From the NCBI GenBank assembly GCA_963705255.1, contig OY970061.1, positions 928,001-992,000 on the forward strand: a stretch of DNA of 64,000 nucleotides, read 5' to 3'. The position numbers and the translations under genes are program-made. Positions 1-64,000 of this stretch are shown one piece after another. The stretch comes from an uncultured Methanoregulaceae archaeon. Its GTDB lineage: Archaea > Halobacteriota > Methanomicrobia > Methanomicrobiales > Methanospirillaceae. The notes beneath the pieces were generated by a model. It did no database searches. It saw only the letters and a program-made list of their open reading frames with translations, and had not been told where the DNA came from. Every line of letters starts with the position of its first letter. The first letter of the stretch is position 1.

Positions 1-1183
1 ACTGGATGACGAATCGTTCACGTTCGAGCGTGTGAGCCAGGAAGTGATTGCCTGCCCGTTGGCAATACAACCGCACCCCCACGGGATCGAGTTTGGCCAG
101 CTCAAGCGGATGGTGGCGGCAAGCGACCAGAAACTGGCTGATTTTCTCGTTGAAAATTTCAGCCGGGTCGGGAAAAAGACGGCGCAGGAGATGGGTGAAC
201 GGGCCGGACTCAAAAGTACGGTAAAAGCAAACGGTCTTTCCATGGACGAACTCAAGTCCCTTCTGTCCGCCATGCAGGCAGTCGCCGTCCCCGCCCCTCC
301 AACCTCCCAGTGCCTCTCCCCTATCGGAGAAGAGTTGATCCGACGAGGACTGGACAAGGAGTTCCAGATGGATTTTGTCGCTGCCCGGACCCGCCCGAGT
401 TCGGTCTTTTCCGGTCACCCGTTCATGGTCGAGGCGGCGATCGGGTACGGGGAAAACTCCCGGTTGAAGGCAATGCCATCCTCCTCCGGTTTGCCAACCG
501 GGTCCCGCTCATGTACCAGCAGGGGGCCTGTGCCATCACTGAGTGCGTCACGAATGTCAACTGGAAATTATATAACATCACGCAGCAGGGACTTCCGGTT
601 CGGACCGGTCCTGATCCTGGTCCATGTGGCATCAACAAATGTCCCGTTTACCAGCGAAAGCAAGGACGCCATTGCCAGTATCCCGGAAATTGAGAAGGAG
701 ATCGTCCTCGTCCTCCAGGACCTTGGCCGCGAACTCAAGAACTTTGTCTCGCGCAGGGACAAAAACAAACAGGCCGAAGACCGAGCCCGGGCTGTCTGTG
801 CTATCATTCCCGAGATCGCCTCGAAAGTCAGCGAGATTGTTGAAAAACCGGTTGTCGACACAACACCTATCGAGGGAAAACTCATGCGCAAGATGATTGC
901 CAAGAAATCGTCCCGCGACGGAAAGGTTACGATCGAACTCGCCAACTATAGCGGGTATGATGGTGAGATCTCATTGTATGATATATCCGCTGATCCTGCT
1001 GTCGATGCCGTTCCCAAAGCGGATTTTGTGAGCGAGATTGACGGCCAGTTCACCAAAGTCTGGAAAGTAACTGTTCCGTCAAAAGAGGTATGGCGGGCAA
1101 TCTATACCGGGAAAGGCGGAGGCCTGCTGGATATACGCGGGATAGATGATTCCCGGAAGATGGTGGTGGACCTCGATGTCTAG
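1..1183 (+). CDS. top6B: DNA topoisomerase VI subunit B (5' truncated by window; two compensating frameshifts at ~452 and ~600)
   Basis: PHPHG motif, H2TH region, LSPIGEE and STNVPFTSESK. The RFANRVPLMYQQGACAIT motif lies in the alternate frame (310..693). Overlaps top6A. Confidence 0.95.
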   Translation, partial: LDDESFTFERVSQEVIACPLAIQPHPHGIEFGQLKRMVAASDQKLADFLVENFSRVGKKTAQEMGERAGLKSTVKANGLSMDELKSLLSAMQAVAVPAPPTSQCLSPIGEELIRRGLDKEFQMDFVAARTRPSSVFSGHPFMVEAAIGYGENSRLKAMPSSSGLPTGSRSCTSRGPVPSLSASRMSTGNYITSRSRDFRFGPVLILVHVASTNVPFTSESKDAIASIPEIEKEIVLVLQDLGRELKNFVSRRDKNKQAEDRARAVCAIIPEIASKVSEIVEKPVVDTTPIEGKLMRKMIAKKSSRDGKVTIELANYSGYDGEISLYDISADPAVDAVPKADFVSEIDGQFTKVWKVTVPSKEVWRAIYTGKGGGLLDIRGIDDSRKMVVDLDV

Positions 1184-2264
1184 GGAAGAACTTGAGAAGA
1201 AGTCAATGGCAGCCCTGCTCGGGATTGCCAGTGCTTGGTATGATCAAATGAAGACCGGGGAGATCCCCTCAATCTCGCTCCCGACCCGGACGAAATACAA
1301 TATTGAGTTCGATGATGCAAGCGAGGTATGGAAATATGGTGACCGGGAGAGCATGCGCACGGCCGCTTCAGCCAAGAGCGCCACGCACCTCCTGAAGATG
1401 GCGTATGTGATCGGGTTTATCAAGCAGCAGCTGACCGAGAACCGGTCTTCGACCCTGAGAGAGATGTATTATATCTCGGAAGGGTGGAAGCGCGCAAAAT
1501 TCAGCGCCCAGGACGAGAGCAACTTCCTGATCGAAGACCTCGAGATCCTCTCGGAAGTCCCCCGCGAGGGGTTCCACCTCCACCCCGAAGAGAACGGCGC
1601 GTCCATCTATGGCCCGATGCGGATCCGGGAAGAGACGCGTCGCGGGATGAAGACGATCCATTGCCAGGACGATGTCGGGCAGGCGGGGTATACAATTCCC
1701 AACAATGTGGAGAATATCGAATTTGTTGATCACGATGCAAAGTTCGTTATCGCTATTGAGACGGGTGGTATGTACGACCGTCTCATCGAGAACGGATTTG
1801 ATGAAGAGTTCAACGCGATTCTCGTGCACCTGAAAGGACAACCGGCGCGTTCGACCCGCCGCATGCTCAACAGGATAAGTTCGACTTGGGATCTTCCCGT
1901 GCTCGTTTTCACCGATGGCGATCCATGGTCGTACCGCATTTTTGCGTCCGTTGCTTATGGTGCTATCAAGAGCGCACACATGTCGGAACTTCTGGCCACT
2001 CCTAGATCGCAGTTCCTTGGCCTGCAGCCGAGCGATATCCGGGACTACAACCTTCCTTCCGACAAGCTGACCGAAAAAGATGTGGAGGCACTCAATGCCG
2101 AGCTGACAGACCCCCGTTTTGCCACGGACTACTGGAAAAAACAGATCAGCCTTCAGATCGACATGGGGCTGAAGTCAGAACAGCAGGCATTTGCAGCACG
2201 CGGGCTTGACTTTGTGACGAAGAAGTATCTGCCGGAAAGGCTTAGTGAGATGGGGATAATCTAG
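1176..2264 (+). CDS. top6A: DNA topoisomerase VI subunit A
   Basis: STLREMYY catalytic Tyr region, IETGGM and FTDGDPW Toprim motifs, KSEQQA. Confidence 0.97.
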
Positions 2265-2270
2265 GTTATT

Positions 2271-3679
2271 ATGAGTATCGGGGTGTGCTATCCGGACAAA
2301 TATGCTGTTGAAGAGGCATTCCAGCTCCTCAAGGTGCCGTGGGACTGGTATGTGCCCGGACAGCAGTACGATGTCGTGATTGCCCGCAAAGCTGAAGTAC
2401 CGGGCTGCACGGAAAACCTCATCGATCTAACGGGCAATGACATTTTTAAAAAAATCAGCGATCTGCTCACGACCGGTCAGCCCCATCTCCACGAACCGGT
2501 GTGCGATCTCCTGATTGACGCTCTCCGGCAGGAACTGAAAAAATACACGATCCTTGTGGAGATCCCTCCCGCGCCATGGGGGCACCCCTACATGGTGGCC
2601 CTTACTCATGACGTTGATATCACTTCCGTCAGGGAATGCCGTATTCTCACGGTGGGCTATGCGGCATACCAGTGTTTTAAACAAGGGAATTTCCGTGCCG
2701 GCTTTAACCTGTTTTGTGCCAAGTGCGGGATTGGACCGGATCCCTGGTCACTCTTTGAACACTGGAAGACCCTTGAGAATCGGCTTGATGTTCGTTCAAC
2801 TTTCTTTTTCGTACCCCAAAAGGATGACCCGGGCGTGCGGGCGCACCCGTACCGGGCGGTCGTGTATGACATTAAAGAGAAAACGGATTTACGGCGCGAT
2901 CTGGATCATGGCGGATGGGAAGCCGGTGTTCACGGCATTGATAATTGGGCTGACGCACAACGCGGAAGACAGGAGATGGCAGCACTTGGGCTTGAGGGAA
3001 AGACGCCCGGCAACCGGACGCACTGGCTCCTTTTTGACCAGAACAGCTGGAAGGTACTGGATGAAGCGGGGTACTCGTACGACACAACATTCGGGTACAA
3101 TGACGATGCCGGTTTCCGTGCGGGTACCCTGCAGGTATACCGGCCGCGCACTGCACAGACCCTCCTGGAACTCCCGCTCCACATCCAGGACCTCGGGCTC
3201 GTTGGGAAATTCTGCTGGGCGCCCACTGACAATGGCTGGGTGAAAACACCGTGCATGCATCTCGATGAGCACGCGGCACGCATGTACTGTGACCGTATTT
3301 TTGATTATGCAAAAAAATTGGGGGGGCTGTGACGATACTCTGGCACTACGAGAACCTGACACCGCCACGGGACTGGTCCGGGCTCTACGCGGAACTGGTG
3401 AAAAGTGCCCAAGCTGACGATGCATGGGTGACGACTGCAGGAGCGGTGGTGGAGTGGTTTAAAGACCGGAGACGAGTCAAGATAAGCTGTAAAAATGAGA
3501 GAGACAGGCTCACCATCTCTGCGGAGGGTGGTCCCCCTCCCGGTTCTGTACCTCCATTAATGGTGAGAATACACAATCCTAATAATCGACAAATAAGCGT
3601 AAATACTGAATCAGACCCAAGGAGAGAGTATATCGACATCAAACTGAACATGAAGACAATTACGGTATTATTCTCATGA
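2271..3679 (+). CDS. Polysaccharide deacetylase (CE4/NodB-like) family protein, frameshifted at G7 run 3320-3326
   Basis: ALTHDVD, STFFF, EAGVHG, GNRTHWL, YDTT, ELPL motifs. Adding one G gives LGGAVTILWH and joins ORF 3329..3679. Confidence 0.8.
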
Positions 3680-4377
3680 TCCTGCAAACAATTTTCCTGA
3701 AAATAAAAAGTCCTGCTGTGGCGGATTCCTGGTTCATGCATACTTCAGTTATGCAATACATTATGAAAATCTGCTTAAAATTTTTTAATTACCTTGCCCC
3801 GAAAACCCGTCTCTGCCAAAGGGTAAAGGCTGGATCTCTTGGAAAGGGAAATGAAATTCACCCGACTGCAATAATTGACTATGACCGGGTAATTATCGGA
3901 GATTTCTGTACTATTGAAAAAAATGTGGTAATTGAAAAAAATACAATTATCGGAAATCACGTAACCATCGGACAGGGAGTGGTGATCGGGTCTGAAGGGT
4001 TTGAATTACGGAGGATTGCGGGTGAAATCATACCGGTAGTCCATCTTGGCGGAGTCATCATTCACGACAACGTACATATCTGCCCTCATGCATGTATCGA
4101 TAAAAGCTCTCTTGGAGAATATACCGAAATAGGAGAATCATCGGTCATAATGGCTGGCGTCGAAGTCGGTCATGGAATAAAAATTGGACAACATGTAACC
4201 GTATCTGAAGGAACCATGATCGGGGGATATGCAAGGATTGGAAATCACGTAAAGATTGGCAAGCGCTGTTCGATAACAGATGGAATATCTCTGGGCGAAG
4301 ACGTGGTTATACCGGATTATTCTGTCGTGACCCGCGAGGTAAAGGGACCTTCGGGAGATGTTTCTCAATGTTCTTGA
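3676..4377 (+). CDS. LpxD-like left-handed beta-helix (hexapeptide) N-acyltransferase 1
   Basis: Hexapeptide repeats, IGSEGFE (LpxD-type IGxxGF), HLGGVIIHDNV, VGHG with His at the LpxD catalytic position. Confidence 0.8.
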   Translation: MILQTIFLKIKSPAVADSWFMHTSVMQYIMKICLKFFNYLAPKTRLCQRVKAGSLGKGNEIHPTAIIDYDRVIIGDFCTIEKNVVIEKNTIIGNHVTIGQGVVIGSEGFELRRIAGEIIPVVHLGGVIIHDNVHICPHACIDKSSLGEYTEIGESSVIMAGVEVGHGIKIGQHVTVSEGTMIGGYARIGNHVKIGKRCSITDGISLGEDVVIPDYSVVTREVKGPSGDVSQCS

Positions 4378-4422
4378 AATGGGATTACATTTCAGGATTG
4401 AAATGAGTTTCAGAGGATATTT

Positions 4423-5302
4423 ATGAAATTATCAGATTTCCTGTCGGAAAAAACGGAAATAATCCGGGATGGCATTTTTTCGTCACTGGGGACATTGTTT
4501 TCACACTATCCGCAACAGATAGTATATGCAGTTCGGGAAAATGAGGTAAAAAAAATTATTGACAATCCCTCCATTTCCTGTGTAATCACAACACCTTCTC
4601 TAATTTCCAGGTTCCCTGACGGGTGGGGCATTGCATCAGCTCGGGATCCTCAATATTCATTTTATTCCCTTCAGGTCCGTGCTGAGCCAATACCCGGAAT
4701 TTGTACTTCAGCCTTTTGCCAACCGGATTTCATCATCAGCGAAAATTCATCCGAGCACAGTCATTTCTGCGCGCAGCGTATCTATCGGAAGAGACGTTGT
4801 TATCGAAAAAAACGTTATCATCCATGAACAGACAATCATCGACGAAGGATCTGTCATCAGATCCAACAGTGTCATCGGAAACTCCCCGTTACCTGCAGGT
4901 GGTGCGACAAATGGGCAAGTGGTCCAACCTTCTGGCGGGGTGCATCTCCACCGTGATGTGGATATTCATGCAAATACACAACTCCATCGTGCAATCTTCA
5001 AAGGGTATACAGAGGTTGGTGAACAGACAAAAATCGACAACCTCGATACTATCGGACAGGGAACAACAATTGGAAAACGATGTCTGATCTGTGCCGGAGT
5101 AACGGTAGGTGAATCAGTAATAATTGGGGATGATGCATGGATCGGCCCGAATGTTATTCTTGAAAATCAGATCAGGATAGGAAACAACGTTTACATCACA
5201 CTTGGTTCCAGGGTGCCCAATGACATCGATGACGATAAAGTCGTGAAAGATAATTACGCAATTGATCGGAAACGATTCAAGAAAGTCATACGAGGCATGT
5301 GA
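4423..5302 (+). CDS. LpxD-like acyltransferase 2 with N-terminal domain (frameshift ~4675)
   Basis: N-terminal segment in 4423..4827 continues into hexapeptide repeats of 4631..5302; GGVHL, TKIDNL motifs. Confidence 0.78.
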
Positions 5303-5378
5303 CACGCATGATACAGATTTTAAAAAAACGCACGGTGTCCCTGTAACCCAAATACAGGAATGCGAGGTTAACCGATTT

Positions 5379-5747
5379 ATGCAGGACATCGGCATAGGTA
5401 CAGACATAGAAGAGATCAAGCGGTTTGAAAATCTCCGCGATCCTGCATTTGCCGCATTTCTCAGAAAGAATTTCACGGAGAACGAACTTGATTATTGTCT
5501 CTCAAAGGATGCTCCTGCCCCTCACCTTGCCGCACGGTATGCCGGCAAAGAAGCTGTGATAAAAGCGCTTTCCAGTCTGAACATCACCCATATATTTTAT
5601 CCTGCAATTGAGATCATAAACAACGAAACGGGTGTTCCGTACGTCAGGATTAATAAAGAGTACAACGAAAAAATGCATATAAAAATCAGTTTATCGCACA
5701 GTTCAGGAATGGCACTTGCATTTTGCATAATTTTACTCGAGGTATGA
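5379..5747 (+). CDS. acpS: Holo-ACP synthase (4'-phosphopantetheinyl transferase)
   Basis: GIGTDIEEI, AARYAGKEAVIKA and ISLSHS AcpS signatures. Confidence 0.95.
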   Translation: MQDIGIGTDIEEIKRFENLRDPAFAAFLRKNFTENELDYCLSKDAPAPHLAARYAGKEAVIKALSSLNITHIFYPAIEIINNETGVPYVRINKEYNEKMHIKISLSHSSGMALAFCIILLEV

Positions 5748-5748
5748 T

Positions 5749-5988
5749 ATGGCATCATTCGATGAGAATACGATAAAAAATATTTTTTGCGAAGTTCTCG
5801 GAATACCGGCACCGGAAGTTACCGACACGCTTGCCTATAACTCCTGCGCGCAGTGGGACTCCTTGAAACATCTCCAGATTGTGGCCATGATTGAAGAAAA
5901 ATTTGATATTGAGATTGATATGGATGATATCATCGCGATGGAAAATTACGGAAAAGTGAAGGAAATTCTCCATAAATATCTCACGTAA
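5749..5988 (+). CDS. Acyl carrier protein
   Basis: 79 aa, acidic, WDSL phosphopantetheine attachment motif, IEEKFDIEI; follows acpS by 1 bp. Confidence 0.93.
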   Translation: MASFDENTIKNIFCEVLGIPAPEVTDTLAYNSCAQWDSLKHLQIVAMIEEKFDIEIDMDDIIAMENYGKVKEILHKYLT

Positions 5989-5994
5989 CCGGTT

Positions 5995-7488
5995 ATGAAT
6001 TTCGTCGATTATCTCTTTGAACTGTGTCAAGATCCCCCAAAAGAGTGTATCCTATCCCGTGATGGCATCCTCACATACCGGGATCTGATATCCAAAGTTG
6101 ACGATCTCGCAGCATACCTGAATACAATCCTGGGAGGAGGAAACGAGTGCCTCCTGCTCTCGGAAAATACCCCGTTTTTTGTTATAGCCTATCTTGCGAT
6201 TATAAAGAGCGGGAACATGGCCCTGCTTGCAGAAACACGGATATCGGATGAACAGCTGGGAGTCATCTTCCGCGAATGTCATATCCAGGCATCATTTGTC
6301 CAGAAAAAATACCGGTCAAAGATCACAAACAACGGGAACGTATTTACCGAGGATCTCCTTCTGGTACTTCCGCACACAGAACGGTATATGAGCCCTCGCA
6401 TGGAGGACGATGATGTCGCAATCGTGATCTTCACCTCCGGGAGCACCGGCGCAAAGAAAGGCGTCATGCTCACGCATAAAAACCTGTGCGCCAACACGGG
6501 ATCGATAGTAAAGTACCTCGATCTGACATCGCACGACCGGATCTGCGCCACGCTCCCGTTCTTTTACTGCTATGGAGCATCGCTGCTGCATACCCACGTC
6601 AGGGCCGGCGGCAGCATCGTGCTCTCCAATAATATTTTCCTTGGCGGTGTCATACGGGATATCGATACCTTTTCCTGCACCGGATTTGCCGGTGTCCCGA
6701 GCACGTACCAGATCCTGATCAACAAGACCCCGTTTCTCAAAGAAAAACTCCCGACCCTCCGGTATATGATGCAGGCCGGTGGTCATCTGCCCGACAAGTA
6801 CATCCGATTGATCGCCGAAGCGTTCCCGGAAAAAAAGTTTTTTGTGATGTACGGCGCGACAGAAGCCACGGCCCGGCTTGCATATCTCCCCCCGGCACAG
6901 GTACTTACCCATATCGGTTCTATTGGAAAAGGCATCCCGGGCGTCACGCTCGAAGTACTCGACGAGAACGGGAAACCGGTACAACCCGGGGAGACCGGTG
7001 AGATCACCGCACGCGGTGACAATATCATGAAGGGCTATTATGGGGATCCAGAAGGTACGCAAAGCGTCATAAAAAACGGGCGGCTTTATACCGGGGATAT
7101 TGCCACCGTTGATGATGACGGGTATATCTATATCACAGGGCGGGCAAAAAATTTTATTAAATCCGGGGGGTACCGTATCTCCCCGAATGAAATCGAGGAT
7201 TTTATCTGTTCCCTGGACGGTGTCACCGGTTGTGTGGTGCTCGGGCTGCCAGATGAGATCATGGGCGAGGCTGTGGTTGCAGTTGTCCAGCCGGATAACG
7301 CCCCGGAAACGGCACTCAAAGAAAAGATCCTCACGCGGTGCACGCAGCACCTGCCATCCTACAAGATCCCAACCGCCATATATTTTGTCCGGGAGTTCCC
7401 GCTCAACGCATCCAACAAAGTGGACAGGCAGGCGATTGCGGCCTCAATTGTTGCCAAGCGGGAAAAAAAAGAAGGAGGATTACAATAA
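5995..7488 (+). CDS. AMP-dependent acyl-CoA/acyl-ACP ligase (ANL superfamily)
   Basis: FTSGSTGAKKG P-loop, YGATEA, LYTGD, GRAK, NKVDR. Confidence 0.93.
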   Translation: MNFVDYLFELCQDPPKECILSRDGILTYRDLISKVDDLAAYLNTILGGGNECLLLSENTPFFVIAYLAIIKSGNMALLAETRISDEQLGVIFRECHIQASFVQKKYRSKITNNGNVFTEDLLLVLPHTERYMSPRMEDDDVAIVIFTSGSTGAKKGVMLTHKNLCANTGSIVKYLDLTSHDRICATLPFFYCYGASLLHTHVRAGGSIVLSNNIFLGGVIRDIDTFSCTGFAGVPSTYQILINKTPFLKEKLPTLRYMMQAGGHLPDKYIRLIAEAFPEKKFFVMYGATEATARLAYLPPAQVLTHIGSIGKGIPGVTLEVLDENGKPVQPGETGEITARGDNIMKGYYGDPEGTQSVIKNGRLYTGDIATVDDDGYIYITGRAKNFIKSGGYRISPNEIEDFICSLDGVTGCVVLGLPDEIMGEAVVAVVQPDNAPETALKEKILTRCTQHLPSYKIPTAIYFVREFPLNASNKVDRQAIAASIVAKREKKEGGLQ

Positions 7489-8615
7489 TGCCGAAAACCG
7501 AACCTGTCGCGACAAAGGACCCGACCCGGGGTGAACTCCTCAATCAGGCCCCGTACTTCTCGGAAGACCAGCAGAAAAACGAGTACCTCCTGCCGATCAT
7601 CAGGCAACAGCTAAAAACTGCCAGACACAACAACCGGCAGATTGATAATTTTTTCTCCAAACAGGGTATTAACATTAATGCCATTCAAAAACTGGAAGAT
7701 ATACCATATATCCCGGTACAGATGTTCAAGCTCTTCGATCTCAGGACCTGCCCGGAGCAGGAGATCGTAAAAGTCCTCCAGTCCAGCGGGACAACAGGCG
7801 GCACACCAAGCAGGATCCCGCTTGACAAAGCCACCACGTTAAACCAGATAAAAGCTCTCAAATGCATCCTATCTGAATACCTGGGGAAAAACCGGAAAAT
7901 ATTTCTTGTCATCGACCATGAAGGCATCAACAGCCCAAAAGTGGCGTTTTCCGCACGGACTGCCGGTGTCCGGGGCTTAAGCATCTATGCAAAAAAAACC
8001 TTTTACCTGCTCAGGGAGGAAGAGGGAAAACTTGTCCTGAATATGCCGGTTATCCGGGATATTGTCGAAAACTATTCGCACGAAGAGGTGTACGCATTCG
8101 GATTCACGTATATTATCTGGACCGTCTTTTACAAGCAGCTCAAAAAGGAGGGATTCCGGTTCTCCTTTGAGAACTTCATGCTGTTCCACGGTGGCGGCTG
8201 GAAGAAGATGCGGGATCTCGCGGTCTCAAAAGAGACGTTTTCAGAGACGATCGCCGCAATATTCGATACGCACCCGAACCGGATCCTGGATTTCTACGGG
8301 ATGGCCGAGCAGACTGGTATCATCTTTGTTGACTGCGAGTACGGCAACAAGCACGTGCCCTGCTTTTCCCAGGTCATCATCCGCGATCCATTCACACTTG
8401 AGCCCTGCGATATCGGCAAAACCGGGTTGATTGAGGTGATGAGCGTTCTTGCCGACAGTTATTACGACCAAGCGATCCTGACCGAGGATCTTGGCCTGCA
8501 GGTCGGTGTGGATGACTGTCCGTGCGGGCGCAAGGGCCGGTATTTCCGGTTTGTCTCGCGGGTGGAGAAAGCCGAGTTGCGCGGGTGCGGCGATACGTTC
8601 CGGGAGTCTCGCTGA
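7488..8615 (+). CDS. LuxE-like acyl-protein synthetase
   Basis: SSGTTG, HGGGWKK, FYGMAEQ, ILTEDLG and C-terminal RGCG with the acyl-accepting Cys. Confidence 0.9.
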   Translation: MPKTEPVATKDPTRGELLNQAPYFSEDQQKNEYLLPIIRQQLKTARHNNRQIDNFFSKQGININAIQKLEDIPYIPVQMFKLFDLRTCPEQEIVKVLQSSGTTGGTPSRIPLDKATTLNQIKALKCILSEYLGKNRKIFLVIDHEGINSPKVAFSARTAGVRGLSIYAKKTFYLLREEEGKLVLNMPVIRDIVENYSHEEVYAFGFTYIIWTVFYKQLKKEGFRFSFENFMLFHGGGWKKMRDLAVSKETFSETIAAIFDTHPNRILDFYGMAEQTGIIFVDCEYGNKHVPCFSQVIIRDPFTLEPCDIGKTGLIEVMSVLADSYYDQAILTEDLGLQVGVDDCPCGRKGRYFRFVSRVEKAELRGCGDTFRESR

Positions 8616-9919
8616 TGATTACCTGTTACCTTAGGGATGGAAAGTTTGAAAGGCAATCGTATCAGGATTTTGAGGAGATTGCCCGAAGTGTCGATACCTG
8701 CAGGGAAACCCTTGCTGCGATGCCGCTTGACGCCGTCATAAAAATCCTCGATGTGCTGGGAAAAAACGTACTCAAAAACCCGGAGATCAACACGCTCCCG
8801 GGAGTCAGTTATATCTCACTGTGGCTGCGCCGCGAGAACCTTGACCGGATCTGTCAGGTCAATTACTCCGATAAACGGTACCTCGATGGCTTTTGTAAAA
8901 ATGAGACAAATATCCTGATGATGGCACAGCCCCGGGGGATTGTATGCCACTGGATCGCGGCGAACATGCCGACCCTGGGATTCTTTTCGATTGTTCAGGC
9001 CCTCCTCTCAAAGAACGGCAGCATGGTTAAGATGCCTGAGGAGTACGTCCCGCTGATCCTGTCCATTCTCCGTGAATTCCCGGCAATTTCTGTAGATTAT
9101 GAGGGCACAACCTACTCAGGGAAAAAAGTGCTTGCCGCGATAGCTGTTGTAACCTTTGAAGGAAAATCCACGGAGGCCAGTGAGAAATTTTCCCTTGCCG
9201 CCGATTGCCGAATCATCTTTGGGGGAAGCGAAGCGATCCGCTCGATCTCGCGTCTTCCCTGCCGGGATCACTGCGAGACGATTATCTTTGGCCCGAAATA
9301 TTCGTTTGCCGTGTTCGATCGGGAATATATCGAATCGGATGGTTTTAAAAAATCCCTGGACCAGTTCGTAAAAGACATAGCAGTTTTTAACCAGATGGCA
9401 TGTTCTTCGCCGCATGTCCTGTTTCTGGTGAAAAGCCGGTACCCGCTGGATATGATAGTAGCGTGGCTGCGCGACTCCTTTGAGCGGCTGCCGGAGGCAC
9501 TCCGCAACCAGAAGATCTCGTCAGGCCTGTCGGTACATATTATTAATGCCCGGGCCCGGTACCTGTTGTCGGATGGGAAAAACTGCGTGGCATCCCATGA
9601 TCTGGGGTGGACTATCTTTATCGATCAGGATATCTGCCTGGAAGAGCCAATCCAGGGAAAATGCATTTTTACAAAAGAGATCACTACGGTGGATGAAGTA
9701 ATCCCCTTAGTAAACCGTAAGATCCAGGCAGTCTCGATCGGGATCCTCGACCCCGCAAAACGGGAATCATTTGCCAGGCAGGTCACGTGGGGGGGCGCGG
9801 ATCGGGTCGTCATTCCCGGGACTATGCACGACTTTATTCTGCCCTGGGACGGGATCATGACCCTCAATCGTCTGGTGCGATGGGTTATTCTGAGAGAGAA
9901 CCAGGGTTCGCAGGTTTGA
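8615..9919 (+). CDS. LuxC-like acyl-CoA/acyl-protein reductase
   Basis: PRGIVCHWIAAN, FGPKYSF, NQMACSSP (catalytic Cys), PWDG; start overlaps the luxE-like stop. Confidence 0.9.
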   Translation: MITCYLRDGKFERQSYQDFEEIARSVDTCRETLAAMPLDAVIKILDVLGKNVLKNPEINTLPGVSYISLWLRRENLDRICQVNYSDKRYLDGFCKNETNILMMAQPRGIVCHWIAANMPTLGFFSIVQALLSKNGSMVKMPEEYVPLILSILREFPAISVDYEGTTYSGKKVLAAIAVVTFEGKSTEASEKFSLAADCRIIFGGSEAIRSISRLPCRDHCETIIFGPKYSFAVFDREYIESDGFKKSLDQFVKDIAVFNQMACSSPHVLFLVKSRYPLDMIVAWLRDSFERLPEALRNQKISSGLSVHIINARARYLLSDGKNCVASHDLGWTIFIDQDICLEEPIQGKCIFTKEITTVDEVIPLVNRKIQAVSIGILDPAKRESFARQVTWGGADRVVIPGTMHDFILPWDGIMTLNRLVRWVILRENQGSQV

Positions 9920-10018
9920 TTAATATCAAACGCGGATTTTATTTCGCTGCAATTGCAAATGAGGTACCGGAATCCTTTTAATGATCTATAGGATGAGTAA
10001 GTTTGGGAGTGGTGGGAG

Positions 10019-10762
10019 ATGTTATTAAAAGGGAAAAATGCGGTAATAACCGGCTGTTTAAAAGGTATCGGCCGTTCGACATTGGATCTTTTTGCCCAGA
10101 ACGGGGCAAATGTCTGGGCATGTTGTCAGTATGAAAATGCCGATTTTGAGAAACACGTGGGAGAACTGGCAGCAAATAATAATGTGTCGATTACACCGGT
10201 TTATTTTGATTTCCTTGATCCGGAACAGATAAAAATAGCAGCTCATGCAATCAGAGAGTCAAAGCAACCTGTGGACATCCTTGTTAATGTTGCCGGTATG
10301 ACCTGTGATGCTTTGTTTCATATGACAACCATGGAGCAGATGAAAAAAGTTTTTGAAGTGAATTTTTTCTCCCAGATGCTTTTTACCCAGTACATCACCA
10401 AGAATATGATACGGCATAATTCCGGTAGTGTTATCAATATATCCTCCATATCTGCAATAGATGGTAATCCCGGGCAATTATCATATACTGCAAGTAAAGC
10501 TGCAGTTATCGGTGCAACAAAAACATTATCCGCCGAGTTGGCGGCATCCGGGATACGAGTTAATGCCATTGCCCCGGGCGTTATTAAAACAGATATGACA
10601 GAAAAACTGCCGGAAGAGGTCATGGCGAAATTTATGGCAAAAAGTGACCTTAAGCGCATGGGGCAACCGGCCGAAGTTGCAGAGGTCATTTTATTTTTAG
10701 CATCAGACCTGTCATCATATATTACCGGTCAGATAATCCGTGTCGATGGTGGAATAGGATAA
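10019..10762 (+). CDS. FabG-like SDR oxidoreductase 1
   Basis: TGxxxGIG, NVAG, YTASK, VNAIAPG, ITGQIIRVDGG. Confidence 0.9.
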   Translation: MLLKGKNAVITGCLKGIGRSTLDLFAQNGANVWACCQYENADFEKHVGELAANNNVSITPVYFDFLDPEQIKIAAHAIRESKQPVDILVNVAGMTCDALFHMTTMEQMKKVFEVNFFSQMLFTQYITKNMIRHNSGSVINISSISAIDGNPGQLSYTASKAAVIGATKTLSAELAASGIRVNAIAPGVIKTDMTEKLPEEVMAKFMAKSDLKRMGQPAEVAEVILFLASDLSSYITGQIIRVDGGIG

Positions 10763-10773
10763 AGGGTGAAAAA

Positions 10774-11514
10774 ATGCTGCTCAAGGATAAAAATATAATA
10801 ATCACGGGTTCTGCACGCGGAATCGGGAACGTCATACTTGAAACATTTGCCGCAAACGGGGCAAATGTTTGGGCTTGTGCACGTACGAAGACCGAAGAAT
10901 TTGAAGACAATGCACATGCGCTTTCTGAGAAATATCATGTGGAGATCTGGCCGGTCTATTTTGACCTGGTGGATCATGATCAGTTGAAGACCGCGGTAAA
11001 ATCAATTACTTCCGCAAAACGAACAGTTGATGCCCTTGTGAATAATGCCGGAGTGACATATAATGCATTGTTTCTCATGTCGCCCATAACAAAGATGCAT
11101 GAAGTATTTGAGGTAAATTTTTTTTCACCATTCGTATTCACACAATATATTGCTAAAACGATGATTCGGCAAAAAAAAGGGAGTATAATTAATATTTCCT
11201 CATCCGCAGGTATTGATGGTAATGCAGGTCGTTCTGTTTATGGTGCCAGCAAAGCAGCCGTTATTTGTGCAACAAAGGCAATGGCGGCAGAACTTGGCGA
11301 ATTCGGAGTGCGAGTAAATTCCATTGCACCCGGCATAACCCAGACGTCCATGATCTCCAGTATGACGGATAAAGTGATACAGGATACCATCCTTCAGACC
11401 GATATGAAACGTATTGGCAATCCTCATGATATTGCAAATACTGCTCTTTTTCTGGCATCAGATAAGTCATCATATTTGACCGGGCAAGTAATACGGGTGG
11501 ATGGCGGACTATAA
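10774..11514 (+). CDS. FabG-like SDR oxidoreductase 2 (tandem paralog)
   Basis: TGSARGIG, NNAG, YGASK, LTGQVIRVDGG. Confidence 0.9.
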   Translation: MLLKDKNIIITGSARGIGNVILETFAANGANVWACARTKTEEFEDNAHALSEKYHVEIWPVYFDLVDHDQLKTAVKSITSAKRTVDALVNNAGVTYNALFLMSPITKMHEVFEVNFFSPFVFTQYIAKTMIRQKKGSIINISSSAGIDGNAGRSVYGASKAAVICATKAMAAELGEFGVRVNSIAPGITQTSMISSMTDKVIQDTILQTDMKRIGNPHDIANTALFLASDKSSYLTGQVIRVDGGL

Positions 11515-11532
11515 TTTTTCTTTGTGTTAAAT

Positions 11533-12360
11533 ATGACTTCGAAAAACCAGATTATACAAAATATTGAGAAAATGGCAAACCGGATGCGCAAAAATGCGCT
11601 GGACCTAGCATTATCTGCAGGTAACAATGGTGCGCATCTTGGTTCAGGTTTGTCGATAATAGAAATAATGGCGGTTCTTTATGGGGGGATCATGAAAATC
11701 GATCCGAAAAATCCCCGCTGGGGGGAGAGGGACCGGTTTATTCTCAGTAAAGGGCACGGCACCTTGGGGTATTATACTGCCTTGGCTGAGGCGGGACTCA
11801 TCTCCTTTGAGGAACTTTCAACGTTCGAAAAAAACGGGGGATTTCTGCCAGGCCAGCCTGTCATGAATATGGATAAGGGCATTGAATTTTCAAGCGGCAG
11901 CCTAGGCCATGGCCTTTCACTGGGTGTAGGTGTGGCATTAGCTGGAAAGAAACGCGGCCAGAGTTATAAGGTTTATGTCTTAATGGGAGACGGGGAGTGT
12001 AATGAGGGATCAGTATGGGAAGCAGCGATGGCCGCAAAACATTATAAACTCTCAAACCTTGTCGCGATAATCGATGGAAATGACATGCAGTCAGATGGTG
12101 CAAGGTGTGATATTATGGCGGCAGACTATGAGACAATCTGGAAAGGGTTTGGCTGGGACGTCGCCACGGTAGATGGGCATAATGTGAGCAGTATATATGA
12201 AACTTTCCGTGCTGGTACAAGGACTGATATCCCCCGGGTAATTATTGCCAGGACCGTGAAAGGGAAGGGGGTTTCATTTATGGAATGCAATAACGAATGG
12301 CATCACAACCGGCTGACACAAGCTCAGTACGACGCGGCGATTAAGGAACTTGGTCCCTGA
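11533..12360 (+). CDS. Transketolase-like, N-terminal (ThDP-binding) subunit
   Basis: LSKGH, SGSLGHGL, GDGECNEG ThDP motif, TVKGKG. Confidence 0.93.
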   Translation: MTSKNQIIQNIEKMANRMRKNALDLALSAGNNGAHLGSGLSIIEIMAVLYGGIMKIDPKNPRWGERDRFILSKGHGTLGYYTALAEAGLISFEELSTFEKNGGFLPGQPVMNMDKGIEFSSGSLGHGLSLGVGVALAGKKRGQSYKVYVLMGDGECNEGSVWEAAMAAKHYKLSNLVAIIDGNDMQSDGARCDIMAADYETIWKGFGWDVATVDGHNVSSIYETFRAGTRTDIPRVIIARTVKGKGVSFMECNNEWHHNRLTQAQYDAAIKELGP

Positions 12361-12372
12361 AACGAGCTTACT

Positions 12373-13356
12373 ATGATTCAAATTAATTCATTGAATGCAA
12401 GATTATGGTCGAAATTGGGACAGCAGGGAACATTCGGCATTACGATGCTTGAATTAGGGAGGGATCTAGAGAACCTGATTGTACTTTCGGCAGATTTATG
12501 TTTAACCTCCGGATTAGATCGTTTCCGTTTACAATTTCCTGAAAAATTTTTGAATGTGGGAATCGCTGAACAAAATCTGGTAGGTATCTCTGCGGGACTT
12601 GCAAAAGAGGGCTATATCGTTTTTGCCACAACCTTTGCGAATTTTGCCGCTATGCGCAGTTACGAACAGGTGCGGCTGAACATGGGATATATGGGTTTAA
12701 ATATTAAACTGGTGGGTCTTGGAAGCGGCTTTGCCATGGGAATGTTTGGCAACACGCACTATGGTATTGAAGACGTTGCGTTAATGCGTGCAATACCGGG
12801 GCTTTGTATACTCTCTCCTTCCGATTGTACGGAAGTTGTGAAAGCTACTCAAGCTGTTGCCAAGTATCCCCGTCCGATATATCTGAGACTCACCGGCATT
12901 CTGAACAACCCAATCGTTAATAAAGAAGATTACCCGTTTGAAATCGGGAAGGCGATTCCGCTGAAAAGTGGTTCGGATATTGCAATTATCGCTACAGGGT
13001 CGATGGTATATCATTCTCTCGTTGCAGCTAAACTGCTTGAATCCAAAGGAATCTCTGCTGCTGTCATCAACATGCATACGATAAAACCGCTCGATACTGA
13101 AATAATAAATGCTGCATGCAGGGACGTGAAACTTATCGTAACCGTGGAAGAACATACTGTCATCGGAGGTCTGGGGGGAGCGGTCGCGGAATATTTGAGT
13201 GGTAAGCCCCCGGGTCCTCGTCAACTTACCATCGGTGTTCCTGATGCATTTCAAAAAGCCGGGAATTATCAGTACCTGCTTGAACAAAATGGTCTCACCG
13301 GCCCGCAAATCGCTGAGAGAATGAGCTCCACTTTCAATATCCTTGTCAAATCCTGA
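12373..13356 (+). CDS. Transketolase-like, C-terminal subunit
   Basis: LSADL, GIAEQN, THYGIED, TVEEH, GGLG. Confidence 0.93.
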   Translation: MIQINSLNARLWSKLGQQGTFGITMLELGRDLENLIVLSADLCLTSGLDRFRLQFPEKFLNVGIAEQNLVGISAGLAKEGYIVFATTFANFAAMRSYEQVRLNMGYMGLNIKLVGLGSGFAMGMFGNTHYGIEDVALMRAIPGLCILSPSDCTEVVKATQAVAKYPRPIYLRLTGILNNPIVNKEDYPFEIGKAIPLKSGSDIAIIATGSMVYHSLVAAKLLESKGISAAVINMHTIKPLDTEIINAACRDVKLIVTVEEHTVIGGLGGAVAEYLSGKPPGPRQLTIGVPDAFQKAGNYQYLLEQNGLTGPQIAERMSSTFNILVKS

Positions 13357-13529
13357 AAAATCTCAAATCAGTGTACACAGCTGTTGTCCGGTTTTGGTTT
13401 CATCGGAGAGATTTAAATATAACGTTCCTGATACAATCGTGAAATCCCAGACTTGATGCAACTAAATATATGTCTGTTGAAACTCCATTTAATAACCTGT
13501 AAAATTTTTAATTGAAATGGATGAATCAT

Positions 13530-14592
13530 ATGCATAGATATACCCTTGGCCTTTTTTCCAACATGTTTCCACCTGAGCCTCCAAGGAGGCAAAGCGGGGT
13601 GATCCTAACCGATACCACCCGGGGAATATTTGTTAAAAGAATGGTGGATGATCTCGTTCAGCACGATGTTATCGTAAAAATGGCCGTAAAAAAAAGCGGG
13701 TCTCTTACAGGTTATGTTCCATTCATCTATCAGTCCTTAATGCTGGTGCACGATAGCGATGTCGATATTATGCAGGCCGAATATATTCCCCACAGTGGTG
13801 TGGTACCAGCATTATTTAAAAGAAAAAACTGCCCACTCGGTACTGAAATTCCATGGGGACGATGCACGGATCTTCCCGTTCAAAAATTCATTTTTCATGT
13901 CAGTGACCCGTGCGATGATCCGTCGATCGGATTATATCCTGACATCCAGCGAAGAGTTACGATCAATCCTTATTTCAATCGGGGCGCACCCTGAAAAAAC
14001 TTCTGCCGTTCATACGGGTGTGGATACGAATTTTTTCCGGCCCGCCCCAAAGGAACCTCTTCGAAAGGATCTCGGTCTGCCTCCGGAGGACCCGGTCTTT
14101 CTCTTTATTGGGAGGCTGCATCCTTGGAAAGGGATCAATGAACTGATCAGCGTTGCGGGTATGTGCAGAGAATTCCGGTTCGTGTTCATTGGACCGGGGG
14201 CCATCCCCCCCCATCCGGAAAACTGCATATTTCTCGGTTCGAAATCCCCAGAAGAGGTCAGGATGTGGTATAATATATCTGACTGTCTTCTCCTTCCCTC
14301 ATATACGGAGGGATTCCCCACGGTCATCATGGAGGCATTCGCTTGTGGTATACCCGCTATTGCGACTTACGTTGGAGGTTGCCCGGAACTTGTGGAGCCA
14401 GAAAAGACGGGGTTGCTTGTTCCTGCTCGTGATGTTCCGGCGCTTCACGGAGCGGTGCAGTGGGTTGGAACGCATGCCGATGAGCGGATTCGGATGGGGA
14501 TTGCGGCAAGGGCCGTAGCAGAGGAGCGGTTCGATCACACCATAATGGTGCAAAAACTTATTGGCATCCACGAGAGTCTCATCCGGAAATGA
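13530..14592 (+). CDS. Glycosyltransferase family 4 (frameshift ~13840)
   Basis: FIGRLHPWKG, PSYTEGFPTVIMEAFACGIP GT-B motif; N-terminal half in 13512..13994. Confidence 0.88.
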
Positions 14593-14827
14593 CAATGTTT
14601 TACGGATGCCGCATGATGTCCTGACCTGAGATCTGATACTGCAGAAAAAAGTGTCGATGTATTGGCGTTCCCCGGACCAGACCACCTGTTCGAATGGCCG
14701 GAGTCGTACCGGAAACGCCGCCCCGGGTAATGGCTCCCGGGTAATTGAGGGGTTCAGGTAATCCACAGGGATCGTCCCCGTGAGAGTACCCCTGAGCATG
14801 TTCCGACAAGAATCGCGCAATCTCTGT

Positions 14828-15030
14828 GCAATTTCTACAGGGAGACCGGTGGTGATCTCTTCAACAAAATAGGGTCTTCTTATTGAGACTGACAATCCTT
14901 TGGATCTATCCAACTCAATGCAATGTACCTTTGAAAAAACATGGGATCAGGAGGCAATTGTTGCATATTCAGAACAATTTACCTAGAAACGGCTCTGCGA
15001 GAAGATCAATGCAATATACCAGTCTGCAGG
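14828..15030 (+). pseudogene. Relic of a GT4 glycosyltransferase C-terminus
   Basis: Manual translation: AISTGRPVVISSTK*GLLIETDNPLDLSNSMQCTFEKTWDQEAIVAYSEQFT*KRLCEKINAIY, matching the GT4 tail pattern, with in-frame TAG stops. Confidence 0.65.
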
Positions 15031-15160
15031 ACGAACCTCTCGTTTGGTTTACACGAATGCGAGAGGTAATGTGCTGAACAAAACCAAGGAATGCAATAAT
15101 GTGGACAGCAGGGGAGATCCTGGAGAATTCACTACGATAAGAATAAGAAAGTACAAGTAA

Positions 15161-16091
15161 TCAGCGATGGCTATACCAGTCAAGTGTTTTTGCCAGTCCC
15201 TGTTTTATTGAATATTCCGGGGCAAATTTTAATTTCGAACGTGCCCTGCTGACATCGGCAACGGAATGAAGGATGTCCCCTTTCCTCGGAGGAAGATAGT
15301 GCGGATCCAATGTGGAGCCGGTCAAATCGCGGAGCAAACCGACGAGTACGTTGAGAGAAATCTGTTCCCCTCCCGCGATGTTAAAAATTCCTTCAATACT
15401 GCTCTCCATACCCAGAATGTTTGCCCGGACCACGTCATCGATAAAAACAAAGTCCCGGGTTTGTTGTCCATCACCGAAAATGACCGTGGACTCGTTGTTC
15501 AGCATGCGGATGATAAACTTGGGAATTACTGCAGCATATTCGGAATGGGGATCCTGACGGTCACCAAACACATTGAAATAACGCAGGCAGAGGGTGGGCA
15601 GACCATACAGGGACGAAAAAACGCTGCAATAGTATTCACCGGTAATTTTTGTTATTGCATAGGGGGAGAGTGGGGCCGGGGGCATATCCTCTCTTTTGGG
15701 TAACGCAGGGCTGTCCCCGTATACAGCAGCGGATGAGGCAAACACCACTTTTTTTATTCCACTATCCCGAGCGGCAAGAAGGATGTTTAACGTACCAGGT
15801 ACTGTTCACCTCATGCGTGTGTACAGGATCTCTGAGGGATTGTTGTACTGATGTAATTGCAGCCTCATGAAAAACCCCGTCCGCACCGCTGAACGTGTTT
15901 TTCAAAAGAACCGGGTCGGTCACACTCCCGCTCACAAAAGTGACGGCGCCTGAATTGTGGAGCATGAGGATATTCTCTAGTGTGCCACTGGACAGATCGT
16001 CAATAATTACTACTTCATCGCCCCGTTGTGCTAAAAAATCCACGATATGGGAACCGATAAATCCGCAGCCACCGGTTATAACATACTTCAT
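15161..16091 (-). CDS. NAD-dependent epimerase/dehydratase (GalE/WbpP-like), frameshift ~15790
   Basis: TGGCGFIGSH, ASSAAVYG, YAITK, RYFNVFG, TRDFV. Confidence 0.9.
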
Positions 16092-16225
16092 GGAAAATCC
16101 TTCTGTGGATGAAATGAATATAGGATGTATCAGGATAAAAAAACCGGTTGTACCGTGTCCTGATATTTCCATAAAAATAGAGAGATGTCATGAATATAAC
16201 AGAGTAATGCAGTGCAAACACTATT

Positions 16226-17221
16226 TTATAGGATAGCATTGAGGGATTCAAGCGATCCCTTCTCAATATCGGACAACAATGGTCTGATCGCAATGAAGGC
16301 TTGTATAGTTTCCCGGAAATAACTCAGGTTTCTTCTGTATCGGATCGAAAGGATGAAAGAAGCTGCCATAAACTCTGCGACAAAGATGTGATAATACCAT
16401 GATCTGAGATTCGATTTACCGGAAAACAAGGTTTGCGCATAGCGCCGGTACCCGAACCGCATCATGAGGGCGCTATGGGACGGGAGGCGCCCGACAGGGG
16501 AAGTACGGTGCATCAGCCTTGCGTTATACACAAGGGCTAGTTTTTTCCCGCGTTCATACAGCATATGGGAAAAGATCAGATCTTCACCCAGCGCATAGCG
16601 GGTCAGTTGTTCATCAAAGCGCCATCCTTCAGAAAAGATAGTAGTGCGGTATGCCATATTGCACCCGCTTAACCATTGGGCTGGAACACGTGATGCCCCG
16701 CTTTTTAAAAAGAGCGGACCCATCGCTTCAGCAGTACGGGTGACCCGGGGTATAAAAAATGTCGCCGGTACCAGTACCGGATTAACCAATCCGACGAAAG
16801 CCAGAAAAAGTTTTTTTGGATGGAACCGATCACTATATTCATTGGTAATAAGCCCCGAAATACCTGATAGATCTGGATTGTCATTTAAGACTTCGCAGAT
16901 ATTGTGGATATAACCGTTATCAAGGGTCACGTCATCATCAAGAAAGATAACTATTTCCGTCCCATCCCGGAGATTTCTGATGCCGGTGTTCCGGGCGGCG
17001 GGAAGCCCGGAATGAGGTTGCTCCGTGTGGATGTACCGGGTTGTAACGACAGCCGCAATGGGGTGGGTTTCCAGGAGTTCCCGTGTTTCATCATCAGGGC
17101 TGTCGTCCACTACGATCAGAGAGCCGGGGAGACGGGACTGCGCCAAAAGGGAGACAAGTGTAGTCTCCAGATCCCGGGGACGGTTTTTGGTACAGATAAT
17201 TACAGCGCAGGTAGAACACAT
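16226..17221 (-). CDS. Glycosyltransferase family 2
   Basis: IICTKNR, VVDDS, ARNTG, FLDDD, GCNMAYR, GED. Confidence 0.9.
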   Translation of the reverse strand: MCSTCAVIICTKNRPRDLETTLVSLLAQSRLPGSLIVVDDSPDDETRELLETHPIAAVVTTRYIHTEQPHSGLPAARNTGIRNLRDGTEIVIFLDDDVTLDNGYIHNICEVLNDNPDLSGISGLITNEYSDRFHPKKLFLAFVGLVNPVLVPATFFIPRVTRTAEAMGPLFLKSGASRVPAQWLSGCNMAYRTTIFSEGWRFDEQLTRYALGEDLIFSHMLYERGKKLALVYNARLMHRTSPVGRLPSHSALMMRFGYRRYAQTLFSGKSNLRSWYYHIFVAEFMAASFILSIRYRRNLSYFRETIQAFIAIRPLLSDIEKGSLESLNAIL

Positions 17222-17489
17222 GGGGCATCAGCGTAAGACCGCATAGTGAGGTACTCACCACATATGACGGGTCATGGATGAATATACATTATTCAGATAT
17301 TTATCTAATATTTTGCTGGAAGCACGTACCGGGATTTCAAAAATGACCCGGTTTTTTGTGGATCTGAATAGATTATAAGAGCGGGAATCACAAGGCTTTC
17401 AATTTCCTTTTAAACGCCATCCGGAAGAACCCGTGAGAATACGATGGGATCAATTTCTGAGGATGTTAAGTAATTCCTTGGGTTATAGA

Positions 17490-18110
17490 TCAGATACGCA
17501 GCCATGATTCCGGGATGAAATCGATCGTATTGATAGTAGGATCGTTGAACCAGTGTGCCAGTGCAATGACTATTCTTTGGGGGTTCGTGCACAGCCGCGC
17601 ATCCCACACCAGCGGAATGAGCTGTTTGCAATAATATGGTGCCGGCAAAAGCTCATGAGCCGCATATCCTCGTGATCTTTATCCGATCCGTTGAAATAGG
17701 CAAAGATTGTGGGATGACCGGTCTCTATGTTTTCGCGAACCTAGGGGGATCATCTGAAAAATGGAAAAAATGAGGTTATTATATGCCGGATCGCGTTTTG
17801 GTAATAATCGATAACTGTTCAAGTTTCATGAAATGTGTGCATCTTTTGATTTGATGTGCAATCTCTCCCTCAGTACAACGGAGATTTACGGCTTTAATAG
17901 TTTTTCAGGAGTGTCGATCATATCTATATTCTTTTCATCAAAAAAAGATTTGATCTAAAAATTCTACCAGATGATCGGTTCGATTCTTTTGAAATATTAT
18001 TTGCTCTGCCAGACTCCTTGAAAGTAAGTCATGTTTTTCCGATTTTGAGGTGGTTTAGATCATAACGGAACTGCCTCTTTTACTATGCCTCTTCTGTAAT
18101 AGGGTTTGAG
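17490..18110 (-). pseudogene. Decayed second copy of GT11 alpha-1,2-fucosyltransferase
   Basis: Manual translation gives PYYRRGIVKE..YFQGVWQSK*YFKRIE..PHFFHFSDDP..DHEDMRLMSFCRHHIIANSSF..LCTNPQRIVIA..WFN..FIPESWLRI*, collinear with the gene at 21588-22465, with several stops and shifts. Confidence 0.85.
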
Positions 18111-18253
18111 ATAACTTGGAAAGGACATCATCCTACCGGATATTCTCTGAATTTCGCCAGGCAAGGATTCGGCAATCACTTCACCTTTTGTGATTTCTAC
18201 CCAAGTCAAATATGCATACTATTATTGCCCTAATGGATAAAAATGTGTAAATC

Positions 18254-19345
18254 ATGATTTCAATTATTCTCGGGACCCGCCCTGAAATTATAAAAATGTC
18301 CCCGATAATCCGTGCCTGCCAGCAGGAAAAAGCCCCTTTTTTCATCCTTCATAGTGGTCAGCACTATAGTTACGAAATGGACCGTGCATTTTTTAAGGAT
18401 CTGCACTTGCCCGAGCCAACCTATAACCTTGATGTCGGATCTGGAAGCCATGCGGTTCAGACGGCCCGGATCATGACAGGAATCGAAGATGTGCTGCACA
18501 AAGAAAATCCTGACATTGTGCTGGTTCAGGGAGATACAAATACGGTCCTGGGGGGATCCCTTGCAGCATCAAAAATTCACACCCCAGTTGGGCATGTAGA
18601 AGCAGGCTTGCGGAGTTTTGACCGAAGAATGCCGGAAGAAATTAACCGCATTGTATCTGATCATATTGCCGATATACTGTTTGCACCGACAAGACAGGCT
18701 TATAATAACCTGATTCATGAGGGAATTCATGAGAATTCCATTTTTATTACCGGTAATACGATTGTTGATGCAGTCCGGCAGAATCTAGTGATTGCAGAAA
18801 GCGCCACGGATATTTTAAGACAGTTTGATCTCAGGAAAAACCAATATCTGCTCGTCACACTTCACCGGACCGAAAATGTGGACAATCGCACGAACCTTGA
18901 AGAGATCATCCACGGACTTATCCTGCTCGAGAAACATTTATGTATGCCTGTAGTCTTTCCCGTCCATCCGCGAACCCGCAAGATGCTTGAGTCCTTCGGT
19001 ATTAGTACCGGAAATATCCATTTGATCAATCCGTTGGGATTTATGGAGTTTCTCCAGCTGGAAGCGCATGCCCGGATTGTGCTCACAGATTCCGGGGGAG
19101 TTCAGGAAGAGACCTGCATACTCGGGGTGCCGTGCGTCACCATTCGTAAAAATACCGAACGGCCGGAAACAATCGATGTTGGATCTAATATGCTCTCTGG
19201 GATCTCATCGGAAAAAATTGTTGAATCTGCTAAAAAAATGGAGTCCGTTCATCGGGACTGGAAAAATCCATTCGGAGATGGAATGACGGGAAAACGTATT
19301 ATAGATCTTATTCTAGAACGGTATGAAAACGTCACAACTGCATGA
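18254..19345 (+). CDS. wecB: UDP-N-acetylglucosamine 2-epimerase (non-hydrolysing)
   Basis: GTRPEIIK, GQHY, VQGDTNT, HVEAGLRS, PEEINR, TDSGGVQEE, TERPE. Confidence 0.96.
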   Translation: MISIILGTRPEIIKMSPIIRACQQEKAPFFILHSGQHYSYEMDRAFFKDLHLPEPTYNLDVGSGSHAVQTARIMTGIEDVLHKENPDIVLVQGDTNTVLGGSLAASKIHTPVGHVEAGLRSFDRRMPEEINRIVSDHIADILFAPTRQAYNNLIHEGIHENSIFITGNTIVDAVRQNLVIAESATDILRQFDLRKNQYLLVTLHRTENVDNRTNLEEIIHGLILLEKHLCMPVVFPVHPRTRKMLESFGISTGNIHLINPLGFMEFLQLEAHARIVLTDSGGVQEETCILGVPCVTIRKNTERPETIDVGSNMLSGISSEKIVESAKKMESVHRDWKNPFGDGMTGKRIIDLILERYENVTTA

Positions 19346-19399
19346 TAGGCGCAAAATTTTTTCCTGTATACTATTTCAGGTTCTTATCACAATAAGTTG

Positions 19400-21086
19400 T
19401 CACGATTCCCGGTGATATCCCTCGATCAGCTGCTGAATATAATGTAATTCCTGTTCATACCAGGAAGCAGATAGTGTGGGAGAGAACCACGATTCTTTGA
19501 ACAGTTTGCTAGCCGCAATAAGATCATGCACGAGCTGATCATCGAACTGCTCATGCATTCGGTTGACCCAATAATTATAATCGTATCCTGCATCCGAGAC
19601 TTCCCGTCGTTCAGTTGACAATGCCCGCGTGCTCAGGGCAAAATGAAAGATCAGCCCGGATATGTTCTGGCCAAACGTGCCATCATTCGGAGTGACCCCG
19701 ATATCAGCTCGTCAGAGGAATGTTAAACTTTGGACCGAACGCATTGATATCAATGAAGTGATTAGCAGCTACTCCATTATCTTCACATCCCGGAAAATAC
19801 GGATATCTCTTGTTAAGAAATGATAATCTAAGAAAATCTTTCCCTTTACGATAAATTTTATTTAAAATGCTACTTCGATTAGGACAATCCCGGGTAAATC
19901 CGATTGATTCAGATACCACTTTAGCGAGTGTACTGTTCATGACACGGTAAAGATTGTTGGTACAACTGAACCATTGATTATCATATAATCCACCATATGT
20001 GACATACCCTTCATAAGGTTGCCACCAGTTCTGACTACGTATCCTGTGGATATAACAACTTGACAATCCTGTATCCAGACCGACAGAACTGCAATTATAT
20101 TTTTCCTGTAGCCATATGGGAAAGGAAAACCAGTCCGGGGAAATTGGTATAATATCCGCATCGATCATGGCGACGTATTGTTCCTGGATAATACCGACCC
20201 CATGGTCCAGCAGATATCCAACGTCAGCATCATCCTTTTTTGATTTCCTGTATACTTGGTGGAACTGGATTGAAGAATCATTTCTGAAATAATCCTGTGC
20301 TTTCTCGTAACTCCCGTCATCACTGGAATCATCGATGACATAGGTAGTCTCGGTTAAGGTGGGGTTTTTGTTTTTTTGGATATTCTCAATACATATTTTT
20401 AAGAAAGGCCAACTGTTCCAGTGAGGGATAATGATCCCGACTGACTTGGGGGAATCCCGGGAGTCGATAGTAAAACCGAGGACACGAATATGATCATATT
20501 CGGGTCGTTTTTTTTGATGATATTGTTTCAGTACTTTATGGGAGGAATGCAACGCGTCTGTGGGGAGGAGGGGAGTTTTAATATTTAAAAACTTTTCAAG
20601 TTTCCGTAATTTTACAAGAGGTAAACCAAGTTTGTCGCTAATATCTAGCGTAACCAGTACCCGGTATTTTGCTATCCGTATCATCTCTTTGAGCACTTCG
20701 AACGTGTGAGGCATTTCCTCTATCGCCGAGATGCTGAATACATAATCAAAAGTATTGTTTTCAACAGGTATATTTGCGGCATCTGCAATAATCAGCCGAT
20801 CTTCTGGCCATTTTCCCAGATGGAGGGGGTGATTGAGATTATTTAAATCACGATTGTCAACCGAGTGGGAATTCGGAAAATTTTTGAAGAGAATGTCCGG
20901 ATAGGTTCCGCCAATATCCAAACTTCGCTCTCTTGAAGGAATTTTACTGCATAAATAAGGGTATTCCCAAATACGCTGCCAGAAACCTTGAGGCAATGGA
21001 TTTTCTTTATTCCATTTTTTCCAGAATGGCAAATCTAAATCACGCAAATTTGCCCAGCGAATGTCTGTTACGACCCAGTCTTTCAT
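19400..21086 (-). CDS. Class I SAM methyltransferase-like plus GT2 fusion protein (frameshift ~19705)
   Basis: RIWEYP, LDIGG, FDYVFSISAIE then IIIPHWN, VIDDSS, MIDAD. Frame continues SYIGVTPNDG...LSTERRE into 19400..19621. Confidence 0.72.
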
Positions 21087-21587
21087 TTACTTTTCCTAAT
21101 CAAATATTCACAGAAGGGAATAATAAGGTTCGCTTTTTAATAGGTGGGGGTCTGGATCATTGCTAATGCGCACCAAATATGCAATGTTTCTCGATCTGAG
21201 TTCTCTTATAATAAAATTGAAAAACTCGTTCCCAAATGAGAAATAGTGAATGATCTGTGTTTGTTTGTCGCTTGTTAATTTCATACAAATTCTGTAGGGA
21301 ATGAAATCTTACTTGCATTCAGAACTGCATTCTTTCACAACATATTTTGAATAACTTTTTTAAATTGCATTGACAATATGCAATTTTTACCACATTTGGC
21401 TCTATAAACCACTCCTGGATCCACCGGCTATAACGATAACATGACTAAAGAATATATCCAAATCGTTGCTCGATTTTTGGTATTGGTGATTACCGCAATT
21501 TTAAAGGCGCCAATGCATTTTCTTGATTTACACAAATATCATTCGATTTCTCGCTTGTTACTTAAAAATCGCTATATCCCCTTAAAT

Positions 21588-22465
21588 TTATAATTGAAGC
21601 CATGATTCCGGGATTAGATCCTGTGTATTGATATCCATTCGGTTGAACCATTTTTTTGGGGCGATAACAATTTTCTGGGGATTTGTGGAAAGCCATGCAC
21701 CCCACCAGCTGAACGAACTGTTTCCAATGATATGGTGCTGACACAGGCTCATCAGTCGCATATCTTCATAATCTTGATCGGGCCCGTTTAAATCAACAAT
21801 TGTCGTGGGATGGCCGGTATCCGCATTTTCTCGAACCCAATCCGGATCATCGGAGAATATAAAAAAATGAGGATTTTTTACATTTTCTTCGATAATACGT
21901 ATAGCCCTGTGGTAATACTCAAGTGAGCAGGTCCCATGATAGGCATTGGTCGTGGAATTCGACACATAATCCCCCCGGCGGAAATGGAGGTTCACGGATA
22001 CACAGGATCTGATCTGATCTGCCATTTTCTCAGTGGGGTTGTCGGGTTCTGTCAAAGGAGTAAATTCAGACCGAATGAGATGTTCAATATTCTTGAAATA
22101 TTTTTCGCTCTGCCAGTAGCCTTCAAGATAAACATCGTTTTTGCATTTCAGGATATTGGGATCATAGAAGAAATGAGGTTCCCGGTAAATGTTTCTCCGA
22201 TAATAGGGCACGGAGTACACGGCCAGATTCTCTAGGGTACGGATACCCCGGTTCGGCCATGAAATCTGACACACTCAATTTCAGGAACAGATGCAATATC
22301 TGCATGGATGGCGTAGTGACCAAGACTGTAATGCCGCAGGGAATCGTCATTAAATCCAGTGAGATCCAGTTTCAACGGGACATTATGCATGCAGGACAGG
22401 CGCCGGCCGAGGGCATACTGGAACATCTGATTGCCAAGGCCACCGACAAGACGTGTAATGATCAT
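21588..22465 (-). CDS. Alpha-1,2-fucosyltransferase (GT11), frameshift ~22250
   Basis: GGLGNQMFQYA, GYWQSEKYF, HFRRGDY, FSDDPDW, NSSFSWWGAWL. Confidence 0.93.
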
Positions 22466-23643
22466 GGGGCACCTGCTCCCAAAATATCTAAGTATACTAT
22501 CTCATATGATTGCGCAATCTGTTCCCAGCTGAATTTCTCTGTCCATGCCCGATGCCCTACTTCCCTCATACGGGCACGCTGTTCGTTATTCGTATAAATT
22601 GCTTCCAGAACCTCGACGGATCCTGCGATATCAGCTCGTGAGTGGCCATGGGACTCTTTTATAGTCGGAAGCAATTCCCCGGCATGGGACCATCCAATTA
22701 TCTCGCGGGCATTTCCTACATCTGTTGTGAGAAACGGGGTCTTTGATGCCATACATTCAAACAGCACAATCGGGGAGCATTCAATCTGCGACGGGAACAA
22801 AAACAGGTCTGCGGTCTTGTACAGTGAGACGGTCTGCTTCCGGGGGAGAGATCGAACCAAGAGCTGCCGCCCCCTGATCCGGTTCAACGGGTTGAGCTGG
22901 AAGAGCAGTTCCTTGAGTTTACAGGACCAGTAGCATGAGCGGGAGAAGACATTCCCCACGATAATAAAAGTCACATGGTTCAGTTTTGCCCTGCTGAATA
23001 TCCTGATCGCTTCGGCATGCCCTTTGAGACCCGTATGCGATCCCACATGCAAGATAAGGAACTGATCCTCCTGGATGTCAAGCACTTTGCGGATATCTGT
23101 TTCATCCGGCAAGAGAAATTCCTCTGCTGATGCGCCGTTGGGGATAATCGTAAAATTTTTGATCCCGGCCATACGTGCAAATTCACAATCCTGGTAGTAT
23201 TGCGAAAGAAAAATGTTCATGTCATACTGTTTCATCCATTCTTTCATCTTTTCAAAATAATCAGAATATTTTGGGAGATGTAATGCTGAAAAACCGGTCG
23301 GGACAAATACTTTTTTTGCCTTTATCTCTTTGAGTAAAGGCAGCATCAGATCCGTCGCCCATTGCTGTGCTGCAAAATTAGTAATGATGTCAAAATCTGA
23401 ATTCAGTAAGAAATTCTGGTAGGATTTAATATCTCCATATATGCCATCTACATAATTGCCGGAAATATCGAATTCTTTTATATTCACTCCATTCAGGATA
23501 TCGTTTTTTCGAGCAGGATGTTTTGACGTTGCAACAGTAACTGAATATCCTCTCTTCGCCAGATGCTCAGAAATCTGCTTCACTACTTCCTGCATTCCAC
23601 CCGCAGATGGTTCATAAGATTCAACGGTATGAAGGATTTTCAT
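22462..23643 (-). CDS. Glycosyltransferase family 4
   Basis: MKILH..YEPSAGG, IPNG, FPSQIECSPIVLFE, FSWEQIA. Confidence 0.9.
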   Translation of the reverse strand: MKILHTVESYEPSAGGMQEVVKQISEHLAKRGYSVTVATSKHPARKNDILNGVNIKEFDISGNYVDGIYGDIKSYQNFLLNSDFDIITNFAAQQWATDLMLPLLKEIKAKKVFVPTGFSALHLPKYSDYFEKMKEWMKQYDMNIFLSQYYQDCEFARMAGIKNFTIIPNGASAEEFLLPDETDIRKVLDIQEDQFLILHVGSHTGLKGHAEAIRIFSRAKLNHVTFIIVGNVFSRSCYWSCKLKELLFQLNPLNRIRGRQLLVRSLPRKQTVSLYKTADLFLFPSQIECSPIVLFECMASKTPFLTTDVGNAREIIGWSHAGELLPTIKESHGHSRADIAGSVEVLEAIYTNNEQRARMREVGHRAWTEKFSWEQIAQSYEIVYLDILGAGAP

Positions 23644-23694
23644 GTTCTATTCAAGTAAATTATTCTCATTACTTATTGTATGTTTTTTTATCCA

Positions 23695-24691
23695 TCAATA
23701 TTCTCCCCGAAAATATCGCAGGTTATTAAACCAGAATCTACAAGTATTCAAAAATGATGGATATAATCTTTTTGACCATGTTGCATGACAAAACGCAGAA
23801 TGATAATTTTTCTGGTGCAAAAGAACTTTACTCTGCTCATTTGCGCCTATTGCAAATGTTCTCATAAAGCGCCGGTGATATAATTTCTGAAGATTTACCG
23901 GCAGATATTTCTTATAGTTATTAATTATGTAACTAATATCCTGGTATTTTTTATCGATTCAGCTCGTTAGAATTGTTCTGGATATTTGATCCGGAACCGG
24001 AATGGACGCGATACGCCAAAAGAGGCCGACGGACATAACCAAGGGCACATTCCAAAGATATTCGGAGCCAGATATCCCAGTCGACGGTATGTATCAAATT
24101 TGGATCGAAACCACCAATTTTTTCATAGGTCTGCCGGGAAACTACTGCTGATGTCGAGTAAATAAAATTATCCAACAGCAACAATTTGAAGGCATCCGGA
24201 AGAACATCCTCCGGAAAACATGGTATAGCGGGTGAATATGATCGCAGTTTTTTATCATTTTCATCGATTATGATTGCTTGGGAAAAGATAAGTTTTACTT
24301 CCGGATGCATTGAAATAAATTTTTGATATTCCTGATAAAAACCTGGCAGGACCATATCATCATCATGAAGGATGTGCACCCAAGTTCCCTGCGCTTTTCT
24401 GATACATGTCGACCAGTTTTCCTGAAAATCAACGTGAACAGGTTGCCTATAATATGAAACACGACCCCCGCCAATTTCTTTGACCAGTTCTGCAACATTT
24501 AATTCCGGAGATGAAAAATTGTCAATTACTTCAATTTGCATGAATTCCGGACCGGGATCCTGCTTGAGAACACTTTTAATTGTTTTACGGAGGTATGTTA
24601 CGCGATTGTACGTGGGAATCATTACACTCCAAAAGGGCCTGTGGTTTTTTTCAGATAATGGATCAATTTTTGGATAGTCAATTATATTCAT
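23695..24691 (-). CDS. Glycosyltransferase family 2 (frameshift ~23960)
   Basis: WSVMIPTYN, LHDDD, GGFD, DWDIWLR, YRVH. A shifted frame stays open to ~23695. Confidence 0.85.
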
Positions 24692-25031
24692 TAAGTCACC
24701 AGACCTTCAAAATCATACCCAGGTCATCTTGAATTACTGTTTTAATGTACACGATTCTTTGGTTATTAATGCCCGTATATCCCCAATCCAGAAAAGGGTT
24801 TTTAACGAGATTGGTATTAGTCAAGAGTCGTATTTTTTTCCGCAAGCGCGGGCTGTTTTATGAGAACAAAAAAAATAGCTGCCCCAACCTCCGGCAAGGA
24901 TTACAACTTGCGTAGCATATCACCGTTACGGTTTGAGAATTTTTGACAAGAATGATATAAGTTAGATATATTGTTCCGGCGAGGCATTTAATTTAAAGAG
25001 TGCCCGTAATATGTAGCTTATTCGGCCTCTT

Positions 25032-26495
25032 TTAAAAAGTCATTATTTTTTTTAACATATTCTTAACTTCCCAATTAATATCTGAATCCAGTATCAATAA
25101 AACTGCAAAATAAACAAGGGCCCCGATAAGAATAATGGCGAATAAACTTATGAAACTTAAGATACGGAAAGAGTAAACATACGCCATTACAACAATTGCC
25201 ATGATTGCAGAAGATGCTATGATATGATACACTGCTTTTAATTCCAGTTTGAACTTGACAACTGGACGGAGAACGATCTGTGCCAGAACTGCATTAATTG
25301 ACATTGATAACAGTGTTGCCGCAGCAGCCCCGGCAATCCCGAATACCGGAATCAATGCAATATTGAAAATAATATTCAGGAGCGCTGAAACCGCTGTCAC
25401 CATAAACGATTCCCGTGGTTTATTTATCGCGTTGAGGCACATTGTGTAAAGGAACATAAAAATATTGGCAACCTGAACAAAGAGTAGGATAATCAGGACA
25501 GTTGCGCCAGATTCAAATGATGCACCATAAAGGTAATACATCAGTTTATCGGAGAGGATTATGCCACCTACCGTTATAGGGATAATAAGGACGAGGCAAT
25601 AGGTAACAGATTTTGATAATGATAATTCAATGAGGGATATGTTGTTCTCTGCATGCCATTTACTGATCCTCGGATAGAGTACCGTATGAAATGTGGTGAC
25701 AACAAGCGCTGACACCGAAGCAAGCTGGAATGCAACCCGATAAATCCCAACATCACTATCCGTCATAAAATAACCGATAATAATAGTATCGGCATAGGAG
25801 AAAATGAGGGAACCACCTGATGAAAGGAACGTCCATATGGAGAACGAGAATAACCTTTGAAGATGAGATCTATTAAAACGAGAGAACGATAGACGAAGAA
25901 ATTTGAAATTTATCACCGTCGCTACAACCATCCCCGCTATAAAACCCGCCGCAAGTCCGCCAACCCCCCAGCCAACAAAGACTGCCAGTATCTGGACAAT
26001 AATTTTTAACGTGGTATTTATGAAACTGCTTACCTGTAATACCCCAACTTGAGCGGTGGCATAAACTTCGGTTGCAACAACACTGTATATTGTCCCAAGG
26101 ACCAGTGCCGCAATTAACCAGTAAAACAATTCATTATTTTGAACACCGGTTAAAAATGGATATATTATTATAAATGTCACGATAGAAATGCACAGTAAGA
26201 TAACTCTTAATACAACATATGCGGTGAAAAACTGACTTTGCTCCTTACCCTCGCTGATTCGTTTTACAGCAGCTCCTCCAAAACCCCCGTCACCGATCAA
26301 ATCAAAAATTCCATAGTATGCAAGAAATAAAAAAAAAGCCCCAAGGGGTGCAGGGCCTAAGTAATGTGCAAAATAAATTGTGGCTATATACCCAATTAAC
26401 GTTACACCCCCTAATGATCCAAGGGTAAGAACAGATTGCCTTTGTACTGGATTAATATTCATAATACAGGAGACAATTTTAGAAAATAAAGACAC
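25032..26495 (-). CDS. Wzx/MOP-family oligosaccharide flippase
   Basis: Highly hydrophobic 487 aa; ADTIIIGYF, VGIYRVA, LIPVFGIAGAAAAT. Confidence 0.9.
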   Translation of the reverse strand: MSLFSKIVSCIMNINPVQRQSVLTLGSLGGVTLIGYIATIYFAHYLGPAPLGAFFLFLAYYGIFDLIGDGGFGGAAVKRISEGKEQSQFFTAYVVLRVILLCISIVTFIIIYPFLTGVQNNELFYWLIAALVLGTIYSVVATEVYATAQVGVLQVSSFINTTLKIIVQILAVFVGWGVGGLAAGFIAGMVVATVINFKFLRLSFSRFNRSHLQRLFSFSIWTFLSSGGSLIFSYADTIIIGYFMTDSDVGIYRVAFQLASVSALVVTTFHTVLYPRISKWHAENNISLIELSLSKSVTYCLVLIIPITVGGIILSDKLMYYLYGASFESGATVLIILLFVQVANIFMFLYTMCLNAINKPRESFMVTAVSALLNIIFNIALIPVFGIAGAAAATLLSMSINAVLAQIVLRPVVKFKLELKAVYHIIASSAIMAIVVMAYVYSFRILSFISLFAIILIGALVYFAVLLILDSDINWEVKNMLKKIMTF

Positions 26496-27368
26496 AAGAT
26501 ATATTTTAAAAATATTCTAGTTAATGATTTCGTCAATAAACTACAGGTATCACAGCTGATAGTACCTCTCATAAAAAGTCATGGGTTTCGCTTTCTCACG
26601 TATCCGAAAAGACTGCATTTTGGCATTTTTAATACAATCATACTGTTTCTGGGATATAACGGCACCGTAGTACACTTAAGGCAAGGGGTGCCTGCTCACG
26701 TAGCTGACACGGAGGGAGATATGGTCAGAAATCATTGGAATGAGTAATCCTGTGTGATTAAGGAGGTGCGCGATTGCCGGATTAAAGTTTTACTCGTGAT
26801 CTCTGAAAAATGATGGCACGGGTAACAGGAAGCAAAGATCTCCGTAACCGGATATTCCGGACTTCCCTCAGCCTCTATATATTCACTGCCATCGTTCACG
26901 GCGAAACAGAATCCGTACAGGGCTCCGTTTCCCTCCGGAAAACCCGTGGACAGTGAGACAACAGTCCCTTGTCCGCTACAGGAAAAAATTTATGATTTGT
27001 AAAATTACGCGGATTTAAGGGAACTATATTTTCCCATTACTTGTGTTCTGGAAAAGCACCATTTCTCATATACCTGATACACAGAATCGGCCCGCAGGAT
27101 GTGATGAAGAGTCTTTTGAAGGAAGGTTCGGATATCCCCCGAAGATAAAGGTAGGTGCAAGCACCTGCCCTTCAGCAGATAGCCGCAAAACGCATGCATA
27201 TAGAAAAGACCTTACCCCACCTGAATTCCAAAGAGAGGATGATTGAAGAAAATTTTCAGAGATACACCGGTATAAACAGAAACCCTGTCGGTAGATCAGA
27301 ATGGTCAATACGATATATCCATAAGACCGGGAAATTGCCCGAAGAGTTTCCCACCAGCCAACAATTTC

Positions 27369-28344
27369 TCAGCAATGATCCCCAGTCCCATGCGGCTTGC
27401 CGGCTTCTGCACGATGCGCTTCGTACCATGCGATCGTCCGCTTCAGGCCTTCCTTAAAGGGGATCTGCGCTTCAAACCCGAACTCCTGCCGCGCACGGTC
27501 TCACATCCAGGCACCGTTTGGGCTGGCCGTCGGGTTTTGAAGTGTCCCAGTAAACCGTCCCAGTATAGCTGGTTAACTCCTGGATGAGGGAAACCAGATC
27601 CCGGATCGTAATCTCCCCGCCCGATCCAAGATTTACCGGCTCTGATTTGGTATACCGCTCCGCTGCAAGAACAAGTCCGCGGGCGGCGTCATCGACATAT
27701 AAAAATTCCCGCGAAGCAGCGCCCGTCCCCCATACCTCGACCGAGGACTTGTTGTTGTGTTTTGCATCGATGAATTTTTTTATAAGTGCGGGGATGACAT
27801 GCGAGCTGGCCGGATCAAAATTGTCGCCGGGGCCGTACAGGTTGACCGGCAGAAGATAGATGGAATCGAACCCGTACTGCTGCCGGTATGCCTGCGACTG
27901 GACCAGCAGCATCTTTTTTGCAAGTCCGTAGGGGGCATTGGTCTCTTCCGGATAGCCATTCCAGAGGTTTTCTTCCTTAAAAGGGACCGGGGTATACTTG
28001 GGGTACGCACAGATGGTCCCGACAATAACGCACTTCTCCACATTCTCCTGCCGTGCCGCCTCTATCATCTGGATGCCCATGATCGCGTTATCGTAGAAGA
28101 GCTGGGCCGGGAAGGCCTGGTTGTACCCGATCCCGCCGACCCGTGCAGCAAGGTGGATGACAATATCGGAATCCCGGACCACCTTCACGCAGTTCTCCCA
28201 GATCCGCAGGTCAATCTCATGGCTGCGGGGGATGGCAATATCACCTTTTTGAACTCCTTTCTGCAGCAACTCTTTGACAACCCGGGAGCCAAAGAATCCT
28301 GCCCCACCGGTAATGAGAATTTTTTTATCGGACAAGGATGTCAT
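27369..28344 (-). CDS. fcl: GDP-L-fucose synthase (frameshift ~27502)
   Basis: [43 protein letters not shown]. Shifted frame continues [10 protein letters not shown]...IAWY. Confidence 0.93.
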
Positions 28345-28470
28345 GGAATCACCTGCAGGAGTTTACATTTTGTGAGAAGTTCCTGCAAACCCACACGTTA
28401 CGTGTAATTGTTAAAAATATGCTTTTCGGTCCTTTTAATGACCGCGGCTTTTTTTGGAAAAGATTCACTA

Positions 28471-29517
28471 TCAGTCGCACTTCCACCACCGGTGCGGGAA
28501 CTTTGTCCTGACAATCCCGTCGCCTTTGCCAATCGGTTCCAGTCCCGCTGCTTTCATATCCGCATCCACCATGATCTTCACGAGATCTACAAATTTAATT
28601 GTCGGCTTCCAGCCAAGAATCTGCGCAGACTTTTTCGCATCAGCAATGAGCACCTCCACTTCGGTCGGCCGGAAATATCGCGGATCGATCCGCACGTGTT
28701 CTTCAACGTCAAGCCCCGCATAATTAAACGATTCGTGCAGGAACTCGCGAACGGAATGTGTCTCACCGGTACCGATCACAAAATCATCCGCTTTTTCCTG
28801 CTGGACGATCCGCCACATGCACTCGACGTACTCCGGGGCAAATCCCCAGTCCCGCTTTGCGTCAAGATTTCCCAAGTAGAGATATTTCTCCTTTCCTGCA
28901 AGAACCCGGGCAATTGCCCGGGTGATCTTGCGGGTGACAAAAGTCTCTCCTCTGCGCGGAGACTCGTGGTTGAAAAGGATTCCATTGGCGGCAAAGAGAT
29001 TATACCCCTCCCGGTAATTCCGGGTCATCCAGTAGGAATAGACCTTTGCGCAGGCATAGGGGCTGCGTGGGTGGAATGTTGTCGACTCGTGCTGGGGCGG
29101 AACGGCAGCGCCGAACATCTCACTTGATGATGCCTGGTAAAACTTTACGTGGTTGTTGCTCCGACGGATTGCCTCCAGCAACCGGGTCGTGCCAAGGGCA
29201 GTGACATTACCGGTATACTCCGGAGTATCGAAACTGACCCGGACATGGCTCTGCGCACCCAGATGGTAGACTTCATCCGGGCGGATATTGTACATTATGT
29301 TTGCGATCTGTTCGGAATCTGAGAGATCGCCGTAATGAAGAAAGAGACGGGCATCAGGATCATGCGGATCGACATAAATGGAATCGATCCGGCTTGTATT
29401 AAAGGTGGATGACCGCCGCACCAGCCCGTGGACTTCGTATCCTTTCGATAGCAGCAGTTCGGCAAGATACGACCCGTCCTGACCAGTGATACCGGTGATG
29501 AAGGCTTTTTTTGTCAT
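28471..29517 (-). CDS. gmd: GDP-mannose 4,6-dehydratase
   Basis: [46 protein letters not shown]. Confidence 0.98.
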
Positions 29518-29736
29518 AATGCATCAAGTATAACTACATATAAAATCCGCAAAAATTTCAAAGTATTGGATACTTGTGCAGGAAAACCGGAAAATCAAAG
29601 CGGGATCGTTCATGGCGGAAAGATCTCAAAGAAAAAGCCTCATCCGGTGGTTGACCTTTTTGTTCAAACCCCTTCGACGATAAAATCCCAATTATTTTAT
29701 GATTATTGCTTATACCTGAAAGAATAATGGAAAAAA

Positions 29737-30349
29737 TTAATAGAGGACATTTACTCCAATTATAGCGCCAGGAGCGGTTCGTGAAATACTGAATGCTGCG
29801 CCAGCTGACGGCTTGATTTCAATGGTAAACACATCGTTTGCGATAATTGGATTGGTCGGTTTGCAACTGATGGAGAACTGCTCGTTTGGTCTGGAGCAGC
29901 GGTGAGGCGGTACTAGCATCACCGTTCGGCGCGTTCTGAATCCCTGTGATTGCCCACCCACCAGTAGCGGGTTGTTGTATCGTTGCAGAACTCATATCTG
30001 GTTGCGACAACGTTTCCAAAGTGGTTGCATTACTATAGGATATAGCCACCTTTGAGAAGTCGATCGCTGTTCCCCCGGGAGCTAATCCCATGCTGAAGTT
30101 AACATACGTAATAGTGTTACCGACAGCACCGGTGCCAGAGCCTGTACCATATACGTTTCCAACGATTTCCAAGGTCGAACTTGTCTGTTCAACACTGGTG
30201 TGCACGGTCTGCTGTGCCTTCTGGGTAGTGAAGAACCCGGCACCCAACACTACATAGGCGAACACCGCCGCAACGACGACGAATGCGACCAGCACAATCG
30301 CTGCCTCAAGGCCGGTGAATCCCCGGTCATCTGATCTGAACAAATTCAT
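29737..30349 (-). CDS. flaB: Archaellin (frameshift ~29890)
   Basis: Class III signal peptide RG|FTGLEAAIVLVAFVVVAAVF, GAGFFTTQK; C-terminal FTIEIKPSAGA..SRTAP in the shifted frame; AGGTGA RBS. Confidence 0.92.
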
Positions 30350-30449
30350 CAATTCACCTTTTAAATTCATGTCATGCCATATAACAGATTGTTCGGACTT
30401 TTTCTCTATTTCTCTATGTATGTCAGTCTTTGTCAAAAAAACGTTTAAA

Positions 30450-30482
30450 ACTTTCCTTATATTTTGAATACTTTCCTTATAT
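30450..30482. repeat. Exact 13-bp direct repeat ACTTTCCTTATAT x2 (20-bp period) upstream of archaellin
   Basis: Copies at 30450-30462 and 30470-30482. Confidence 0.7.
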
Positions 30483-30801
30483 AATTATTATTTGTGATTC
30501 TTTAAATTAATATATAATAATGGTATTTAAATTAGGAGGCGTCAGGGTCTTTGGTGCTGACAAGATGCGGTTCAAGTCTGCCGTATTTTAAAACAGAGTG
30601 GTATTTAGGCATATTTTCCACAGGAATAGAAAAAGGAAGATTTGCAGGGTTTTCCGGCAATGACTACAATATCAGGGGGTGAGAAGGAGTCCCGCTATGC
30701 CCCTCGGTTGGTCGATCTTCTACCAATCGAACAATTTTATTCCCTAATCGAAAAAAAACAGATTTTTGCCGCAAGTCTCTTTCAAATCCCGTGCAACAGT
30801 A

Positions 30802-30874
30802 AGCCTCAGCCGTGATTTGAACACGGGACCTGCTGATTACAAGTCAGCCGCTCTGCCAACTAAGCCACTGAGGC
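30802..30874 (-). tRNA. tRNA-Thr(UGU)
   Basis: Reverse complement GCCTCAG..GCTGA CTTGTAA TCAGC..GTTCAAATC..CTGAGGCT forms a cloverleaf. Confidence 0.96.
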
Positions 30875-31058
30875 GCCATATACCATAGATTTTTTATGAT
30901 AAAAAAGATGGTGCTCGCCAAAAGGATAACGGGATACGACACATTGCAGAGAGATTGGACTCCCTGAACCATTATGTGATGTTTAGGTTGATGCACCAGT
31001 AAAAATGAAGAATTTGGGGAAACACATTATACCGACCAGCACGTAAAATCCTCTAGAG

Positions 31059-32285
31059 ATGGCACAGCTCACCGTGGATATCGGAGGAAGCCCGGGGATC
31101 AACTGCCGCGGTTTCTGCGAATACTGTTATTTCAAAAAAGTCCGGGGAGTCCAGCCCCTCGGGTGCCGGTATTGCCTTCCGTTCAAGAAAGGCTGTGACT
31201 ACTGCACCCGGGGTGTCAAGGAAGAATACGCCGGGTTCAAGGACCTCAGGACCATCGCGGACGAGACGCTCGCAAATCTTCAGTCAAAGCAGGGAGAGAT
31301 CGAGCGGATCACGATCAGCGGCGGGGGCGATCCCAGCTGTTACCCGCAGTTCAATGATCTCATCGAGCTGCTCGGCAGCACTGAAGCCCCGCTCCATATC
31401 GGGTACACGAGCGGGAAGGGCTGGGACGATCCCGCGATTGCCGACCTCCTGATCGAGAACGGGCTCACGGAGATCTCCTTCACGGTCTTTGCAACCGATC
31501 TGAAACTCCGGAAGAAGTACATGCACGATCCGACCCCCGAAGCCTCGCTTGCGATCCTCGAACGGCTCTGCGGTGCAGCGGATGTCTATGCAGCAGCGGT
31601 CGTCCTCCCCGGGGTCAATGATGGCAAAGTACTGGAGGAGACCTGCAGGTGGCTCCAGGACCAGGGGGCAAAGGGCCTGATCCTGATGCGGTTTGCGAAC
31701 AACGCCGACCAGGGGCTCATCCTCGGGAACGGCCCGGTCATGAGTAAACAGAAAGTCCAGAGCGTCGAGTCGTTCCGTGACATGATCACGGACCTCAGCA
31801 AAAAGTTCACCATGAAAATATCCGGCACGCCGCTCTGGGACCCGGAGATCGGCTCGCCGTTTGCGATCCTCGATAAGCCGGACCTGCTCGTAAAACTCCC
31901 CAGGGTCACAAAAAGGGCAAGCGTAATCAGCGGAAGTATTGCAACACCCTCTATCGAAAAAATTTTACGTTCCTGTGGTTCGGAAGTTCCGGTCACAGCA
32001 GTACAGAAAGAGATTGCCTGTCTTATTACCGTAGATGATATCCGCAGCCTTAGTCTTTCAGAACTGGAGGAGGTAGTAATTATTCCCGGCCGGGCGTTTG
32101 TCCACGATGCGGAAGTACAGAAAGTGCTCAGCCGGGACGGTACCGACCGTCTTGTAATTCGGGGGCCGGATATGCTGACTGCAGATGCAGAGACCAGCAT
32201 GGGAATGACCCGGGACCGGGTACTTATGATAGAAATGGAAGGTTTTTCTGAGTTGATCCAGACCATCAACAGGTACGGAACATAA
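31059..32285 (+). CDS. mmp10: Methyl-coenzyme M reductase arginine methyltransferase Mmp10 (methanogenesis marker 10, radical SAM)
   Basis: CRGFCEYCYF radical SAM motif plus CRYC..GCDYC iron loop, GGGDPSCYP, EIACLIT, DAETSMG. Confidence 0.92.
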   Translation: MAQLTVDIGGSPGINCRGFCEYCYFKKVRGVQPLGCRYCLPFKKGCDYCTRGVKEEYAGFKDLRTIADETLANLQSKQGEIERITISGGGDPSCYPQFNDLIELLGSTEAPLHIGYTSGKGWDDPAIADLLIENGLTEISFTVFATDLKLRKKYMHDPTPEASLAILERLCGAADVYAAAVVLPGVNDGKVLEETCRWLQDQGAKGLILMRFANNADQGLILGNGPVMSKQKVQSVESFRDMITDLSKKFTMKISGTPLWDPEIGSPFAILDKPDLLVKLPRVTKRASVISGSIATPSIEKILRSCGSEVPVTAVQKEIACLITVDDIRSLSLSELEEVVIIPGRAFVHDAEVQKVLSRDGTDRLVIRGPDMLTADAETSMGMTRDRVLMIEMEGFSELIQTINRYGT

Positions 32286-32535
32286 GGCTCTTCAAAAAAT
32301 TATAATAATGAGGCCGTGATGTCGATCACGCCCGACTGGGCGATCACGGCAACCGCGATAATGACGCCGGCCATCTCGAGGTTATACAAGTCCGGTTTTT
32401 GCGCTTTTTCCCGAGCCGACGGGCAGTAACAGGGTACTCCCGGAAAAAATCCCGGACAGAAACCGGCAGAACTATCTTCAAGTAAAAGAATGGCCTCAGG
32501 AAACTTCGTTCCGGCTCCGAAAAATCCCGGAAAAA

Positions 32536-32647
32536 TGCTGCGGGAGGGTTACGATCCCCCGATCTCCAGATGCCCCAAAGTGTGAACGCGAGGATGAGTT
32601 CAACAACCCTATGAGTCTGGCGCCCTAACCAGCTAGGCCACCGCAGC
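32536..32647 (-). tRNA. tRNA-Met(CAU), elongator type, with ~38-nt anticodon-loop intron
   Basis: Acceptor GCTGCGG/CCGCAGC-A; CCAGA-CTCATA[intron]A-TCTGG anticodon arm. Confidence 0.9.
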
Positions 32648-32714
32648 ACAAAAGTGCACAATAAAAAGGCCGTAAAAATTATTAAAGGTATTCATGAGTC
32701 GTCGGGATAAACAC

Positions 32715-34190
32715 TCATTCCTTCTTCTGCTGTAGGTACATGTTGACAGCTGCTGTGATCGCGGCCACCTTCTTGCCCTGCTCGAAAGAGCCGGCAAGAG
32801 TCTGCATCCGGGTCTCTTCGTCCCGTTTATAGCGTTCGAGAGTACTCAGGATGTGCTCTTCCTGCAGGAAGTGCGTGTGCGTGTTCCCTTCAACAAACTG
32901 CTGGTTGTTCATGATCGCATAGTGGAGGGGGAGTGTGGTTCTTATGCCGAGAATAATATATTCGGATATGGCCCGTCGCATCCGCATTATCGCCTCGGCC
33001 CTGGTACTGTCCCAGGCACAGAGTTTTGCGATCATCGAATCATAATTGGGCGGGATCGTATAACCCATGTGGATGCCGCTGTCAACGCGAATGCCCGGAC
33101 CGCCAGGAGATCGGTACCGGATAATTTTCCCCGGGTCGGCAGCAAAGTTGTTGAGCGGGTCTTCTGCATTTATCCGGCACTCAATCGCATGGCCGCGGAT
33201 CGAAAGGTTCGCCTGTTCAAACGGCAACTGTTCCCCGGCAGCGATGGCGATCTGCTGTTTGACCAGGTCGATTCCGGTAATTATCTCGGTAATGGTGTGT
33301 TCGACCTGGAGGCGGGTGTTCATCTCCATGAAATAATATTCTCCCTTGCTGTACAGGAACTCCACGGAACCAGCGTTGGTGTAGTCCGATGCCTCCGCTA
33401 CCTTGAGTGCGGACAACGACATCCGTTCACGCAGTTCCGGACTCATGATTGGGGACGGTGCCTCTTCGATGAGTTTCTGATGCCGGCGCTGGATCGAACA
33501 TTCCCGGTCGTAAAGGTGGACGGCATTGCCGTGTTCGTCGGCAAGCACCTGGAATTCGATATGGCGGGGCTTGACAAGGTATTTTTCGATGAATACCGTT
33601 GCATCGCCAAAAGCTGACTTGGCGATGCGCATGCCGGCCGTGATCGCATCTTCAAGGGCTTTTTCATCATGGACGATCTGCATCCCGATACCGCCCCCGC
33701 CGGCGCTGGCCTTGACTATAACCGGGTAGCCGATCTGGAGTGCAACCTTTTTTGCATCATCGATATTGTTTATGCCACCTTCTGTACCGGGCAGAACAGG
33801 GACACCTGCATCCCTCATCATCTGTTTGCTTCCGATCTTTGATCCCATCGCCTTGATCGTTTTCCAGCGGGGCCCGATGAAGATCACGTTCTCGTCAAGG
33901 CACAGTTTGGCAAACCGGTAATTTTCTGCCAGGAACCCGTAACCCGGGTGCACGGCCTCGGCACCGCTTTTCTTGGCGATATCAATGATTCTCTCCATGT
34001 TAAGGTAACTCTTGGAAGGATGGGCATCACCGACATGAAACGCCTCATCAGCATACTTGACGTGGAGGGCATTTTTGTCGGCAGTAGAGTAAATTGCCAC
34101 CGTTTCAATGCCAAGCTCCCGGCACGCGCGCATGACCCGGATGGCAATTTCACCGCGGTTGGCGATCAGCAGTTTTTCAAAATATTTCAT
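32715..34190 (-). CDS. pycA: Pyruvate carboxylase subunit A (biotin carboxylase)
   Basis: ANRGEIA, HPGYGFLAEN, GGGGIGM, RECSIQRRHQK, EMNTRLQVEH. Confidence 0.95.
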   Translation of the reverse strand: MKYFEKLLIANRGEIAIRVMRACRELGIETVAIYSTADKNALHVKYADEAFHVGDAHPSKSYLNMERIIDIAKKSGAEAVHPGYGFLAENYRFAKLCLDENVIFIGPRWKTIKAMGSKIGSKQMMRDAGVPVLPGTEGGINNIDDAKKVALQIGYPVIVKASAGGGGIGMQIVHDEKALEDAITAGMRIAKSAFGDATVFIEKYLVKPRHIEFQVLADEHGNAVHLYDRECSIQRRHQKLIEEAPSPIMSPELRERMSLSALKVAEASDYTNAGSVEFLYSKGEYYFMEMNTRLQVEHTITEIITGIDLVKQQIAIAAGEQLPFEQANLSIRGHAIECRINAEDPLNNFAADPGKIIRYRSPGGPGIRVDSGIHMGYTIPPNYDSMIAKLCAWDSTRAEAIMRMRRAISEYIILGIRTTLPLHYAIMNNQQFVEGNTHTHFLQEEHILSTLERYKRDEETRMQTLAGSFEQGKKVAAITAAVNMYLQQKKE

Positions 34191-35925
34191 TGAACCACCA
34201 GCAGGACATCGCCGTTCTGGACGACATCGCCGGTATCGACAAAGATCTCGGTGACCTTTCCATTGACCGGGCTGTGTATCGGATTCTCCATCTTCATCGC
34301 TTCAAGGACAACGAGGGTATCGCCTTTCTTCACAACGGTCCCCCGGCTGACGAGGACCTGAAGTACCATACCCTGGATATTGCTCTTGACGCCCCCTGCA
34401 AATTCACCCCTCGGGATCTTCTGGGGTGTGACGCCGGTCACTTCAATTTTGCTCCCGCCGACGGAGACGATCCGGACGGAAAAGACCTCGCCATCAACTT
34501 CTACTTCCATCTGGCTCGGGACCTCTGCAGAAGGTTTTGATGAGGTCTGGTTTTTTGGGATCTCTTCGAGGGATCGCTCACCCTTGAGGAACGAGGGTGC
34601 AATCGCCGGGTAAAGGATATAGGTGAGGATGTCCTCTTCTTTCCTGACAAGACCCGCGCTTATCGCTTCCTCTTTCATCTTCTCGTACGCAGGTTCAAGG
34701 AGGTCTGCGGGACGGACTGTGATCACCTCTTCGTCGCCTATGATCATGGTGCGGATCTCATCGGTGACCGGTGCGGGAGATTTTCCATACAATCCCCTCA
34801 TGTAGTCTTTGACTTCTTTTGTCACATTCCGGTACCGTTCCCCGTTCACCAGCACATTGAGTACTGCCTGCGTCCCGACAATCTGGCTGGTCGGGGTAAC
34901 AAGCGGGGGATAACCTAGGTCCTTTCGCACGCGGGGAATCTCCTCGAGAACCTCGTCCCAACGGTTCAGTGCGTCCTGTTCCTGGAGCTGAGAGACAATG
35001 TTGGAGATCATTCCCCCCGGCAGCTGGTAAATGAGTACATCGCTGTCGACCCGTTCCGAGATCGGATTGAGCAGCCCTGCATATTTCGACCGTATCTGCA
35101 GGCAGGCATTGCGGACCGCCCTGAGTTTGATAAGATCAATTCCCGTCTCGCGGGGTGTGCCGATCAGGGACGCGACGACGCTCTCGGTGGGTGGCTGTGA
35201 AGTCCCCATGGAAAACGGCGACATTGCGGTGTCGAGGATATCGACACCTGCCTCAATTGCTGCCTGGTAACTCATGGGTGCGATCCCGCTCGTGGAATGG
35301 CTGTGCAGGCAGACTTTGACATCCACCGCTTTCTTGATCCCCGCAATCAGCTCCTGTGCTGCGCACGGCATAATGAGTCCAGCCATGTCCTTGACACAGA
35401 TGGAATCGCAATCGAGTGCATAGAGATCTTTTGCCATCTCAATAAAAGTCTGGGTATCATGGACCGGGCTGGTCGTATAGGATATCGTGCTCTGGAGGTG
35501 GGCCCCCGCTTTTTTCACCTGGTCCATCGACCGTGTCATGTTCCTGATGTCATTCAGGGCATCGAATACGCGGAAAATATCGACGCCGTTTTTATAGGAT
35601 GCATCGATGAATTTGTCGACAACGTCATCCGGGTAATGACGGTACCCGACAAGGTTCTGGCCCCTGAGCAGCATCTGGATGGGCGTGTGCCGGAGTCGGC
35701 CTTGAGTGCCCGGAGACGGTCCCACGGGTCATCATTTAAAAACCGGATGCAGGTGTCGAACGTAGCACCGCCCCATGCTTCGACCGAGAAGAACCCGCAA
35801 TGATCGATCTCACGTGCCAGAGGAAGCATATCCTCTGTCCGGAGCCGTGTCGCGATCAGCGACTGATGCGCATCGCGCAGGGTCGTGTCAGTGATCAGGA
35901 CTTTTTGAGGAGATGCGGTGCGCAT
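34187..35925 (-). CDS. pycB: Pyruvate carboxylase subunit B (carboxyltransferase plus biotinyl domain), frameshift ~35700
   Basis: [39 protein letters not shown] biotin site. Confidence 0.95.
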
Positions 35926-35976
35926 AACGTGAAACCTCAGGCGGGACTCAAAAATCATTTGTAGCCTCTCAAAAAT

Positions 35977-36630
35977 TCATCGGTATAGTATAAAAAATTC
36001 ACTAACGGGAAGGAAGGTAATGATGAAAATACCGGCAGCGGCAAGAGACCCAATGATGTCCGTTCCCGTTGTCCTGAATTCGGGGCACAGAGTTCCGCCG
36101 TTATGGTACCCTCTTACGGCAAGAATGTCGGCGGCAGCGTCAGCACGGGAAAGTGCGCCATGAACGAGAATGAGCCCTGTCGGGACAATACTCCCCACCC
36201 CCCAGAAAATACCCTTGAGCTTTTCGGATATCCTGATCCGGTCGAAATCCGCAACAAGTAAATTCAGTGACTGCATCCCCATTTCGGCGAGCAGGCCAAG
36301 TTCGAACCCTGCCCTGTCACCGAACATCCAGACCGCGAGCTCAAGGAATTCTTTGCTCTGCTGCTCCTGATACACCCACATCCCGATAAGGACGATCACC
36401 AGCATACGGAAAAAATAGGATAGCCCGCCACCGCCGGTTAATTCAACAATAGCGCTGAAAAATGCCATCAGAACGATCAGGGGGACCATGAGCCAGAATT
36501 GTTTTAGAATCTGAAGACGCTTGGTAAATACCAGCCACCAGATAAAAACCAGAAATGCTCCGGTAATACTGAGAAATGCTGCGAGGGAGAGAACGATCGC
36601 AGCGCCTATCCGCAGCCTTACGTCCTGCAT
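35977..36630 (-). CDS. Putative ECF transporter T (membrane) component
   Basis: Hydrophobic, LAVRGY motif near the C-terminus; sits in the bioY-ATPase operon. Confidence 0.65.
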   Translation of the reverse strand: MQDVRLRIGAAIVLSLAAFLSITGAFLVFIWWLVFTKRLQILKQFWLMVPLIVLMAFFSAIVELTGGGGLSYFFRMLVIVLIGMWVYQEQQSKEFLELAVWMFGDRAGFELGLLAEMGMQSLNLLVADFDRIRISEKLKGIFWGVGSIVPTGLILVHGALSRADAAADILAVRGYHNGGTLCPEFRTTGTDIIGSLAAAGIFIITFLPVSEFFILYR

Positions 36631-37310
36631 GCCGCCTCCAGCAGATCTTCCGGCGAGATATTGTACGGAGTCCTTCCTGCAGCCATGAGGTTTTTGATAA
36701 TCCCCGGGGCATGCTGCCATGCACCGAGTGCTTCCGGCATTCCTCCAAGATACCGGAGCTCACAGTTTTGGATCTCCCAGAGATGATCGACCCGGGGAAA
36801 CAGGGTCTGCTCATGCGTGATAATTATGGTAATTCCCTTTTTCCGGAGGGACAGGTCATGGCATACCCGTTCTTTTTCCTGAACATCCAGCGAACTGAAC
36901 GGTTCATCGAGTATCAAAAGATCATACTGTCCGCCTAGCACACATGCCAGGTTGAGGCGCTTCAGTTCGCCCCGGCTCAGCTTCAGGGGATTGAGCTCTT
37001 TTTTCCCGTACAGTTTTACTGATGAAAGCACCGTGAAAGGATCAAGCCCCCATGATGTGCACTCCTCTTCAAGAGTCAGGCCGGTGATATGGGATTCCGG
37101 AAACTGGAAGGAGACCATTACCGACGTGACCCCTTCCATGTCAATAGAGCCGGAGAAGGAACTGAAAAGTCCGGATAACAGCAGCGCCAGCGTGGACTTC
37201 CCGCTCCCGATATTCCCGCTGATCAAGTGGACTCCTTCACTGAAAGTTCCGCGTGCTGAAAGTGACCACTCCCCGCGGATAGCACGCACCGAATCCATAG
37301 TAATCTTCAT
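36618..37310 (-). CDS. ECF/ABC ATP-binding protein
   Basis: GNIGSGKST, FQFPE, LSRGE, LILDEP. Confidence 0.88.
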   Translation of the reverse strand: MKITMDSVRAIRGEWSLSARGTFSEGVHLISGNIGSGKSTLALLLSGLFSSFSGSIDMEGVTSVMVSFQFPESHITGLTLEEECTSWGLDPFTVLSSVKLYGKKELNPLKLSRGELKRLNLACVLGGQYDLLILDEPFSSLDVQEKERVCHDLSLRKKGITIIITHEQTLFPRVDHLWEIQNCELRYLGGMPEALGAWQHAPGIIKNLMAAGRTPYNISPEDLLEAACRT

Positions 37311-37977
37311 CGTGAGCACTTCCATGACAATGGATAATACGGTGTGCCGGCAAGCGAAGCAAAGACGGATTCCGGTGTGCCGGCAAAACAGACACTTCCG
37401 TTTTCCAGATACACGAGATGATCTCCGCAGGATGCCCTTTCCATGTCCTGCGTGCAGCAGATGATGTAAGGAACATCGCTCTTCCTGATCACGAGGTCGG
37501 CAGAACCTGCCAGGTCAGCATCCAGGTGGGAATCGCATTCGTCAAGAATAAGGACCAGTGGGTGATGAACGAGTGCTGTCGCAAGGGCAACGAGCACTTT
37601 TTCCCCCCGGAAAGTCCGCGTATCTGTCGCTTTGAGAGATGAGTGATGCCCAGCGTTTCCATACAAAGACTGACCTGACTATCAATCTCTTTGCATTTCG
37701 TATGGCGGAATCTGAGCGGGGAAGCGATCTCATCCTCCACGGTCTCAAACAGGATGTTCCGGTCAGGAAATTCATTGATCCATCCGGTATCGATCTCCCG
37801 GGGGGGAGCACCATCAATCAGCACGCTCCCGGATTCGGGCAGAACGATACCGGCAAGAATCTTGAGGAGCGTTGTCTTTCCGCTGCCATTCGGGCCGATG
37901 ATCGATGTCATTCCCGGCCCGATAGCAAGCGAGCTGATCCCGACTACACCGAACCGGAGGTTTGCAATCGTGATCAT
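37307..37977 (-). CDS. ECF/ABC ATP-binding protein (frameshift ~37605)
   Basis: GPNGSGKTT, LSGG then LILDECDSHLD in the shifted frame. Confidence 0.85.
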
Positions 37978-38483
37978 GGAAGATTTTTCGCAATTGTGTA
38001 GGCAACCGATGCCTTGAGAGCATCACCGGGAACGAAGGGAAGTGCTCCCACAATCACTGAAGGGAGGAAAGCCCTTCCGAGGGAAATCATAAGCCAAGCC
38101 ACCCCGCAGGCATAGATAATCACGGTTGCGGCTACGATCCCGGTAATACGAATATAAGCGGACTCATGTTCATAGGCAAGACCCACTGCAAGGGCAGCAA
38201 AGATGAACCCGATCAGGTATCCCCCGGTCGGCCCGAGAAGCACTCCAAAACCTGTTATGCCATTATGAAATATCGGGAGACCGAGAGCACCGAGGATCAG
38301 ATAGAGTGATACCGGAATTAACGCATACTTCCGCATCACTGCACCCGCAAGAATGATAAACAGGGTCTGGAGGGTGAACGGGACCGGGAAAAACGGGATG
38401 GAAACCCAGCTTCCCAGTGCGATGAGGGCGATAAACGCGGCTGAATGACTGATGACCCGTGACCTGTTCAAGTCTCCAAACAT
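37974..38483 (-). CDS. bioY: Biotin ECF transporter S component
   Basis: PVPFTLQT, GLPIF, GPTGGYLIGF, PGDALK. Confidence 0.95.
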   Translation of the reverse strand: MFGDLNRSRVISHSAAFIALIALGSWVSIPFFPVPFTLQTLFIILAGAVMRKYALIPVSLYLILGALGLPIFHNGITGFGVLLGPTGGYLIGFIFAALAVGLAYEHESAYIRITGIVAATVIIYACGVAWLMISLGRAFLPSVIVGALPFVPGDALKASVAYTIAKNLP

Positions 38484-38515
38484 CGTCAACCCAAAAGAAT
38501 TATGCGGTTGACGAT
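38482..38515. promoter_or_regulatory. BirA operator upstream of bioY
   Basis: Perfect inverted repeat ATCGTCAAC-N16-GTTGACGAT matching the BirA TGTtAAC-N16-GTTaACA architecture; overlaps the bioY start. Confidence 0.85.
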
Positions 38516-38528
38516 AAAAAAGTAATGA

Positions 38529-39518
38529 TTACTGGTGAGAACAGTCGCCGGCGATGACCCGTTCGAGTTTCCCGTTGTCTTTTCGTATGATGAGTGCACC
38601 GAATTCATCGATGTCAACCGCATCACCTTCGAAACTGTTCTTGAGGGTACGGATCTGGACCCGGTTTTCGAGAGTACAGGACATGCTCTTCCATTCCTGG
38701 ATAATTGCATCGTATTCCCCGCTTTCGATGAGGAGATAACGACTTTCAAATTCTTTGAGAATACGGGCAAGGAACGAGGCACGGTCAACCTCATGCCCGA
38801 CCTCAGCACTGATAGTGGTAATGCTGTTCTGGAGGGACGGCGAAAAATTGTTCAGGTGCACATTCACGTCAATACCGATTCCAAGGAGGCAATGATGGAC
38901 CGTATCGGCCTCTGCAGAAAGCTCTAGGAGCAGCCCGGCAACTTTCTTGCTACCGATAAAAATATCATTCGGCCATTTGATCAGGGCGCCAAGATCGAAC
39001 TCCTTACGGATTGCCCGGGCAACGGCAATTGAACCTGCCATCGTTATCATGAAGACATGATCGATAGGCACATGGGGTTTGAGCACAATCGTTATCCAGA
39101 TCCCACCACTTGGGGAGACCCACGCCCTTCCCATTCTGCCGATACCGCCGGTCTGCTCTTCAGCGATGATCACCATGCCATGCATCTTCTCGACATCACC
39201 TTCCGAGCAGAGCTGCTTGCCTATCCAGATCGTGGAGGGGGTATTCTCGAGATACCGCATTTTTTTGCCGATAAATTTGGTCTGGAGACTTTTATGGATC
39301 TCGTACGGAAGCAGCTTGGCACTTGTACAGGTGAGCCGGTACCCTTCTTTCTGTGAGGAAGAGATATCATAGCCCATCATGCGGAGCTCATTGATGTGCT
39401 TCCATACCGCTGACCTTGTAATCCCGAGTTCGTTGCTGATAACCTCCCCGGATATCGAGGTTGTTGAACGTTCAAGGATTTCGAGCACTTTAAACGCAGA
39501 ATCTGGCAAGGATATCAC
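38529..39518 (-). CDS. birA: Bifunctional biotin ligase/repressor
   Basis: N-terminal wHTH (ISGE..LGITRSAVWKHI), QTGGIGRMGRAW, KWPND, KVAGLL. GTG start overlaps the upstream stop. Confidence 0.93.
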   Translation of the reverse strand: MISLPDSAFKVLEILERSTTSISGEVISNELGITRSAVWKHINELRMMGYDISSSQKEGYRLTCTSAKLLPYEIHKSLQTKFIGKKMRYLENTPSTIWIGKQLCSEGDVEKMHGMVIIAEEQTGGIGRMGRAWVSPSGGIWITIVLKPHVPIDHVFMITMAGSIAVARAIRKEFDLGALIKWPNDIFIGSKKVAGLLLELSAEADTVHHCLLGIGIDVNVHLNNFSPSLQNSITTISAEVGHEVDRASFLARILKEFESRYLLIESGEYDAIIQEWKSMSCTLENRVQIRTLKNSFEGDAVDIDEFGALIIRKDNGKLERVIAGDCSHQ

Positions 39519-39937
39519 CGCTTGGACTCGATAAGTTCCGATGGAAGAGGGCAGGGATCTTTCCCGCATACCTGTTTGAGTATCGCAGACTGGTGTTCCA
39601 TAAGCGTGGCGAGATCAAATATTCCAGTTATATCAACCACACCGATTGCACCAATCGCTTTCCCCTCATGGTCCCTGATTGGCGCGACCGCAACCGGTAC
39701 CCCCTTGTATGCACCTGATGAAGGGGTGATTTTTATCAGCTGGTTTTTGGAGATCGCTTCAATGAGGACAGGGCCGTTGTAATGGCGGTCGATGACTCTC
39801 CCGTCCTCAACCCGGATCCCGTCCCTTTCGAGAGATTTTGCCGTGACCGGGAGCCGGTGGATCAGCTCATGGAGTGCGAGGACAATCGGTTCAAGGTCGG
39901 CGGCCTCTGCGCTGCAGGACAATGTATAGCGGTGCAT
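39515..39937 (-). CDS. Conserved methanogen protein (DUF2111-like)
   Basis: LPVTAKS, YNGPVL, GAYKGVPV, AIGVVD. Confidence 0.7.
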   Translation of the reverse strand: MHRYTLSCSAEAADLEPIVLALHELIHRLPVTAKSLERDGIRVEDGRVIDRHYNGPVLIEAISKNQLIKITPSSGAYKGVPVAVAPIRDHEGKAIGAIGVVDITGIFDLATLMEHQSAILKQVCGKDPCPLPSELIESKR

Positions 39938-40265
39938 AAAAATACCTCAATACTCTGGTCATTTTCTATCTAGAAGAAGGTTGCGCCGCTTGCTGACGCA
40001 GACGACCCAGAAATCAGGCAGGTAATAAATTCGGCTTTGTGGAAATCATCAGAAAATTCGGTTAACGCTCTTGGGGGAGACTGCTGTTCCTGAAGGGAAG
40101 AGCGGGCTGGAGAAGAACCGACGGGTTCTTCGACTTGAGAGAGGGGTCACCTCCTCCCAGTATCATCAAGCAGTTTGGAAAAAAATGAACAATGAACGGA
40201 TTTCTACAGTGCATAAAATTCGTTTGCAGGAATATCGCAGAATGAACCTGAATCAGGACTAAAAA

Positions 40266-40841
40266 TCAGAATGGTGTCCGGGTTCCCGCACAACAGAATT
40301 TTTTCAGGAAATTGCGGGAGGGAAATTCGTGCACGCTCGTAACTACCACGTTCCCTCTGCCCACCCGCTTTTCGACTATCACGTCCGAGCCGTCTGCGGT
40401 TCCTGCTGTATCTCCGTTATGCGACAGAAAGATCCCATCGCACTCGATGGATGAAGGATCGTAGTCTTCCACGAGGGATCCGGCCGCCGACCCGGGAGAG
40501 CAGACCACCTGTCTCGGATAGCAATCATGCCGGTAGGTAACAGAAAACGGGAGCCAGTCATAGATGTCCGGTTTATCGGTTGCAGCGCCAAAAACGAGGA
40601 GGTTGCCCCCGTTCTCCACGAAATGCCGTATCCTCGCCGATGCTGCCCTGAGGGCGGGGAGCAGATTGGAATATTGGGGATTTCCAAAACCCGTCGGGAT
40701 GATCAGGCAGTTGAATTCGCCCCGGTAGAACGGGGCGGCGAGCATGTGCGGCGTGACGAGTTCGCAGGAGATCCCGCACTCCTCGATGAACCGGTTGAAA
40801 TGTTGCGAGGTCCCCCAGACGAATCCGGCGCGACAACTCAT
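40266..40841 (-). CDS. Hypothetical protein, class I GATase-like fold suspected
   Basis: LIIPTGF, FVENGGNLLVFG, SVHE; ATGA overlap with the rtcB stop. Confidence 0.55.
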   Translation of the reverse strand: MSCRAGFVWGTSQHFNRFIEECGISCELVTPHMLAAPFYRGEFNCLIIPTGFGNPQYSNLLPALRAASARIRHFVENGGNLLVFGAATDKPDIYDWLPFSVTYRHDCYPRQVVCSPGSAAGSLVEDYDPSSIECDGIFLSHNGDTAGTADGSDVIVEKRVGRGNVVVTSVHEFPSRNFLKKFCCAGTRTPF

Positions 40842-42272
40842 CCTTTTATCACTCCTACCGGAGAGAGGCGTGCTACCAGCTGGGAAATTCCCACTTCGTG
40901 CACGACATTTACCACTTCATCACTGGGCTTGTATACGCCGGGTGCTTCATCGGCGATGGCGTTTTCGCTGGGTGCCCGCACGATGATCCCCTCTTTTAAA
41001 AGATTTCCTGCAACTTCCCGGCCACTCAGTCTCTTTTTCAGCTTGGGAACGGCTCATCAACCTCCCCGCTCCATGGCAGGTGCTCCCGAATGTTTTTTCC
41101 ATGGCCCCGGCCGTTCCCTTCAGGATGAACGATGAGGTCCCCATACTGCCCGGGATGATGACCGGCTGGCCGATGGATAAAACGTCAGAAGGGAGGTCCG
41201 GTGACCCTGGTCCGAACGCACGGGTGGCCCCTTTTCGGTGTACGCAGACGTTCATCCGTCGACCATCGATCATATGCTCTTCAAACTTTGCCACGTTGTG
41301 CGCAACATCGTAGATGAGCGGCATATCCTCATAGGGTATGCTGAACATTTTTGACAGAACCTGCCGGACCGTGTGGGTTATCATCTGCCGGTTGGCCCAT
41401 GCATAGTTTGCGGATGCAGCCATGGCACCGAAATACGACTTTCCTTCCTTTGAGGTGATGGGTGCACAGGCCAGCTGACGGTCAGGGAGTGAGATGTGGT
41501 ATTTTTTCGTAGCACCTTCCAGTATTTTCAGGTGGTCCGTGCACACCTGATGGCCGAGGTCCCGTGAACCGCAGTGGATCATGCAGCAGACCTGGCCGGC
41601 TGTAATGCCGAATGCAGCAGCTGCTTCAGGATCATAAATTTCCCGCACAATCTGAATTTCAAGGAAATGGTTGCCTGAGCCAAGCGTTCCGCCCTGAGGA
41701 ATGCCTCTCTGCTTTGCTTTTGCAGATACTTCGGAACTGTCTGCGGCTTTCATGTACCCCTTTTCTTCGCAACGGATGAGATCATGGCTGACACCGTATC
41801 CTTCTTCGACAGCCCAGTGCGCACCCCGGGTCATCATCCCGTCCAGCGAGCGGGCTGTCACGCTGGTTTTGCTTTTTGCTCCGACTCCGGCCGGCACAGA
41901 CCGGAAGAGCTCATCAAAGAGGTCTTTTCTACCCCTGACGTCCGTCTGGGTCAGAGGTGTGGAAAGCAGTCGTACCCCGCAGTTAATATCAAAACCCACA
42001 CCTCCTGGAGAGATTACTCCCTCATCTAGAGAAAATGCGGCAACACCCCCGATAGGAAAACCATATCCCCAATGGATATCAGGCATGGCCAGGGAATATC
42101 TGACGATTCCCGGCATGGTGGCAACATTGGCGAGCTGCTGGACCGCTCCGGGTTCAAGAATCCTGCCCAGTGCCTCTGAAAGGAAAAATCTCCCCGGGAC
42201 ACGCATACCTGGGACAAATCCGATTGGGACTTCCCAGTCATTTGCACCGATCCGCTTTACACCGTCGATCAT
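40838..42272 (-). CDS. rtcB: tRNA-splicing ligase RtcB (frameshift ~41035)
   Basis: MPDIHWGYGFPIGG, GFDINCG, GSGNHF, HRKGAT, PGSMG, CHGAGR. Shifted tail ends EAPGVYK...VGVIKG. Confidence 0.96.
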
Positions 42273-42297
42273 CTGCCTGCCCGCCTCACCGTTTCCT

Positions 42298-42705
42298 TTA
42301 TACATCAAATATGATATCCAGCATATATCCGTTCGTATCCCTGCTGATGGAAAGATCTGAATAGGATATCCCCTTCACTTCGGTTCCTTCCGAATGTCGG
42401 GCACGGTCAAAAAGCTCGCCGTGAAGAGCTGCAGTAAGCTTCAGGCCTTTGATAGTAATCTCAGCATGGGAAAATACCAGTCCTTCAACTTCTGATATGA
42501 AAAGGACTTCTGAAAGAAAGTCGGCGAGGAGCGATTCGATATCGGAGGACTCGATATGCACTTCCTTTACCAGATCCCCGCGACGATCCTTTCCGTAGAT
42601 CACCTGCATCAATGCGCCGAATATCTCGGAAAAAAGAGCATTGGGTGTGTCGGCCCGGACCCGGAACTTTACGTCTGCCGTATGAGGGATATCTTCAAGA
42701 CTCAT
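42298..42705 (-). CDS. Archease
   Basis: HTADV, EVKGISY, C-terminal FDV; directly upstream of rtcB. Confidence 0.93.
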   Translation of the reverse strand: MSLEDIPHTADVKFRVRADTPNALFSEIFGALMQVIYGKDRRGDLVKEVHIESSDIESLLADFLSEVLFISEVEGLVFSHAEITIKGLKLTAALHGELFDRARHSEGTEVKGISYSDLSISRDTNGYMLDIIFDV

Positions 42706-43019
42706 CAGCGTTCGTACCTGACGATCTCATTATCATCGAAGAACGGGATCATCTCCAGGTGGATGGTATGGAGAAATCGTGCCTGATGGATGGATACATA
42801 AACCGTATGATCACCGGCTTTTAAGAGGAGATCGGTTTTTTTGGGAGGTTTCACTCTCGTTGGCAACAGAATCGGGCCGCCACATGAAGTACAGATGCGG
42901 AAATCGCAATCCCGACGGTTGATATATTCAATGACTTCCGGAACAATAGTGACTTCGCCTAGGCTGGCGCAGTCAGGAGAATTGGTACGCATGATGCTGG
43001 TAGTATTGGAACGCACCAC
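42705..43019 (-). CDS. Small conserved CxxC protein (CTSCGGP)
   Basis: ORF in operon, stop overlaps the archease start; start codon uncertain. Confidence 0.65.
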   Translation of the reverse strand: MVRSNTTSIMRTNSPDCASLGEVTIVPEVIEYINRRDCDFRICTSCGGPILLPTRVKPPKKTDLLLKAGDHTVYVSIHQARFLHTIHLEMIPFFDDNEIVRYER

Positions 43020-43046
43020 TAAAAACCGTTATGGATCGGAACAGGG

Positions 43047-43358
43047 TCAGCAGACCCCAACAATACCGATCACAATCTCGACATACTTTTCCTTGAGTGC
43101 ATAGCTGTTCACTCCGTCGGCATTCCGAATTGAGTGCAGGATTCCGATGCGGGAAGCAATAATGCCAACCATCGATGCGATCGCATGGAACGTCACGGTG
43201 AACTGTTTCTGTAGTTCGAAGACCAGTTCAGCAATGGTGATCGATCTTGTTTTTACAAAGCGTCTGAGCACTTCGCGCCGGATCCCAGTCCTGTCACGTG
43301 AAAGGTAGGATCGCAGACGTCCCTCAATGACCCTCTTGATCTCTGAAGGAGATCTCAT
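43047..43358 (-). CDS. Conserved archaeal protein (DUF2551-like, winged-helix suspected)
   Basis: RLRSYLSRD..GIRR, ASMVG..SRIGIL, YALKEKY. Confidence 0.7.
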   Translation of the reverse strand: MRSPSEIKRVIEGRLRSYLSRDRTGIRREVLRRFVKTRSITIAELVFELQKQFTVTFHAIASMVGIIASRIGILHSIRNADGVNSYALKEKYVEIVIGIVGVC

Positions 43359-43577
43359 ACGATAACTGTCAAAGGTCTCTGTATATATAATTTTTGATTT
43401 TGTGCGATTTAAAATCTCCAAAAGGAGATTCAACTGTTTAACGAAGGAACAAAAATTTTCTGCGAAATCCGTAAAATGCGATGATTCTCGCGTATTTGAT
43501 CGCGGCTGCCCCAGATCGGACGCGAAACAAATGACACTCTGATAAGTATTTATTTTCTGTAAACAGATAATTACACT

Positions 43578-44432
43578 ATGGGATTGATCAACTATAATAT
43601 CGAAAAATATTCACCAAAACAGCTGGTGATAATCCCGCTCGTACTTCTCGCAGTATCTCTTGTACTGCTCACACTGAGCACAATCACAACGGGTATGCCG
43701 GTGACCCCGGGTATCGATTTCTCCGGTGGTACTGCAGTCAATCTGTATACTACAGACACCAAGGACCAGCTCCAGTCCACCTTTGCCGGCTATCCGCTGA
43801 TCGATATCAGTCAAGGGATTAATAACGGGGTATTTTTACAATTTTCAGCGATGGATGATACGAAATTCAAGGACCTTACAACCCTGATAAACCAGAAGTA
43901 TCCCGATGCAAGCATCAATCAGATCGGCGAGACTTTCGGGAAGTCCCTGCAGTACCAGGCAGTCATTGCGCTGCTCTTCTCGTTCATCGGTATGACCATC
44001 GTCATATTCGTTGCCTTCCGCACTTTTGTTCCTGCGGGGGCAGTTGTCCTCTCGGCATTTGCGGACATGGTGATGACGGCCGCCGTGATGAATATTGTCG
44101 GCATCCAGCTCACTCTTGGAACCGTGGCGGCACTCCTGATGCTCATCGGTTATTCTGTGGACAGCGACATCCTGCTCACAAACCGCGTACTCAAGCGGCA
44201 GGGAAAACTCCATGATAAGCTTGCCGGTGCGTTCCGTACCGGCATCATCATGACCTCTACAACAATCGCTGCAGTCACCGCGATGTTCATCGTCTCCTGG
44301 CTGGGGTCCGTGGAGATGCTCTGGGAGATATCCGCGGTACTCCTGATCGGGCTCATTGCAGATATCTTCAATACTTGGCTGACGAATGCTGGGATCCTGA
44401 AATGGTATGTCCAGAAGGGAGGAGGCAAATGA
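43578..44432 (+). CDS. secF: Protein translocase subunit SecF
   Basis: GIDFSGG, IGYSVDSDILLT, TWLTNAGIL. Confidence 0.95.
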   Translation: MGLINYNIEKYSPKQLVIIPLVLLAVSLVLLTLSTITTGMPVTPGIDFSGGTAVNLYTTDTKDQLQSTFAGYPLIDISQGINNGVFLQFSAMDDTKFKDLTTLINQKYPDASINQIGETFGKSLQYQAVIALLFSFIGMTIVIFVAFRTFVPAGAVVLSAFADMVMTAAVMNIVGIQLTLGTVAALLMLIGYSVDSDILLTNRVLKRQGKLHDKLAGAFRTGIIMTSTTIAAVTAMFIVSWLGSVEMLWEISAVLLIGLIADIFNTWLTNAGILKWYVQKGGGK

Positions 44433-45889
44433 ACGCAAAAGAGATGAAGGCAATTCTCCTTGACTGGCGGGTGGCTACCCTCGTTATTCTCGTCCTCCTT
44501 TCGGTGATCGCAATCTACCCGCATTTCGACGAGAAAGGGAACCTTGCCTCGAACCTCCAGTATGGCCTTGACCTCCAGCAGGGGGCATGGATCCAGCTCG
44601 AAATGAAAGGGGAAGTGGTTGGGTACACCACGACCCAGCCGGTTGATACTTTCGTTGCAAATCTTACCAAACAACTTGGTACCGAAGTGGTAGCCGTTGA
44701 TGAAAACCATCTCGAGATCCGGAAATCTTTCTCACAGGCCGAGCTGGAACCCATTGTAGCCGCTAACGGCGGGACGATCACCAGTTACCAGCCCGGAGTC
44801 TCCAAGGCAACTGCCGATGATGTCAAACTTATCCTTGAAAACAAGATCAATACTCTTGGTACCAAGGATGCCAAGGTCAACACCCTGACCGGCCTCAACA
44901 ACGTGGACCAGTATATCAGGGTGGAACTTGCCGGTGTCGACATGGATCAGGCACAGGAAATTGTCGGCAGACAGGGGAAATTCGAGATCCGGATCGTAAC
45001 TGTCGACAATCAGACAGAGCATGTATTGTCCGGTGATTCCATAACCAGCGTCCAGCCCCCGAGCCAGTCACCGGCCGGCAGCAACAACTGGGGGGTCGGA
45101 TTCACGCTCAGCGATGACGGGGCTGCTGCATTCCAGGCGGCGGCTGTAAAATACGGGGCAACGGTTGAACCCTCGAAACACAACCTGGTGATGATCCTCG
45201 ACAACCAGACCGTCTACTCGGCTCCCCTCTCAACAGATCTCGCCGGGACGATCCAGGGTACTCCTGTCCGGGAGTCTTACGCATCAACGGGATCAGGCAC
45301 GTACGGCATGAATCAGGCAACTGACCTTGAAATCCACCTCCGGGCCGGTGCATTGCCCGTTGATGTAGGCATTGCCGGGTCCGGGGGACAGTCAGCCCCG
45401 ATGGGCGAACGTTACAAGGAGATGGCCCTTCTTGCCGGCCTGTTTGCTCTTGTCACTGTCGGCTTTGTGATCTACTACCGATACCGGGAATCCAGCATCG
45501 TTCTTCCGATGGTGCTGATCAATATGTCCGAGATCGTCATCCTGCTCGGGTTCATTGCCCTGATCCGGTTCCAGATGGATCTTCCGACGATCGCTGGCCT
45601 GATCGCCGTTCTCGGTACGGGAATCGACCAGCTTGTCGTGATTACCGATGAGATCCTCCACGAAGGCAAGGTGCCCTCGCCAAACCTTTACCTGAAACGG
45701 CTGTCCCGTGCACTCAGTATCATCGTGATCGCCGCTGCGACGGTCGTTATAGCAATGCTCCCGCTGGCCGTCATGGACTTGTCGACCCTCAAGGGATTCG
45801 CCATCATTACCATCCTCGGTGTGCTGGTCGGCGTTATTGTAACGAGACCCGCCTACGGGAAAATAATCATGGCGATCCTCTCCAAGTAA
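44429..45889 (+). CDS. secD: Protein translocase subunit SecD
   Basis: YGLDLQQG, LRAGALP, GTGIDQ, LKGFA, TRPAY. Confidence 0.95.
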   Translation: MNAKEMKAILLDWRVATLVILVLLSVIAIYPHFDEKGNLASNLQYGLDLQQGAWIQLEMKGEVVGYTTTQPVDTFVANLTKQLGTEVVAVDENHLEIRKSFSQAELEPIVAANGGTITSYQPGVSKATADDVKLILENKINTLGTKDAKVNTLTGLNNVDQYIRVELAGVDMDQAQEIVGRQGKFEIRIVTVDNQTEHVLSGDSITSVQPPSQSPAGSNNWGVGFTLSDDGAAAFQAAAVKYGATVEPSKHNLVMILDNQTVYSAPLSTDLAGTIQGTPVRESYASTGSGTYGMNQATDLEIHLRAGALPVDVGIAGSGGQSAPMGERYKEMALLAGLFALVTVGFVIYYRYRESSIVLPMVLINMSEIVILLGFIALIRFQMDLPTIAGLIAVLGTGIDQLVVITDEILHEGKVPSPNLYLKRLSRALSIIVIAAATVVIAMLPLAVMDLSTLKGFAIITILGVLVGVIVTRPAYGKIIMAILSK

Positions 45890-45943
45890 CAATACCATAG
45901 ATTTATCTTTTTTTTTAATCCACTATTCATACGGGTACAATCA

Positions 45944-46216
45944 ATGAGCAGACCGGTTTTGTTTGATTTTTTTGCCACCTGGTGTGGTCCCTGCAGAATG
46001 CAGACACCCATCCTGGAAGAACTCGCGAAAAAAATGGGAGATGCAATCGAGATCCGGAAAGTGGATGTCGACCAGCATATGGACCTTGCGGAAAAATACG
46101 GAATCAGCGTCGTTCCCACCCTGATCATCGAGAAGGATGGGAAGACCGTCCAGAGACTGGAAGGGGTCACGGACGCAACGACTCTTGAGAAACTCTTGAC
46201 ACCGCTGGTGAGATAA
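45944..46216 (+). CDS. trxA: Thioredoxin
   Basis: WCGPC active site, VPT cis-Pro motif. Confidence 0.93.
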   Translation: MSRPVLFDFFATWCGPCRMQTPILEELAKKMGDAIEIRKVDVDQHMDLAEKYGISVVPTLIIEKDGKTVQRLEGVTDATTLEKLLTPLVR

Positions 46217-46867
46217 GTGAAGATTGGTATTGTCGGAGGGACCGGTGACATCGGTGAAGGCATCGCCATGCGCCTCTCCACGATATTTGATGTGGTTGTC
46301 GGGTCGCGCGAAAAAGAGAAGGCGGAGACGTGCTGCAGGATTACCATTGAGACCCTGAAGAAACGCGGGAGCGAATGTTCGATGACCGGGGTCTGCAACC
46401 AGGACGCGGTGGACGAATCGGATGTCATTATCCTGGCAATACCATTCAAACATGTCACCATGACCCTTGAAACCCTGACCGGTTTTGAGGGCAAGATCGT
46501 CATCAGCCCGGTCAACCCCATGGTAAAACAGGATTTCTTCACCTCCGTGCCCCCTCCTGAAGGTTCGGCAACCCTCATGATCAAAAGGATGATCTCCCCG
46601 GAGGCAAGGATCTGCACTGCTTTCAATACCATTGCAGCGAACAAATGGAAGGCGCTCGATGAAGAACTCGCGTACTCGGTCCCTGTCTGCGGGGATGACT
46701 CTGCCGCAAAACAGGAAGTCATGGGGATCGTAAACCGCGTATCAAAGCTCCAGGCGTTTGATGCCGGGCCTCTCGCAGCCTCCGGTCTGGTCGAGTCCCT
46801 TACGCCGCTCCTCCTCAATATAGCGCGGTATAACAAGCTCAGAGATGTTGGTATCCAGTTCCGTTAA
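46217..46867 (+). CDS. npdG: F420H2:NADP+ oxidoreductase
   Basis: GGTGDIGEG, GSR, SPVNP, DAGPL, VESLTPLL. Confidence 0.9.
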   Translation: MKIGIVGGTGDIGEGIAMRLSTIFDVVVGSREKEKAETCCRITIETLKKRGSECSMTGVCNQDAVDESDVIILAIPFKHVTMTLETLTGFEGKIVISPVNPMVKQDFFTSVPPPEGSATLMIKRMISPEARICTAFNTIAANKWKALDEELAYSVPVCGDDSAAKQEVMGIVNRVSKLQAFDAGPLAASGLVESLTPLLLNIARYNKLRDVGIQFR

Positions 46868-47021
46868 CCTCTCCAGGAACATGCAGTTGCCGGAAGGGAT
46901 CATAGGGAATCTTATAACACCGGTGGACCGTTGGGATCGGGTGACCGGCGCTACCCTCTCCCCACCCGGACAGGTATCTGAACGCAATTTCCCGCAGAGA
47001 AATAAAATACAGGTGTCCTGA

Positions 47022-47582
47022 ATGTATGCCCGTGAATTCGAACGGATAGGAAAACGGCTCTTTGCCGAGCACCTGGTAGGCGGGAACTTCGGCAACATCA
47101 GCGTGCGGAAAGAGGACGAGGGTTTTCTCGTCACGCGGACCGGGGATTATCTCGATGTTCTGCCGGAACTGGTCTTCGTGCCACTCGACGGCCCTGTTCC
47201 GGACCATGCCTCGAGCGAGTTCCGTGTCCACCGGGAGATTTACCGGAACACCCCATACAAAACAGTTGTCCATGCCCATCCGCCCGCGGCGATCGCAGCC
47301 TCGCTCATCATGGACACCATCGTACCGGAGGACAGCGAGGGGCTGATGTTCTGCCCGGTCATTCCGGTTGTTCCGGGTGCCCCGGGTTCCCAGGAGATCG
47401 CAGATAATGTGGCCCGTGCACTCTCGTCTTCAAATCTGGTCATCGTGCGGGGCCACGGTACCTTTTCTGCCGGCAGGACCCTTGATGAAGCATTCCTGTA
47501 TACGTCGCTTGCAGAGCATTCCTGCCGGGTGCTTGCCATGAAACGGAATTTCGTTGCACCACAGAGTCATTCCGAAATCTGA
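47022..47582 (+). CDS. Class II aldolase (fuculose-1-phosphate aldolase-like)
   Basis: GNISVR, ASSE..VH, VHAHPP, RGHG. Confidence 0.88.
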   Translation: MYAREFERIGKRLFAEHLVGGNFGNISVRKEDEGFLVTRTGDYLDVLPELVFVPLDGPVPDHASSEFRVHREIYRNTPYKTVVHAHPPAAIAASLIMDTIVPEDSEGLMFCPVIPVVPGAPGSQEIADNVARALSSSNLVIVRGHGTFSAGRTLDEAFLYTSLAEHSCRVLAMKRNFVAPQSHSEI

Positions 47583-47851
47583 TACCCGGATTTTTTAAGG
47601 AAACAACATATTGTCAACACGTTTTGGGCTGACAAATACGAAACCTCCGATAAGGAACATGGAGCCGTATTAACCGAACTTCCCGTAAAATCCATCCGCA
47701 ACTACGTCATGAAATATACTGTAAAGGGATTCAGAAGGAAGTAAATACGGTGAATCTGATGACTCATTAATTTAAAAGAGCCAAAAATTTCAATGAAGAT
47801 AACTGTAATTACTTTTATGTTGTCAAAATACCAATGAAACATTAATATGAT

Positions 47852-48601
47852 ATGAGAAAATGCCAAAGAACCGATAAAATTCTTATAATTTTAATTATAC
47901 TATCAATCGGCATCTCTTTTTCATTAATTGCAGAAATGAATTCAATTCACCAATCAATTCCTGTAAACAATACGATATATCAATGCGGCTATACTGAAAA
48001 AAATGTCTTAATAAATCTTGATGATAGTATTATCACTAGTCGTATGTTCTCATATCCCTATATTGGAGTAAAAATTAATGCAAAAGATTATTTTTTTCTC
48101 AATAAACAGATAGCGATGTTTCCCTATAATGATACTATGTTTGGATTTAATCAATCGAAATATTATTCTCTCATTCTTAAAGAGTTCCGAAAAACTAAAA
48201 ATGAATATAATCTGTCTGACGACCAATATGTTCAGTATATCGTAAATTTTGCTCAATCTATGCCCTATTATGAGGAACCTTCAAATTCCACAAAAGGATT
48301 TCCGATTGTAACTTTCGTTAATGGATGTGGAAATTGCGTAGATAAAAGTTTATTTTCAGCCGCGATTCTCTCGCAAGAAAATTTTAATGTATCTGTATTT
48401 GATATTCCATCGGCTAACCACGAGATGGTCGGTATTGCAAGTGATTGTCCTAATTATATTCAAAAAGGCGGGTATGCAGCGATAGAAACCACTGTAAAAG
48501 TGCCCATTGGATCTCCCGTTACTGCTATATCACACTTTAATGATTCCTCCACTAGGATATTGAGAAACGGTATCGGTACTAAAACTTTTAAGGGATGCTA
48601 A
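47852..48601 (+). CDS. AT-rich membrane-anchored transglutaminase-like protein
   Basis: N-terminal TM helix, FAQSMPY, GNCVDKS, NHEMVGI, IETT (Cys-His-acid triad pattern). Confidence 0.65.
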   Translation: MRKCQRTDKILIILIILSIGISFSLIAEMNSIHQSIPVNNTIYQCGYTEKNVLINLDDSIITSRMFSYPYIGVKINAKDYFFLNKQIAMFPYNDTMFGFNQSKYYSLILKEFRKTKNEYNLSDDQYVQYIVNFAQSMPYYEEPSNSTKGFPIVTFVNGCGNCVDKSLFSAAILSQENFNVSVFDIPSANHEMVGIASDCPNYIQKGGYAAIETTVKVPIGSPVTAISHFNDSSTRILRNGIGTKTFKGC

Positions 48602-48666
48602 TACTTTTATTCACAGTCAACAGTGTATTTGTTTGCATAAATGAAAAGTGATGCTTTTAATACACG

Positions 48667-48720
48667 CTTCTAGACGTTGATGCAAAAGGACAAAGTTTAG
48701 AGGCTTTTAATTTGAGTTTT
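48667..48720. repeat. Imperfect ~54-bp direct repeat, copy 1 (copy 2 at 50061-50114)
   Basis: aaaaggacaaagtttagaggcttttaatttgagttt versus aaaaagacaaagtttagagactttcactttgagttt. Confidence 0.7.
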
Positions 48721-48725
48721 ATAAA

Positions 48726-48816
48726 AATTGCCGGATCGGTTGGTGGCAATTTAGAAAAATCCTCAGGTCCGGATGCGACAATTAAAAATAATTGCCGGAT
48801 CGGTTTGGGGCAATTT
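48726..48816. repeat. Two near-identical 27-bp palindromic units AATTGCC-N12-GGCAATT
   Basis: aattgccggatcggttggtggcaattt (48726) and aattgccggatcggtttggggcaattt (48790). Confidence 0.75.
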
Positions 48817-49043
48817 TTATTAAAAATATCAGGGGAACCGGTTCTTTTGCATTGTCGGGACCCGATGTGATCTGTTTCGTCGTGGTGTGAAACGAGCTGC
48901 AATTCCAACCGTCCCGCGAATGCGTCAGACCGCAATGCAGATAATGGAGGAAAAAATCTTGGCAATTGAAAAACATCCGCCTCAAAAAAGATAATGGGAA
49001 AATCCAATACTCAATCAATTGAAGTTAAAAGATTCAAAAGCAT

Positions 49044-49336
49044 GAGGAATTCGCTCTCGGGGGCTGTCGCCCCCGCCGCTCGGGCACCCCCCCTTGCGAT
49101 AGTGCTGTATTACCTTTCTGGTGCTATCACAATGAGCCCTGGGTCGAAGAACGGTTCCCGTTCTTCTCCTGCTTCGGGTCTGAAGACCCTCATCATCCCC
49201 CATCGAGGGAAGGCTGACGGTCCAAGAGGACCGGGCAGGCTGAAGCAGAGACGCAGGCTCTGCGACTCTGGTGGCACAAGCGGGGGTAGAAGGGATGGTC
49301 CTTAGGGCATCCCTTGAACGATGAGGGGGGTTCCTT
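49044..49336 (+). ncRNA. Candidate structured RNA or non-autonomous element (~290 nt), family unidentified
   Basis: GC-rich island in AT-rich DNA with at least 7 hairpins and 5'/3' end pairing; G-U wobbles favour + strand folding. Confidence 0.45.
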
Positions 49337-49460
49337 GGCTACTATAGACTAATTAGGAATGGAACGTCTGATGTGAAATTGAAGAACTCTTTTGTAATTT
49401 GAAGTGACATCGTATCCATCCAAAATAAAAAAAGGTAAAAATTCAGATTTATTGGATTAA

Positions 49461-49909
49461 TCAGTCCCATTTCGAGTAAAACCAATAAAATACGCCTATC
49501 AATACTGCTCCTCCAATAATGCATACAAGAATATCGACGAATAATAAAAAATAATGAATGATATGAAAAACGACAGAGTTCCACAAATAAAAACAATGAA
49601 ACTCTCTCCTACCGCTTTTTTGAAACATTTTTCACCAACTTCACAACATGCATATCCGAAAAATAATGCGGCCAATATAAACAAAATTATTGATATTATT
49701 AACGGGATACCGATAAAATCAAAATAGGTTATTTGTAATGGTGGGAGTGAAACAATGACATTTTGATAATTGCCTTTTTGCTCAACTAAAAGGACAAATG
49801 CTGAGAATAAAAGTGCCCCAAAAAATGCAGAGATTTGCGCTAATGTACTTACTCCCTCTCTTTTAACATCAGTTATCCTTTCTTATTTTGGCATTTGAAA
49901 AATTGACAT
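49461..49909 (-). pseudogene. AT-rich multi-pass membrane protein gene with in-frame TAA at codon 9 and a frameshift near 49545
   Basis: MSIFQMPK*ERITDVKREGVSTLAQISAFFGALLFSAF...; in frame with ORF 49499..49684. Confidence 0.55.
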
Positions 49910-50323
49910 ATTAGAGAATAATCATCAATAATTACATATTATTATTCGTTTTTATCCCTCAATAGAATTGAAAAGAAGAATATTTTCGCGTTTCTCTTAC
50001 CCCCCAATGGTGATTGTAATGGATACGATATCACTTACTTCATACCTAGGAAAATGCATTCTTTCTGACGATAACACAAAAAGACAAAGTTTAGAGACTT
50101 TCACTTTGAGTTTCTTTAAAGAAATCCCAATAATTATTGCCTTAAAATGCCCGGAATTCGCGCTAATATATTCCACGGTAAACTGCTCACCAAACTGGCC
50201 GGTAAATTCTTTCTGGACAAAATCCTGGCCGCGTAATTCAAAAAAGACCGAAATCTGGGCAGGATGATTAGATATTTATATATAGAAGTTGATCTATATG
50301 AGATTTTAATGCTGAGGCATAAG

Positions 50324-50575
50324 ATGTCAACTACCAAAAAAATCCGTGAGACGTATAATGAGACCCAGCACAAGATCGTTTTGTATCTCAGCTCGGGGAT
50401 AACCAAGGGAAAACACTATTTCAAGTCAAAATACATAGCAAAAGACCTCGGGCTGTCGCCAAAAGAAGTGGGAACAAACATGGCCATCCTCGCTGAACAT
50501 TGTAAGGAACTTGATATTATAAGGTGGAGTGATTCGAACAGCACGACATGGATGGTTACGCCGCGTGCAATCTGA
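50324..50575 (+). CDS. Small winged-helix protein (DUF7123-like)
   Basis: YFKSKYIAKDLGLSPKEVG, W..SNSTTW. Confidence 0.8.
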   Translation: MSTTKKIRETYNETQHKIVLYLSSGITKGKHYFKSKYIAKDLGLSPKEVGTNMAILAEHCKELDIIRWSDSNSTTWMVTPRAI

Positions 50576-50601
50576 TACTACCATTATTGTCCCTTTTTAT
50601 C

Positions 50602-50790
50602 ATGGCAAAAGTTCTTGATTTCGAAGCTGAGATCGAATTTGTTGCGGATATCAACGACCACAAAGACTGCCTTATGTCCCAGGACCCGACACAGGAAAAT
50701 CCCATTGCGCTCTGGTTCAATATCGATATCCCGAAAGGGCACATGCTGAAAGCCGGTGACCGTGTCAGGGTAATTGTCGAAAAAATATGA
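50602..50790 (+). CDS. Small hypothetical protein
   Basis: Protein-like 62-aa ORF following the HTH gene; ends GDRVRVIVEKI. Confidence 0.6.
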   Translation: MAKVLDFEAEIEFVADINDHKDCLMSQDPTQENPIALWFNIDIPKGHMLKAGDRVRVIVEKI

Positions 50791-50838
50791 TTAGTGCGCG
50801 GATTCATTTACGCGAGAGTTGATGGTAGAGAACCCTGC

Positions 50839-51534
50839 CTAGGCAGGTTTGTATGCATCATAATAGTTCCGCGCTGTTTCCAGAGTTATGCGGTAGCGAT
50901 CGATATAGGCCGTCGAGATGATCATATATACATCCGTATTCGAAACCTGGATAATACGGTAGGATGACCCCCGGTTCAGGATCTCTTCACCGTTAATAAT
51001 GGAACCATTGGATGCGTAACAGAGAACCATTCGGAAATCCCCGTACTGGGGGGTAAGATTTGCCGTCACCGTCGTATTGAGCACCCAGACCGGATAGGGG
51101 ACCGAGAATATCTGGGTCAGACCACCACTACGGTTATACTCAATAAAAGCAAACGGTACCATATCCTGACGGTTTGCCAGGATGTCCGACGCCCCGAATA
51201 TTACCATATTCTCCGGAAGCTTGAACCTCGGATACGTGAACGGCTTATTGGTGTAAAATATCTGGTAGAGTGCGGCACCGGTCGGTACGGCAGTTGGCGT
51301 TGTTATTGTTTGAGGGGTTACGAAACCACTTTGATTCGGATTCAACTCCGTAGAAAGAGTCCCCTGAGTGGTTGCGACGCCACTGGTATTCGGACCCAGC
51401 CCGTGAGGAATTATGGTCGTTGTCGGAACTACCTGAACGGATAATCCCGTCAGGTGCTGGGGGTTTGCCACAAGAGCAATAACCAGCACGAGAACAAGTC
51501 CGCCCACAACTGTGAGGATATCCCCGGATTCCAC
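50839..51534 (-). CDS. Membrane-anchored hypothetical protein with Thr/Pro-rich linker
   Basis: N-terminal hydrophobic helix, TTPT linker, N-x-S/T sequons. Confidence 0.7.
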   Translation of the reverse strand: MESGDILTVVGGLVLVLVIALVANPQHLTGLSVQVVPTTTIIPHGLGPNTSGVATTQGTLSTELNPNQSGFVTPQTITTPTAVPTGAALYQIFYTNKPFTYPRFKLPENMVIFGASDILANRQDMVPFAFIEYNRSGGLTQIFSVPYPVWVLNTTVTANLTPQYGDFRMVLCYASNGSIINGEEILNRGSSYRIIQVSNTDVYMIISTAYIDRYRITLETARNYYDAYKPA

Positions 51535-52008
51535 ATATAGTACTTGGAGACGAGATAAAAAAACATGACGATTATCAACCAGGATTAAAGTGGGGTGGAA
51601 GAATTATTCTGGTTGGATCCGGGAATTATATACCTGCTGCCGATCTTTCTAGATATTATTTTTTATATGCCATATCCCAACCTGACATTTTTTTAATCGA
51701 CACAGAAAGATCTGACAATTTTTTTTATTTCCTCATCCGAACTGTCCCCGAAGAATTTGGATGAGGATACCCAGGGAGGTTCAAAAATTTTGAGAACAAA
51801 AACGTGCATCTCACACCAAAAGTATTGGTGATCCAACAATGTTCCGCTTCTCATTCATCTGATGAATCACTTTTTTCCGGATCCGATAATTCATGCATGA
51901 GGAGTAAATGGATGCGGATAGGATCCATGGAGTATTGTTTTAAATAATTGCCTCGTATGCCCCAGCATACCGGATATCTTATTATGCGTTTGATGAGTAA
52001 GGATGTGT

Positions 52009-52248
52009 ATGGAGTTGCCCGGGCTGCGGACATGGGTTGTCTTTTACCTGATCTCGTTTGTCGTCCTGCTATGGGCAGCGTTCCTGTCAGCCCAAGGCGT
52101 GATGGTCTGGGTCAGCCTGTTTCTGATCATCCTTATTATCGGAATCAACTTCGTCACCGTCTTGAACCAGGTAAAAATGCACTCTGCCAGGAAAGAATTC
52201 CAGCATAACCTGACCAAAGGGTTCGACCGGGGTAAGGATAAAGAATGA
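52009..52248 (+). CDS. Small two-TM membrane protein
   Basis: Two hydrophobic helices and a charged tail. Confidence 0.55.
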   Translation: MELPGLRTWVVFYLISFVVLLWAAFLSAQGVMVWVSLFLIILIIGINFVTVLNQVKMHSARKEFQHNLTKGFDRGKDKE

Positions 52249-52281
52249 GATTTCCGGGCCGGTCCATATCGTGGGCTCGGA

Positions 52282-53093
52282 TCAGGACTTTTTGATAAAG
52301 ATCTTCAGGGATGAATTGAAAGGAGTGAAGAGGTTCTCGACCTGCCGGCCCAGGTACTCAGTCTTACCCATAACATAAAACCCATTCGTGACAAGTGCGC
52401 TGTGGAACATTCGTGCAAGGTCATCTTTCTGCTTCTCGTTGAAATAGATCGTGACGTTCCGGCAGGTAATCAGGTCGAGAAATCGGGCGGGGGGAATGTC
52501 GCTCATCAGGTCATGCGGGCGGAACCGTATGAGGTCTTTGAGGTGCTGCTTTGCTTCATATGAGCCATTGGGCAGCTGGGTGAAATGCTTCTGGACAACT
52601 GAGATCGGGAGTTTTTTATGAGCTTGTCTTCGAACACCCCTGCTTTTGCCTTTCCGAGCACTACCTGATCAATATCCGTAGCGATGATGTAACCGGATAT
52701 ATCTTTATAAGTAGCCATCATCTCGTATAGGATTATGGCCAGCGAATATGGCTCTTCACCAGTCGAACTTCCGGCGCACCATATGGAAATCCGTTTTCGC
52801 TCTTTGATGATTGCGGGAAGGATTATCGTCTTGATCGCATCGAAAACTTCCTTGTCACGGAAAAACTCCGTGACATTGATGGTGAGCGCTTTTCGCAGCA
52901 GCTCCATCTCCGGCGGGTTGGTTTTTACATAATGCAGGTACTCTGCATAAGAATTGGTATTGGTAGATCGCATCCGGGAGAAAAAACGTCGCTTGATATA
53001 ATCTTCCTTGTAGTTGGAACAGAAGATCTTGAGATTCTGTTCAACAAAACGCTTGAGCAGGAGAAATTCATTCTGGCTTTCAATCATATCCAT
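52282..53093 (-). CDS. cheR: Chemotaxis methyltransferase CheR (frameshift ~52615)
   Basis: TINVTEFFRD, WCAGSSTGEEPYS, ATDID, ITCRNV, GKTE. Confidence 0.92.
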
Positions 53094-53113
53094 AATCCTG
53101 ATTATGTAGGCAA

Positions 53114-53584
53114 CTACTTCTTTTCTATATCCTTAAATAATTTTAGAATATCCAGCCAGATAACAAGACCGCTTCCCTGTTTTGTCTCACCGGCGGAGGA
53201 CATATTGATGATTCCCTTGACATAATTGCCTTCTTTCTCCCCGCTCTCTTCTGATGCCTGCTTCACCTGCGACACGGGTACCACGACCACACTTGCAACC
53301 GAGTCTACAACAATCCCAACATTGTTTCCCTTGATGGTATCTGCCGTGAAGACAATGATCTTCTGGCTTTTCGAGAGCTCTTTGGGCGGCAGGGCAAGGT
53401 GTTTGTTCAGATTTACGATGTTGGTGATCTCGCCGCGGAGGTTAATGACACCCGTTATATAATGGGGCGCCCGTGGTATGGGAGTTATCGGTACCATTTC
53501 CACAATTTCGCGGATAATGTTGATATCGATCGCATAACGTCCGTCCGCAAGGGCAAACTCAATTACTTCAATTGATGATTCCAT
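53114..53584 (-). CDS. cheW: Chemotaxis coupling protein CheW
   Basis: ITPIPRAP..GVINLRGEI, GIVVDSV. Confidence 0.92.
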   Translation of the reverse strand: MESSIEVIEFALADGRYAIDINIIREIVEMVPITPIPRAPHYITGVINLRGEITNIVNLNKHLALPPKELSKSQKIIVFTADTIKGNNVGIVVDSVASVVVVPVSQVKQASEESGEKEGNYVKGIINMSSAGETKQGSGLVIWLDILKLFKDIEKK

Positions 53585-53672
53585 GATTCGCCTCCAAGTC
53601 TCCGGATTAACATCTGATCAACGTTGGTCTCCATTGTAAGTTTCCTAACTGCCTTTTCAGGGTACACAAGTG

Positions 53673-55340
53673 TCATAATGTCCGGTACGCCCCCTCGGGA
53701 ACAAGAATCTCGAACCGTGCCCCTATACCCTCAGTGCCTGTCTCCTGGATTGTGAGTCCGGTGATGGCGAGCACCTCCTGTGAGAAAAAGAGCCCGTAAC
53801 TGATCCTGCCGGAACGTGTGTGCTCGAATATGAGTCTCTTTTTCCCCTGAGGAATACCGATACCGTCATCCTCGCATACGATGACTAGGGCACGTTTCCG
53901 CTTCTCACCGGAAAACCGGATGGCGGAGACATGTCCCCCGTGTTCGATTGAGTTTGTGATAAGGTTTGAGAAAACTTTCTCGATCAGGTCATCAGCAAAT
54001 ATTTCTATATTGGAAATATCCGATTTCAGGGATATTTTTCCCAGATCTACCGAAGATGCAGCCGCCCGGATACTCTCCGCAACATTCGTCCAGCGTGGGG
54101 GCTGCAGCCCGATGTTCTGGTAATCGCGAGTGAAACTGATCTGCTGCTGGATGGTCTTTATGACTTCCTGCTGGCGGTCAAAGATCTCGGTGATCTTCTT
54201 GTTCTTGGTCTGGGCCCTTGCCACACCGAGATAGCCGAGGAGTTTGGTGAGCCCGTTCAGGACATCGTGCCGGGTAATGCTATTTAAGAGAATGATCTGT
54301 TTTGCTGCGCGGCGCAGTGCATCCTCGGACCTCTTTCGTTCCTGGATATTCATGAGAATGCCATGATAACCGCTCATGACCTCATTCCGGTAAAGTGCCC
54401 TGCCGGATGTCTGAACCCAGCGAGGAGAACCATCTTTTCCCAGAATCCTGAACTCAAAAGGTTCCGTTGTCCCTGACCTGCCATGTTCCATGCCTTTGAT
54501 GAAAGACATGATATCATCCTTAAAGATAAAGTCCTGCAGCTGGCGCCCGAGAAGTTCCATAGGTTCGTATGCGGTAACCTGACGGATAACCGGGCTTATG
54601 TAGGTGATTGTGCCGTGATCATTGAGCGTAAAGATCACATCCCGCATATTCTCTACGAGAGTGCGATACTTTTCCTCAGATTCCTGGAGAGCTTTTTCGA
54701 TCTTCTTGTGCTCCTGGAGTTTTTCTTCAAGTTCCTTGTTGGCAATGATAAGCTCCTCAGGGGGCTCCTTGATCCGCCCTTCAAGATCCTGTTGGTAGTC
54801 TTTCCATCGTGAGGTCTCTTCAAAGATGATACCGAGCCCTTTGTTGCCCTGGTCAAACACCAGTGGAAGGAGTTTCATGCGGAACGTACGCGGTTTGCCG
54901 CCAATGTCGATATCCTCTTCCAGTTCCTTTTCCTCACCTTCCATAGCCTCTGCGATGATCTCGAGGTGGTGGGAGGTCATGTGCTGCGCAAGCGGTGAAT
55001 GGGTGAGCTGGGTGCCAATGATCGTCTCACGTTCGAGCTTGAAGAAGCGCAGAAGTGCATCGTTTACCTGCTGGATAAAGAGGTCGTCATCGAGGATCAT
55101 GATGAGATCTGAAGAGAAACTCAGCATCTGTGACAAGGGCACGCGGTGGGAAAGGCTGAACAATTTCGCCGGTCCAAGGCTGCGCATCTCGGCCTGCCCC
55201 GACACAACAAGAAGGTTGAGGTACTTGGCCGCGGTCCCCCGGTTAAGCCCGAGCTTCTGGGATACATCTTCAATAGTCAGCCCCTTTGGGTATTGTTCAA
55301 GAATCTCCCGGATGCGGACAACCTCACTCTCCTTTACCAT
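53673..55340 (-). CDS. wHTH-PAS-PAS histidine kinase
   Basis: GLTIEDVSQKLGLNRGTAAKYL HTH, two PAS domains, TRHDVLN H-box, NLITNS, DDGIG, GARFEI. Confidence 0.9.
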   Translation of the reverse strand: MVKESEVVRIREILEQYPKGLTIEDVSQKLGLNRGTAAKYLNLLVVSGQAEMRSLGPAKLFSLSHRVPLSQMLSFSSDLIMILDDDLFIQQVNDALLRFFKLERETIIGTQLTHSPLAQHMTSHHLEIIAEAMEGEEKELEEDIDIGGKPRTFRMKLLPLVFDQGNKGLGIIFEETSRWKDYQQDLEGRIKEPPEELIIANKELEEKLQEHKKIEKALQESEEKYRTLVENMRDVIFTLNDHGTITYISPVIRQVTAYEPMELLGRQLQDFIFKDDIMSFIKGMEHGRSGTTEPFEFRILGKDGSPRWVQTSGRALYRNEVMSGYHGILMNIQERKRSEDALRRAAKQIILLNSITRHDVLNGLTKLLGYLGVARAQTKNKKITEIFDRQQEVIKTIQQQISFTRDYQNIGLQPPRWTNVAESIRAAASSVDLGKISLKSDISNIEIFADDLIEKVFSNLITNSIEHGGHVSAIRFSGEKRKRALVIVCEDDGIGIPQGKKRLIFEHTRSGRISYGLFFSQEVLAITGLTIQETGTEGIGARFEILVPEGAYRTL

Positions 55341-55671
55341 GCTTCGAAACGCTCCTTATTGATATTCAACCTGCACTGGCGCTCCAGTGATTGGTAATAA
55401 TAAACATATTCATTCAACTATTTTAACCATTGCATCTAATCGCCATAAGCCATAATATTTATATACTATTGTTTACCAACGATGTTGTTACCCACAGTTC
55501 GCCCGGAAGACTAACATTTCCGGACCGTCGCGGTGCCCCGTGGCAGGCGCCGCATACCACGGTACCCTCGCGGGTTCACTGGAAAACAGCGCACAAAGAA
55601 CCCACATGGGCAGGATTCATGGGAGACCACAAGGGGTAACGATCTCGAAAAGGAGGTAAAAGGAGAGACAT

Positions 55672-57787
55672 ATGCAGTTCATTGATGATATGAAGATGGG
55701 AAAGAAGCTGATCGGGGCATTCCTGATCATCACACTGATCGCTGTGATCATCGCAGTCATTGGCTATTCCAGTCTCGTGATGACGAGCGGTAATACCGCG
55801 GCAGTCTATGACGGTTCGGTGGTACCAATAGGAGAACTTGGTATTGCATCTGCCGATTTCCAGCAGATGAGAGACCGAGATCTACCGGTACATCTACATA
55901 CCTGAATCACGTTCAACGGAAGAACAGACCACTATTCCTCAACTCAAGGCTGAAATAAAGGCCCAGATGGATGCGTACCGGGCAACATCCTTGTCCGATG
56001 CCGAGAAGGCCAACCTGGCCAAGTTCGACAGCGCCTGGGCGGACTGGCTGGTCCAGTACGATGCAACCATCGCGGCAGCGAAGAAGAACGACATGACCAC
56101 GGTCAACGCCCAGCTGGCGTCAGGTTCACCACTCATCAATGCACGCACCAACGCGGTTGCCGCACTCAAAGCACTCAATGATATCAACTCAAATGATGCA
56201 AAAGCGGCGGATACCGCTTCGTCCCAGGCAGCTGCAAGCGCGGAAACGATGATGATTGTCGCTACGATCGTTGGTATTATCATCGCAATTGCACTGGCTC
56301 TTTACCTCACCAAGAGTATCACAGAACCGTTAATTGCGGTAACGAATAATCTCAAAAAGCTCAGCAAGGGAATTGTCAGCACCAGGCTGAACATTACACG
56401 GAAGGATGAGATCGGCGATATAGCGCGGGTCATGGACGCCTATGCAAACGGCCTCCAGAAATTCGTGGTTGGGGGTATGAAAAAGATAGCCGAAGGGGAC
56501 CTCACGGTCAGCCTCAAAGTCCAAGATGAAAAAGATGAGATTTCTCCATCAGTGAACACCATCAATGCCACGCTCAAGGCACTGGTCGAAGAGGCCACCA
56601 TGCTCTCAACTGCAGCCGTCCAGGGTCGTCTCGCGACCCGCAGCAACGCAGACAAGTTCAAAGGCGGATACCGGGAGATCGTCAAGGGCGTCAATGACAC
56701 TCTCGATGCCGTTGTTGCTCCGGTGAACGAGGCCATGCACGTGTCCAACGAATACGCGGCGGGTAATTTCACTGCACGGGTGAACAAGAACCTCAAGGTC
56801 CAGGGGGACTTCATCAAGTTCAAGGAGTCCCTCGACAACATCGGCGAGCAGGTCTCAAAGGCGATGCGGGGTATCAACACGCAGGTGACCAACCTTGCAT
56901 CGAGTGCCGAGGAGGCCAACGCCAGTGTCGAGGAAGTGGCGGCAGGGGCCGGGCAGGTGGCCAGGAACACAGCCGCGGTCAGCGCCAACGCCGACAAGAG
57001 CACTGAGGGCATCGAGCAGGTCCAGAAGGCGATGGAAGACCTCTCGCGCACCATCCAGGAAGTTGCCAACAAGGCCGAGACCGTCGCAAGGATTGTTGAC
57101 GACACGACCACATACAGCAAGGAAGGTATGGAACTCGCCCGGAAGACCGAGTCCGGTATGCAGGGCATCACCAAGTCCTCGAATGAAGTCAACCAGATCA
57201 TCCTTGAGATCAAGGGACAGATGGATCGGATCAGCGAGATCGTGAACCTGATTACTGATCTCGCCAACCAGACCAACCTGCTTGCGCTTAATGCAGCAAT
57301 TGAAGCAGCGCGGGCCGGGGACGCTGGGCGCGGTTTCGCGGTGGTCGCCACAGAAGTCAAATCCCTAGCAGTCGAGTCACGGGCTTCTGCAGAAAAGATA
57401 GCAGAAATGATCGACAACCTCCAGAAGCAGACCAACCACGCGGTGGACGCGGTCGCCGCAGCAAACAGTGGTGTCAAGGAAGGTAGTTCGGCACTGCACG
57501 ACACCCTTTCCAGCTTCAACAAGATCGTCGGTTCGATCGATGCGATAAGCAAGAACGTCAGTGAAGTGGCAGCAGCCTCCGAAGAGCAGGCCGCGTCCGT
57601 TGAGGAAGTGACCGCAAGTATGAGTGAAGTCGGCAAGCTGATGCGGGACACTGCGAAGGAGTCGACCGATGCTGCAGCTGCGAGCGAAGAGTCCTCTGCA
57701 GCCATCGACCAGATCACCAAAGTCGTCGGGAATGTCAACACCATCATCGATCAGGTGACCAAAGAGGTATCGCGGTTCAAGTGCTGA
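55672..57787 (+). CDS. Methyl-accepting chemotaxis protein 1 (4HB sensor, HAMP), frameshift ~55875
   Basis: Two TM helices, HAMP (RKDEIG), [17 protein letters not shown]. Confidence 0.93.
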
Positions 57788-57801
57788 CGCGGTGGGTTAT
57801 C

Positions 57802-58392
57802 ATGGCAAAAACAACCAAGGAAAAAGAGACAAACCCCCCGGTTCAGCCGGATCCAGAAACCGCAGCACCGGAGAAAGAAAATCCAAAAAGCAAGCGGGAG
57901 AAGAGGCACGAGAAAGGAAGCCTCCAGGTCGTGGAGTTCCTGCTCGGCAGGGAGCGGTATGCGGTCGACCTCTTCGATGTCAGGGAGGTTGTAGAATATA
58001 CTTCCATAACAAAACTCCCAAACACCCCTTCATATATGAAAGGGATCATCGACCTCCGCGGCGAGATCACCACGATTGTTGATCTCAAGGAGCGGCTGTG
58101 TATACCCCACGGGACAGAGGTTAACGAAGAAAACAGCAGGATCATTGTCCTGGACGAGAAGATCACCCGGGCCAAGACCGGCATCATGGTGGACGATGTC
58201 CTGTCGGTCTCCACCTTCGATACAAAGGACATCGATTCCACATCCGCAGCGGATATGGAAGACGATGGAGCGATCCTCGGAATCATCAAAAAGAAGGTAA
58301 AGGACAAGGATCACGAGAAGAACGACCTGATCATCTGGATCGACATCCGGCACCTGGTCAAAGACATCGGCGAGGTAGTACCTATCGCTTGA
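57802..58392 (+). CDS. cheW: CheW
   Basis: TKLPNTP..GIIDLRGEI, GIMVDDV. Confidence 0.92.
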   Translation: MAKTTKEKETNPPVQPDPETAAPEKENPKSKREKRHEKGSLQVVEFLLGRERYAVDLFDVREVVEYTSITKLPNTPSYMKGIIDLRGEITTIVDLKERLCIPHGTEVNEENSRIIVLDEKITRAKTGIMVDDVLSVSTFDTKDIDSTSAADMEDDGAILGIIKKKVKDKDHEKNDLIIWIDIRHLVKDIGEVVPIA

Positions 58393-58504
58393 CTTTTTGT
58401 ACATGCACTGGTGGACTGAAAATCCGGCAGTGCAAAAAGCACGAAAAAAATACAGAATCATTTACTGATTACGGCGGACTACAGCAAAAAATGGAGAGGA
58501 GAAA

Positions 58505-60616
58505 ATGAAATTCATTGACGACATGAAACTCAGCAAAAAAATGATTGGCGGCTTTCTCATCGTAACCGCCATTATGATTATCGTAGCGTTTGCGGGATAC
58601 ACCAGCATGGGTGCCATCAATGACCGGGACAAGGAGATGTATAACGGAGAACTTCTCCCGATCGATTACCTCAACAATGCAAATGCCGCGTTCCTGGGAG
58701 TGCAGGGCAATGTGTACAATTATATTCTGCTTCCGAACGAACGGGCTGCATCGTTAACAACGCTCAACGCGGATCTGGATACTGCCAAAAAGAATATGGA
58801 TGCGTACCGGGCACTTCCGCTCACTCAGGAGGAAAAGGACCAGCTGGCCCTCTATGATTCAGCATTCGCGGAATATACGTCCTCAGTGACCGAAGTGATC
58901 ACGAACGTGGATTCCGGTAAAACAACTGTCGCACTATCTTCCGTCCAAAAAGGCGGGAGGAATGCCAACGCGATGGAGCAGGTAAACCTGCCCCTCTCAC
59001 AGCTGATGGATCTCAAGATCCATCAGGCAAGTGACCTCTCCGGTTCCAACCAGGGAGTGTATACCAATGCCAGCCTCCTGCTGTTCATTGCCACGGTGAT
59101 TGGGCTCATAGTCTCAGTCTTGATCGCCCTTTTCCTGACGCGGAGCATTGCAGAACCGGTTGACAAAGTGAAAGAGAACATCAAGGAGATCCACCAGGGC
59201 CACCTCTCCAACAGGCTCAATCTCAACCGCAAGGACGAGATCGGCGAGATGGCTGAGGCACTCGACAAGTTTGCCGGGGATTTCCAGAAATACATCCTCG
59301 GCACCATGGATATGGTCGCTGCCGGCGATCTCTCGCGGGACCTCAAGCCCCGGAATGACAAAGACCAGATTGTCCCGCCCATCAAGAAGATGATCGAGAC
59401 CCTCCGGGCTGTACTCGCGGAGTCAAACAAGATGTCCATAGCGGCCGTGGAGGGAAAACTCAATGTCCGCGGAGACGCCGATAAGTTCAAGGGCGGGTAC
59501 TGGGAAATTGTTGCCGGCATCAACAAGACATTTGATAACGTGGTCATACCCCTCAACGAAGGGATGCGCGTATCCGAGGAATATGCGGCAGGCAACTTTA
59601 CTGCCCGGTTTGACGAATCGGTCAAAATGCGGGGAGAATTCAAAAAATTCAAGACTTCGCTCAATGACATCGGCGAGCAGGTCTCAAAGGCGATGCGGGG
59701 CATCAGCACGCAGGTGACCGACCTCGCCGCTTCCGCCGAAGAGGCAAATGCCAGTGTCGAGGAGGTGGCGGCAGGAGCCGGGCAGGTTGCCAAGAACGCG
59801 GCAGCAGTCAGCGCCAATGCTGATAAGACCACGCAGGGCATTGAGCAGGTCCAGAAAGCCATGGAAGACCTCTCACGCACCATTCAGGAGGTCGCAAACA
59901 AAGCCGAAGCGGTGGCAAGGATCGTTGACGATACGACCACCTACAGTAAGGAAGGCATGGAGCTTGCCCAGAAGACCGACTCCGGCATGCAGGGCATCAC
60001 CCGCTCGTCCAGTGATGTAAACCAGATCATCCTTGAGATCAAGGGACAGATGGACAAGATCAGCGAGATCGTCAACCTGATCACCGACCTTGCAAACCAG
60101 ACCAACCTGCTTGCCCTCAATGCAGCCATTGAAGCAGCGCGGGCAGGAGATGCAGGCCGCGGGTTCGCGGTCGTCGCAACCGAGGTCAAATCACTCGCGG
60201 TCGAGTCACGGGCTTCTGCCGAGAAGATCGCCGAGATGATCGACAACCTCCAGAAGCAGACCAACCACGCGGTTGACGCGGTTTCGGCTGCAAACACCGG
60301 TGTCAGGGAAGGCAGTGCGGCACTGCATGACACTCTCGCAAGCTTCAACAAGATCGTCTCCTCCATCGACGCGATCAGCAGGAATGTTACCGAAGTTGCA
60401 GCTGCATCCGAAGAACAGGCTGCATCAGTGGAAGAAGTGACCGCAAGTGTCAGCGAAGTCGGCCTGCTGATGCAGAGCACGGCAAAGGAGTCGACCGATT
60501 CTGCAGCTGCGAGCGAGGAGTCGTCTGCCGCAATCGACCAGATCACCAAGGTCATAGGAAATGTCAACACCATCGTAGATCAGGTAACAAAGGAAATCTC
60601 CCGGTTCAAGTGCTGA
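58505..60616 (+). CDS. Methyl-accepting chemotaxis protein 2 (4HB sensor, HAMP)
   Basis: Same architecture as MCP1; signalling domain nearly identical. Confidence 0.95.
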
Positions 60617-60632
60617 ATGGGCATGGAGCATC

Positions 60633-61224
60633 ATGACAAAACCAGCAAGGGAAAAAAAGGATGACGCACCTGCGCAGCCAGACCCCCTGGCCGCACAACC
60701 GGAAGCAGTACCCGACTCGGGCCCAACCGGAAAACAGGTACACGAAGGGCAACCTCCAGGTCGTGGAATTCCTGCTCGGGAAGGAACGGTATGCCGTCGA
60801 TCTCTACGATATACGGGAAGTGGTGGAATATACTACCATCACAAAACTTCCCAACACCCCTTCTTACATGAAAGGGATCATCGATCTCCGCGGTGAGATA
60901 ACGACCATCGTCGATCTCAAAGATCGCCTGCATATCCATGGAGGAAGTGAGACGAATGAGGAGAACAGCCGTATTATTGTCCTGGACGAGAAGATCACCA
61001 GGGCAAAGACCGGCATCATGGTGGACGACGTCCTGTCGGTTTCCACCTTCGATACAAAGGACATCGATTATACATCCGCAGCGGATATGGAGGATGATGG
61101 AGCGATCCTCGGGATCATCAAAAAGAAAGTAAAGGACAAGGAACAGGAGAGAAACGAGCTGATCATCTGGATCGATATCCGGCACCTGGTCAAAGACATC
61201 GGCGAGGTCGTTCCCCTTGCGTAG
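60633..61224 (+). CDS. cheW: CheW (frameshift ~60735)
   Basis: Close paralog of 57802..58392. Confidence 0.9.
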
Positions 61225-61313
61225 CCGATGCGTGCCTTCGGAGGATCAGGCCCGTCGTGGCCACCCGCACAATGAGGCCAACCCGGATATTGTGGATAAT
61301 CAGGTGACAGACC

Positions 61314-62915
61314 ATGTACCTCAGTGAAGAAAGCATTATTGAACAGGTTCTCAAAGGCGATATCAACGCACGTGTTCCGGAGCGCAGGTTCCCTCCCGGT
61401 GCAGCCCGCAGGGCGCAGGCCATCAACCGGCTTATAAACAAATACGGCGAGGCACTCAGGAAGAAAGATGAAGCTGCAGCTCTCTTTAACGAGAACCCGG
61501 TCCCAATCGTCCGGTACGATGAAAAATTCAACATCCTGATGGTCAACCCGGCATTCCTTGAATGTTCCGGGTATAGCAAGGACAAGGTCACTGCGATGAA
61601 TGCCCACGACTTCAAAGTAACAAAAGCCGAAGGCCACGGCATCAAGGAAGCGGTCAGGACAAAACAACGGGCATTCGGGCGGATGGAAATCGAGATGCCG
61701 TCCGGGAAAAAGGTCCTCGATGCCTATACTATTCCTCTGCTCAACAAGGAAGGCAACATCCGTGGATTCATGGGCGTGTATGTCGATGTCACGCAGATCG
61801 TAAAGGGACAGCGTTACATGGAGCATGAAGTGGAGCGCCTGATTGCAACGTACGGCCTTATAGCCCAGGGCGATATCTCTGCCCAGTACCTTCTTACCGA
61901 ACCCGACAAGGACACGCGCGCCACCTACGAGCAGGTCGCACGGCTCCACGAAGCGGTCAGCGGGATAGTTGCGAACCTCGAAGAGAATGTCCGGGATGTC
62001 AATATGCGGATGGAGGAGCTCACAAGGCGGGCAGAACAGGCCGCGGCCAGAATCCGCGACGCCTCTGAAGGCATTCAGGAGATCGCCCGGAATACCGGCA
62101 AGGTCAGCGAGAACTCCGAGAATGCATCACGGAGCGTCGACGGGATCCTGAAAGCGGTGAGCGACATGAGCTCTGCGATTCAGGACATCACGACTAACAT
62201 GGATAATGCTGCAAGTCTTTCGGCCAAAGCCAACGAGCTCTCCTATGCAGGAGCACGGCTTGCCAAAAATGTTGAGACCAGCATGAAGGACATTGCCGGA
62301 TCGAGCGGCAGGGTCTCCGAGATCGTTACCCATATTGATGGCAGGATGGGGGAGATTACTGCCATCGTGGATGTCATTACGGATATCTCGAGCCAGACCA
62401 ACATGCTCGCACTGAATGCCGCGATCGAAGCAGCCCGGGCCGGGGACGCAGGCAGAGGTTTTGCTGTCGTAGCCGAAGAAGTGAAATCGCTTGCTGACGA
62501 GTCCCGCTTATCAGCAGATAAGATCACCAAGATGATTGCTGGTTTCAGGGAAGAGAGTCGCAAGGCGTCACAGGCAATGGTGGAGTCATCGGCCATGGTC
62601 AGCCAGGGCAATACCATGGTAAAAGAGACCCTGACCGCTTTCAGCCAGATTGCACAGGCCGTCGAAGCAGTAGCCAAGAGTGTGGCGGATGTAGCCGCGA
62701 CAACTGAAGAGCAGGCTGCCACGACCCAGGAGATAACAGCAAGTATTTCCGAAGTTGCGCAGATGGTGGAAAAGACATCCAAGGAAGCCGGGGAGTCTGC
62801 GGCCTCGACGCAACAGTCATCGGCTGCCATTGATGAAATTTCCCGCATGATCACAGAAGTCAGTGTCGTCTCCCGCGAAGCAATGGAAGTGAACCAGCGG
62901 TTCAAAGTCAGCTGA
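61314..62915 (+). CDS. Cytoplasmic PAS-domain MCP
   Basis: No TM helix, PAS domain ([12 protein letters not shown]), [17 protein letters not shown]. Confidence 0.92.
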
Positions 62916-63217
62916 AATACTCCCTCCCATCCAGTTTCCCGGAATTTTTGCGGGTGCATTGCACCTGCACCAGCCGGGATACGGTTAAAAAACCGTGCAG
63001 CCAGTCTCAAAAAGAACCATGCCGTCAGAAAAAGGGTGCTTTTTTACTCCGGCACAACCCCCTCAGGTCTTCTTCTTCTCTCTCCGGAATCCAAAAGAGC
63101 TCCGGAGTGCCGGAACCCTTAACAGGATCACCCAACGCTTTGCGGAACGGAGATATAATTGATGATCCTGTCATCATTCCGCCACGTATTTTATGGTTAG
63201 GGGTTTATGATTGGATC

Positions 63218-63574
63218 ATGAATGCCCGGGTTTCCAGTCCGGTAGCGACCATGTCCGTCTTAATCCTCGTCCTGCTGGTATGCGGGTGTATCTCTGTTTC
63301 TGTGGGGGATGTGTCATACGGGAACGGGACGCTGGCTATCCGGGTGACGGATACCACCGGGCCTTCCGATGGCTATATGCAGGTGACCGTGTACCGTATC
63401 CAGGACCTGCACCAGCAGGAGTTTACGGTTATTGAAGGGCCGGTTATCCTGAATGAGGGCGAAAATACCCTCTTTTTTCCCGCACAGTTCGGGTCCGGCC
63501 AGTACAAACTGTATGTGTACCTCATCCAGAACGGGGAACGTAAAACGGCCGTAATACGCGATATTGTTGTGTGA
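63218..63574 (+). CDS. Putative lipoprotein
   Basis: Hydrophobic helix ending LVCGC (lipobox-like); GQYKLYVYL. Confidence 0.6.
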   Translation: MNARVSSPVATMSVLILVLLVCGCISVSVGDVSYGNGTLAIRVTDTTGPSDGYMQVTVYRIQDLHQQEFTVIEGPVILNEGENTLFFPAQFGSGQYKLYVYLIQNGERKTAVIRDIVV

Positions 63575-63578
63575 TCTC

Positions 63579-64000
63579 ATGCAAAGCCGAATACAAAAGA
63601 TACTGGATGCAGCCCGGGGCCGGATATCTGCGGATGCCGTTTTCAGAAATTCCAGAATATTTAATCCGTTCACCTGCACCTGGGAAGAGGGCAGTCTCGC
63701 AGTGAAAGACGGCCTTGTCCTGGGAATCGGGGACTATGCCGGGAAAAAAGAATATGATCTTGCCGGTTTGTACATCGTCCCCGGCCTGATCGATGCCCAC
63801 GCCCATATCGAAAGTTCGCTTCTCGCACCCAGGGAGTATGCGCGGCTCGCAGCCACGCATGGCACGACTACGGTCGTCGCTGACCCGCACGAGATTGCCA
63901 ATGTCGCAGGGGCAGAGGGGCTGAAGTTCATGCTCGCCGAGAGCGCCGGGGCTGATATCGACATCTTGTATATGCTCCCGTCCTGCGTCCCTGCAACTCC
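63579..64000 (+). CDS. ade: Adenine deaminase (3' truncated by window)
   Basis: Manual translation: PGLIDAHAHIESS, HGTTTVVADPHEIANV, LPSCVPAT. Confidence 0.93.
   Translation, partial: MQSRIQKILDAARGRISADAVFRNSRIFNPFTCTWEEGSLAVKDGLVLGIGDYAGKKEYDLAGLYIVPGLIDAHAHIESSLLAPREYARLAATHGTTTVVADPHEIANVAGAEGLKFMLAESAGADIDILYMLPSCVPAT

What the first reader, a model, noticed from the sequence alone, without database searches (positions are those of the whole stretch)
2271..13356. Acyl-carrier-protein / LuxCE / transketolase operon inside an archaeal surface-glycan locus
Seen: twelve co-oriented genes, mostly abutting or overlapping: deacetylase, two LpxD-like, AcpS, ACP (WDSL), acyl-AMP ligase, LuxE (RGCG), LuxC (QMACSSP), two FabG-like SDRs and split transketolase. 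Glycosyltransferases follow. No ketosynthase, LuxD or LuxAB is present in the window. Established: archaea make isoprenoid lipids and ACP/AcpS are largely absent from the domain; LuxE plus LuxC reduce an activated acid to an aldehyde; similar lux/ACP/transketolase cassettes occur in bacterial O-antigen and flagellin glycosylation islands. Inference: a horizontally acquired, ACP-dependent module that makes an unusual acyl or branched-chain substituent for S-layer, archaellin or exopolysaccharide glycans in a methanogen. I know of no characterised archaeal example.
Basis: partly seen in the sequence, partly recalled or inferred. Interest (0 to 1): 0.85.

Follow-up and report, generated by a model that had tools for sequence, protein, structure and literature searches.

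The report
Carrier-protein acyl-sugar operon in a methanogen
A peat and sediment methanogen carries a twelve-gene operon, built around its only acyl carrier protein, that most likely makes an unusual hydroxylated acyl group and attaches it to an amino sugar of its surface glycans, the archaeal version of a poorly understood cassette from bacterial flagellin-sugar islands.

Summary
Window 2271-13356 carries twelve co-oriented genes: a deacetylase-fold protein, two LpxD/LpxA-like hexapeptide transferases, AcpS, ACP, an AMP-ligase, LuxE, LuxC, two SDRs and a split transketolase. They lie between topoisomerase VI and a glycosyltransferase/flippase/archaellin island of a Methanoregula-like methanogen (mcrA present).

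Two genes look frameshifted in the window. Short-read contigs from two and three other studies contradict both indels, so these are assembly errors.

The join is not chimeric. G020 and at least five related MAG loci have the same cluster beside top6A.

The core AcpS-ACP-ligase-LuxE-LuxC-SDR recurs in many archaeal lineages, and LuxE passes its cut-off in 29 of 301 genomes of the order. It always lies next to genes that create or acylate a sugar amine. The sampled bacterial cassettes (ACP-FabG-ligase-LuxE-LuxC) lack AcpS and form the other side of the LuxE tree.

In this genome the cluster holds the only ACP, the only PPTase and the only transketolase.

The transketolase and its SDRs replace the usual cassette SDR. 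This transketolase lacks the residues that canonical enzymes use for sugar phosphates.

Best reading: ACP-borne synthesis of a short hydroxylated acyl group that is N-linked to a glycan sugar. The chemistry is inferred. I rate it a new variant of a known, uncharacterised kind.

The parts
2271..3679 (+). Deacetylase-fold protein (CE4-like core plus a C-terminal beta domain). It is 469 aa once the extra G behind 3319 is read. In the window it is split into 2271-3332 and 3329-3679.
   Evidence: The indel at 3319 appears in contigs of X1 and X3. The frame is open for 469 aa with it. Intact 469-aa orthologues exist in G020 and L006. Fold matches to polysaccharide deacetylases. Invariant THDVD and His columns.
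3676..4377 (+). LbH1: hexapeptide acyltransferase of 233 aa without an N-terminal domain. It keeps the His that aligns with the His of LpxD's 'IAH' stretch.
   Evidence: Hexapep 90.5 bits. The best solved relatives are LpxD, then LpxA. The His aligns with the LpxD His. It is below the LpxD equivalog cut-off (113 against 242.5).
4423..5302 (+). LpxD-like acyltransferase with an N-terminal domain. It is 292 aa once the surplus base at 4676 is left out. In the window it is split into 4423-4827 and 4631-5302.
   Evidence: A one-base deletion appears in contigs of X1, X3 and X4. The frame is open for 292 aa. A profile of 7 orthologues hits LpxD at 1.9e-34, including the N-terminal part. The LpxD 'IAH' His column holds Gln or Pro here. 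It co-occurs with LuxE in the same 2 of 41 genomes.
5379..5747 (+). AcpS-type 4'-phosphopantetheinyl transferase. The ORF runs from 5262; the likely start is the ATG at 5379.
   Evidence: ACPS 58.1 bits. TIGR00556 76.6 bits against a cut-off of 45.35. It is the only PF01648 hit in the genome.
5749..5988 (+). Acyl carrier protein, 79 aa, with a W-D-S attachment motif.
   Evidence: PP-binding 37.5 bits. It is the only PF00550 hit in the genome. W, D and S are invariant in 13 of 13 aligned cassette ACPs.
5995..7488 (+). AMP-forming ligase, 497 aa, the presumed ACP loader.
   Evidence: AMP-binding 223.4 bits and AMP-binding_C 55.9 bits. It is below every NCBIfam cut-off; the best are long-chain fatty-acid ligase (309.5 against 476) and the exosortase-associated ligase (306.7 against 592).
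7488..8615 (+). LuxE-type acyl-protein synthetase, 375 aa. Its start overlaps the ligase stop by one base.
   Evidence: LuxE 183.1 bits. Junctions read. The C-terminal RGC[GS] Cys is present in 42 of 42 rows.
8615..9919 (+). LuxC-type acyl reductase, 434 aa. Its start overlaps the LuxE stop by one base.
   Evidence: LuxC 209.3 bits. Junction read. The Cys of 'ACSS' is invariant in alignment A1 and in 44 of 44 rows (this motif was also a search pattern).
10019..10762 (+). SDR1, a short-chain dehydrogenase of the transketolase-linked type.
   Evidence: adh_short_C2 205.7 bits. SDR tree.
10774..11514 (+). SDR2, a paralogue of the same transketolase-linked type.
   Evidence: adh_short_C2 194.6 bits. 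SDR tree.
11533..12360 (+). Split transketolase, N-terminal (ThDP-binding) chain.
   Evidence: Transketolase_N 150 bits. The best solved relative is the split-chain transketolase 6yak at 1.9e-68. It is the only PF00456 hit in the genome.
12373..13356 (+). Split transketolase, C-terminal (pyrimidine-binding) chain. Three substrate-pocket columns differ from canonical transketolases.
   Evidence: Transket_pyr 101.4 bits and Transketolase_C 98.8 bits. 6yaj at 4e-68, with alignments. Column table for 11 cassette-linked chains.
13530..14592 (+). GT4 glycosyltransferase, the first gene of the glycan island that follows. It is split over two frames in the window.
   Evidence: Glycos_transf_1 108.2 bits. 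The L006 orthologue matches in frame 3 and then frame 1.

Best explanation
This is the archaeal form of the 'ACP / AMP-ligase / LuxE / LuxC / SDR' cassette known from bacterial flagellin and O-antigen sugar islands. It is extended by its own AcpS, a sugar deacetylase, two LpxD/LpxA-like acyltransferases and a non-canonical split transketolase.

Proposed working (all steps are inferred unless marked otherwise):
1. AcpS converts the cluster's ACP to the holo form. Archaea have no housekeeping enzyme for this, and here both proteins are the only ones of their kind in the genome (shown).
2. The ligase adenylates a small carboxylic acid, most economically a dicarboxylic or keto acid, and loads it on holo-ACP.
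3. LuxE adenylates the free second carboxyl and hands it through its C-terminal Cys to the Cys of LuxC. LuxC reduces it to an aldehyde.
4. In transketolase-less relatives a cassette SDR reduces the aldehyde to an alcohol, giving a hydroxy-acyl-ACP. This parallels the 2,4-dihydroxybutanoyl ('tetronate') route proposed for Vibrio cholerae O1.
5. In this window that SDR is replaced by a transketolase whose pocket lacks the sugar-phosphate residues, plus two SDRs of another type. I propose that the transketolase adds a two-carbon ketol unit to the ACP-borne aldehyde and that the SDRs reduce the new keto group. The product would be a polyhydroxy acyl chain.
6. The deacetylase frees the amine of a nucleotide- or lipid-linked N-acetyl sugar. 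The hexapeptide transferases move the acyl group from ACP to it.
7. The glycosyltransferases and the flippase downstream put the sugar into a surface glycan (archaellin, S-layer or another).
For: Gene identities.

Real and intact:
- The same cluster lies beside top6A in G020 at 73-75% DNA identity and in L006, L008 and L010.
- Both frameshifts are contradicted by contigs of 2 and 3 studies.

Dedicated carrier system:
- The genome has one PP-binding, one ACPS and one Transketolase_N hit, all in the cluster.
- It has no FabD and no LuxD, and only a distant thiolase-like ketosynthase hit. So ACP is not fed by fatty-acid synthesis and no condensation step is encoded.

Conserved unit:
- ACP-ligase-LuxE-LuxC keep one order in the archaeal-type and bacterial-type loci.
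- AcpS was detected in 20 of 27 archaeal-type loci. Four of the 7 misses are contigs that begin at LuxE or LuxC, and one has AcpS three genes away.
- AcpS was detected in 0 of 19 bacterial-type loci.

Link to sugar amines. Immediately next to the cassette in other archaea lie:
- a DegT aminotransferase with a nucleotidyltransferase and a cupin (L011, L012, L015);
- a PF01522 deacetylase (L021, L023);
- hexapeptide or GNAT transferases and GT2.

Acyl-ACP use:
- Both hexapeptide proteins are closest to LpxD and then LpxA among solved proteins.
- The LpxD-like gene is found in exactly the two LuxE-bearing genomes of 41.

Catalytic thiols: the LuxE Cys is present in 42 of 42 rows and the LuxC Cys in 44 of 44.

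Transketolase as an alternative tail:
- All 14 SDRs from transketolase-bearing loci fall on one side of one branch, against 27 SDRs from transketolase-less loci (SH-aLRT 81). The 14 come from archaea, Kurthia zopfii, an Acidobacteriaceae MAG and Saccharibacillus deserti.
- Their sister taxa without transketolase (K. populi, Terracidiphilus, S. sacchari, other Methanoregula) carry the other SDR type.

Non-canonical pocket:
- Three columns hold His, Asp and Arg in the genuine split transketolase 6yaj and in human transketolase.
- In those columns 0 of 11 cassette-linked chains have these residues.
- That these residues bind the substrate phosphate and the C2-hydroxyl is recalled from the transketolase literature.

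Precedents:
- The V. cholerae ligase RfbL/WbeL is described as activating 2,4-dihydroxybutanoic acid for CoA or the carrier RfbK (passages of PMC12208996; wbeL is needed for O1 antigen, PMC3441752).
- The Aeromonas strain with this cassette has a 376.14 Da pseudaminic-acid derivative and an unexplained 102 Da moiety. By my own arithmetic these fit a dihydroxybutanoyl group (C4H6O3, 102.03; 316.13 - 42.01 + 102.03 = 376.15).
Against: - No product, substrate or modified glycan is known for any member, bacterial or archaeal.
- The ligase's nearest named families are long-chain fatty-acid ligases (309.5 bits, below the cut-off of 476). This favours the lipid rival.
- The 292-307 aa LpxD-like family has Gln or Pro where LpxD has its 'IAH' His, so it may be inactive, regulatory or use another base. 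Only LbH1 keeps that His.
- The deacetylase-fold family is much wider than the cassette (13 of 41 genomes against 2 of 41). Its link to ACP chemistry is by position only.
- Transketolase_N also occurs in 5 of 24 other genomes of the genus that have no LuxE. Four of the five examined there are also non-canonical, but of another pattern.
- The SDR split has only moderate support (81) on a quick tree.
- The bacterial loci were found with peptide patterns taken from archaeal LuxC, so they are a biased sample.
- The window's own transketolase has Gln where 9 of 10 relatives keep an Arg.
Confidence: 0.6

Rival explanations
1. Lipidation. The ligase loads a fatty acid on ACP and the hexapeptide transferases make an N- (and O-) fatty-acylated sugar, a lipid-A-like or lipoglycan anchor. 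LuxE/LuxC supply a fatty aldehyde or alcohol.
For: The ligase is nearest to long-chain fatty-acid ligases. The transferases are nearest to LpxD and LpxA, which use long acyl-ACPs. The set of deacetylase plus two hexapeptide transferases mirrors the LpxA/LpxC/LpxD logic. Authors of the bacterial islands suggested a 'liposugar' (PMC7874193).
Against: No ketosynthase, FabD or LuxD is present, and there is no other ACP user in the genome. A FabG-type SDR has no 3-keto substrate without a condensing enzyme. A transketolase has no obvious place in fatty-acyl chemistry. All family scores are below the equivalog cut-offs.
Confidence: 0.15
2. Two separate modules. The transketolase and its SDRs act on a nucleotide sugar, making a two-carbon branch or a higher-carbon sugar, independently of the ACP cassette. 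The cassette makes a simple hydroxy-acyl group.
For: Transketolase_N occurs without LuxE in 5 of 24 other genomes of the genus. G020 has the cassette without transketolase. The GC content of the SDR/transketolase block differs from that of ligase-LuxE-LuxC (0.42-0.48 against 0.51-0.52).
Against: In archaea and in three bacterial lineages the transketolase block sits directly against the cassette and replaces the cassette's own SDR rather than adding to it. The cassette-linked transketolases share one pocket pattern that the LuxE-less ones do not.
Confidence: 0.2
3. The cluster makes a free small molecule (an aldehyde, an alcohol or a signal) unrelated to glycans. Its place in the glycan island is incidental.
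For: LuxC/LuxE release a free aldehyde in bioluminescence (established knowledge).
Against: Sugar-amine-forming and acyl- or glycosyl-transferase genes are adjacent in unrelated archaeal lineages and in bacterial glycosylation islands. The genes are translationally coupled to the transferases.
Confidence: 0.04
4. Artefact or relic: either a chimeric assembly with bacterial DNA or a decaying pseudogene cluster.
For: The window has two apparent frameshifts. The GC content is a mosaic. The genome is a single contig with only 89.5% completeness.
Against: The same cluster lies beside top6A in G020 and in several MAG loci. Contigs of three studies cover the cluster, and they read both indel sites differently from the window. 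The archaeal LuxE sequences form their own group.
Confidence: 0.01

Closest known systems
ACP / FabG / AMP-ligase / LuxE / LuxC cassette of bacterial flagellin glycosylation islands (Aeromonas group II, Enterobacteriaceae)
   Same: It has the same five protein families. The order ligase-LuxE-LuxC is the same. It is embedded among glycosyltransferases of a motility-filament or surface glycan locus, and its function is also unknown (passages of PMC7874193 and PMC4875605; loci L032-L049).
   Different: The archaeal form carries its own AcpS (20 of 27 loci against 0 of 19). Its SDR sits behind LuxC instead of between ACP and ligase. LuxC is only 21-26% and LuxE 34-42% identical to the bacterial proteins. 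The two sets lie on opposite sides of a long branch. The window adds a deacetylase, two hexapeptide transferases and a transketolase.
Vibrio cholerae O1 tetronate genes rfbK-L-M-N-O (wbeK-O)
   Same: A carrier protein, an AMP-ligase, a LuxC/LuxE-like protein, an alcohol dehydrogenase and an acyltransferase are proposed to make 2,4-dihydroxybutanoyl and put it on the amine of perosamine (passages of PMC12208996 and PMC3441752). The domain make-up of RfbN, RfbM and RfbO is recalled from Morona et al. 1995, which is not held. One source names the Methanospirillum hungatei homologue 'RfbN' (P0035, 72% identical).
   Different: RfbN is a fusion (recalled), whereas here LuxE and LuxC are separate. 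The V. cholerae set has no AcpS, deacetylase or transketolase. I could not compare sequences directly, and that pathway is itself only proposed.
LuxCDE fatty-acid reductase of luminous bacteria
   Same: Pfam membership of LuxE and LuxC, and the conserved thiols of both.
   Different: LuxD and LuxAB are absent. The scores are far below the equivalog cut-offs (86.5 against 550 and 72.3 against 750).
LpxA / LpxC / LpxD steps of lipid A synthesis
   Same: The logic is acyl-ACP-dependent hexapeptide transferases combined with N-deacetylation of a UDP-sugar. These are the best solved relatives of both transferases.
   Different: The deacetylase has a CE4-like fold, not that of LpxC. The scores are below the cut-offs. 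The LpxD-like protein lacks the His of the 'IAH' stretch.
Split-chain transketolase of Carboxydothermus hydrogenoformans (6yak/6yaj)
   Same: Two-chain architecture, with E-values of 1.9e-68 and 4e-68.
   Different: The three pocket columns that hold His, Asp and Arg in that enzyme and in human transketolase hold Gly/Ser/Thr, hydrophobic residues or Ser, and Gly/Ala in all 11 cassette-linked chains.
VimE-type UDP-diacetamido-sugar deacetylase (NCBIfam NF053580)
   Same: It is the only named family that the first gene touches, and the logic of deacetylation before re-acylation is shared.
   Different: The match is 28.4 bits against a cut-off of 440 and covers the last 100 residues only. This is a lead, not membership.

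Membership tests
LuxE acyl-protein synthetase (PF04443) | Pfam gathering score | tested here: met
   183.1 bits against 24.9.
LuxE acyl-protein synthetase (PF04443) | NCBIfam equivalog score for the luminescence LuxE | tested here: not met
   86.5 bits against 550.
LuxE acyl-protein synthetase (PF04443) | Cys near the C-terminus that carries the acyl group (role recalled) | tested here: met
   RGC[GS] is present in 42 of 42 aligned rows, archaeal and bacterial.
LuxC acyl reductase (PF05893) | Pfam gathering score and active-site Cys | tested here: met
   209.3 bits against 21. The Cys is invariant in A1 and in 44 of 44 rows. This motif was also a search pattern, so the count is partly by construction.
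LuxC acyl reductase (PF05893) | NCBIfam equivalog score for the luminescence LuxC | tested here: not met
   72.3 bits against 750.
Lux fatty-acid reductase system | LuxD transferase and LuxAB luciferase alongside | tested here: not met
   PF02273 has no hit in the genome. The only PF00296 hit is at 2.33 Mb.
Acyl carrier protein (PF00550) | Pfam score and the Ser of the D-S-L attachment motif | tested here: met
   37.5 bits against 20.8. W-D-S is invariant in 13 of 13 rows.
Acyl carrier protein (PF00550) | Phosphopantetheinylated in the cell | not testable with these tools
   Needs intact-mass measurement.
AcpS-type phosphopantetheinyl transferase | Family scores | tested here: met
   PF01648 58.1 bits against 25. 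TIGR00556 76.6 against 45.35. The acpS equivalog domain scores 58.5 against 59.8, just under its cut-off.
LpxD N-acyltransferase | Equivalog score | tested here: not met
   LbH1 scores 113 against 242.5. The C-part of the LpxD-like protein scores 94.8 against 242.5 and 104.5 against 207.
LpxD N-acyltransferase | His of the 'IAH' stretch (catalytic role recalled) | tested here: not met
   In the 7-row LpxD-like profile this column is Gln or Pro. In LbH1 the His is kept.
LpxD N-acyltransferase | N-terminal nucleotide-binding domain | tested here: inconclusive
   The N-part of the LpxD-like profile aligns to residues 26-145 of 4e75 at 43.3 bits. LbH1 has no such domain.
Polysaccharide deacetylase (CE4, PF01522) | Pfam match | tested here: not met
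   No Pfam family for the window protein or for the G020 protein.
Polysaccharide deacetylase (CE4, PF01522) | Fold | tested here: met
   Foldseek probability 1.00 and TM (target) 0.59-0.60 to 3rxz, 1z7a and 3cl6. PelA, HP0310, Agd3 and ArnD are also matched. The model has pLDDT 79 but only 47-63 over residues 181-280.
Polysaccharide deacetylase (CE4, PF01522) | Asp/His metal and catalytic residues | tested here: inconclusive
   Invariant T-H-D-V-D and several invariant His in 26 sequences. Their position in the pocket was not examined.
Transketolase | Domain set in two chains, and closeness to a proven split transketolase | tested here: met
Transketolase | Pocket His, Asp and Arg that hold sugar-phosphate substrates (roles recalled) | tested here: not met
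   0 of 11 cassette-linked chains have them in the aligned columns. 6yaj, human transketolase and L054 do have them.
Bacterial glycosylation-island cassette (ACP, FabG, ligase, LuxE, LuxC) | All five families adjacent and lying in a glycan locus | tested here: met
Bacterial glycosylation-island cassette (ACP, FabG, ligase, LuxE, LuxC) | Same lineage of proteins as the bacterial cassettes | tested here: not met
   Archaeal LuxE (20 rows) lies on one side of a branch with support 99. The bacterial sample is biased.
V. cholerae rfbK-O tetronate pathway | Sequence relatedness to RfbK, L, N and O | not tested
   No V. cholerae sequence was available in the tools. There is only one source's 'RfbN' name on an archaeal homologue.

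The most novel reading that the evidence does not exclude
A transketolase that has lost its sugar-phosphate pocket works on an aldehyde held on (or made beside) an acyl carrier protein. A sugar-like polyhydroxy acid would then be assembled on ACP: carboxylate to aldehyde by LuxE/LuxC, addition of two carbons by the transketolase, then reduction by the SDRs. The product is amide-linked to a surface-glycan sugar. This would be a new way to build acyl chains on a carrier protein. It would also be the main reason why some archaea keep ACP and AcpS at all.
Probability: 0.2. Interest if true: 0.85.

Novelty: new variant of a known kind. Interest (0 to 1): 0.6.

Why it matters
ACP and AcpS are held to be missing from nearly all archaea (PMC3533463 and bioRxiv 10.1101/2024.07.05.601840). 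What the few archaeal copies do has not been described in the papers I could search.

In this genome they are dedicated parts of a glycan-decoration cassette. The cassette recurs in about a tenth of the species sampled in this methanogen order, including genomes whose source names are cultured strains.

The same cassette is unexplained in bacterial flagellin islands. The comparison here gives it a testable chemistry for both domains: the two alternative tails, the altered transketolase pocket, and the 102 Da coincidence in Aeromonas.

Tried and rejected
- Complex prediction of three copies of the G020 LpxD-like protein with its ACP gave no verdict (score 0.00). It says nothing either way.
- No RNA holder was listed among the sequencing runs, so expression is untested.
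- A sequence search of solved structures with the deacetylase-fold protein gave nothing useful (one hit at E 0.61). The fold search was needed instead.
- The search for fused LuxC forms among longer proteins found only 3, the best an 825-aa LuxE-LuxC fusion at 32% identity. No protein named RfbN appeared, so the link to V. cholerae rests on passages, on one source's name and on recall.
- Morona et al. 1995 and Lombard et al. 2012 (MBE) are not held. What I say of them is recalled or taken from papers that cite them.
- Literature searches for an archaeal description gave nothing relevant: 2 papers, both bacterial; 0; 0; 2, irrelevant; archaellum papers, listing only; in PMC10117864 I saw passages.
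- Supplements are closed. The gene tables of PMC7874193 and PMC4875605 may hold details that I could not see.

Rejected readings:
- Pseudogene decay and a chimeric join.
- A housekeeping role for the transketolase. It was not found in 35 of the 40 relatives searched, including G020.
- ACP fed by fatty-acid synthesis.
- Phase variation at the A7/G7 run of the deacetylase gene, by analogy with wbeL. The contigs of X1 and X3 agree on the in-frame length, so an assembly error is the simpler reading.

Full report
**What is there.**
The window is G000:C1:928001-992000 of a 2.6 Mb single-contig genome with 89.5% completeness. The genome encodes mcrA. Sources name the close homologues of the cluster's proteins Methanoregula.

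From 2271 to 13356 twelve genes lie on the + strand with overlaps or gaps of a few bases. Several are joined as ATGA or TAATG/TGATG. Pfam and NCBIfam identify eleven of them:
- two hexapeptide transferases;
- an AcpS-type transferase;
- a 79-aa carrier protein;
- an AMP-forming ligase;
- LuxE and LuxC;
- two short-chain dehydrogenases;
- the two chains of a split transketolase.

The first gene has no Pfam family. A model of its intact orthologue (pLDDT 79, pTM 0.83) matches polysaccharide deacetylases best. Its family keeps an invariant T-H-D-V-D and several invariant His.

Upstream lie topoisomerase VI B and A. Downstream lie GT4, GT2 and GT11 transferases, UDP-GlcNAc 2-epimerase, a Wzx-type flippase, GDP-mannose dehydratase, an epimerase/reductase and an archaellin gene.

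**The frameshifts are assembly errors.**
The window splits the deacetylase gene at an A7/G7 run and splits the second transferase near 4676. Contigs of public runs read these sites differently:
- X1 (99% or more alike) and X3 (another study) have one more G behind 3319.
- X1, X3 and X4 (three studies) lack one base at 4676.

With these readings the frames run for 469 and 292 aa and align over their length with the orthologues. G020 and L006 have both genes intact. A third split, in the GT4 gene after the cluster, shows against the L006 orthologue. A single contig with only 89.5% of marker genes fits an assembly with many small indels.

**Not a chimera.**
G020 has top6B, top6A, the deacetylase, both transferases, AcpS, ACP, ligase, LuxE and LuxC in the same order, at 73-75% DNA identity across both the topoisomerase genes and the cluster. 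One of its proteins is identical to a protein that a source names Mboo_1737 of Methanoregula boonei 6A8. Loci L006, L008 and L010 also have the deacetylase directly behind top6A.

**Distribution.**
- Among 41 relatives, LuxE was found in 2 (G000 and G020).
- Among 301 genomes drawn from the order, it passes the curated cut-off in 29, in all six families.
- The 120 best LuxC homologues (48% identity or more) carry only archaeal names where a source names them: Methanoregula, Methanospirillum, Methanoculleus, Methanofollis, Methanogenium, Methanosphaerula, Thermoplasmata and Altiarchaeia.
- A scan of species-representative genomes gave 45 loci.

In the synteny table, the 27 loci with LuxC at 39-86% identity are archaeal, except a KSB1 MAG and Clostridium homopropionicum. 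They keep AcpS-ACP-ligase-LuxE-LuxC-SDR. AcpS was detected in 20 of the 27. Four of the 7 misses are contigs that begin at LuxE or LuxC, and L027 has AcpS three genes away.

The 19 loci with LuxC at 21-26% identity are bacterial. They have ACP-SDR-ligase-LuxE-LuxC and AcpS in 0 of 19. That bacterial order is the one described for Aeromonas group II islands.

In a quick maximum-likelihood tree of 42 LuxE sequences, the 20 rows labelled Archaea lie on one side of a branch (support 99). C. homopropionicum is sister to them and the KSB1 row is nested inside. Inside the archaeal group the order of lineages does not follow taxonomy.

Caveat: the bacterial loci were found with peptide patterns taken from the archaeal alignment. 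The sample is therefore biased and the tree is unrooted. The GC content of the cluster is a mosaic: 0.41-0.44, 0.51-0.52 and 0.42-0.48, against 0.546 for the genome.

**A dedicated carrier system.**
The genome has one PP-binding hit, one ACPS hit and one Transketolase_N hit, all in this cluster. It has no FabD and no LuxD. Its only ketosynthase-family hit is a 23.5-bit stretch at 2.11 Mb, of the kind that the four archaeal control genomes also give. So the ACP cannot be fed by malonyl units, no condensation step is encoded, and the ligase is the only visible loader.

**Link to amino sugars.**
In the Methanoregula group the cassette follows a deacetylase and two transferases. Elsewhere it directly follows one of these:
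- a DegT/DnrJ aminotransferase with a nucleotidyltransferase and a cupin (L011, L012, L015);
- a PF01522 deacetylase (L021, L023);
- a hexapeptide transferase (L024, L027).

A GNAT-like protein and GT2 lie downstream. Different ways of making a free sugar amine are thus coupled to the same cassette.

Both transferases of the window are closest to LpxD and then LpxA among solved proteins. The LpxD-like one occurs in exactly the two LuxE-bearing genomes of 41. One point cuts against a simple reading. The LpxD-like family has Gln or Pro where LpxD has the His of its 'IAH' stretch, while LbH1, which has no N-terminal domain, keeps it. The two may work together, or only one may be catalytic.

**The transketolase tail.**
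Transketolase chains accompany the cassette in the window, in 7 archaeal loci and in 3 bacterial loci (Kurthia zopfii, an Acidobacteriaceae MAG, Saccharibacillus deserti).

All 14 SDRs of these loci fall on one side of a branch, against the 27 SDRs of transketolase-less loci (SH-aLRT 81). Their near relatives without transketolase (K. populi, Terracidiphilus, S. sacchari, other Methanoregula) have the other SDR type. So 'cassette SDR' and 'other SDR plus transketolase' are alternatives at the same place.

The enzyme is closest to the proven split transketolase 6yak/6yaj. In three columns 6yaj and human transketolase have His, Asp and Arg, which by my recall bind the substrate phosphate and the C2-hydroxyl. 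In those columns none of the 11 cassette-linked chains has these residues. A transketolase of a LuxE-less relative (L054) has them.

Transketolase is not housekeeping here. It was found in 5 of 24 other genomes of the genus and in 0 of 16 genomes of other families.

**Mechanism.**
Two adenylating enzymes, one carrier, one thioester reductase and no condensing enzyme are most simply explained by an acid with two reactive ends. One end is fixed on ACP by the ligase. The other is reduced by LuxE/LuxC to an aldehyde. The aldehyde is then either reduced, or lengthened by a ketol unit and reduced.

This follows the route proposed for the 2,4-dihydroxybutanoyl group of V. cholerae O1 (the details of RfbM, N and O are recalled). 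In Aeromonas piscicola AH-3, which has the bacterial cassette, the flagellin glycan holds a 376.14 Da pseudaminic-acid derivative and an unknown 102 Da moiety. By my arithmetic both fit a dihydroxybutanoyl group. The paper does not say so.

None of these steps is shown for any member of the family. The lipid reading and the reading with two separate modules remain open.

**Verdict.**
This is a new variant of a known but uncharacterised cassette. Its features are testable:
- an in-cluster AcpS;
- the only ACP in the genome;
- two alternative tails;
- a transketolase with an altered pocket.

Noticed in passing
window 3319, 4676 and about 13816-13838; X4 alone also at 5322: The assembly carries small indels that short-read contigs or orthologues contradict, three of them within 12 kb. 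Together with 89.5% completeness for a single contig, this suggests that many genes of this genome are falsely frameshifted.
   Followed up: partly
window 15161-15748 (-) and 15762-16172 (-); 21588-22274 (-): An NAD-epimerase ORF matches only profile positions 111-240, and a GT11 (fucosyltransferase family) ORF matches only from profile position 118. They are either truncated genes or further indels.
   Followed up: no
window 27472-30436 (-): GDP-mannose 4,6-dehydratase, an epimerase/reductase and an archaellin gene lie side by side, next to GT11. This hints at a fucose-type sugar in the filament glycan.
   Followed up: no
G002, G008, G022, G027, G036: ACPS-family hits occur in five relatives in which LuxE was not found, three of them inside open frames of 274-298 aa. 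Other carrier-protein modules therefore seem to exist in this order.
   Followed up: no
G218:C1:2652805-2653884 (804-aa open frame) and G113 (552 aa); P0241 (825 aa): A second, more distant LuxE-type domain lies in long open frames, and there is a LuxE-LuxC fusion protein. These may be the fused 'RfbN-like' form.
   Followed up: no
L013 (KSB1 MAG) and L030 (Clostridium homopropionicum): Two bacterial records carry the archaeal-type cassette. L013 has AcpS, ACP and an archaeal-type SDR; L030 has ACP, ligase, LuxE and LuxC, but no AcpS or SDR was detected there. This may reflect transfer between the domains or, for the MAG, a binning error.
   Followed up: partly
L055, L056, L057 (transketolases of LuxE-less relatives): These chains show yet another non-canonical pocket pattern. 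Their neighbourhoods were not examined.
   Followed up: no
window 9928-10014: One contig of run X3 (a relative at 90-99% identity) skips 85 bases of the spacer between LuxC and SDR1 (table 5).
   Followed up: no
PMC7874193 (Aeromonas piscicola AH-3): The 'unknown 102 Da moiety' and the 376.14 Da pseudaminic-acid derivative of a strain with the bacterial cassette both fit a dihydroxybutanoyl group by my arithmetic. This is a lead for the bacterial field.
   Followed up: partly
window 31059-35725: A radical-SAM gene (+) and a biotin carboxylase (-) lie here, followed by an unexamined 512-aa ORF just past the archaellin gene.
   Followed up: no
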